From: Pseudomonadota bacterium
Lineage (GTDB): Bacteria; Pseudomonadota; Alphaproteobacteria; Parvibaculales; Parvibaculaceae
NCBI GenBank assembly: GCA_040390855.1
Contig: JAZJXO010000031.1
Coordinates: 39,088 to 71,087 of the forward strand
Reading direction: 5' to 3'
DNA length: 32,000 nt
Within the stretch, counting starts at the first letter, position 1; each line of letters starts with the position of its first letter. The notes beneath the pieces are model-generated. The model made no database searches. It saw nothing but the letters and a program-made list of their open reading frames with translations, and had not been told where the DNA came from. The position numbers and the translations under genes were made by a program. Positions 1 to 32,000 of the stretch are shown here, piece by piece.

Positions 1-1
1 C

Positions 2-1075
2 AATGCTGTTGCCCCTCTGGGCACTGCGCTCACCGAAGACCAGATCGGCCTCATGTGGCGGCTCGCGCCCGAGCCCATCCTGTGCTTTGACGGCGACCGC
101 GCGGGGCTCAAGGCCGCGTTCCGTGCTGTCGAGCGCGTGCTGCCTCTCCTCAAGCCCGGCCACTCGCTCCGCTTTGCCTTGCTGCCCGACGGCAAGGATC
201 CGGACGACCTCGTGCGCGAGCAGGGTGGCGAGGCGATGCAGGAGGTGCTCAAGGCCGCGCGTCCTCTTGCCGACATGGTCTGGGAAAAAGAATTTCAGGC
301 GGGTACATGGGACACGCCGGAGCGCCGCGCCGCGCTGGAAGCCCGTATCGAAGAGGTGATCGGTCAGATCGCCGACCCCAAGGTGAAGGGCTATTATGCG
401 CAGGACCTGCGCGGGCGGATCGCGCGGATTTTCGGGCCGAAACAGGGCGCGCGCGGCACTTTCCGGCAGGGTGGCGGCCATAATCTCCGTAAAACCCCGT
501 GGAAACCGGGCCAGCGCTTCGACCCTCGCCTCCAGCCCGTGACGCCGGAACTGCGCAATTCGGCGCTCGCCCGCAACGACAAGGGCGGGGGCCAGCGGAC
601 GGAGGAGGGCATCCTCGCTGTACTCCTCAACCATCCCGAACTGCTTGAGACCCATTGCGAGGCGCTTTCGCGGGCCGAGATCAGAACCGCGACACTTGAC
701 AAATTGCGCAATGAAATCATAGATATAGCAGCGCTTCACGCGCCTCTTGAAAGAGAGGTGCTGATGAACCATTTGGTTTCAAGGGATTTGGCGGATATAG
801 CAACGCAGCTTGTCTCGCGGGTAGCATCTCGAATGGGCACCTTCGCGCGGGCGGATGCGTCTCAGGATGAGGCCGAAGCAGGTTTTCTCCGGTTGTTGTC
901 CGGCCACCGGAGAAGCATGACACTGGAGGCGGAATTTCGGGCGGCCGAGCGTGCGCTCGCTGCCGAGATGAACGATGAAAACTGGGCGCGGCTGCAGGCC
1001 ATTCACAAGCAACTGCAGAACGAGCGACCGGAACTGGGTGAAGACGTGTCGGAACCTGTGTCCGGCATGAGGTAA
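2..1075 (+). CDS. dnaG: DNA primase DnaG, C-terminal ~358 codons (5' end lies left of the window)
   Basis: Frame 2 is open from base 2 (NAVAPLGTALTEDQIGLMW precedes the ORF-track Met at 53). Toprim-type motifs ILCFDGDRAG and LPDGKDPDD are present, followed by a helical C-terminal region. The gene sits directly upstream of rpoD, as in the conserved dnaG-rpoD arrangement. Confidence 0.9.
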   Translation, partial: NAVAPLGTALTEDQIGLMWRLAPEPILCFDGDRAGLKAAFRAVERVLPLLKPGHSLRFALLPDGKDPDDLVREQGGEAMQEVLKAARPLADMVWEKEFQAGTWDTPERRAALEARIEEVIGQIADPKVKGYYAQDLRGRIARIFGPKQGARGTFRQGGGHNLRKTPWKPGQRFDPRLQPVTPELRNSALARNDKGGGQRTEEGILAVLLNHPELLETHCEALSRAEIRTATLDKLRNEIIDIAALHAPLEREVLMNHLVSRDLADIATQLVSRVASRMGTFARADASQDEAEAGFLRLLSGHRRSMTLEAEFRAAERALAAEMNDENWARLQAIHKQLQNERPELGEDVSEPVSGMR

Positions 1076-1281
1076 TAGGGTTCAAGGGGACTTGAGCACG
1101 ACGGAATATGAAGGAGCCGCGGGGCGGCGGTCGGTTTTTTAGCCGAACGCCGACGCGGGTTTGTGCGTTTGTGATTGGGTAATTGTTTTCGCCCAAAACA
1201 CATATCGGCCCAAACACATATCGGAATAACGGCCTGCACATCTTATGTGTGGGGACCAGTGACAAGACGGAGTGCCACTCT

Positions 1282-3261
1282 ATGGCGACAAAGACCGCAG
1301 AACAGACAGAAGCCCCGGAAGCGGCCCCGGAGGCCACAACCGATAGTCCGCTTCTCGACATGTCGGATGCTGCGGTCAAGAAGATGATCAAGGCTGCCAA
1401 GGCGCGCGGCTTTGTCACTTACGATGAACTGAACAAGGTTCTCCCGTCCGAAGAGTTTTCGTCTGAACAGATCGAAGACACGCTGTCGATGCTTTCCGAA
1501 ATGGGCATCAACGTCGTCGAGAACGACGAGGCCGAAGACGGAGCCGAGGGCGAGGCGGAAGAAAAAGAAACCGACGACGATGATGATGAAGACGCGCCGC
1601 GCTCCAAGGCCGTCGCCGTCACCGGTCAGTCGTCCACCGCGCTTGACCGCACCGACGATCCCGTACGCATGTATCTGCGCGAAATGGGTTCGGTCGAGTT
1701 GCTCTCGCGCGAAGGCGAAATCGCCATTGCCAAGCGCATCGAGGCCGGACGCGAAACAATGATCTCCGGCCTTTGCGAAAGCCCGCTGACGTTTCAGGCC
1801 ATCATCATCTGGCGCGACGAGTTGAACGAAGGCAAGATCCTTCTGCGTGACATCATCGACCTGGACGCGACCTTTGCCGGTCCCGACGCCAAGAAGATCG
1901 ACCATTCACAGGCCGCCTTGAACGGCGAAGCACCGCCGCGCATCGAGCCCGAAGAAGAAGAAGTCGATGACGACGGCGAAGACAGCGACAATTCCATGTC
2001 GCTTGCCGCGATGGAAGCCGAGCTGAAACCCAAGGTTCTGGAATCTTTCGACCGCATCGCCAATGACTATAAAAAACTGCGAAAGCTGCAAGACAGCAAG
2101 GTCGAGGCCGCGCTCAAAGGCGAAGACGCCGCCGGTGGCAATGACAAGAAATTTGCCAAGCTCACGGCGGACCTCATCGAAGAAGTGAAAAGCCTCTCGC
2201 TCAACAACAACCGCATCGAGAGCCTTGTCGAACAGCTTTACGCGATCTCGAAACGCCTCATGGGCCTCGAAGGTCGTCTGCTGCGCATCGGCGAAAGCCA
2301 CGGCATCCCGCGCGACGAGTTCTTGAAGCAATACTATGGCGAAGAGCTGGACCCCAACTGGATGCGCCGCGTCTCGCGCCTCAAGGGCAAGGGCTGGGCG
2401 AGCTTCACGAAGGACGCGCGCGATCAGGTCAAAGACCTGCGCATCCAGATCCAGACGCTCGCTGCTGAAACCGGCCTCGACATCGGCGAATACCGCCGCA
2501 TCGTCTCCGGCGTGCAGAAGGGCGAACGCGAAGCGCGCATCGCCAAAAAGGAAATGGTCGAAGCGAACCTCCGCCTCGTCATCTCGATTGCCAAGAAATA
2601 TACAAACCGTGGCCTGCAATTCCTCGATCTCATTCAGGAAGGCAATATCGGTCTGATGAAAGCGGTCGACAAATTCGAATATCGTCGCGGTTATAAGTTC
2701 AGCACCTACGCGACATGGTGGATCCGTCAGGCCATCACGCGTTCGATTGCCGATCAGGCGCGCACGATCCGCATTCCCGTGCACATGATCGAAACGATCA
2801 ACAAGCTGGTGCGCACGTCGCGCCAGATGCTGCATGAAATCGGCCGCGAGCCGACGCCGGAAGAGCTCGCCGAAAAACTCGGCATGCCATTGGAGAAGGT
2901 TCGCAAGGTCCTGAAAATCGCCAAAGAGCCGATCAGCCTTGAGACGCCCATCGGCGACGAAGAAGACAGCCATCTCGGCGACTTCATCGAGGACAAAAAC
3001 GCGATCCTGCCGATCGACGCCGCGATCCAGTCGAACCTGCGCGAAACAACCACGCGCGTTTTGGCCTCGCTCACGCCGCGCGAAGAACGTGTGCTGCGCA
3101 TGCGCTTCGGCATCGGCATGAACACGGATCACACGCTCGAAGAAGTCGGCCAGCAGTTCTCGGTCACACGCGAACGTATCCGCCAGATTGAGGCGAAGGC
3201 GCTGCGCAAGCTGAAGCACCCGTCGCGGAGCCGCAAACTGCGCTCGTTCTTAGACAATTGA
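1282..3261 (+). CDS. rpoD: Primary sigma factor RpoD (sigma-70), 659 aa
   Basis: ATG at 1282 ([10 protein letters not shown]). An acidic region 1.1 and linker (DDDDDED) are present. Region 2 reads [39 protein letters not shown], and region 4.2 reads [26 protein letters not shown]. The TTG at 1183 in the ORF track is probably not the real start. Confidence 0.97.
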
Positions 3262-3281
3262 TCGAGACCGCATAGAAAACA

Positions 3282-3314
3282 AAAAGCCCGGATCAAACGA
3301 TCCGGGCTTTTCTT
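3282..3314 (+). terminator. Rho-independent terminator of rpoD
   Basis: Perfect stem AAAGCCCGGATC / GATCCGGGCTTT with loop AAAC, followed by a T-rich run (TTCTTT). It lies about 20 nt after the rpoD stop. Confidence 0.8.
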
Positions 3315-3480
3315 TACAAAATCCTCTCCTCTCTGGGTGAGGGTCTTTCTATCTCCTGTCATTGTGAGGAGCGCAGCGACGCGGCAATCCATTCTGCCTC
3401 GGCAGGCCTCTTGGAGCTCGGGTGTTTGCTGTTCATATCCAGTCCTCCGTCACTGCGACGAGAACTAAATACTCCTTAAG

Positions 3481-4035
3481 CTACAACCTCAAATCTGCGC
3501 CATAGGCCCTGACGGCGAACAGAAGGGCAAGTTCAAGTTCATCAGTTAGAAGTAGGGACTTATCGGCGCAGTTCATTAGGTCGCGAACTAGCTTTAGAAC
3601 GCACAATTCGCCCAAGCTAAAATTGCGTTCGGAATAGTACTTCGCATTAGGTGGTGGACTGGCTTGCATAACAAACGCAGAATTACCTGCATCAGCTTTC
3701 AGGTTTATTCGTCGCAGATTGTCGAATTTTTTTGTACCTAGAATACGGTTTGCTCCGTCCTTTATTTCGGGTGAAACTTGAGCAACTTTCTGAACTTTGA
3801 AATCCTCCGGACGCGGAGTTATTCGATCGGCAGTCGCTCCGATATAGAGCACGCTTGGATATCCAAAGGTCGCTAGGTCATGTTGACAAACTTCTGATCC
3901 AGAGGCGAGCGCTGTTTCAATCAAAGACGTGCGGCGGTCCTGGCGTGCCGGTATGGTGTCGCCGCGTCGTTTCGCGGTGGCCAAAATCACACGTGGATAA
4001 ACTTCCTCGCTCCCCATCCCAAAAGCCACGGGCAT
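3481..4035 (-). CDS. Hypothetical protein (184 aa from ATG 4035; ORF-track TTG start at 4065)
   Basis: Long ORF in a visibly AT-richer stretch. I recognise no motif. The start is uncertain. It is in the same frame as the upstream 78-codon ORF and separated from it by one TAA. Confidence 0.45.
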   Translation of the reverse strand: MPVAFGMGSEEVYPRVILATAKRRGDTIPARQDRRTSLIETALASGSEVCQHDLATFGYPSVLYIGATADRITPRPEDFKVQKVAQVSPEIKDGANRILGTKKFDNLRRINLKADAGNSAFVMQASPPPNAKYYSERNFSLGELCVLKLVRDLMNCADKSLLLTDELELALLFAVRAYGADLRL

Positions 4036-4077
4036 AAGTTTCTTTCGCGGCCCCCAGCCCCTCAAACTGGGGACAAC

Positions 4078-4314
4078 TTACCCATCCCCATTCCGCGTCC
4101 AAGAAATACTCCCCTGAGTATTTCTCGCGTTTCGCGCAGGCTCGAGTTTACGCACGATCTCGACATGGAAAGGCTCGATCTCTTGCAAGAAATGCACGTG
4201 TTTCGAGGTGGTGGCGAGCCTCGCAGCCCGCGCGAATGCGGCTTTATCCCCGTTTCTTAACAATTTGAACATTTCCGTTACGGAGGTCTTAAACCTCCTT
4301 CTGGCATCCTCCAC
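4078..4314 (-). CDS. Hypothetical small protein (78 aa), or the N-terminal part of a nonsense-interrupted gene
   Basis: The ORF sits directly upstream of, and in frame with, 3481-4065. The single stop is TAA at 4078-4080. No recognisable domain. Confidence 0.35.
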   Translation of the reverse strand: MEDARRRFKTSVTEMFKLLRNGDKAAFARAARLATTSKHVHFLQEIEPFHVEIVRKLEPARNARNTQGSISWTRNGDG

Positions 4315-4349
4315 AGGTCAGAATCGGGTGCCCCGTCGGGGGCTCAGGG

Positions 4350-4364
4350 GATCCTTGCAGGATC
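4350..4364. promoter_or_regulatory. Candidate operator: inverted repeat GATCCT-TGC-AGGATC just upstream of the parA-like gene
   Basis: 6-bp perfect arms with a 3-bp spacer, about 20 nt before the ParA-like start. ParA/RHH cassettes are typically autoregulated at such dyads. Confidence 0.3.
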
Positions 4365-4385
4365 AAATTTTGGAGCATGGGCGGG

Positions 4386-5489
4386 ATGCAGATCGTCGTA
4401 TTGGCATCGCAAAAAGGCGGGTCGGGCAAGACCACTTTGTCGGGTCACCTGGCCGTCGAAGCCGAGCGCAAGGGCTTTGGTCCCGTCGTGTTGATTGACA
4501 CCGATCCGCAAGGCTCCCTGTCGGATTGGTGGAACGCGCGCGTCTCAGAGACGCCTGCGTTCGCGCGGGTGGCGATTGATGATCTTGCGGAGTGTCTCGT
4601 CCGTTTGGAAGAGATGGGCGTGAAGCTCGCGGTTATCGACACGCCGCCCGCGATCACGCAATCCATCGCGAGTGTTGTCGCACATGCCGATCTCGTGTTG
4701 ATACCGGCGCGCCCCAGCCCGCACGATCTGCGTGCGGTCGGTGCGACCATCGACATCGTTGAGCATTTCGGCAAGCCGTTGATCTTCGTCATCAATGCGG
4801 CAACGGCTCGCGCCAAGATCACAGGCGAGAGTGCGGTAGCCTTGTCGCAGCATGGCACCGTTGCGCCCGTAACTTTGCATCATCGCGTGGACTTTGCCGC
4901 CTCGATGGTTGATGGAAAAACCATCGGTGAAATCGACGCCAAATCGAAATCGGCGAAAGAGGTTTCGGACCTCTGGTCTTATGTGGAGGGACGTCTCGCG
5001 CGGCTTGCCGGTGCGCAGGCTCCGCGTGCCCGGACCAATCTCGATGTGTTGTCGCCGCTCGGTGCTGTCGAAAAATCCGAAACAGTGATGCCGGTGATCG
5101 CGCCGCCGCCCGTTCCGGAATCTCCTGTCGTGATGGCGGCACCGGAGATTGATTTCGAAGATGATGTGCCGGTGGATGACGTGCCCATTGAAGATGTGAT
5201 GGACGCGATCCGCGACGGAGTGTCGGTGGGGTTTGCATTTGATCAAGCGAAAGTTCTGGCTGAAATGCGGGCGGCCACGCCCGCGCCGGTGCCCGCATGG
5301 ACACCGCCGCCGCCTCCGCAACCACAACCACAACCACAACCACAACCTTTTACGCCGCCGCCGCGTCCGCCTTTGTCTTCGTCGTCTTCGGCTGCGGTCG
5401 GAGCGGGTGAAAAAGAACTGCTACATAAGCGTTTTAGCGTGTTTGGTCGTCGCAGGTCCGAGGGGCAGGCTCAGGAGAAGTTCAGATGA
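4386..5489 (+). CDS. ParA/MinD-family (ParF-like) P-loop ATPase with a ~150-aa proline-rich C-terminal extension
   Basis: Deviant Walker A in MQIVVLASQKGGSGKTT, then LIDTDPQGS, VIDTPP and DLVLIPARPSPHDL. The ATG at 4386 has GGAG about 10 nt upstream; the ORF-track start at 4377 is the alternative. The C-terminal tail is Pro/acidic-rich with (PQ)5. Confidence 0.85.
   Translation: MQIVVLASQKGGSGKTTLSGHLAVEAERKGFGPVVLIDTDPQGSLSDWWNARVSETPAFARVAIDDLAECLVRLEEMGVKLAVIDTPPAITQSIASVVAHADLVLIPARPSPHDLRAVGATIDIVEHFGKPLIFVINAATARAKITGESAVALSQHGTVAPVTLHHRVDFAASMVDGKTIGEIDAKSKSAKEVSDLWSYVEGRLARLAGAQAPRARTNLDVLSPLGAVEKSETVMPVIAPPPVPESPVVMAAPEIDFEDDVPVDDVPIEDVMDAIRDGVSVGFAFDQAKVLAEMRAATPAPVPAWTPPPPPQPQPQPQPQPFTPPPRPPLSSSSSAAVGAGEKELLHKRFSVFGRRRSEGQAQEKFR
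5316..5345 (+). repeat. In-frame hexanucleotide tandem repeat (CCRCAA x5) encoding (PQ)5 inside the parA-like gene
   Basis: ccgcaa ccacaa ccacaa ccacaa ccacaa read directly, flanked by poly-Pro codons. Confidence 0.9.
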
Positions 5490-5857
5490 GCCAGACAAAA
5501 TTTGCGTCCGTCACGAGTGCGCTTCTGTCACGCAAGGGTGAGGCGGGACCGTCGGCGGATCGTCAGTCGCTGAATGAACGGTGGAGTCCCGCGCCGCAAG
5601 TCAGGCGTATCGAGGTGACGATGCCCGCCGCCGCAGACATTGCGCCGGTCGGCGAGGCGTCCGTGAAAATCGCGTTGCGTCTCACCGAGGGGCAGCATTT
5701 CCGGATGCGCGTCGCCGCTGCGCAGTTGAAGATGACGCGGCAGGCGTTGATCTCGGCGGCACTCGATCATTATCTCAAGACCGTCTGCGCCGCCGGTGTG
5801 CCTCAGTGCCGTTGCCTTGCCGGTGACGGCAAGAGCGAAGGTTGCGAAGGCTGCTGA
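5486..5857 (+). CDS. Ribbon-helix-helix (CopG/ParG-like) DNA-binding protein, candidate partner of the ParA-like ATPase
   Basis: The start overlaps the parA-like stop (ATGA at 5486-5489). The C-terminal segment VKIALRLTEGQHFRMRVAAAQLKMTRQALISAALDHYL has the beta-strand/helix/helix pattern of RHH proteins. The N-terminus looks disordered. Confidence 0.6.
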   Translation: MSQTKFASVTSALLSRKGEAGPSADRQSLNERWSPAPQVRRIEVTMPAAADIAPVGEASVKIALRLTEGQHFRMRVAAAQLKMTRQALISAALDHYLKTVCAAGVPQCRCLAGDGKSEGCEGC

Positions 5858-5860
5858 TCC

Positions 5861-6634
5861 TTACTCGATCGCAATCGTTAGCGATACGCTGGCCGAGACC
5901 TGCTGCGTGCCTGCTGCTACAGGGACCGCGCCGCCATCGCTCATAGCCATGGCGGTTTTCATATACATCGGTTGCTGATAGGTGCTGTTTTCTGAAATGT
6001 TCAGCACGGCTCCGAGCGCGACGCCGGACGCCTGCGCGTAGAGCTTGGCTTTGCGCAGTGCGTCCATGACGGCGGCTTCACGCGCCTTGTCGAGAAGCGG
6101 CGTGGGCTTTTCGATTTCAAAGCGCACACCATCGACACGATTGGAACCCAGCGTCACCAGCTTGTCGAGCACGGCACCCAGCGTGTCGAGTTTGCGGATG
6201 GTCACGGTGACCTGATTGGTCACCTGATAGCCCCGAATGGTCGGGTTTTCCTGTGTGCCGTCGGGGCGTGGGGCCGGTTGCGTGTAGAGTGGGCTCACGG
6301 AGAATTGCGACGTGCGGATGTCTTCTTTCGCGATCTGCATTTGGCTGAGGCCGGCGAAAAGCGCATTCATGGTTTTGCTATTGGCGACCAGCGCTTCGGC
6401 GGCCGTCTTGCCTTCGCTCACCGCGCCGCTGTCGAGATAGGCGATGTCGGGCGCGGCGCTGACGTCGCCCGTGCCGGTGATGGTCATGGAGCGCTTGGGC
6501 GCTGTCGCGTCTTCCGCATAGGCCGCGCGTGTCATTACCGGAGAGAGAAGGGTGCCGACGACGAGGCCAAAGGCAAGTGACAAAGCAAGCGGTGACGCAA
6601 CTGACCGGAATTTTTTGGAATATGTGGAGGACAT
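5861..6634 (-). CDS. SIMPL-domain (DUF541, BP26/Omp28-like) periplasmic protein
   Basis: Signal peptide (ALSLAFGLVVGTLLSPVMTRAAYA). Family-typical segments include MTITGTGDVSAAPDIAYLDSGAV, VSPLYT and YQVTNQVTVTIRKLD. Confidence 0.85.
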   Translation of the reverse strand: MSSTYSKKFRSVASPLALSLAFGLVVGTLLSPVMTRAAYAEDATAPKRSMTITGTGDVSAAPDIAYLDSGAVSEGKTAAEALVANSKTMNALFAGLSQMQIAKEDIRTSQFSVSPLYTQPAPRPDGTQENPTIRGYQVTNQVTVTIRKLDTLGAVLDKLVTLGSNRVDGVRFEIEKPTPLLDKAREAAVMDALRKAKLYAQASGVALGAVLNISENSTYQQPMYMKTAMAMSDGGAVPVAAGTQQVSASVSLTIAIE

Positions 6635-6824
6635 GATGTCCGTTCTCCTGTTGCCTTAGCCGGGATCCGACGTACCTTGAAGCCTAGCATCATGGTGGAT
6701 TTGGACTAAATTGCGGCCAGTTTTTTGAATGCTGCGCTATTTTCAAATTCGTGCTTTTGGAGCATGTAGCAAATCTGTTATAGGGCATCTGTCCGGCGCG
6801 ATTTGCCCGCCGGGTCGGCGTCGG

Positions 6825-6901
6825 GGGCCTGTAGCTCAGTTGGTTAGAGCGGACCGCTCATAACGGTTTGGTCGCAGGTTCGAGTCCTGCCGGGCCCACC
6901 A
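6825..6901 (+). tRNA. tRNA with CAU anticodon, 77 nt, CCA encoded. Not an initiator. It resembles tRNA-Ile2 (lysidine type), but elongator tRNA-Met cannot be excluded.
   Basis: Hand-folded cloverleaf: acceptor GGGCCTG/CGGGCCC, D arm GCTC-AGTTGGTTA-GAGC, anticodon arm GACCG-CTCATAA-CGGTT, T arm GCAGG-TTCGAGT-CCTGC. The G1-C72 pair argues against an initiator. The variable and T region TTGGTCGCAGGTTCGAGTCC is close to E. coli ileX as I recall it. Confidence 0.9.
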
Positions 6902-7171
6902 CGCGTATCTTGCGAACCGGACGATTTTCGCAGGTCGAAAAAAGTGGCGGCGTGTCCGACGGTTAGCTGTGCAGACGTGCAAAATTGCAGTCTCAGAGAC
7001 CGTGTGCAGACGTTCAATAGGTGCATTTGCGGCCCGTGTCTCTGGTCGCTCCAAACCGTTTCCCGGAACTATTACTGCACGCGAACAGAGACGGGTTTGC
7101 AGTCCGTATGACAGCGGATCGAACCGTGCAGTCCATATCTTATTGAGTCTCTAGCGCGCGCTGAAGGGCCT

Positions 7172-8752
7172 CTAAGCTCTCGCCGGCAACCCAAGCTTCT
7201 CGCGCTGCATCACCCAGCTTGAGGGTAAGTCGGTGAGACGGGTGACGCCAATTCCGCGAGGCAGAGTACCTGCGACGGCTGCCTCGACAATATCGGGAGC
7301 GAGGAAGGCGAGAGAGAGCATCATGTGAACGGATCGTCTGCTGCGTCCCTCGCGTTTGGCGATGGCATCTGCATCAGGGATATCGCCGGACGCAAGCTCA
7401 TTGAGCCATGATCTTCCCTTTGAGATGGCTAGCACCAGTGTCGCTCTTGTTTCTGAACGGATCGGCCGTTGATCTACTCTGTCGGGGGCGATGATCTCTC
7501 GCCTTACGCGCGTTGGTTTGCGCGACCAGGGAAGCGTGATCATCTTGTGACCTGCGGATTCAGCGGCTTCATCAGTTAACCTGATCGTGACCTCGCCTTT
7601 GGCAATGATCACTTGATCGACGATTTGTTTGATGTGAAGCGGCGCGTCGCTCGGTTGGTCTGGAGAGATGACCTGTTCGAGTGACTGCAGAGCATTACTG
7701 ACAAGCGTTTCGATCTCCCGGGCCGACACCCGGGCGACAGAACCCGCGTTATCCTTGCGGCCTTCCGTGAGAGCTCTACTGACATAGTAGCGATACCTAA
7801 CGCCGCCTTTGTTGGAGTAGGACGGTGTCATAGTGTTGCCCCGATCATCGACGAGCCTCCCCAGCAGAAGTGCTTCGGACGCTGATCGCGTGGCGCGATG
7901 GACTTGCAAGTTTTTGGCAAGCATTGCTTGGACCTCCTCGAACAGGGTTGGATCGATGATCGGCTGATGCTCGCCGGGGTAGCTCATGCCTTTGTGGTTG
8001 ATCTCGCCAATATATGTGCGGTTCTTGAGGAGGTGAGCCAAGGGTCCTTTCGTAAAAGGAATGTCGCCGATTGTCTGACCTGTTGCGAGAGCCCGTCTTC
8101 GTGTTCTGACACCACGATCATGGAGTTCTGCGAGAAGCGGAAGCATGGAGCCGAGAGCGAGATAGCGTTCAAAGATCATGCGAACGGTCTCAGCCTCGGC
8201 TTCATCAATCAGCAGTCTTTTGTCTTCGACCCGGTATCCAAGTGGTACAACGCCTCCAACCCAGATGCCCTTCTTCTTGGAAGCCGAGATTTTGTCGCGG
8301 ATGCGCTCACCGGTAACTTCACGCTCGAACTGGGCGAAGGAGAGAAGGACGTTGAGCGTGAGCCGTCCCATGCTTGAGGTGGTATTGAAAGCTTGGGTGA
8401 CGGAGACAAACGAGACCCCTTGAGCATCGAAGAGCTCGACGAGCTTGGCAAAGTCAGCAAGCGAGCGAGTGAGACGGTCGACCTTGTAGACGACCACCAC
8501 ATCGACGAGGCCTGAACGGATATCATCCAGAAGCCGGAGTAGGGCAGGTCGCTCCATCGACCCACCCGAGAACCCACCATCGTCATAGGCGGCCTGTATG
8601 AGCCGCCAGCCTTCATGGGACTGGCTTTTTATGAAAGCTTCTGCTGCCTCCCTCTGGGCATCCAGTGAGTTGAAGTCCTGCTCAAGCCCGTGGTCAGTGG
8701 AGACGCGGGTGTAGATGGCACAGCGGCGCGTTTTGACAAGGGGTTGCCTCAT
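7172..8752 (-). CDS. Large serine recombinase (resolvase/invertase N-terminal domain plus recombinase domain), 526 aa
   Basis: CAIYTRVSTDHGLEQDFNSLDAQ carries the catalytic Ser region. VVVYKVDRLTRSLADF, FAQFEREVTGERIRDK and VPLGYR are also present. Confidence 0.92.
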   Translation of the reverse strand: MRQPLVKTRRCAIYTRVSTDHGLEQDFNSLDAQREAAEAFIKSQSHEGWRLIQAAYDDGGFSGGSMERPALLRLLDDIRSGLVDVVVVYKVDRLTRSLADFAKLVELFDAQGVSFVSVTQAFNTTSSMGRLTLNVLLSFAQFEREVTGERIRDKISASKKKGIWVGGVVPLGYRVEDKRLLIDEAEAETVRMIFERYLALGSMLPLLAELHDRGVRTRRRALATGQTIGDIPFTKGPLAHLLKNRTYIGEINHKGMSYPGEHQPIIDPTLFEEVQAMLAKNLQVHRATRSASEALLLGRLVDDRGNTMTPSYSNKGGVRYRYYVSRALTEGRKDNAGSVARVSAREIETLVSNALQSLEQVISPDQPSDAPLHIKQIVDQVIIAKGEVTIRLTDEAAESAGHKMITLPWSRKPTRVRREIIAPDRVDQRPIRSETRATLVLAISKGRSWLNELASGDIPDADAIAKREGRSRRSVHMMLSLAFLAPDIVEAAVAGTLPRGIGVTRLTDLPSSWVMQREKLGLPARA

Positions 8753-9243
8753 GACCTGGCTCTCTTCTGGTCCCGCAGGCCGAAGAAGCGGGGGCCGTTC
8801 CAGTTGGTACCGGTAATTGCCAATGCGACCTTTGACAAGCTTGGGTAGATATTACCGCTCCACGCAAAGCCTTCCTCAAGGACCATCACCTGATGGCGTG
8901 CTCCATCATGATCGCGGATGAGAAGCGTGCCGGGTACCAACGCCTCTGTACCGGGTAGAGGGATACTCTCATTGTTGCTGACTGATGTGTCCCCCTTAGA
9001 AAGATTGCCGCCTTTGGTTTGCCGAGTGAGATGATCAAGAAATCGTTCTGTCTCCTTGCTGATATCACCCAACGCCTGCGCCTGCAGGCGGTAGGCCAGC
9101 AGACGCAGGAGAAGGTGACGGGGTAGATGTGCTGGTGCTGTTCGGCGGAATGCTGCGCGCCAGCGCAGGCGAAGAGCGTCGAGATCGAGATGGCCCAGGC
9201 CATCGATCTCGATCTCGATGTCGTTAGCAGAAGTCGCCGGCAT
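8749..9243 (-). CDS. DUF2924-family protein (recombinase-associated)
   Basis: LRLRWRAAF...LLLRLLAYRLQAQALGD...WNGPRFFGL matches my recollection of DUF2924. Its stop overlaps the recombinase start (ATGA at 8749-8752). Confidence 0.75.
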   Translation of the reverse strand: MPATSANDIEIEIDGLGHLDLDALRLRWRAAFRRTAPAHLPRHLLLRLLAYRLQAQALGDISKETERFLDHLTRQTKGGNLSKGDTSVSNNESIPLPGTEALVPGTLLIRDHDGARHQVMVLEEGFAWSGNIYPSLSKVALAITGTNWNGPRFFGLRDQKRARS

Positions 9244-9247
9244 GGAC

Positions 9248-9610
9248 CTACGCTCCGATGATGCGATAGCGCCGTCCCGACTTGTCGGAGGTCTCCGATG
9301 TCAGTGTCAGACCAAGGCGCTTCTTCACCGTTCCGGACAGGAAGCCGCGCACGCTGTGCGTCTGCCAGCCAGTTGCCGCACTGAGATCATTGATGGTCAC
9401 CCCGTCTGGTCGTTTAAGCATCTCGATGATGATGTTGAGCTTGCTTGGTGGGCGTGGCGCTGTCTCTGAAGGCTTTGATGATCGGGTTGTCGCGCGGACG
9501 TTCGCTTTAGGCTTTGTCTCAACAGCGGTTGGCTTCAAGCGCCCACTATGTTGCGGTGCGGTCTTCTTAGTTGGCTTGCTGGTTGTTGTTTTGTTGCTCT
9601 GCGGCTTCAT
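9248..9610 (-). CDS. DUF3489-family protein with a Lys/Thr/Pro-rich N-terminal tail
   Basis: MLKRPDGVTINDLSAATGWQTHSVRGFLSGTVKKRLGL is the DUF3489 signature as I recall it. There is a strong SD (AAGGAGG) before the ATG at 9610. The gene ends 4 nt upstream of the DUF2924 gene. Confidence 0.75.
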   Translation of the reverse strand: MKPQSNKTTTSKPTKKTAPQHSGRLKPTAVETKPKANVRATTRSSKPSETAPRPPSKLNIIIEMLKRPDGVTINDLSAATGWQTHSVRGFLSGTVKKRLGLTLTSETSDKSGRRYRIIGA

Positions 9611-9934
9611 GATCTGCCTCCTTCGGGCTTCGTTGGCGACGGCTTATGCCGTCACTGTCAGAAGCCCCGGGTGGCTGTGGTGCCGCGGGGCGGGTCTAGG
9701 TCGGGTGCTCTTTGGCACCGGACACCCACAGCAACGCTCTGTTAGCAGAGGAAGTCGAGTGGGAATTTGGGGAAGGACCGCTTTGCGCTCCACGTTAGAC
9801 GTGCGATCGGGGCTCAACCGTTCGTGACGGCGGTGATTTGTTCAACATGATTGATGCCGACAAAGTAGTTTTACCAACCCGTCTTAGGTTCGACGGCCTG
9901 TATCGGAACCAGGCTTAAGTCGATAGAATGCCCC

Positions 9935-11251
9935 ATGGCTTGGGATCACGACGAAAATCATTGTCCGTTGGCAGCAGCCGATCGACGCCTTGGCGATGTT
10001 CATCGCTTCTGGCATCAGGCTGAACGTGCCTATTTCGACCCTGACGAATTCCGGGTGTCGATCCAGGCCGCGATCCAGACCGCCCGCCAGGTCACCTTCG
10101 TGCTGCAAAAACATAAGGCCGTCATCCCGGACTTCGATAGGTGGTATGGAGGCTGGCAAGAAAGGCTCGCTGCCATCCCGCTTATGAAGTGGATGGTTGA
10201 GGCCCGCAACCGCATAGAGAAGCAAGGCGACCTAGAGGCTCATAGCTTCATCAGTGCAGAGATTGTTGCCTCACACTTGGACGAGGGCCCCAAAATTCAG
10301 GTGTCGGCGAAACTGACGGATGCTCCACTGGAATTGGTAAAGAGCATTCCGGACTCAATGGTGGGCGGTCACATCAAGAAGGATGGCGTACTCAGAATTC
10401 GCCGTCGGTGGATCGAGAATACACTTCCCGATTTTGAACTTTTGGACGCGGTCGCCACCGCCTATGGGCTGCTTGTTCAGCTCGTTTACTCCGCTCACGT
10501 TCAGATTGGCTTGCTCGGTTCGGTAACAACCAATGTCGATACCGGCGAGCAATACCCTGAAGGCCTCAGGGACGGCCGCTTGCCCTGCATGATCGGCCAT
10601 GAAGACGCTCGGACTCTCGATGTCTGGCTGGCGAATGGCCAGCCGTTGGAATTTGAGGAAATTCGCAAAGAAGTAAATCTCGCTGAGGCTCCTGAACTCA
10701 AAGAACGGTACGGCATCGATCCGGCTAAAATGTATGCTGCAAGCGGCAAGGCTCAGGATCACGCTCGGTCGCTCTTCGCTGCCGCCCGCATAATGTTCGA
10801 GAAGGAGGGTCACCACATCACGCTCGTTATTCTGCTGCGTGACGGTCGGCCCGTAGGTATGCGCGAGTTGCGGCCGATGGAACACGGCCATAAGTTCATG
10901 ATGATGAGAGCGCTCGCACAGGAGGCGCAAAAGATCGGGGCCGATGCGACGGTTCTGATCGGTGAAAGCTGGAGCGCGCCCGCAAACCCGGACAAGCCCT
11001 ATATGCGCGCGGCCGACTCTCCTGACCGTAAGGAATTTCTAACGGCGACAGCCGTCTCCAGGGATGGCGAGCCCATCTTGTTGCGGGCTGAAATCCTGCG
11101 GGATGGCAAAACGGTGAAGCTGGATGAAACCCGCGAAGAATTCGGAGGGGCGCATTTCATTTTTGCGCCACTATACGTAGTCTGGAAGAAGCCTATTCCC
11201 GTTCAGTGGGGAGATTTGCCCACGGGCTTCGATGGGACTGAGCAAAAATAG
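9935..11251 (+). CDS. Hypothetical protein, 438 aa, no recognisable domain
   Basis: Uninterrupted 1.3-kb ORF in moderate-GC DNA. It is convergent with the defence ATPase gene, with an 18-bp gap. The RBS is weak or absent. I could identify no motif. Confidence 0.6.
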   Translation: MAWDHDENHCPLAAADRRLGDVHRFWHQAERAYFDPDEFRVSIQAAIQTARQVTFVLQKHKAVIPDFDRWYGGWQERLAAIPLMKWMVEARNRIEKQGDLEAHSFISAEIVASHLDEGPKIQVSAKLTDAPLELVKSIPDSMVGGHIKKDGVLRIRRRWIENTLPDFELLDAVATAYGLLVQLVYSAHVQIGLLGSVTTNVDTGEQYPEGLRDGRLPCMIGHEDARTLDVWLANGQPLEFEEIRKEVNLAEAPELKERYGIDPAKMYAASGKAQDHARSLFAAARIMFEKEGHHITLVILLRDGRPVGMRELRPMEHGHKFMMMRALAQEAQKIGADATVLIGESWSAPANPDKPYMRAADSPDRKEFLTATAVSRDGEPILLRAEILRDGKTVKLDETREEFGGAHFIFAPLYVVWKKPIPVQWGDLPTGFDGTEQK

Positions 11252-11269
11252 TCGGTGGTAATCATCAAG

Positions 11270-13123
11270 CTATCCCGCTGCCGATTCCGGTATGAACCCG
11301 ACCCTGTCTCCGGGGCCAGCTTCATCCCCGGCAAACCACTCGTAATTAACAGCGCTAGCTACATCGGACGGGGGCTCCTTGTTTTCGATGATCACGACCT
11401 GAACGTTGTTGGAGATGCTGGTGAGCGATTTCCAAAAAGCAGCCTCTACGCCCTGGCTCACAGCCGCGTCCGTGCCACGGACACCCGTTCCCTGCTTTTT
11501 GTAACTCGTCAGAGGAGAGTCGATCATGACAAACCCTGGATGGGGCAGACCTTCCCTCTGGCAGTACCGAACGAGGGCGATCACGAAAGCTGAATATAGT
11601 ACAGCACGCACGCCTTTGCCGTGAGATTGTCGGGTCTGGCCATCCACCTTGATGTCGTATGCCTTTTCATCGAACTCGACCCGGCCTTCGCCGTCCCATT
11701 TCCATTCCTTGAGAACGATTTCGATCTCCTTACAGAAGGCTGTCAGGGGCTTGCTCGGCAGTTCTTCCCATTGCCTTTTGCCAAGATTGCTGTCGGTAGA
11801 TGTCTTCTCAATCCGTGCTTTGAGCGAGCGGAGATTTTCCGCTTGTTCGCAATCATTGCGGGTGATCTCCAACTCCAGTCGTCGCGCGTTAAGACGCCGC
11901 AGTTGAGTAGTGCTGTTCGCAATTGCAGGCTGAACGATACTGGCCAAACGCTGCTCAGCGGAATGGACCGTCTCATGCGCTTTTGAACGCTCGACATCCC
12001 GCGCTTCGCGGCGTCGCTCCAAGCTGGCGATTGCATCATCAAGGTCGCGACGCTGTGCGAGGATTTTAGCTGCTTCTGCGCGGGCTGCCGTGTAGATGTC
12101 TGCGCTGGACTGAGCGGCCTTGTGAACGTGCTCTTCGTCCATGCTCTGACCGCAAAGCGGGCAGTCAACGTCCTGTAAACCGTCGAAGTAATGCGCTCCC
12201 TCCGATACAAAATCCAAACGGCTCAAATCCGAGGTGTAGTGCTCACTGAGAAGCTGATATCTTGTCAGCAACTGGTCGATCGCCAGCACTTGCGTCTCGG
12301 CTTTCACCCTAATATCGGCGGCGGCATCTCGGTCTTGCATTAGCGTCATGCGCTCGCTTTCGACCACCAATAGATCATCAGATACCCGAGCGATTGCCTC
12401 ATCAATCTTGTCGATAGAGTCTTCAGTCCCGTCTGTCGGGTTGCTCTGAAGACGTTGTTCCAGCGGCGCGAGAAGGTCATTGATTAGCGTCACCTGCGCG
12501 TTGAGCCGGGCCGCAGCAATCGCCTTCTTCTCCGTCGCAATAACACTCGAATCATCTTTGCCCGAAAGCATGTAGGCAAACATGCGCTTCCGCGCGGTGT
12601 CGTCGTAACCCTCCCCCCCAAGAACCGGCGACTGCTCCTCGATCACGGACACCTCATCGACAACGATGATAGGAAGAAATGTCCGGATGGTGAGGCGCTG
12701 GGTTTTTCCGTCGTTATTCTTACGCAATTGAGCTTCAGAAATGCCCGCAAACGGGAAGAGCACGGAGGTCACATCAGCGGCCTTGCTAAGCCCGCGGCGA
12801 CGATTCGCGACAACCTCGCCGTCCTCGTCGATCAAAGCTATAGGACAGTGGTGAGCTGAAAGATCTCCGCCTGAGAGGCTTCTAACAAGAGAAAGAAATT
12901 CGCCTGCCGAGTTTTGAAATTCGACCGAGAGCTTCTCATATGACTCGGCCAGAGGAATGCGTTTCTTTAACTCATCGGCCCCGAATATATAGTCCAGGCA
13001 ATGCAGCAAGTAGCTTTTCCCGGTGTCCGACTCGCCAGCAATTACATTGGGGCCATGCCCAAACTTCACGGAAGCGTCAGGGAGCCCTTTGCCGCTGAGC
13101 AGGATTTCTCTGATTTGGAGCAT
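11270..13123 (-). CDS. Rad50/SMC-like ABC ATPase of a Lamassu / ABC-3C system (LmuB-like), 617 aa
   Basis: N-terminal Walker A is VIAGESDTGKS. A long heptad-rich middle region follows, with CPLC at its midpoint. The C-terminal Walker B/D-loop is GFVMIDSP. The ATG at 13123 overlaps the upstream stop (TAATG). Confidence 0.8.
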   Translation of the reverse strand: MLQIREILLSGKGLPDASVKFGHGPNVIAGESDTGKSYLLHCLDYIFGADELKKRIPLAESYEKLSVEFQNSAGEFLSLVRSLSGGDLSAHHCPIALIDEDGEVVANRRRGLSKAADVTSVLFPFAGISEAQLRKNNDGKTQRLTIRTFLPIIVVDEVSVIEEQSPVLGGEGYDDTARKRMFAYMLSGKDDSSVIATEKKAIAAARLNAQVTLINDLLAPLEQRLQSNPTDGTEDSIDKIDEAIARVSDDLLVVESERMTLMQDRDAAADIRVKAETQVLAIDQLLTRYQLLSEHYTSDLSRLDFVSEGAHYFDGLQDVDCPLCGQSMDEEHVHKAAQSSADIYTAARAEAAKILAQRRDLDDAIASLERRREARDVERSKAHETVHSAEQRLASIVQPAIANSTTQLRRLNARRLELEITRNDCEQAENLRSLKARIEKTSTDSNLGKRQWEELPSKPLTAFCKEIEIVLKEWKWDGEGRVEFDEKAYDIKVDGQTRQSHGKGVRAVLYSAFVIALVRYCQREGLPHPGFVMIDSPLTSYKKQGTGVRGTDAAVSQGVEAAFWKSLTSISNNVQVVIIENKEPPSDVASAVNYEWFAGDEAGPGDRVGFIPESAAG

Positions 13124-13623
13124 TACAGTTCGAGCTCCTTGATAATCGTCAGCCGCTCGAACTCTGCGCCCCAACGACCGATATTCGCGGTCATGTAGCC
13201 TTCCAATTCTGCATCTGAATAATCAGCAAATCTCGTCACGACCCACGTTGCGCGGGTCCGCAAAGCGGACGCATAGAAGGAAATTAGCAGATTCAAGAAA
13301 GCACCCGTCAGTGCGGTCGCCCGATAGCAAATGCCAGTTGATTCAAATTTTTTCTCGAGCAGTTCTCTGGCGAACATCGCATCAAGCCCCGCCCGCACCA
13401 GATCGCGTTTTACGAGCAGTTCGCTACCGCGAAACGGTACGGCGGGATGAAGGCTGACCGGGCCATCCTCCACGTCGCCGGAATGAACAAGCAGATAGTC
13501 GTATGACACTAAGCGCTGGAGATCGAATGAGCGCCCGCGTGCCTGATCCAGCACAAACAACAGCCTCAACCCAGATTCGAACGGGGTGTTGAAAGGTCGT
13601 GTTTGAGAACCGAACGAACTCAT
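13123..13623 (-). CDS. Small middle component (LmuC-like / ABC-3C middle component), 166 aa
   Basis: The assignment rests on position and size between the effector and the ATPase, with coupling at both ends (ATGA at 13620-13623, TAATG at 13121-13125). The sequence FDLQRLVSYDYLLVHSGDV...SLHPAVPFRGSELLVKR resembles ABC-3C middle components as I recall them. Confidence 0.65.
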   Translation of the reverse strand: MSSFGSQTRPFNTPFESGLRLLFVLDQARGRSFDLQRLVSYDYLLVHSGDVEDGPVSLHPAVPFRGSELLVKRDLVRAGLDAMFARELLEKKFESTGICYRATALTGAFLNLLISFYASALRTRATWVVTRFADYSDAELEGYMTANIGRWGAEFERLTIIKELEL

Positions 13624-14747
13624 GTGTCGCACCAATGAACCCGGCCTTCGTTTGCCATCTGGTGGCACATGCCTTCGCGGTCGTTGGGTAGAACGTGGGG
13701 CTCCAGCACGTGCTTGCTCAACTGCAAAGCCTGAGAGGCTTTGACGGTGGAGATCAGTCGTTCGTAGCCGTCCGGCTCTCCGGTGTGCCAATGATACAAG
13801 CCGTCGACAAATTCACCCAGGAGAGTGTCGAAGAAGCCCTCGTCGGCCATTTGATCTCGTGCAAGTTCCTTCAGCCCTTCTGCGTGATAGAACGTCAGCC
13901 GGGAACGATCAAACAGACGTCTGTGCTTCTCGGAATGTACAAAGTCAGTCAAATTTGACACCGATTGTCCGAGATCGGCCGAGATGACGGCGAGGAGCTG
14001 GGTCACATATTCGTTCTCCCCCGGCGCAACTTCAGAAGGTGGCTCAGGGGGGGTGGGGCGGTCGATCAGGGGCAACCCGAAAATGGTAAGATGGTATCGC
14101 GTTTGTGCGTGTTCGTTGATCAGGTCAAGAGGCTGCTTAGCCCGAAAAACGGTGAATGGAACGGTCTCGACATGCTTCTTAAGTTTCGGTGTGAGATCGA
14201 CCGGATCCTTGCGAATTTTTGTCCTGATATATTCGCCCCAATTATCGATGACGAATTTCCGGAGTTTTTCCGGTTCGTCCAACAGGTCTTGGAAGGGGGA
14301 CGTCATGCCCTTGTGGGTGACAAAGTGGTATTCCTGCGGAAAGCTGTAGTCGCCGCGGTGGCTGTAAAAGAGAACTTTGCCGATTTCTGCGGCTGCAGTA
14401 CCCGCACCCAACGCAGAGCCATAGTGTTTACACTGGTAAAGGCTCCACCTGCGATTGGGGGCAGTGTTAGGGTCGAGCCAGGCGATGACATCACGCCCCT
14501 TATCTCCGGCCCCTCCACGCTGCTGAACCTCAACTACGCTGGGCACTTTAATCGCGAGATAGCCCGAGGCCCATTCGAGAGTGAAGCGTTCAAATTCGGC
14601 AGCGCTGAAATTTGCTAACCGATCAAGCGGAGCAACGGGAAGTCCCTGACCTAAACCCAAAAGGCGAGCGTTGGCACCCGGCCACGGCGTGGCCGCCTTT
14701 ATGTCTTCCGTTTGGCTCGCACTTTTGTTGTTCTGGATTTTCGTCAC
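13620..14747 (-). CDS. Effector with an N-terminal restriction-endonuclease (Mrr-like, PD-(D/E)xK) domain and a helical C-terminal domain (LmuA-like), 375 aa
   Basis: FERFTLEWASGYL...GGAGDKGRD-x18-YQCKHY is the Mrr_cat-type signature. GTG start at 14747 with a G-rich RBS. It is the first gene of the three-gene operon. Confidence 0.75.
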   Translation of the reverse strand: MTKIQNNKSASQTEDIKAATPWPGANARLLGLGQGLPVAPLDRLANFSAAEFERFTLEWASGYLAIKVPSVVEVQQRGGAGDKGRDVIAWLDPNTAPNRRWSLYQCKHYGSALGAGTAAAEIGKVLFYSHRGDYSFPQEYHFVTHKGMTSPFQDLLDEPEKLRKFVIDNWGEYIRTKIRKDPVDLTPKLKKHVETVPFTVFRAKQPLDLINEHAQTRYHLTIFGLPLIDRPTPPEPPSEVAPGENEYVTQLLAVISADLGQSVSNLTDFVHSEKHRRLFDRSRLTFYHAEGLKELARDQMADEGFFDTLLGEFVDGLYHWHTGEPDGYERLISTVKASQALQLSKHVLEPHVLPNDREGMCHQMANEGRVHWCDT

Positions 14748-15289
14748 GTAGCCCCCAAGAGGAATAGTGCCCCGACTTGGGCTTCTTGGCTAGATCTTTG
14801 AGGCGGTCAGGGACTGATCCGTTCGAAACTCGCTAAATTGCAAAAAAAGGATCGAGTCATCAACAAGTATGGCTCGCGCCTGCGATCTCGTTGTTTGGAT
14901 CGACGATGATTTGCAGGTCTTGCGACCATCGCATCTACGGCGGCCCCATAAAGGTCAGCGAAGGGACTGCACGTGCAGAAGGCGAATTGTCTTTGGTCTC
15001 GGCGACGGGCGCGGCGCCACAGGTGGCTGGGATGCGGTCCAGCAGCTATCGACCCAAATTCGAGCCGCTCAACTATCGAACAGCAATCTTAGCTTTTCAC
15101 ATTGGCTACCCTAAAAGCCGTCAGGCTGATTACAGCCAGCCTCAATCGATGCCTCACGTTTTCACGATCGCTCATGGCGCAAGGTGGCCGTTCAAGGTCC
15201 GATAATATGTATGATGGGAAGGTGGGACCCTTACGTCCTGTATCCAAGCGTATTTGATTTTCGCATTTTCTTTCTACGGTTCAATTATC

Positions 15290-16750
15290 CTACTTGTGCT
15301 TTGTCCAAAAGTGTCCTGGCACCTTGTGATGCAGGTAGCTGATCGGGAGCCGATTGTGTGCTGCGTACTTGATGATTGAGCGGAGGATCAGGACGAAGGC
15401 ATCCATGAGGTCGTCGGTCTTGCCGTGAGGGGCTGTGAGAAGTTCCTGGCGAAGGGTAGACATGTCTTTTGTCTCGAGTGACTTATGCGGGAACAGGACG
15501 CGGTTCTCGATGAATAGATGCTGGACTTCATAGAGGCGCTGTTCTTTAGAGCCTTGAGGCGGGACACTGTAGACGCCCTGATTGTCAAACTGAGGCCTCA
15601 GCATTTGATGCAGACCGATACCCGACGCGGCGTCTTCGATCAGGATATGGCTAGGACCAAAATCTTCATAAAACTTCAAAGCCATTTTCCGGAGTTCGGG
15701 AAGTTCGACATGCCCGCGCCATGCATCGAGCGCATAGAACCTGTTTTCCCGAATACCGACCGCAACGATGGCGGAGTAGGAGGCGTGCTCTGCAAGCGAT
15801 GACGCGCCATCAATGCCAAGGAATATATGTTCGTAATTGTGGTGGCGTCTGAACTCCGTATAGGAACCAATTTGTTCCGGCTTGAGGATAACGCCACCTT
15901 CAGGCATCGGGTCCTGCTGGTACTGGCTGGCAAAGATGCGGGGACTCTGTTTAGCGATCAGAACATCCTTGGGTCCACGCCAGGCGGGATGCAGGATTTC
16001 TCCCTTTTTGCGGTGATAGGTCTCGTTGGGGCCGGTCGCGATGACTTCGTCCTCGGTTGCAACGAGCGGAAGCTTCAGTTGGCGCCAAGGCTCGTTGGGC
16101 TTGGACAGGTAATGCCCGGTAAGATCGTTCAGGCTGATGCGCTGTTTCACACAAATAATTTTGCCTTCAATCGGCTTGGTCAGGCGCGCCGCCAGTGTTT
16201 CGTCGGCCCATTTGCTCGTTTTTTCGAGTTCCGCGTTGGTTAGGCTGGAGTCGATCTTGTGAGGGTCATCGAGAACGATGACATCGGCGGGATGGCCGGT
16301 GATCGGCCCATGGACGGACCGCGCCATGCGGCGACCGCCCTTGGAGGTGACAAGCTCGCTCAATGCGGTTTTGACGAGTGTGGTTCCGGGGAATATGCGC
16401 TGGTATTCGTTGGACTGCATAGCCATCAAGGTGAGATAGGCAAAGCGTTCGGCAATCGGCTCACCATAGCTGACGCAGAGAATGTTGAGGGTCGGATCGC
16501 GCCCGAGGAGCCAGGCCACATAAAGGACGCTGATAAGCTCGGACTTGCCGTGCTGCGGGGGCAGATTGACGATGAGGCGGCTGAATTCAAAGCCCAGTTC
16601 GCACTGTATCAACTCGTGAGCTATCGCCCGATGGTGCCAGTTCTCCTGAAACACGGCACCGGGATTCATGATGGAGAAGAACTTGATGACAAAGGCCATG
16701 AAGTTTTGGCGAATTATGGCGTCGGCCACATCCTTGTCGTGCTTATTCAT
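15290..16750 (-). CDS. Phage terminase large subunit (TerL), 486 aa
   Basis: Walker A-like LPPQHGKSE and Walker B VIVLDDPHK. The C-terminal nuclease-like region reads FLGIDGAS...ILIEDAASG. The ATG at 16750 overlaps the upstream gene by 8 nt. Confidence 0.85.
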   Translation of the reverse strand: MNKHDKDVADAIIRQNFMAFVIKFFSIMNPGAVFQENWHHRAIAHELIQCELGFEFSRLIVNLPPQHGKSELISVLYVAWLLGRDPTLNILCVSYGEPIAERFAYLTLMAMQSNEYQRIFPGTTLVKTALSELVTSKGGRRMARSVHGPITGHPADVIVLDDPHKIDSSLTNAELEKTSKWADETLAARLTKPIEGKIICVKQRISLNDLTGHYLSKPNEPWRQLKLPLVATEDEVIATGPNETYHRKKGEILHPAWRGPKDVLIAKQSPRIFASQYQQDPMPEGGVILKPEQIGSYTEFRRHHNYEHIFLGIDGASSLAEHASYSAIVAVGIRENRFYALDAWRGHVELPELRKMALKFYEDFGPSHILIEDAASGIGLHQMLRPQFDNQGVYSVPPQGSKEQRLYEVQHLFIENRVLFPHKSLETKDMSTLRQELLTAPHGKTDDLMDAFVLILRSIIKYAAHNRLPISYLHHKVPGHFWTKHK

Positions 16751-17162
16751 TTTTGTCTCCTTTGGTCTCTGCTGCATCCTTCAGAACGGCATGCTTGAAC
16801 CGTTCGAGGATCATCTGGTCAGTCTCTGAAAGTGTTTCTTCGGCGTTGTCTTCAATAACGTCGGCCATGATTTTCAGGATCATGCCGAAGACGGAATTCG
16901 CGGCCTTCGCATCACCCTTGATCCCTTTGGCGACGGATGACTTGATCAACGCGCGCTGCTTGGTGATTTTTCGCTGTTTGCCGTTCTCCTGGATTGAGAT
17001 CTGCTCGGAGAGCTCATCCATGAGATCGGTCTTGAAGTTCTTGTGGCCCTTTGGCTTCCCCTTGGGATTGCCGGACTGGCCTTTTTTGAACTGCGTGTGC
17101 GTGGGAGGCTTGCCATAGCCGACGTCGTAGTCGTCGGCCTTGTCCTCGTGATCATCAGACAT
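16743..17162 (-). CDS. DUF5681-type protein in the small-terminase position, 139 aa
   Basis: GYGKPPTHTQFKKGQSGNPKGKPKG motif. The ATG at 17162 overlaps the methyltransferase stop by 8 nt. The longer ORF-track start (17408) lies inside the upstream gene and is unlikely. Confidence 0.7.
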   Translation of the reverse strand: MSDDHEDKADDYDVGYGKPPTHTQFKKGQSGNPKGKPKGHKNFKTDLMDELSEQISIQENGKQRKITKQRALIKSSVAKGIKGDAKAANSVFGMILKIMADVIEDNAEETLSETDQMILERFKHAVLKDAAETKGDKNE

Positions 17163-18609
17163 TGTCAGCGCTCCCCTTGTCGGCCTCGGGCGCAGGGAGC
17201 AGCAGGGTGGTCTGTCCGGCCATGGTCTCGCGGAAGGTGAGGCCGGTCGCCTCGTTGACGGCCTCGAGGCCCGTGAACTCCTCCCAGCGGCGGATGATCG
17301 TGTCGACATACCATGGGTCGATTTCGATGCCGTAGCAGATGCGTCCGGTGTCCTCGGCGGCGATGAGCGTGGTACCGGAGCCGAGGAAGCCGTCGAAGAC
17401 GACGTCACCGCGGGCCGTGCAATCGAGGATCGCGTCGGCGCAGAGGCGGGCGGGCTTCACCGTCGGGTGAAGAGCAAGCTCCTTGCGGCGCTCGGGATTG
17501 ATCGAGTTCGCCCCTTCGTAGGTCCAGACATTGCTGCGGTTGCGGCCATAGCGACCGAGCTCGATATTGTTGGTGTGCGGGGCGTCGCCGAACTTGAAGA
17601 CCACCACGAACTCGGACTGGCTGCGGTAGAAGCTTCCCATGCCAGCGTTGGTCTTGACCCAGGTCACGACATTGATGAGCGTGAGGTCACATTCACGGCC
17701 CGCCTTGAGCAGGATCTCGACGTGACGCCAGTCGATGAAGATGTAGAGGAGGGTGCCGTTGGCGCAATGCTCGATCGAGAGCATGAGATAGCGCTTCAGG
17801 AAGGAGAGGAACTCTTCCTCGGTCATCTCGCCCGACGCCATGGCGAACTCCGCGTGCTTGAAGCGCCCGCGGCCGGAGAAGCTCTTGACGGCAAGGTTGT
17901 AGGGCACGTCGCTCAAGACACAGGCGATGAGAATACCCTTGAGCAGCCGGAGGATCGTCGCCGGGTCGAGGCTATCGCCGCAGAGGACCTTGTGGACGCC
18001 GAGCTTCCAGAGATCGCCAAGCTTTGAAATCGCCGGCTTGTCGCGCTGCGTGGGCGGCGTGTCATCAAGAGCGGTATCGTGAGGCTGGGCCAAAGACGTC
18101 TGGATCAGCATATCGACCTCGGCGATCTCGAAGCCGATGTCTTTATAGCTGATATCGAGGTCGATCAGGGACTGAAGCTCGCGGGCGAGTTCGTCATTGT
18201 CCCACTCGCCCAGCTCGCTGATCCGGTTGTCAAAGATCCGGAAGGCGCGGAGTTCAGTCTCATTGAGATGCGTCACACGAATACAGGGCAGGATCTCCAG
18301 ACCGAGTTCTTTGGCCACCAAATAGCGCGCATAGCCCGCGACAATGCGGTTATTGGCATCAATGATGAGCGGGACAATGAAGCCGACATTGCCGAAGCTC
18401 TTCTCGAGCAGGCGAAGCTGCTTCTTCGTATACCGCCGTGTCTGCCGGTTGGGCGGCAGGAGGTCGCCCAGCGGGATAAGGTCGATCTTTTCCGCCATCC
18501 ACGGCACAGGGAAGCGATCATTGCGCAGCCGCGAGCGTTCATTGGAACGGTCGTCCCAATTGTTCTGCTCAATATTACGGAGATCTCTGTCTTCTTCTCT
18601 CTCATCCAT
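17155..18609 (-). CDS. ParB-like nuclease domain fused to an N6-adenine/N4-cytosine DNA methyltransferase (beta class), 484 aa
   Basis: The N-terminal ParB/Srx-like region reads IVPLIIDANNRIVAGYARYLVAKELG. Motif IV is LSDVPYN. Motif I is VFDGFLGSGTT, preceded by HPTVKP. Confidence 0.9.
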   Translation of the reverse strand: MDEREEDRDLRNIEQNNWDDRSNERSRLRNDRFPVPWMAEKIDLIPLGDLLPPNRQTRRYTKKQLRLLEKSFGNVGFIVPLIIDANNRIVAGYARYLVAKELGLEILPCIRVTHLNETELRAFRIFDNRISELGEWDNDELARELQSLIDLDISYKDIGFEIAEVDMLIQTSLAQPHDTALDDTPPTQRDKPAISKLGDLWKLGVHKVLCGDSLDPATILRLLKGILIACVLSDVPYNLAVKSFSGRGRFKHAEFAMASGEMTEEEFLSFLKRYLMLSIEHCANGTLLYIFIDWRHVEILLKAGRECDLTLINVVTWVKTNAGMGSFYRSQSEFVVVFKFGDAPHTNNIELGRYGRNRSNVWTYEGANSINPERRKELALHPTVKPARLCADAILDCTARGDVVFDGFLGSGTTLIAAEDTGRICYGIEIDPWYVDTIIRRWEEFTGLEAVNEATGLTFRETMAGQTTLLLPAPEADKGSADNV

Positions 18610-18845
18610 AACAACACCGCCACTTTGGCTGTCGATTGGAGCCCACTGGGTACCAAAAGACAGCGATTAAAACCGCTGCCTTCCCGAAGCATCACAGCGA
18701 CGAAATCGCTGACTGCCCTAAGTACCCTCCGTGGCGGAGAAGACACCTCTAAATAGAATTGTGTACCCATGCGTTCAAGTAAAAATTTTGCGTTCATCCG
18801 CCCGCCGAACAAATCGTTCCATGAGGAACGCAACTTCGCCCTTTT

Positions 18846-18864
18846 TTGACACCCTCTGTGTCAA
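18846..18864. promoter_or_regulatory. Inverted repeat TTGACAC-CCTCT-GTGTCAA upstream of the methyltransferase/terminase operon (candidate operator)
   Basis: Perfect 7-bp arms with a 5-bp spacer. Each arm contains a TTGACA-like hexamer. It lies about 240 nt upstream of the operon start, in an ORF-free region near an XRE regulator gene. Confidence 0.3.
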
Positions 18865-19210
18865 GGGGAAATGCGACAGGCGCGATCCCCACATCAATTC
18901 CCCAGACGTATTTTTGTAGCGAAAATGCAAGTAAACAGAGGGACTTGGATTTGAATGGAGCGCGTGACGAATGTCGGCGACCTTGCGGTTGCTGACTTGC
19001 GAGTTACAAAAAACTCTTGCCATGACCGGCCCCTACAATGGCAGCAATGCCCGCTTGCGAACTCCCGGTCATCCGCGCCGGCGCTCCGAATCCATGTCCT
19101 CTGTCGGCCTGATTCGCACCCTTGCGGAACCACTGGACTTCCCTCGCGAAGGAAGCGTTCCTGTCGCTGCCGAGTAAAGGCAGGCTTATATGCAGGGTAG
19201 GGAGGGGAGC

Positions 19211-19435
19211 ATGGATCAGGATACACGTAGTTTGGCGCGCCAACTTTTTGCGAGAGCGACCATGATCCTTGAACAGGCGCATGAGGTGTCGGTTACCGGC
19301 CAGTCGCCACGACTTACGGCTGATGGTGGAACGCAACAGGCGCTGGAACTATGCCGGATCGCGCGTGAGGTCTCGGCACTGGGAGAGGCGATAGAGGTCG
19401 TCATTGGCACCCGGATCCCGGGCCGTGGCCGCTAG
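19211..19435 (+). CDS. Hypothetical small protein, 74 aa
   Basis: ATG preceded by a strong SD (AGGGAGGGGAGC-ATG). The composition looks helical (ARQLFARATMILEQAHE). It is convergent with the XRE gene. Confidence 0.4.
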   Translation: MDQDTRSLARQLFARATMILEQAHEVSVTGQSPRLTADGGTQQALELCRIAREVSALGEAIEVVIGTRIPGRGR

Positions 19436-19529
19436 AGCGGCAAATCGAACCCACCCATTCACACCAGACCCTATCTCTGATTTTAAACTCCACCGGCCTA
19501 ATGCGGCGACGGCCTCAAGTCGACCTGCG

Positions 19530-19793
19530 TCAGCCTTTGGGCTTGCGCCCACCCTTGAGAGGGGCAGGGAACTTGGTGCCTGCCCGGGGTGGCGCAAAAA
19601 GGTCCGGGATTTTAACCGAGAGTGCGGCCGCGAGCCGTTCGAGGACCGCCACAGTCGGGTTTTCCATTTTCCGCTCCAACCGGCTCACATAGGTCCGGTC
19701 GATCTCGGCATCGACGGCCAAGGCCTCTTGCGACAGCCCCTGCTTGACGCGGAGCTTGCGGATGTTGTGAGCGACGATGTCCTGGGCACGCAT
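19530..19793 (-). CDS. XRE-family helix-turn-helix transcriptional regulator, 87 aa
   Basis: IRKLRVKQGLSQEALAVDAEIDRTYVSRLERKMENPTVAVLERLAAAL is a canonical HTH_XRE/Cro-CI pattern. Confidence 0.85.
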   Translation of the reverse strand: MRAQDIVAHNIRKLRVKQGLSQEALAVDAEIDRTYVSRLERKMENPTVAVLERLAAALSVKIPDLFAPPRAGTKFPAPLKGGRKPKG

Positions 19794-19906
19794 GACTCAA
19801 ACCCAGCATCTTGTAGCTTATTAAACCACGCACTATGGTCCTCATATTATTTTGAAACCACTTGGAACGCCGGGACTGGCCCGGCAAAGACGGGGAGAGA
19901 TTGAGC

Positions 19907-20323
19907 ATGATTGAGAAACGGAAACGATGGCGCGCGTTGCCCATACTGGGTGTCATGTGTCTGGGGCTGGCAGGCTGTGCGACGAGGCCTACCGCAAGCC
20001 AGATTGCCACGGCGGACTATGGGTCACGGCCGGGTCCAGAACATCAGCAGCTCATCAAGGACTGGTTTGCTGAGAGGCTTATCGATCCGACAAGCCCGCT
20101 CTATACGTTTCGGGGGCCGGTCAAGGGCTATATCGGAAAGAGCCCCCTTTATGGCACCGAGATGACCTTTGGCTGGGTCGTCTGCGGCACGGTCAATGCC
20201 AAGAACCGGATGGGCGGCTATACGGGCCGTGAGATCTTCTTCACGATTTTCAATAACGGCAAGCTCAAATTTGCGATCAGCGGCATTACCGCAGAAGAGC
20301 TCTGCGGCAGGGCGAGGGTTTGA
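19907..20323 (+). CDS. Small lipoprotein, 138 aa
   Basis: Signal peptide with lipobox (LGVMCLGLAG-C) from the ATG at 19907. The mature part contains GWVVCGTVNAKNRMGGYTG. Confidence 0.7.
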   Translation: MIEKRKRWRALPILGVMCLGLAGCATRPTASQIATADYGSRPGPEHQQLIKDWFAERLIDPTSPLYTFRGPVKGYIGKSPLYGTEMTFGWVVCGTVNAKNRMGGYTGREIFFTIFNNGKLKFAISGITAEELCGRARV

Positions 20324-20325
20324 GC

Positions 20326-20763
20326 ATGGTAAAGCTTGAAAAGCTGATAGCACCCGGCGAGACCGTCATCTACCGGGCCCGCTTTGGCGGACAGCGCCTG
20401 TTTCTCGACCTTGCTCTCATCGCACTGGGGCTCGCTTCCGGTGCTCTTCTAGGCCCTGGGATCATTGTGGTAATGCTGGTTCTCGCCTCTATGATTTACC
20501 GAGAGCGAAAGCAGATCATTTTGGTCACCAACCAGCGGGTCCTGCGTGTTCACAGCCGTTGGTCTGGCCTCAAGATCGACGAGATCAATCTGCGGCAGGT
20601 TGAGAGCATCCGGGACAATGGTCAGCGCATCACTATCGTCGGCAGCGGCGGCACAAAGCTCGTCCTGACCCCCTTCCTGGCTGATCTTAGGGGGCTCGGC
20701 CATGCTATCCGAAGCGGGGGTATAAGCGGCGCGACTGTGCCGACTGCCAATTCCCCTCTCTAG
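20326..20763 (+). CDS. Membrane protein with a bacterial PH-like (DUF304/bPH-type) domain, 145 aa
   Basis: GETVIYRA is followed by two hydrophobic helices and then ILVTNQRVLRV...IDEINLRQVESI...ITIVGSGG. The gene sits tightly behind the lipoprotein gene. Confidence 0.55.
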   Translation: MVKLEKLIAPGETVIYRARFGGQRLFLDLALIALGLASGALLGPGIIVVMLVLASMIYRERKQIILVTNQRVLRVHSRWSGLKIDEINLRQVESIRDNGQRITIVGSGGTKLVLTPFLADLRGLGHAIRSGGISGATVPTANSPL

Positions 20764-20834
20764 GGATATTTTGTCGACTACCTCTGGCATCACGAGATTG
20801 TGCGTTGATGGATTTATTGTCGGCATCAGCCGTC

Positions 20835-20852
20835 ATCGATCGATCGATCGAT
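20835..20852. repeat. (ATCG)4.5 tetranucleotide microsatellite (self-complementary, overlapping ATCGAT sites)
   Basis: atcgatcgatcgatcgat read directly in an intergenic stretch. Confidence 0.9.
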
Positions 20853-21082
20853 TCGGTTCGAGCGGGCGGCTATCGGTTTTGTTTAGTGGCGAACCCGCCA
20901 TCAGATGAAGCCAGAGTTTGTAAGTCCGAATGCTCAGACGTTGGAATGGGTTGGGATGCAGATCGCGTTTCAAGTACCAGCGAGAAAAAAGCTGCTGTCC
21001 ATAAAGAGGGGCAAGCCGTTTGACGCGCGATTGTGACGGAGCAGATGGAGGGAAATTGCGCGTTGTCCGGCCAAGCCCATAT

Positions 21083-21370
21083 TTAGCTAGATTGTTGGCG
21101 GCGTTTAAAAAAGCGGTACAGCGGCACAAAGACTATCGCAATATACCATCCGTATAGATATGAACCAATGAGGCCAAATATAAATCCAGATAATGTTAAC
21201 CACTCAAATCCCGGCAACAGAGGTGCCCAAGCTTCGTGCATATGAAATTTTGCGGGTGCAAGTAAGCCGAACGCAATGCAGAGCAAGTACGAAATCGCAA
21301 TGAACAAAGATAATGCTTGGCCTAGCGATGCAATTCGTATTGATCTAGAAGTCGTGCTCACTTCTGCCAT
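21083..21370 (-). CDS. Small two-TM membrane protein (DUF5676-like), 95 aa
   Basis: ATG at 21370 with SD GGAGGAG. Two hydrophobic helices and PLLPGFEWLTLSGFIFGLIGSYLYGWY. Assigning it to DUF5676 is from memory of metal-island neighbours. Confidence 0.55.
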   Translation of the reverse strand: MAEVSTTSRSIRIASLGQALSLFIAISYLLCIAFGLLAPAKFHMHEAWAPLLPGFEWLTLSGFIFGLIGSYLYGWYIAIVFVPLYRFFKRRQQSS

Positions 21371-21549
21371 AATGCTCTCCTCCGGAAATTTTTTGTTGAG
21401 ATGTTGTCGACAAATCAGTCTGCCGCTGAATGCGGCGACCATTTAGATGCGCCTACCCGTACGATTGATTGGCGCGGCGCTGTGTATTTTGTAGCGTTGC
21501 AAGCGTCGGCTCACAGTTTGGAAAAACCTTGAGAGCAAGCCATTCGCCG

Positions 21550-21882
21550 TCAGGGTTTAGTGGTGTCAGGTTGTGCGCCATCGCTGCCATGCATTGAACC
21601 TGGCCCGGCGCCTTGCATCATGCCCTGACCCGAACCCTGCATTATGCCTGACCCTGACCCCTGCATCATGCCGGAATTCATTCCGCCCATACCGCCTGTT
21701 TTCGACATGAAGGTCAGCCCAACCAGGGCAATCAATGCAAGTATTGCCAACCACGTACCAAGAACAATTCCAAAGCTCTTGATACGCCCATCGGCCTTTG
21801 ACGCGGCAAACAAAACGAAAAAACTCAAAGTCGCGAGTACTGTTCCGTGAAGTAGTGCTCCGAAAAAGGGAAACATGTGCAT
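21550..21882 (-). CDS. Membrane protein with a C-terminal Met/Gly-rich repeat tail (candidate Cu(I)-binding), 110 aa
   Basis: Two TM helices, then GGMGGMNSGMMQGSGSGIMQGSGQGMMQGAGPGSMHG. The underlying DNA shows imperfect ~24-nt tandem units. Confidence 0.6.
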   Translation of the reverse strand: MHMFPFFGALLHGTVLATLSFFVLFAASKADGRIKSFGIVLGTWLAILALIALVGLTFMSKTGGMGGMNSGMMQGSGSGIMQGSGQGMMQGAGPGSMHGSDGAQPDTTKP

Positions 21883-22525
21883 CTGACTATCCGATCTCTA
21901 AATTTTTGTTGCGCAAGGCCATCCCGACCGACCGCTGAACGGTCAAATCCAAATATTGCGCTGTGTGACGCTAGGCTCAAGACGCTCCAATTGAAATTAC
22001 GGAAAATACTTATGGATGCAGCACTCGCTTGGTATCTGAGTGCACCCCTTCAATGGACGTCTTCCTGCCATTAATCAGGCTAAGCTTATATGCATGAGTG
22101 CGCCTGCAAGCTCTAGGATCTCCTAGCGATGGCGCCAAATTTTGCAATCGCGGCGCCTTTCATTGGCTCTCGCCCCACATCATGCCATGCACGTGGTAGT
22201 GATGGACGTAGCGGTTCGGATTTTCCCAGACTTGTGCTGCTGAATAAGTGGCGATGTCGAGATTGCTGTGACGCGAACCCGGGATGCGTGCAATATTTCT
22301 AAGACACATCCGAAATCTCTTTTTGAGCGGTATAGGCTGGCGTAATTTGCACACTAATCAAGCAAACATTGCTTCGTCTCTGATCTGGATCATTATCGCG
22401 GTACCAAGAGTTATTACTAAGCGGTGGCCTAATTACGCAGGCGCAGATTTTACCGCGACTGTTAGATGCGGTCACGGCTGGAACGCAGGGCGGCGTCCAC
22501 TCGCCCAAGCCGGGGAGTGATCGCC

Positions 22526-23071
22526 ATGCGCGCAAAAAAGTCCAGGCGTGCTTGGTGTCTGTCTATTTTTAAGAAGTACGCAGCAAGAGGTTGGGACATC
22601 ATCGAATATTTTTTCATGCGGTGGACGGGAGAGTTCCATTGGTTGAGAACGTTGCGGCGTTATCTGCTCTTCATGGCTGTGGGAAATCTCATCTGGGAAT
22701 TCGCTCAAATGCCGCTTTATACACTTTGGGAATCTGGCAGCGCCGGCGAGATCGTGGTCGCCGCACTTCATTGCACTGCCGGAGATATTCTCATCGCAAT
22801 GAGCGCGCTCTTGGCGGTATTGTTCTTGATCGGAACCAGCCATTGGCCTGCGGTGGGTTACAGACCCGTGGCCCTGGCTGCCATCACAATGGGCATCGGC
22901 TACACCGTCTTTAGTGAATGGTTGAACATCGACGTGCGTGCGGCGTGGGCTTATAGCGATCTGATGCCGATCATTCCGGTGATCGAAGTGGGTCTGTCGC
23001 CGCTGGCTCAATGGATTGTATTACCGAGCCTCGCCTTCTGGTTTGCTGCATCAAAGAAGGGCGCAATATGA
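22526..23071 (+). CDS. Hypothetical polytopic membrane protein, 181 aa (start uncertain)
   Basis: The ATG at 22526 has GGGGAG 8 nt upstream. There are four or five hydrophobic segments (LLFMAVGNLIWEFAQ, ILIAMSALLAVLFLI, and others). No family recognised. Confidence 0.5.
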   Translation: MRAKKSRRAWCLSIFKKYAARGWDIIEYFFMRWTGEFHWLRTLRRYLLFMAVGNLIWEFAQMPLYTLWESGSAGEIVVAALHCTAGDILIAMSALLAVLFLIGTSHWPAVGYRPVALAAITMGIGYTVFSEWLNIDVRAAWAYSDLMPIIPVIEVGLSPLAQWIVLPSLAFWFAASKKGAI

Positions 23072-23118
23072 ATGCCTCAGGACTGCAAGTCGGAAATTCC
23101 AATTAGAGATCGACCGTT

Positions 23119-24525
23119 GTGACTGGCCTACGAATGGGTCAACTATTTGAAAGGAAGCCAGTGACTGAAGTTCATGACCACAAATCCCGGCAAAGCGAAT
23201 CTTCTACTAAGTATGAAAAAAACAGCCTGACCCTCGTCAGCGCAATCGCCATGGGCACCGGCGTGATGATCGGTGCGGGCATCTTCGCGTTGACAGGCCA
23301 GATCGCTGAACTCGCCGGTCCAATCTTTCCGCTCTCGTTCGTCGTCGGCGCGGTAGTGACTGCGTTCAGCGCCTATTCCTATATCAAGATGTCAAACGCC
23401 TTTCCGTCTGCGGGCGGCATCGCGATGATCTTGAAGAAGGCCTACGGGCCGACGACGGTCGCGGCTGGCGCGGCGCTCCTGATGGCGATGTCGATGGTCA
23501 TCAGCGAAAGCCTCGTCGCGCGCACATTCGGAACCTACACGCTGCGAGCGTTTGGCGGCGATCCCGACAGCTTTCTCGTGCCGGTTCTCGGCGTGGGCCT
23601 AATCATTTTCGCCTATCTCATGAACGTTTCCGGAAACCGTTCGGTAGGGCTTTTTTCCATCGTCATGGCCGTGCTCAAGGTTGGGGGCATCGCGCTGTTC
23701 GGTGCGGCCGGTCTCTGGGCGAGCGGCATTTCTTTCGAGGCTGCGGGCGGAGATATGGGTGTCGGGGGCTTCGTGGCATCGGTCGCGCTTTCGATCCTTG
23801 CCTTCAAGGGATTTACGACCATTACCAACAGCGGCGGCGAGATCACCGACCCGCACCGCAATGTTGGCAGGGCGATTGTCTCGTCCATCGCGATCTGCGT
23901 TGTCGTCTATCTGCTCGTCGCCTTCGCCGTCGGTTCCAGCCTGCCGCTCGACCGCATCGTCGCAGCGAAGGACTATGCGTTGGCAGAAGCGGCCCAGCCC
24001 GCCCTTGGTCAAACCGGCTTCTACCTGACGGTGGCGCTTGCGCTAGTGGCCACGGCATCCGGTTTGATCGCCAGCGTCTTTGCTGTCACGCGGATGTTGG
24101 CGATGCTGACCGACATGAGGATGATCCCACACAGCCATTTCGGAATGCCGGGCACGATCAAGGATCACACGCTCGTCTACACCGTCGTGATAGCAGGCTT
24201 TCTGACGGTCTTCTTCGACCTTAGTCGGATCGCCTCTCTCGGCGCCTTCTTTTACCTGGTGATGGACATTATCATCCACTTGGGCGTTTTCCGGCATCTC
24301 CGCCAGGAGATCAGCGCGCGTGGTTGGGTGCTGCTGACGGCCATCGTGCTTGATGCAGTGGTGCTCGCCGCTTTCACCGCGATGAAGTGGCGGTCTGACC
24401 CGCTCATCGTCGTAATCGGCATCGTCGGCATGGCGCTGGTGTTCATGTTCGTGAGGGTTTTCCTCGCGCGTAATCCGGTTAGGGAAAGCAATCATGATCA
24501 CCATGAAAATAGCTCGACCTTCTAG
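23119..24525 (+). CDS. APC-superfamily amino acid/polyamine permease
   Basis: [25 protein letters not shown] and about 12 TM segments. The start is uncertain: GTG 23119, ATG 23134, or GTG 23161, which is preceded by AAGGAAG. Confidence 0.85.
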
Positions 24526-24574
24526 TTGCTGGACGGAGCAGGCTTTAAACAAATCAGATGAAAGTTGGCAGGAC

Positions 24575-26908
24575 ATGGATCACGACCATTCACACGCAAA
24601 GCCCACAATTCCAGCAGGTGCCAAAACGGCCAAGGACCCGGTCTGCGGTATGACGGTGGCGATCGGGCCCGATACGCGCCACGCGGAGTTCCAGGGCAAG
24701 GTCTTCCATTTTTGCTCTGAAAAATGCCAGACGAAGTTCGAGGCGGATCGGTGGTTCTACGCCTCGGGTCGAGCGGCTGGGCGCAAGAAGGCCGCTCCGG
24801 CCGACGTTCAGTACACCTGCCCGATGCACCCCGAGATCGTACGCGATGCGCCCGGCGCTTGTCCGATCTGCGGTATGGCGCTCGAACCGATGTTGCCCTC
24901 AGACGAGCCCAGTAAAGAACTCACCGATTTTACCCGCCGGATGTGGATTTCGGCAGTAGCGGCGGTGCCGCTTGTCATCCTGACGATGGGCGAATTGGTT
25001 GCTCTGCCGGTACGAGACTGGATCGGGCATCAGACAGCCAGTTATCTCGAGTTTGTGCTTGCGACGCCGATCATTCTTTGGGCGGCTCTACCATTCTTCA
25101 AGCGTGGTTGGGACTCTGTGGTGAACCGGTCGCCGAACATGTGGACGTTGATCAGCCTTGGCGTGGCGGCGGCCTATCTCTACTCACTGGTGGCGACTTT
25201 TTTGCCGGGTGTTTTCCCGGATGTCTATCGAATGGGCCAGGGCGTCGGCACCTACTTCGAGGCGGCGGTTGTGATCGTGGCGCTGGTCTTCGTTGGTCAA
25301 GTGCTCGAACTGCGCGCCCGCGAACGCACCGGCGACGCGATCCGTGCACTTTTGGACCTCGCGCCTAAGACCGCCCGACGCATCCTCCCCGACGGCACGG
25401 AATACGACGCGCCGCTAGAAAATGTCATGGAAGGCGACCGGTTGCGCGTCCGCCCGGGTGATGCTGTCCCGGTCGATGGAACGGTGATCGAGGGGCGCTC
25501 GTCTCTGGACGAGAGCATGCTGACTGGCGAGTCGATGCCGATCGAAAAGGGTCCTGGCGATGCAGTGACGGGGGCCACAATCAATAAGAACGGCAGCCTC
25601 GTGATCGAAGCTGGCAAGGTTGGGGCCGACACGGTGCTGTCGCAGATCGTGGCGATGGTGTCGAATGCGCGCCGGTCTCGCGCACCCATTCAGGGATTGG
25701 CTGACCGGGTCTCGGCTGTGTTCGTCCCGACTGTGTTGGCCATCGCGATTGTCGCATTCGTTGCCTGGATGATCTTCGGTCCAGAACCCGCGCTAATCTT
25801 TGCTATCGCCGCGGCGGTTTCGGTGTTGATCATCGCCTGTCCTTGCGCGCTTGGATTGGCGACACCGATCTCGATCACTACGGCAGCAGGGCGCGGCGCG
25901 CAGGCGGGTGTTCTGATCAAGGATGCCGAGGCTCTGGAACGCATGGCGGCCGTCGATACGTTAATCGTCGACAAGACTGGCACGTTGACCATGGGCAGGC
26001 CAAAGCTGACCGACACCATCACGCTGGGGGATATGCTGGACGTCGACTTATTGTCCCTTGCTGCAGCGCTGGAACGTGGATCAGAGCACCCTTTGGCTGA
26101 GGCGATCGTTGAGGGGGCCGAAACGCAAGGCGCCACTCGTCAGGAAGCCGCAGATTTCGAAGCGGTCACCGGTAAGGGCGTGCGCGGCAAGGTAGGCGGA
26201 CACACAGTGGCGCTTGGCAATGCCGCGATGATGCAGGAGATGGGGCTAGATACAGCCCAGGCAGAAGCAAAGGCGGATACTCTACGTGCGATGGGCAAGA
26301 CCGCGATGTTCGTCGCGGTCGATGGTGCGCTTGCCGGCATTGTGGCGGTGGCCGATCCAATCAAGGACTCGACTGCGCTGGCGATCAAGGAACTTCATGC
26401 GCTGGGGTTACGCATCATCATGGCGACCGGCGACAACGAACGCACGGCGCAGGCGGTGGCAGGTAAACTCGGCATCGACGAGGTGCGCGCTGGCGTGTTG
26501 CCCGAAGCCAAGAAAGACCTGATCGACCAGTTGCGTCGTGAAGGGCACAAAATTGCTATGGCGGGAGACGGGGTCAACGATGCGCCGGCACTCGCTGCAG
26601 CCGATGTCGGTATCGCCATGGGTACCGGGGCGGACGTGGCGATGGAGAGCGCGGGTATAACGCTTCTCGGCGGCGACTTGATGGGCATTGTGCGAGCGCG
26701 CAAGCTGGCCCGCGCCACCCTGCGCAACATCAAGCAGAACCTGTTCTTCGCCTTCGCCTACAACACTCTCGGCGTGCCGATCGCGGCGGGATTACTCTAT
26801 CCCGTCACCGGACTTTTACTGTCGCCAATGATCGCGGCAGCGGCAATGAGCCTGTCATCGGTGTCGGTTATCAGCAATGCACTGCGGCTGCGACGTGTCG
26901 ATCTGTAA
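24575..26908 (+). CDS. copA: Copper-translocating P1B-type ATPase with a TRASH/YHS-like motif and a YTCPMHPE-type Cys motif at the N-terminus
   Basis: CPC ([13 protein letters not shown]), [17 protein letters not shown] and MATGDN are present. The N-terminus has DPVCGMTV...FHFCSEKC and [10 protein letters not shown]...[10 protein letters not shown]. An alternative in-frame ATG at 24494 lies inside the permease gene. Confidence 0.95.
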
Positions 26909-26981
26909 CCCGTCAAGAACGATCGCCTATGTTTTGCGAGAAGACGGTTCTGATGCGTCAGCTTAGCGAGGCACTATGTTC

Positions 26982-27311
26982 TCACTGGGAACACGAAGTG
27001 CCTACAATTGTTGCCGTGGACATCGGCGTTGCAGCGGTCGCGCGCTGGGCGGTTTCCTCGGTCGAGTCTGCCGCTGGTAGAATACCTTGACCGCTTGCTT
27101 CAGAGGACCGAAGTAGCGTAACGGCCCACAAGATCGCGCTTGAAAATGTTGCAGCCGGGATCGCTGTCGCTAGGATGACCGCTGCCGTGCTGTACAAACA
27201 ATTCGCCACTATTGGCTCGAGCTTTATGATGTTTGGAAAGTTGCCGCCTACTGTGCTTGAAAACTCGAAAGCTTCCATACCCTCATAGCGACGGGGACTT
27301 AACGTGATCAC
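26982..27311 (-). CDS. Hypothetical ORF (109 codons), doubtful
   Basis: It is the only ORF in a 420-bp gap. It has one hydrophobic segment and no motif or clear RBS. Confidence 0.2.
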   Translation of the reverse strand: MITLSPRRYEGMEAFEFSSTVGGNFPNIIKLEPIVANCLYSTAAVILATAIPAATFSSAILWAVTLLRSSEASGQGILPAADSTEETAQRATAATPMSTATIVGTSCSQ

Positions 27312-27332
27312 ATCGACCTTAGAACATTTTCG

Positions 27333-27803
27333 CTAGGCGAATCCCAATGTTGCGATGGTCAAAACAACATAGCGCCCCGTCTTAGCGATTGTGACAAGCA
27401 CAAGAAACGCAGGAAACGGCTCGCGCAATACTCCGGCGATGATGGTCAGCGGATCGCCGATAATTGGCACCCAGCTTAAAAGTAGCGACCACTTTCCATA
27501 GCGCCGATACCAATTTTGCGCGCGCTCCATCTTGGTTTCACTTGCCGGAAACCAAGGGCGGTCGCGGAACCGCTCGATACCGCGTCCGAGCGACCAGTTG
27601 ATTACCGATCCTAAGGCATTGCCGACGCTTGCGACTGTAATGAGCAGCCACGGCGAATAATCTGCTAGCAACAATCCGACCAGCACCGCTTCTGACTGCA
27701 TAGGCAAGATGGTCGCAGCAGCGAACGAGGCCAAGAACAGACCCGTATAGACGGTGATATCGGTCATCACGCTGTTTTGTCCGAACCGGATTTGCAGCGG
27801 CAC
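27333..27803 (-). CDS. YqaA/DedA-family (SNARE-associated) membrane protein
   Basis: AAATILPMQSEAVLVGLL...GNALGSVINWSLGR...LLLSWVPIIGDPLTIIAG. The start is either GTG 27803 (1 nt after the MFS stop) or ATG 27767. Confidence 0.75.
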   Translation of the reverse strand: MPLQIRFGQNSVMTDITVYTGLFLASFAAATILPMQSEAVLVGLLLADYSPWLLITVASVGNALGSVINWSLGRGIERFRDRPWFPASETKMERAQNWYRRYGKWSLLLSWVPIIGDPLTIIAGVLREPFPAFLVLVTIAKTGRYVVLTIATLGFA

Positions 27804-27804
27804 G

Positions 27805-29127
27805 TCATGCCGAGCGAGGCCATTTGGGGTGTTCGCTGTCGATTACATAGGCGTGTGCGTGTCTGCGTCCGCTGCCGAAGCCAGCCGCTTCGGAGATATG
27901 TGGATGGCCTTCATCGAGCGTGTCATGGACGTGCTCGATCACATCAGCGTCGCGCGACGGCCAAAGCTGCATCGCTACGAACACAGATACAGCCGCCGTC
28001 AGGCCGAGCGCGGCAAAGGTGAAAGGCAATCCGGCTGTGGCACCGAGCCAACCGGCAACAGGATAGGTAATCAGCCAACAGGCATGAGAAAGCGCAAACT
28101 GCGCAGCAAAAAGTGCGGGCCTATCCTCTGGCCGCGAAGATCGGCGCAATAGCCGCCCGGAAGGCGTTTGCGCTAGCGAGTAGCCTAAGCCAAGGACGAA
28201 CCAGAGCGGCAACAACCATCCGAAACTTGGTACCTGTGTGCCGACAAATAATCCGATGACGAGAACACTGGCACCGGCGAGCATAGCTTTCCGATCCGGC
28301 ATGTCGTCCAGAAGGCGAGGCAGGAGCAGCGCGGCGATCATTGATCCGCTGCCGAAGGCTGCGAGGGCGATTGCCGTGGCACGTTGTGTCAGGCCAAACT
28401 CTGCCTGCACCAGCACTACAGTGTTGACGATCACCATGGAACTGGCGGCGGCTATGGCCAGATTAAGCGCGAGAAGTCCGCGCAAGCGCGGCGTGGCGAG
28501 ATAGATGCGCAAGCCGCGTGTGGTGCGATCATAGATACGACGATGCTCGATCACCTTTGGGCTCGGCAAGACGACGGATACAACAAGCGCTGCCGACGCG
28601 AGGAAACCGATTGCTGTACCTGCGAATAAATCGTGGAAGCTGATGACGGTGAGCAAAGCTGCTGCCAGCATTGGGCTGGCGACGCTTTCAAGATCATACG
28701 CCAGACGCGAGAGAGACAACGCTCGCGTGTATTCTTTTTCGTCTGGCAAGACATCGGGAATGGTTGCCTGAAAAGTCGGCGTAAATGCGGCCGATGCTGA
28801 TTGCAGTATGAAGATTAGAGCATAGACTTCCCATATCTGCGTCACAAATGGCAACAACACGGCTACCCCCGCCCGCACCAAATCAAGTGTAACGAGCATG
28901 GTTCGGCGCGGCAGGCGTTCAGCGAAAGCTGCGGCGATCGGTGCCACGCCGATATAGGCAATCATTTTGATGGCGAGAGCGGTGCCAAGCACTTTGCCCG
29001 CATCAGCACCGGCAAGGTCGTAGGCCAGCAATCCGAGCGCGACAGTGGCGAGACCCGTGCCGACAAGTGCTATGACCTGCGCCATTAAGAGGTGTCGATA
29101 AACGCGATTGGCGAGAACCTTTAGCAT
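27805..29127 (-). CDS. MFS transporter with a His-rich cytoplasmic C-terminal tail (NreB/NrsD-like putative Ni/Co exporter)
   Basis: Twelve-TM MFS pattern. The tail reads EHVHDTLDEGHPHISEAAGFGSGRRHAHAYVIDSEHPKW. It lies directly downstream of a CsoR/RcnR-family gene. Confidence 0.8.
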   Translation of the reverse strand: MLKVLANRVYRHLLMAQVIALVGTGLATVALGLLAYDLAGADAGKVLGTALAIKMIAYIGVAPIAAAFAERLPRRTMLVTLDLVRAGVAVLLPFVTQIWEVYALIFILQSASAAFTPTFQATIPDVLPDEKEYTRALSLSRLAYDLESVASPMLAAALLTVISFHDLFAGTAIGFLASAALVVSVVLPSPKVIEHRRIYDRTTRGLRIYLATPRLRGLLALNLAIAAASSMVIVNTVVLVQAEFGLTQRATAIALAAFGSGSMIAALLLPRLLDDMPDRKAMLAGASVLVIGLFVGTQVPSFGWLLPLWFVLGLGYSLAQTPSGRLLRRSSRPEDRPALFAAQFALSHACWLITYPVAGWLGATAGLPFTFAALGLTAAVSVFVAMQLWPSRDADVIEHVHDTLDEGHPHISEAAGFGSGRRHAHAYVIDSEHPKWPRSA

Positions 29128-29142
29128 GGCGGCAAAATATCC

Positions 29143-29424
29143 TCACAGGTACTTGGTGATTTCCTTGAACTCGTCGATTGAGCGGCGCTGTTCTCGCGCC
29201 AGCTTTCCAACTACTTCTTCAAGGCAATGGTCGAGGTGGTCCTGAATCAGGGTCTTCTTAGCTGAAGCGATTGCCTTTTCGACCGCATGAAGCTGTTGGG
29301 CAATGTCATGACAGGACCGTTCCGCCTCGATCATCTCGATGACGCCTTTGAGGTGTCCATCGGCGCGCTTCAGCCGATTGACGATATCGGTGTGTGTGGC
29401 ATGGAAGTGAGCATGATCGTTCAT
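29143..29424 (-). CDS. CsoR/RcnR/InrS-family metal-sensing repressor (DUF156), 93 aa
   Basis: RLKRADGHLKGVIEMIE, with ligand positions C38, H63 and C67 (x-C-H-C) and a His-rich N-terminus (H4, H6, H8, H11). The metal (Cu versus Ni/Co) is not decidable from sequence alone. Confidence 0.9.
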   Translation of the reverse strand: MNDHAHFHATHTDIVNRLKRADGHLKGVIEMIEAERSCHDIAQQLHAVEKAIASAKKTLIQDHLDHCLEEVVGKLAREQRRSIDEFKEITKYL

Positions 29425-29425
29425 G

Positions 29426-29462
29426 ACTTGATACTATCCCCCCGGGGGGGATAGTATCAAGT
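29426..29462. promoter_or_regulatory. 37-bp perfect palindrome ACTTGATACTATCCCCCC-G-GGGGGGATAGTATCAAGT: CsoR/RcnR-type operator embedded in two symmetric divergent promoters
   Basis: 18-bp perfect arms around one central G. AT-rich ends flanking a C6/G7 tract are the known architecture of CsoR/RcnR operators. TTGATA-N18-TAGTAT can be read on both strands. Confidence 0.65.
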
Positions 29463-29530
29463 TGCCAGTTGGCAAGAAAATTCCGAAGTGACAATTGTTT
29501 TGTAAGAGATTGAGTTAATAGTCGTTGAGA

Positions 29531-29920
29531 ATGTCGAATTGGTTCCACAGCACAGTTTTTTGCCTCGTCATCGCCTTCGCGATGACGCTCGGGACATTGT
29601 CGTCCACAATCGCAATCTCCGCCTCACACAATCCAATTACGCTCGCCGCAGCCCAAGCGGCCCGTCATGCCGAACTGGCGGTACAGGTTGAGGCTCACGG
29701 GCACGATCATGACGACGGCATTGAAGACGAACAAAACCCCGGTCATACCCACGGACATAATCAGGCTGATCATACTCACGAGACTGCAAGCGCGCTGCCG
29801 ACCCTCGCACAGCCTGTGCGACCGATAGGACAGAGCTGGTTGGTCCCTGCGTCCGTGTTTGCCGACCTTGACACACGCTTCCGATTAGAACGCCCACCGA
29901 GATTGACCATCATTGCCTGA
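29531..29920 (+). CDS. Secreted His-rich protein, 129 aa (hypothetical metal-binding)
   Basis: Signal peptide (FCLVIAFAMTLGTLSSTIAISA), then EAHGHDHDDGIEDEQNPGHTHGHNQADHTHE. It is the first gene rightward of the palindrome. Confidence 0.55.
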   Translation: MSNWFHSTVFCLVIAFAMTLGTLSSTIAISASHNPITLAAAQAARHAELAVQVEAHGHDHDDGIEDEQNPGHTHGHNQADHTHETASALPTLAQPVRPIGQSWLVPASVFADLDTRFRLERPPRLTIIA

Positions 29921-29968
29921 TCGCGGCCACTCGTGTGGCCACCCTCAAAGATGACGATTGGAAATCTC

Positions 29969-30703
29969 ATGCAAGGACCCTTCTACGAGGGGCTGTTGCG
30001 CGCGCATGTTTTGCGCTGGCGGCTTGCTCTTCCCATACTTTTGGCAATTCTGACAGTGCCACTTCTCGGCGGCACGGCTATCGCGCATGCCGTTGCAGAA
30101 GGCGACAAGGGCTACATTCAGGAAATCACCGGCATCAATCTCTTGCCGTTCATCTACCTCGGCGCCAAGCACATGGTGACAGGATACGATCATATTCTGT
30201 TCCTGTTTGGCGTGATCTTCTTCCTTTATCGGATGAAGCACATCGGCCTCTACGTGAGCTTGTTCGCGCTGGGCCACTCCACCACCATGTTACTCGGCGT
30301 CTACTTCAACGTCGGAATTAATAGCTACATCATCGATGCGATCATCGGTTTCTCTGTCGTCTACAAAGCCCTCGACAATATGGGTGCCTTCCAACGCTGG
30401 CTCGGTGTTCAACCGAACACCAAGATCGCGACGCTGATCTTTGGCTTTTTCCATGGCTTCGGCCTTTCGACAAAGATTATCGAGTACGACATCTCTCCCG
30501 ATGGGTTGGTGCCAAATCTCCTTGCCTTCAATGTCGGGGTCGAAATTGGCCAACTGCTCGCACTTGCTGTCATCCTGATCGTTATGGGTTACTGGCGGCG
30601 GACAACGAGCTTCTGGCGTCACGCTTACACCGCAAACACTGCCATTATGACTGCCGGGTTCGTGCTGATTGGATATCAGCTCACCGGCTGGGTCATCTCT
30701 TGA
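29969..30703 (+). CDS. HupE/UreJ-like membrane protein (HupE_UreJ_2 type)
   Basis: Signal peptide, then LGAKHMVTGYDHILFLFGVIFF and GFFHGFGLS motifs with about 6 TM segments. The start could be 29951 or 29969. Confidence 0.75.
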   Translation: MQGPFYEGLLRAHVLRWRLALPILLAILTVPLLGGTAIAHAVAEGDKGYIQEITGINLLPFIYLGAKHMVTGYDHILFLFGVIFFLYRMKHIGLYVSLFALGHSTTMLLGVYFNVGINSYIIDAIIGFSVVYKALDNMGAFQRWLGVQPNTKIATLIFGFFHGFGLSTKIIEYDISPDGLVPNLLAFNVGVEIGQLLALAVILIVMGYWRRTTSFWRHAYTANTAIMTAGFVLIGYQLTGWVIS

Positions 30704-30726
30704 ACATCCGCAAAAGGAAACTTCGA

Positions 30727-31383
30727 ATGTACAATACCGACATCCCGACCCGCGCCGAACTGCCAACATCTAAGCAGCTTCTTCGCTCCACTTTCATCGC
30801 CATCGTCTCAGCTGTGGTGATCCTCGTAACCGTCGTCCTACCAGCAGAATATGCCATCGATCCAACCGGCATTGGACGCTCGCTTGGCTTGGCTAAAATG
30901 GCCGAGATCAAAATCCAGCTCAAAGAAGAGGCGGAGCTGGATCGCGCACGTATCCAGAAAGATAGCGCACCTGCTGGGATACCTTCGAAGGACGAGCGAT
31001 CAAGCCTGCTGGGGAATATCTTTGCACAACTCGTGATCGGCTCGGCTGCTGCGCAAGAAGCCTTGGCCGCGCGATCCGATGAAGTCTCAGTCACCTTGAA
31101 GCCGGGCGAAAGCGCGGAAATTAAGCTGACGATGAATGCGGATGCCCGGGCGAACTTTTCTTGGACAGCTGCGGGTGGCGTAGTGAACTTCGACTTGCAC
31201 GGCGATGGCGATGGGCAATCGACGAGCTACGAAAGAGGCCGTGCCGTTTCTAGTGCCAAGGGAGTGCTGGAAGCAGCCTTCGATGGCAATCATGGTTGGT
31301 TCTGGCGTAATCGTGGACAGGCAGACGTAACAATCACGTTGCGCACAAATGGCGATTACGCCGACATCAAGCAGATGTTCTGA
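30727..31383 (+). CDS. Single-pass membrane-anchored protein with a C-terminal beta-rich domain, 218 aa
   Basis: ATG at 30727 preceded by AAGGAA. One TM segment (FIAIVSAVVILVTVVL). The C-terminus reads VSVTLKPGESAEIKLTM...FSWTA...FDLHGDG...GWFWRNRG. Confidence 0.6.
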   Translation: MYNTDIPTRAELPTSKQLLRSTFIAIVSAVVILVTVVLPAEYAIDPTGIGRSLGLAKMAEIKIQLKEEAELDRARIQKDSAPAGIPSKDERSSLLGNIFAQLVIGSAAAQEALAARSDEVSVTLKPGESAEIKLTMNADARANFSWTAAGGVVNFDLHGDGDGQSTSYERGRAVSSAKGVLEAAFDGNHGWFWRNRGQADVTITLRTNGDYADIKQMF

Positions 31384-31394
31384 ATACGCCCTAT

Positions 31395-31423
31395 GAACCC
31401 GCTGCCGCTGTGGCGGCGGGTTC
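31395..31423. terminator. 12-bp GC-rich hairpin after the anchored-protein gene (possible terminator, no U-tract)
   Basis: GAACCCGCTGCC-GCTGT-GGCGGCGGGTTC with one G-T pair, 12 nt after the stop codon. Neither side has a T-run. Confidence 0.35.
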
Positions 31424-31563
31424 AAATTGTCGGACTGAGCAAGCAATCAAAGTTTGTCTTGTGAGCGTATTTTACAAGAATCAAGTAAATGGTTCTATGA
31501 TTTATTTCAGCGGAGCCGCCATGAGACTTTACGCCTTCAGTTGTGACTCTATTCCATTGATCT

Positions 31564-32000
31564 CTATTCCAAGCTGAAGGGGATTGTCACTGTTGAAGTG
31601 CGAAGGTCTTTCAAAATCGTAATTTCATAGTTTCTCGGATACTTCGCGTGGTCCACAGTCGCGGAAATTGCTTTGCCTTTGCTCTGTTGCTCGGCCAAAC
31701 CAATAGCGCCCTCAAGTGTTATCTTTGAACGCTCGATATATTTTTTCTGAGATATGACCTGACGTTTTGCCTGCTGATTCCACTTGAACTTTGAGGACAC
31801 GACAGCACCAGAGTTCGCATCGATAGTAACTCTTTTCGTAGAACTTTTGCTGATTAACTTCACCACGTATACGGGCCCACTGGAAGTCGTTTTGCCAACA
31901 ACTTCGGAAGGGGTTCCGCTAACTTGCTTGCGCGCAATCTCGACAGCTTGTGCAAGTGATAATTCAGTATTGAGCGAAACTTGATTGTTCGACGGTGTGG
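31564..32000 (-). CDS. PepSY-domain protein (two PepSY-like repeats), 5' end beyond the right edge
   Basis: The frame stays open upstream of the ORF-track GTG at 31866, all the way to the window edge (..LSLAQAVEIARKQVSGTPSEVVGKTTSSGPVYVVKL..). A second repeat reads ITLEGAIGLAEQQSKGKAISATVD...YEITIL. Confidence 0.6.
   Translation of the reverse strand, partial: TPSNNQVSLNTELSLAQAVEIARKQVSGTPSEVVGKTTSSGPVYVVKLISKSSTKRVTIDANSGAVVSSKFKWNQQAKRQVISQKKYIERSKITLEGAIGLAEQQSKGKAISATVDHAKYPRNYEITILKDLRTSTVTIPFSLE

What the first reader, a model, noticed from the sequence alone, without database searches (positions are those of the whole stretch)
11270..14747. Three-gene Lamassu / ABC-three-component type defence operon with a restriction-endonuclease-fold effector
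The genes are co-oriented and translationally coupled (ATGA at 13620-13623, TAATG at 13121-13125). The first is a 375-aa protein with an Mrr-like PD-(D/E)xK signature (GDKGRD-x18-YQCK) and a helical C-terminal region. The second is a 166-aa small protein. The third is a 617-aa ATPase with Walker A GESDTGKS, a long coiled-coil middle and a C-terminal FVMIDSP. Order, sizes and motifs match type II Lamassu (LmuA-LmuC-LmuB), also described as ABC-3C systems. That is a known anti-phage/anti-plasmid family, so the family itself is not novel. The specific effector C-terminal domain and middle-component subtype cannot be assigned by eye and could be a new variant. The operon is carried as cargo of a tRNA-linked element beside terminase genes.
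Basis: partly seen in the sequence, partly recalled or inferred. Interest (0 to 1): 0.7.

Follow-up and report, generated by a model that had tools for sequence, protein, structure and literature searches.

The report
Lamassu-Mrr anti-phage defence operon
This is an intact three-gene Lamassu (ABC-3C) defence operon of the already catalogued Mrr-nuclease subtype, sitting in the swappable cargo slot of a small integrated phage-like element; it is an ordinary member of a known family.

Summary
Three co-oriented, overlapping minus-strand genes encode LmuA (14747-13620, 375 aa), LmuC (13623-13123, 166 aa) and LmuB (13123-11270, 617 aa). All three match PADLOC Lamassu profiles end to end (E 6e-101, 2e-53, 1e-170).

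The LmuA N-terminal domain models as a PD-(D/E)xK nuclease with invariant E53, D82/D86 and Q105-x-K107. Its motifs align with E. coli Mrr. A homologous Vibrio phage operon, labelled Lamassu-Fam_Mrr by its depositors, hits the same three PADLOC models.

The gene order A-C-B recurs in 32 of 33 genome loci, with dN/dS of 0.05-0.08. LmuB is the short type, with Walker B hhhhD-S and one CxxC hook.

The operon and an Ea47-like gene fill a 5.4-kb slot (9789-15148). The slot lies between a serine-integrase module next to tRNA-Met and a TerL / DUF5681 / ParB-methylase module. Sister elements carry other conflict-type gene sets in the same slot.

The proteins are already in GenBank, LmuA and LmuC annotated as ABC-3C components. 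The family, subtype and general mechanism are published, so this is a new member of a known kind and of low interest.

The parts
13620..14747 (-). lmuA: 375-aa effector, GTG start. It has a clade-specific N-terminal extension (residues 1-37), a PD-(D/E)xK Mrr-like nuclease domain (about 41-220), a linker, and a helical CTD6 domain (244-372).
   Evidence: PADLOC LmuA PDLC03852, E 6.2e-101, residues 36-374 against profile positions 8-334 of 336. Pfam CTD6, 117.9 bits. AF2 model with pLDDT above 90 over 41-220 and an alpha-beta-beta-beta-alpha-beta core. Identical to GenBank MES1991729.1, 'ABC-three component system protein'.
14490..14507 (-). LmuA G81-D82-K83-G84-R85-D86: the first half of the nuclease active site (metal-binding Asp).
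   Evidence: Invariant in 47 database homologues and 32 genome-locus homologues. Aligns with GDGGID of E. coli Mrr, with D86 opposite Mrr D203. Lies at strand E86-90 of the model.
14427..14435 (-). LmuA Q105-C106-K107: the QxK second half of the Mrr-type active site.
   Evidence: Invariant. Aligns with Q219-A-K221 of E. coli Mrr. Lies in strand E101-107.
13632..14018 (-). LmuA C-terminal domain CTD6 (residues 244-372), a helical bundle. By analogy it docks on the LmuB coiled-coil apex and LmuC, and later drives oligomerisation.
   Evidence: Pfam PF20282, E 5.3e-34, profile positions 1-130 of 130. Helices H242-366 in the model. The role is inferred from the Vc-Cap4 Lamassu structures.
13123..13623 (-). 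lmuC: 166-aa middle component (MC2). Its ATG overlaps the lmuA stop codon (ATGA).
   Evidence: PADLOC LmuC PDLC03871, E 2.2e-53. Pfam MC2 PF20288, 168 bits, profile positions 1-145 of 145. GenBank MES1991728.1, 'ABC-three component system middle component 2'.
11270..13123 (-). lmuB: 617-aa short SMC/Rad50-like ATPase. Its ATG overlaps the lmuC stop codon (TAATG).
   Evidence: PADLOC LmuB PDLC03863, E 1.1e-170, residues 1-613 against profile positions 2-609 of 610. Weak matches to Rad50, SbcC and SMC-related families in 214-444. PDB 9hqu, a DUF3732 protein, at E 1e-4. Pro+Gly is 3-4% in 191-315 and 341-470 against 13-16% in the two head halves.
13013..13036 (-). LmuB Walker A, G30-E-S-D-T-G-K36-S37.
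   Evidence: Conserved in 26 of 27 aligned homologues; the remaining one has a gap.
12122..12163 (-). LmuB hook region: C321-P-L-C324 followed by H332-x-H334.
   Evidence: C321, C324, H332 and H334 are invariant in 27 sequences. Weak Pfam Rad50_zn_hook match at 320-334.
11612..11626 (-). LmuB signature-like motif S500-H-G-K-G504.
   Evidence: S500, G502, K503 and G504 are invariant. The motif lies about 30 residues upstream of Walker B, where ABC ATPases carry their signature motif (inference).
11513..11533 (-). LmuB Walker B, F-V-M-I-D535-S536-P537.
   Evidence: D535, S536 and P537 are invariant. This fits the hhhhD[Q/S/T/E] form reported for short Lamassu.
14748..15148 (-). Cargo-specific 5' region upstream of lmuA. 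It presumably holds the operon's own promoter and a GGGGG ribosome-binding site 6-10 nt before the GTG.
   Evidence: Backbone homology to the sister element starts only at 15149. Sequence read. No sigma-70 consensus promoter was found, so the promoter is not located.
9789..15148 (.). Variable cargo slot of the integrative element, holding the Ea47-like gene and the Lamassu operon.
   Evidence: Similarity to sister elements (L043, L044, L046) ends at 9788 on the left and resumes at 15149 on the right. Those sisters carry different gene sets in the slot.
9935..11251 (+). 438-aa lambda Ea47-like protein. It is co-cargo, convergent with lmuB, with 18 bp between the two stop codons.
   Evidence: Precomputed Pfam PF26900, Phage_lambda_Ea47. 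phrog_19262, E 1e-29. No PADLOC hit. A C-terminal remnant lies after lmuB in Novosphingobium locus L003.
6825..6901 (+). tRNA-Met (CAT), next to the integrase end of the element.
   Evidence: ARAGORN.
7172..9610 (-). Integration module: large serine recombinase (7172-8752), DUF2924 (8749-9243) and DUF3489 (9248-9610).
   Evidence: Pfam Resolvase plus Recombinase, DUF2924 and DUF3489. phrog_95 integrase, E 3.5e-96.
15290..18609 (-). Backbone module: terminase large subunit (15290-16777), DUF5681 protein (16743-17162 as called in sister contigs) and ParB-N6/N4 DNA methyltransferase (17155-18609).
   Evidence: phrog_38 TerL, E 4.7e-89, and phrog_498. Pfam DUF5681, N6_N4_Mtase and ParB_N. tblastn against phages. 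Gene calls in L034.

Best explanation
The locus is a complete, selectively maintained short type II Lamassu (ABC-3C) defence system of the Mrr subtype.

Shown here: the family and subtype of all three proteins, intact catalytic motifs, conserved synteny, purifying selection, and the location in a cargo slot.

Inferred by analogy with the solved Cap4-type Lamassu complexes: two LmuB subunits, one LmuC and one LmuA form a resting complex. The LmuB coiled-coil apex and LmuC hold the CTD6 domain of a single LmuA, which keeps the Mrr-like nuclease monomeric and inactive. The LmuB ATPase heads sense DNA ends or replication intermediates of an invading phage or plasmid. LmuA is then released, with slow ATP turnover by the Walker A K36 / Walker B D535-S536 site, and oligomerises through its C-terminal domains. 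This pairs the nuclease domains into an active site (E53, D82/D86, Q105-x-K107) that cuts DNA indiscriminately, giving abortive infection.

The operon rides as exchangeable cargo, together with an Ea47-like gene, in a roughly 14-16 kb serine-integrase element next to tRNA-Met. That element also encodes a large terminase.
For: - Full-length PADLOC hits to LmuA, LmuC and LmuB. Pfam CTD6 and MC2 far above their curated cut-offs.
- The same PADLOC triple and Pfam pair are hit by a Vibrio phage operon that its depositors labelled Lamassu-Fam LmuA_effector_Mrr, LmuC_acc_Mrr and LmuB_SMC_Mrr. It is 29%, 32% and 24% identical end to end.
- The A-C-B order is conserved in 32 of 33 loci across alpha-, beta- and gamma-proteobacteria. 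dN/dS is 0.05-0.08.
- Nuclease fold. The model is confident over 41-220. Foldseek's best PDB match is LmuA 9nxx (E 1.7e-4), followed by MspJI, AspBHI, Cap4, Avs3, HamA and FokI. Mrr_cat matches sub-threshold in 47 of 47 homologues. The motifs align with E. coli Mrr. The catalytic residues are invariant.
- LmuB. Its length of 617 aa, Walker B hhhhD-S and single CxxC match the published description of short Lamassu.
- Mechanism and defence phenotype. Lamassu-Mrr gave abortive-infection defence, and in the tested systems the ATPase, the effector and LmuC were all required.
- Cargo status., plus an 89% identical operon inserted alone between guaA and a SnoaL gene in a Beijerinckiaceae MAG.
Against: - There are no experimental data for this operon or for any CTD6/MC2 complex that I could find. 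The solved structures are Cap4+CTD7/MC3 and Cap4+CTD12, so stoichiometry and tetramerisation are extrapolated.
- Pfam Mrr_cat is below its cut-off for the window protein (14.8 bits against 21, E 0.032). hhalign against E. coli Mrr is weak (E 0.0059, probability 6%).
- Foldseek TM-scores are low (0.2-0.28) because two flexibly linked domains were searched as one model.
- LmuB does not reach any Pfam cut-off and has only a weak sequence match to a solved LmuB-like chain.
- The experimentally validated E. coli SE15 Lamassu-Mrr could not be located for direct comparison.
- The promoter was not found.
- The host is an uncultured marine MAG.
Confidence: 0.9

Rival explanations
1. Same machine, different main target. 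The operon chiefly serves the mobile element that carries it, by excluding competing plasmids, phages or satellites, or by stabilising the element through addiction-like toxicity. On this reading it does not mainly act as host anti-phage immunity.
For: It sits in the cargo slot of an integrative element that keeps its own terminase, methylase and XRE-type regulator. The V. cholerae homologue DdmABC acts on plasmids as well as phages. Close relatives lie on plasmids: 143 PLSDB records, including 47 E. coli plasmids. One relative lies between the integrase and excisionase genes of a temperate Vibrio phage.
Against: This is not exclusive with anti-phage defence. An 89% identical operon sits in a chromosome with no mobile-element genes nearby. 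No antitoxin-like partner is present.
Confidence: 0.3
2. It is a housekeeping SbcCD/Rad50-Mre11-like DNA repair module and not an immune system.
For: LmuB shows weak similarity to Rad50, SbcC, RecN and SMC-related proteins. Lamassu is proposed to derive from SbcCD.
Against: There is no Mre11/SbcD phosphoesterase. The partner proteins are an Mrr-like nuclease with CTD6 and an MC2 protein, both specific to ABC-3C/Lamassu. Distribution is patchy and horizontal, on plasmids, phages and islands. The operon occupies a slot that holds other conflict systems in sister elements.
Confidence: 0.02
3. It is an inactive or decaying remnant carried passively in a degraded prophage.
For: The surrounding element has no identifiable capsid, portal or tail genes, so it could be a prophage remnant.
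Against: All three reading frames are intact with coupled start and stop codons. All catalytic and nucleotide-binding residues are retained. dN/dS is 0.05-0.08. The identical LmuA protein was recorded on 14 contigs, and the four places shown come from four different sequencing samples.
Confidence: 0.03

Closest known systems
Lamassu-Mrr (Lamassu-Fam, Mrr effector subtype; Millman et al. 2022, bioRxiv 10.1101/2022.05.11.491447)
   Same: Three genes, lmuA-lmuC-lmuB, with an Mrr-type restriction-endonuclease domain at the LmuA N-terminus. The window proteins hit the same PADLOC triple (PDLC03852, PDLC03871, PDLC03863) as a phage operon labelled with the DefenseFinder Lamassu-Fam_Mrr models. The published Lamassu-Mrr system gave abortive-infection defence, and the tested systems needed the ATPase, the effector and LmuC.
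   Different: The validated system comes from E. coli SE15 and could not be located for direct comparison. The nearest E. coli relatives found, on IncF plasmids and in E2348/69, are only 34% identical in LmuA. The window clade adds a conserved extension of about 35 residues at the LmuA N-terminus.
Vibrio cholerae DdmABC / Lamassu Vc-Cap4, and Bacillus cellulasensis type I Lamassu (cryo-EM structures; bioRxiv 10.1101/2025.04.02.646746 and 10.1101/2025.06.23.660979; PDB 9nxx, 9ny1, 9uxh)
   Same: Short LmuB ATPase with coiled-coil arms, a small LmuC, and an LmuA built as nuclease domain, linker and helical C-terminal domain. Foldseek ranks LmuA 9nxx first for the window model. The mechanism adopted here comes from these systems: monomer sequestration, DNA-end sensing, then an LmuA tetramer.
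   Different: The effector fold subtype is Cap4 there and Mrr-like here. The C-terminal domains are CTD7 and CTD12 there and CTD6 here. The middle component is MC3 there and MC2 here. Vc LmuB has no zinc hook, whereas this LmuB has an invariant CxxC plus HxH. Sequence identity to the solved chains is about 10-12%.
ABC-three-component (ABC-3C) systems of Krishnan et al. 2020 (as cited)
   Same: The Pfam families built from that classification match directly: CTD6 (PF20282) and MC2 (PF20288). NCBI already names the window's LmuA and LmuC as ABC-3C components.
   Different: None of substance. ABC-3C is another name for type II Lamassu.
Lamassu-Mrr operon of Vibrio phage 10N.286.54.F2_PE001 (PQ189354.1)
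   Same: Same three genes, order and Pfam/PADLOC families. Also carried by a mobile element right next to its integrase.
   Different: Identity is 24-32%. The carrier is a complete 42-kb temperate phage with a tyrosine-type integrase and an excisionase. The element here is a serine-recombinase element with no structural genes.
SbcCD / Rad50-Mre11
   Same: LmuB shares the split ABC-type head, antiparallel coiled coil and CxxC hook. DNA-end sensing is coupled to a nuclease.
   Different: LmuB is much shorter (617 aa). Walker B is D-S in place of the D-E of canonical ABC-type ATPases (my own knowledge; one search reports hhhhDD for long Lamassu). There is no Mre11/SbcD phosphoesterase. The nuclease is a separate PD-(D/E)xK effector held by its C-terminal domain.

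Membership tests
Lamassu (Lamassu-Fam), type II / ABC-3C | An LmuB SMC/Rad50-like ATPase matching LmuB profiles over its full length | tested here: met
   PDLC03863, E 1.1e-170, residues 1-613 against profile positions 2-609 of 610.
Lamassu (Lamassu-Fam), type II / ABC-3C | An LmuA with an N-terminal effector domain and a Lamassu/ABC-3C C-terminal domain | tested here: met
   PDLC03852, E 6.2e-101. Pfam CTD6, 117.9 bits against a cut-off of 26.4.
Lamassu (Lamassu-Fam), type II / ABC-3C | A small middle component, LmuC, encoded between lmuA and lmuB | tested here: met
   PDLC03871, E 2.2e-53. Pfam MC2, 168 bits against a cut-off of 26.9. Gene order with overlapping stop and start codons.
Lamassu (Lamassu-Fam), type II / ABC-3C | The three genes co-occur as one operon in unrelated genomes | tested here: met
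   32 of 33 loci have A-C-B in the same order and strand. This also holds on E. coli plasmids and in a Vibrio phage.
Lamassu (Lamassu-Fam), type II / ABC-3C | Protection against phage or plasmid that depends on the ATPase, the effector and LmuC | not testable with these tools
   Shown for other Lamassu systems, including Lamassu-Mrr. Not shown for this operon.
Short Lamassu (Haudiquet et al. 2025) | LmuB of about 600 aa, Walker A Gx4GK[S/T], Walker B hhhhD[Q/S/T/E], and zero to two CxxC motifs | tested here: met
   617 aa. G30-x4-G35-K36-S37. FVMID535-S536. One CxxC at 321-324. All conserved. Criteria taken.
Short Lamassu (Haudiquet et al. 2025) | A short LmuA C-terminal domain forming a bundle of 5-6 helices | tested here: met
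   The model shows helices H242-259, 266-269, 273-300, 304-319, 327-341 and 354-366, although pLDDT is only 50-88 in this domain. Criterion taken.
Lamassu-Mrr subtype (DefenseFinder LmuA_effector_Mrr, LmuC_acc_Mrr, LmuB_SMC_Mrr) | Match to the subtype's own HMMs | tested here: inconclusive
   The DefenseFinder models themselves were not available. Indirect test: an operon that its depositors labelled with these models hits the same best PADLOC models and Pfam families as the window proteins, and aligns with them end to end.
Mrr-like restriction endonuclease domain (Pfam Mrr_cat, PF04471) | Score above the Pfam gathering threshold | tested here: not met
   14.8 bits against a cut-off of 21, E 0.032. 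The same region matches sub-threshold in 47 of 47 homologues, with a best E of 1.2e-4.
Mrr-like restriction endonuclease domain (Pfam Mrr_cat, PF04471) | PD-(D/E)xK core fold with the D...QxK active-site variant | tested here: met
   An alpha-beta-beta-beta-alpha-beta core at pLDDT above 90. Invariant E53, D82/D86 and Q105-x-K107. The motifs align with E. coli Mrr, D203 and Q219-A-K221. Structural neighbours are MspJI, AspBHI, Cap4, Avs3 and FokI, at E 0.02-0.2.
   No hit for the window protein at E <= 0.01. The E. coli homologue has a weak hit at E 0.025. The solved DUF3732 chain 9hqu matches at E 1e-4. This does not affect Lamassu membership, which rests on the LmuB profiles.

The most novel reading that the evidence does not exclude
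The most novel reading left open concerns the carrier and not the operon. The roughly 14-16 kb element next to tRNA-Met has a serine integrase, DUF2924, DUF3489, an XRE-type switch, a ParB-methylase, a DUF5681 protein and an intact large terminase, but no capsid, portal or tail genes. It could be an undescribed kind of phage satellite in marine Parvibaculaceae-like alphaproteobacteria. Such a satellite would package itself with its own terminase into a helper phage's capsids. It would use one fixed slot, between DUF3489 and TerL, as an exchangeable immunity cassette site: Lamassu-Mrr here, a BrxR/SbcCD-like/helicase-nuclease set in one sister, and a DO-GTPase/GAP1 conflict system in another.

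Within the operon, two minor features are unexplained. The LmuA N-terminal peptide (W22-P23...G35-L36-P37) is invariant. The LmuB hook has CxxC followed by HxH. Together these might mark a regulatory or dimerisation mode that differs from the solved Cap4 systems.
Probability: 0.2. Interest if true: 0.5.

Novelty: new member of a known kind. Interest (0 to 1): 0.2.

Why it matters
The Lamassu operon itself adds little. It is one more uncharacterised Lamassu-Mrr in an uncultured marine alphaproteobacterium. PADLOC profiles recognise all three proteins, Pfam recognises LmuA and LmuC, and NCBI already annotates LmuA and LmuC as ABC-3C components.

It has modest value in three ways:
1. It is a clean example of the Mrr/CTD6/MC2 architecture, for which I found no solved complex. 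It could serve as a comparison point to test whether the sequestration-and-tetramerisation mechanism of Cap4 Lamassu carries over to other effectors and C-terminal domains.
2. It documents a defined cargo slot in a conserved terminase-bearing integrative element, where at least three unrelated gene sets of conflict or defence type replace one another. That slot is a practical place to look for new defence genes, including the neighbouring Ea47-like protein.
3. The invariant CxxC...HxH hook and the N-terminal LmuA peptide give simple mutational targets.

Tried and rejected
- **Sequence searches of the PDB.** LmuA and LmuC, as single sequences and as a 47-sequence profile, gave only chance hits (ELMO, RuBisCO small subunit, beta-glycosidase). 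The ELMO hit to the N-terminal peptide WPGANA-LL is treated as coincidence.
- **NCBIfam.** It gave nothing for LmuA or LmuC, and only weak Rad50/RecN/SMC-related hits for LmuB.
- **Locating the validated E. coli SE15 Lamassu-Mrr.** Plasmid pECSF1 was read in full and has no ABC-3C operon. SE15 is not among the 68 E. coli records that carry the IncF/E2348-69 CTD6/MC2 operon at 99% identity or more. The nearest validated relative therefore remains unidentified.
- **att repeats.** No convincing direct repeat links the tRNA-Met 3' end to the far side of the element. This is expected for a serine recombinase, so the right boundary is only approximate (about 21.3-23.1 kb). One variant contig diverges at 21315.
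- **Promoter and terminator scan.** No sigma-70 promoter was found upstream of lmuA, and terminator-like sites were no more frequent than in shuffles.
- **Scan of viral contigs with TerL.** No close relative was found.
- **MzaA hit.** The PADLOC MzaA hit of the 692-aa ORF at 1183-3261 is RpoD matching through its sigma-70 domains, not a defence gene.
- **Functional link between the Ea47-like gene and Lamassu.** Rejected as a general rule. Only one of the 33 genome loci shows even a remnant of the gene.

Full report
**1. What is in the sequence**

The minus strand of 11270-14747 holds three consecutive reading frames.
- The two junctions are as described. ATGA at 13623-13620 joins gene 1 to gene 2, and TAATG at 13125-13121 joins gene 2 to gene 3.
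- The purely mechanical ORF list offers longer upstream starts for genes 2 and 3 (222 and 634 aa). The family profiles argue against these. They begin to match at residues 8-10 of the 166-aa form and at residue 1 of the 617-aa form.
- Homologous operons keep the same boundaries. GenBank holds exactly these three proteins from a marine Pseudomonadota MAG.
The only slip is the spacer, which is 17 residues and not 18.
- Against an 80-86% identical operon in a Rhodopseudomonas MAG, dN/dS is 0.048, 0.049 and 0.078 for the three genes. These are real genes under purifying selection.

**2. Family assignment**

- PADLOC profiles match all three proteins essentially end to end: LmuA PDLC03852 (E 6e-101), LmuC PDLC03871 (E 2e-53) and LmuB PDLC03863 (E 1e-170).
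The LmuA C-terminus (244-372) is CTD6 of the ABC-3C systems (118 bits). The middle protein is ABC-3C Middle Component 2 (168 bits). Both cover the whole profile.
- NCBI's pipeline already names the first two proteins 'ABC-three component system protein' and 'ABC-three component system middle component 2'.
- ABC-3C and type II Lamassu are two names for the same thing.

**3. The effector domain**

- An AlphaFold2 model built on 47 homologues is confident over residues 41-220, with block pLDDT of 84-98. It shows the alpha-beta-beta-beta-alpha-beta core of PD-(D/E)xK nucleases, followed by a linker and a helical C-terminal domain.
- E53, G81-D82-K83-G84-R85-D86 and Q105-C106-K107 are invariant in 47 database homologues and in 32 genome-locus homologues.
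- Foldseek against the PDB ranks the V. cholerae LmuA tetramer first (9nxx, E 1.7e-4). Next come MspJI, AspBHI, Cap4, Avs3, Hachiman HamA and FokI. All are PD-(D/E)xK nucleases and most come from defence systems. TM-scores are low because two flexibly linked domains were searched as one model.
- Pfam Mrr_cat does not reach its cut-off for the window protein (14.8 bits against 21). It matches the same stretch, sub-threshold, in 47 of 47 homologues.
- A profile-to-sequence comparison with E. coli Mrr lines up the catalytic motifs. GGTGDGGIDGV aligns with GGAGDKGRDVI, so Mrr D203 sits opposite D86. Q219-A-K221 sits opposite Q105-C-K107. The statistics are weak (E 0.0059).
- My conclusion: the restriction-endonuclease fold is shown, and the Mrr-type D...QxK variant is well supported. 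Formal Pfam membership is not met.

**4. Subtype**

- A tblastn search of phage genomes found a homologous operon in Vibrio phage 10N.286.54.F2_PE001. Its depositors labelled the three genes with the DefenseFinder models Lamassu-Fam LmuA_effector_Mrr, LmuC_acc_Mrr and LmuB_SMC_Mrr.
- Those proteins align with the window proteins over their full length, at 29%, 32% and 24% identity.
- They have the same best PADLOC models and the same Pfam CTD6 and MC2.
- An operon on E. coli IncF plasmids and in strain E2348/69, found in 66 of 5,426 complete E. coli genomes, behaves the same way.
- The window operon therefore belongs to the Lamassu-Mrr lineage.
- Millman et al. list the Mrr family among the LmuA effector domains. 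They report abortive-infection defence by Lamassu-Mrr, and in the systems they tested the ATPase, the effector and LmuC were all required.

**5. LmuB**

- The protein is 617 aa.
- Walker A (G30...G35-K36-S37) is conserved. Walker B is hhhhD535-S536-P537, with D, S and P invariant.
- A signature-like S500-x-G-K-G504 is invariant.
- A single C321-x-x-C324 is invariant, followed by invariant H332-x-H334.
- Composition fits two helical arms (191-315 and 341-470, 3-4% Pro+Gly) between two globular head halves (13-16% Pro+Gly).
- Weak hits to Rad50, SbcC and SMC-related families fall in the arm and hook region.
- These features match the published definition of short Lamassu: about 600 aa, Walker B hhhhD[Q/S/T/E], and zero to two CxxC motifs.

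**6. Conservation of the operon**

- Of 33 genome loci that encode an LmuA homologue, 32 have LmuC and LmuB immediately downstream in the same order. The loci span alpha-, beta- and gamma-proteobacteria. The exception, L029, has a truncated LmuA match.
- The operon moves as a unit. An 89% identical copy sits alone between guaA and a SnoaL gene in a Beijerinckiaceae MAG.
- Other copies are on plasmids (143 PLSDB records) and in a temperate phage.

**7. Genomic context**

- tRNA-Met lies at 6825-6901.
- It is followed by a large serine recombinase, DUF2924 and DUF3489.
- Next come a 438-aa lambda Ea47-like protein and the Lamassu operon.
- After these lie a large terminase, a DUF5681 protein, a ParB-N6/N4 methyltransferase, an XRE-type HTH gene and small ORFs.
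- Ordinary chromosomal genes resume by about 23 kb: an amino-acid permease, a copper P-type ATPase and an MFS transporter.
- No capsid, portal or tail gene was recognised.
- The same element, with the identical LmuA, occurs on contigs from several metagenome samples, including a TARA scaffold.
- Two sister elements share the backbone and the same chromosomal neighbours. Their similarity to the window stops at 9788 and resumes at 15149.
- In that slot, Parvibaculum sp. GCA_030649335.1 carries BrxR, an SbcD/SbcC-like pair, a PDDEXK_1 protein, a UvrD helicase and an HD protein.
- A second TARA scaffold carries a GAP1-N1 / DO-GTPase1 / DO-GTPase2 / GASH / Metallophos-GAAD set plus an IS.

**8. Mechanism**

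Identity, intact motifs, synteny and selection are shown here. The rest is inferred from the solved Cap4 Lamassu complexes.
- At rest, an LmuA1-LmuB2-LmuC1 complex holds a single LmuA by its C-terminal domain, at the kinked coiled-coil apex of LmuB next to LmuC.
- The LmuB heads recognise DNA ends or replication intermediates.
- ATP turnover is slow because of the divergent Walker B.
- LmuA is released and tetramerises through its C-terminal domains, which pairs the nuclease domains into an active site.
- DNA is then degraded non-specifically, and the outcome is abortive infection.

Li et al. argue that the ubiquitous LmuA C-terminal domain makes release and oligomerisation a likely shared activation route across effectors. 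The transfer to Mrr+CTD6/MC2 is plausible but untested. The solved systems are Cap4+CTD7/MC3 and Cap4+CTD12. The V. cholerae LmuB lacks the zinc hook that is invariant here.

**9. Comparison, novelty and score**

- The family dates from 2018 onward, and the ABC-3C classification with its CTD and MC families from 2020.
- The Mrr subtype and its phenotype were published in 2022, and the mechanism for sister subtypes in 2025.
- LmuA and LmuC are already annotated as ABC-3C components in GenBank.
- This is therefore a new member of a known kind.
- Three small unexplained details remain: the invariant but poorly modelled LmuA N-terminal peptide (residues 19-37), which is absent from the E. coli and Vibrio phage homologues; the CxxC...HxH hook; and the nature of the capsid-less, terminase-bearing carrier.
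- Interest is 0.2.

Noticed in passing
window 9789-15148; L043 3177-8830, L044 13857-21058, L046 303-8789: There is a fixed cargo slot between DUF3489 and TerL in a conserved integrative element. It holds Ea47-like plus Lamassu-Mrr in the window. In Parvibaculum sp. it holds BrxR, an SbcD/SbcC-like pair, PDDEXK_1, UvrD and HD. On a TARA scaffold it holds a GAP1-N1 / DO-GTPase / GASH / GAAD system plus an IS. Backbone similarity breaks at exactly 9788 and 15149.
   Followed up: partly
window about 6900 to about 21300-23100: The carrier element has a serine integrase, an XRE-type HTH gene, a ParB-methyltransferase, a DUF5681 protein and an intact large terminase. It has no recognisable capsid, portal, tail or replication genes. 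Even so, its backbone is 82-95% conserved with intact ORFs in at least three lineages at the same chromosomal site. It could be a satellite-like element or a domesticated remnant. No att repeat was found.
   Followed up: partly
window 9935-11251 (+): A 438-aa protein of the lambda Ea47 family (PF26900 in precomputed Pfam; phrog_19262) with no known function. It is convergent with lmuB, with 18 bp between the stop codons. A C-terminal remnant of a homologue lies in the same position after lmuB in Novosphingobium aquimarinum (L003 6041-6181).
   Followed up: partly
window 14637-14693 (LmuA residues 19-37): The peptide P-W-P-G-A-N-A-R-L-L-G-L-G-Q-G-L-P-V is almost invariant in 47 homologues (58-91% identical overall). 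It is modelled with low confidence and lies outside the PADLOC LmuA profile. It is absent from the E. coli and Vibrio phage Lamassu-Mrr proteins. Its function is unknown.
   Followed up: partly
window 12122-12163 (LmuB residues 321-334): The hook region has invariant C321, C324, H332 and H334. This could form a Cys2-His2 zinc site within one chain, unlike the inter-chain four-cysteine Rad50-type hook.
   Followed up: no
L035 314-3407 (corresponds to the region right of window 21315): One metagenomic variant of the same element diverges from the window at 21315. There it carries a GmrSD type IV restriction enzyme and an IS1-like transposase. This suggests a second variable or defence site at the other end of the element.
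   Followed up: no
window 21587-21672: Three imperfect head-to-tail copies (24-nt spacing, 66-76% identity) lie inside a 110-aa minus-strand ORF (21550-21882) of unknown function.
   Followed up: no
window 1183-3261 (+): This is the housekeeping sigma factor RpoD, with all sigma-70 regions present. It scores E 3e-75 against the PADLOC MzaA profile purely through its sigma-70 domains, which could produce a false-positive defence call.
   Followed up: yes
L027 2685-5737 (Shimia sediminis): A distant homologue of the same TerL / DUF5681 / ParB-methyltransferase trio (29-47% identity) lies about 2 kb upstream of, and divergent from, another Lamassu-Mrr operon. The association of this backbone with Lamassu may therefore recur.
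   Followed up: no
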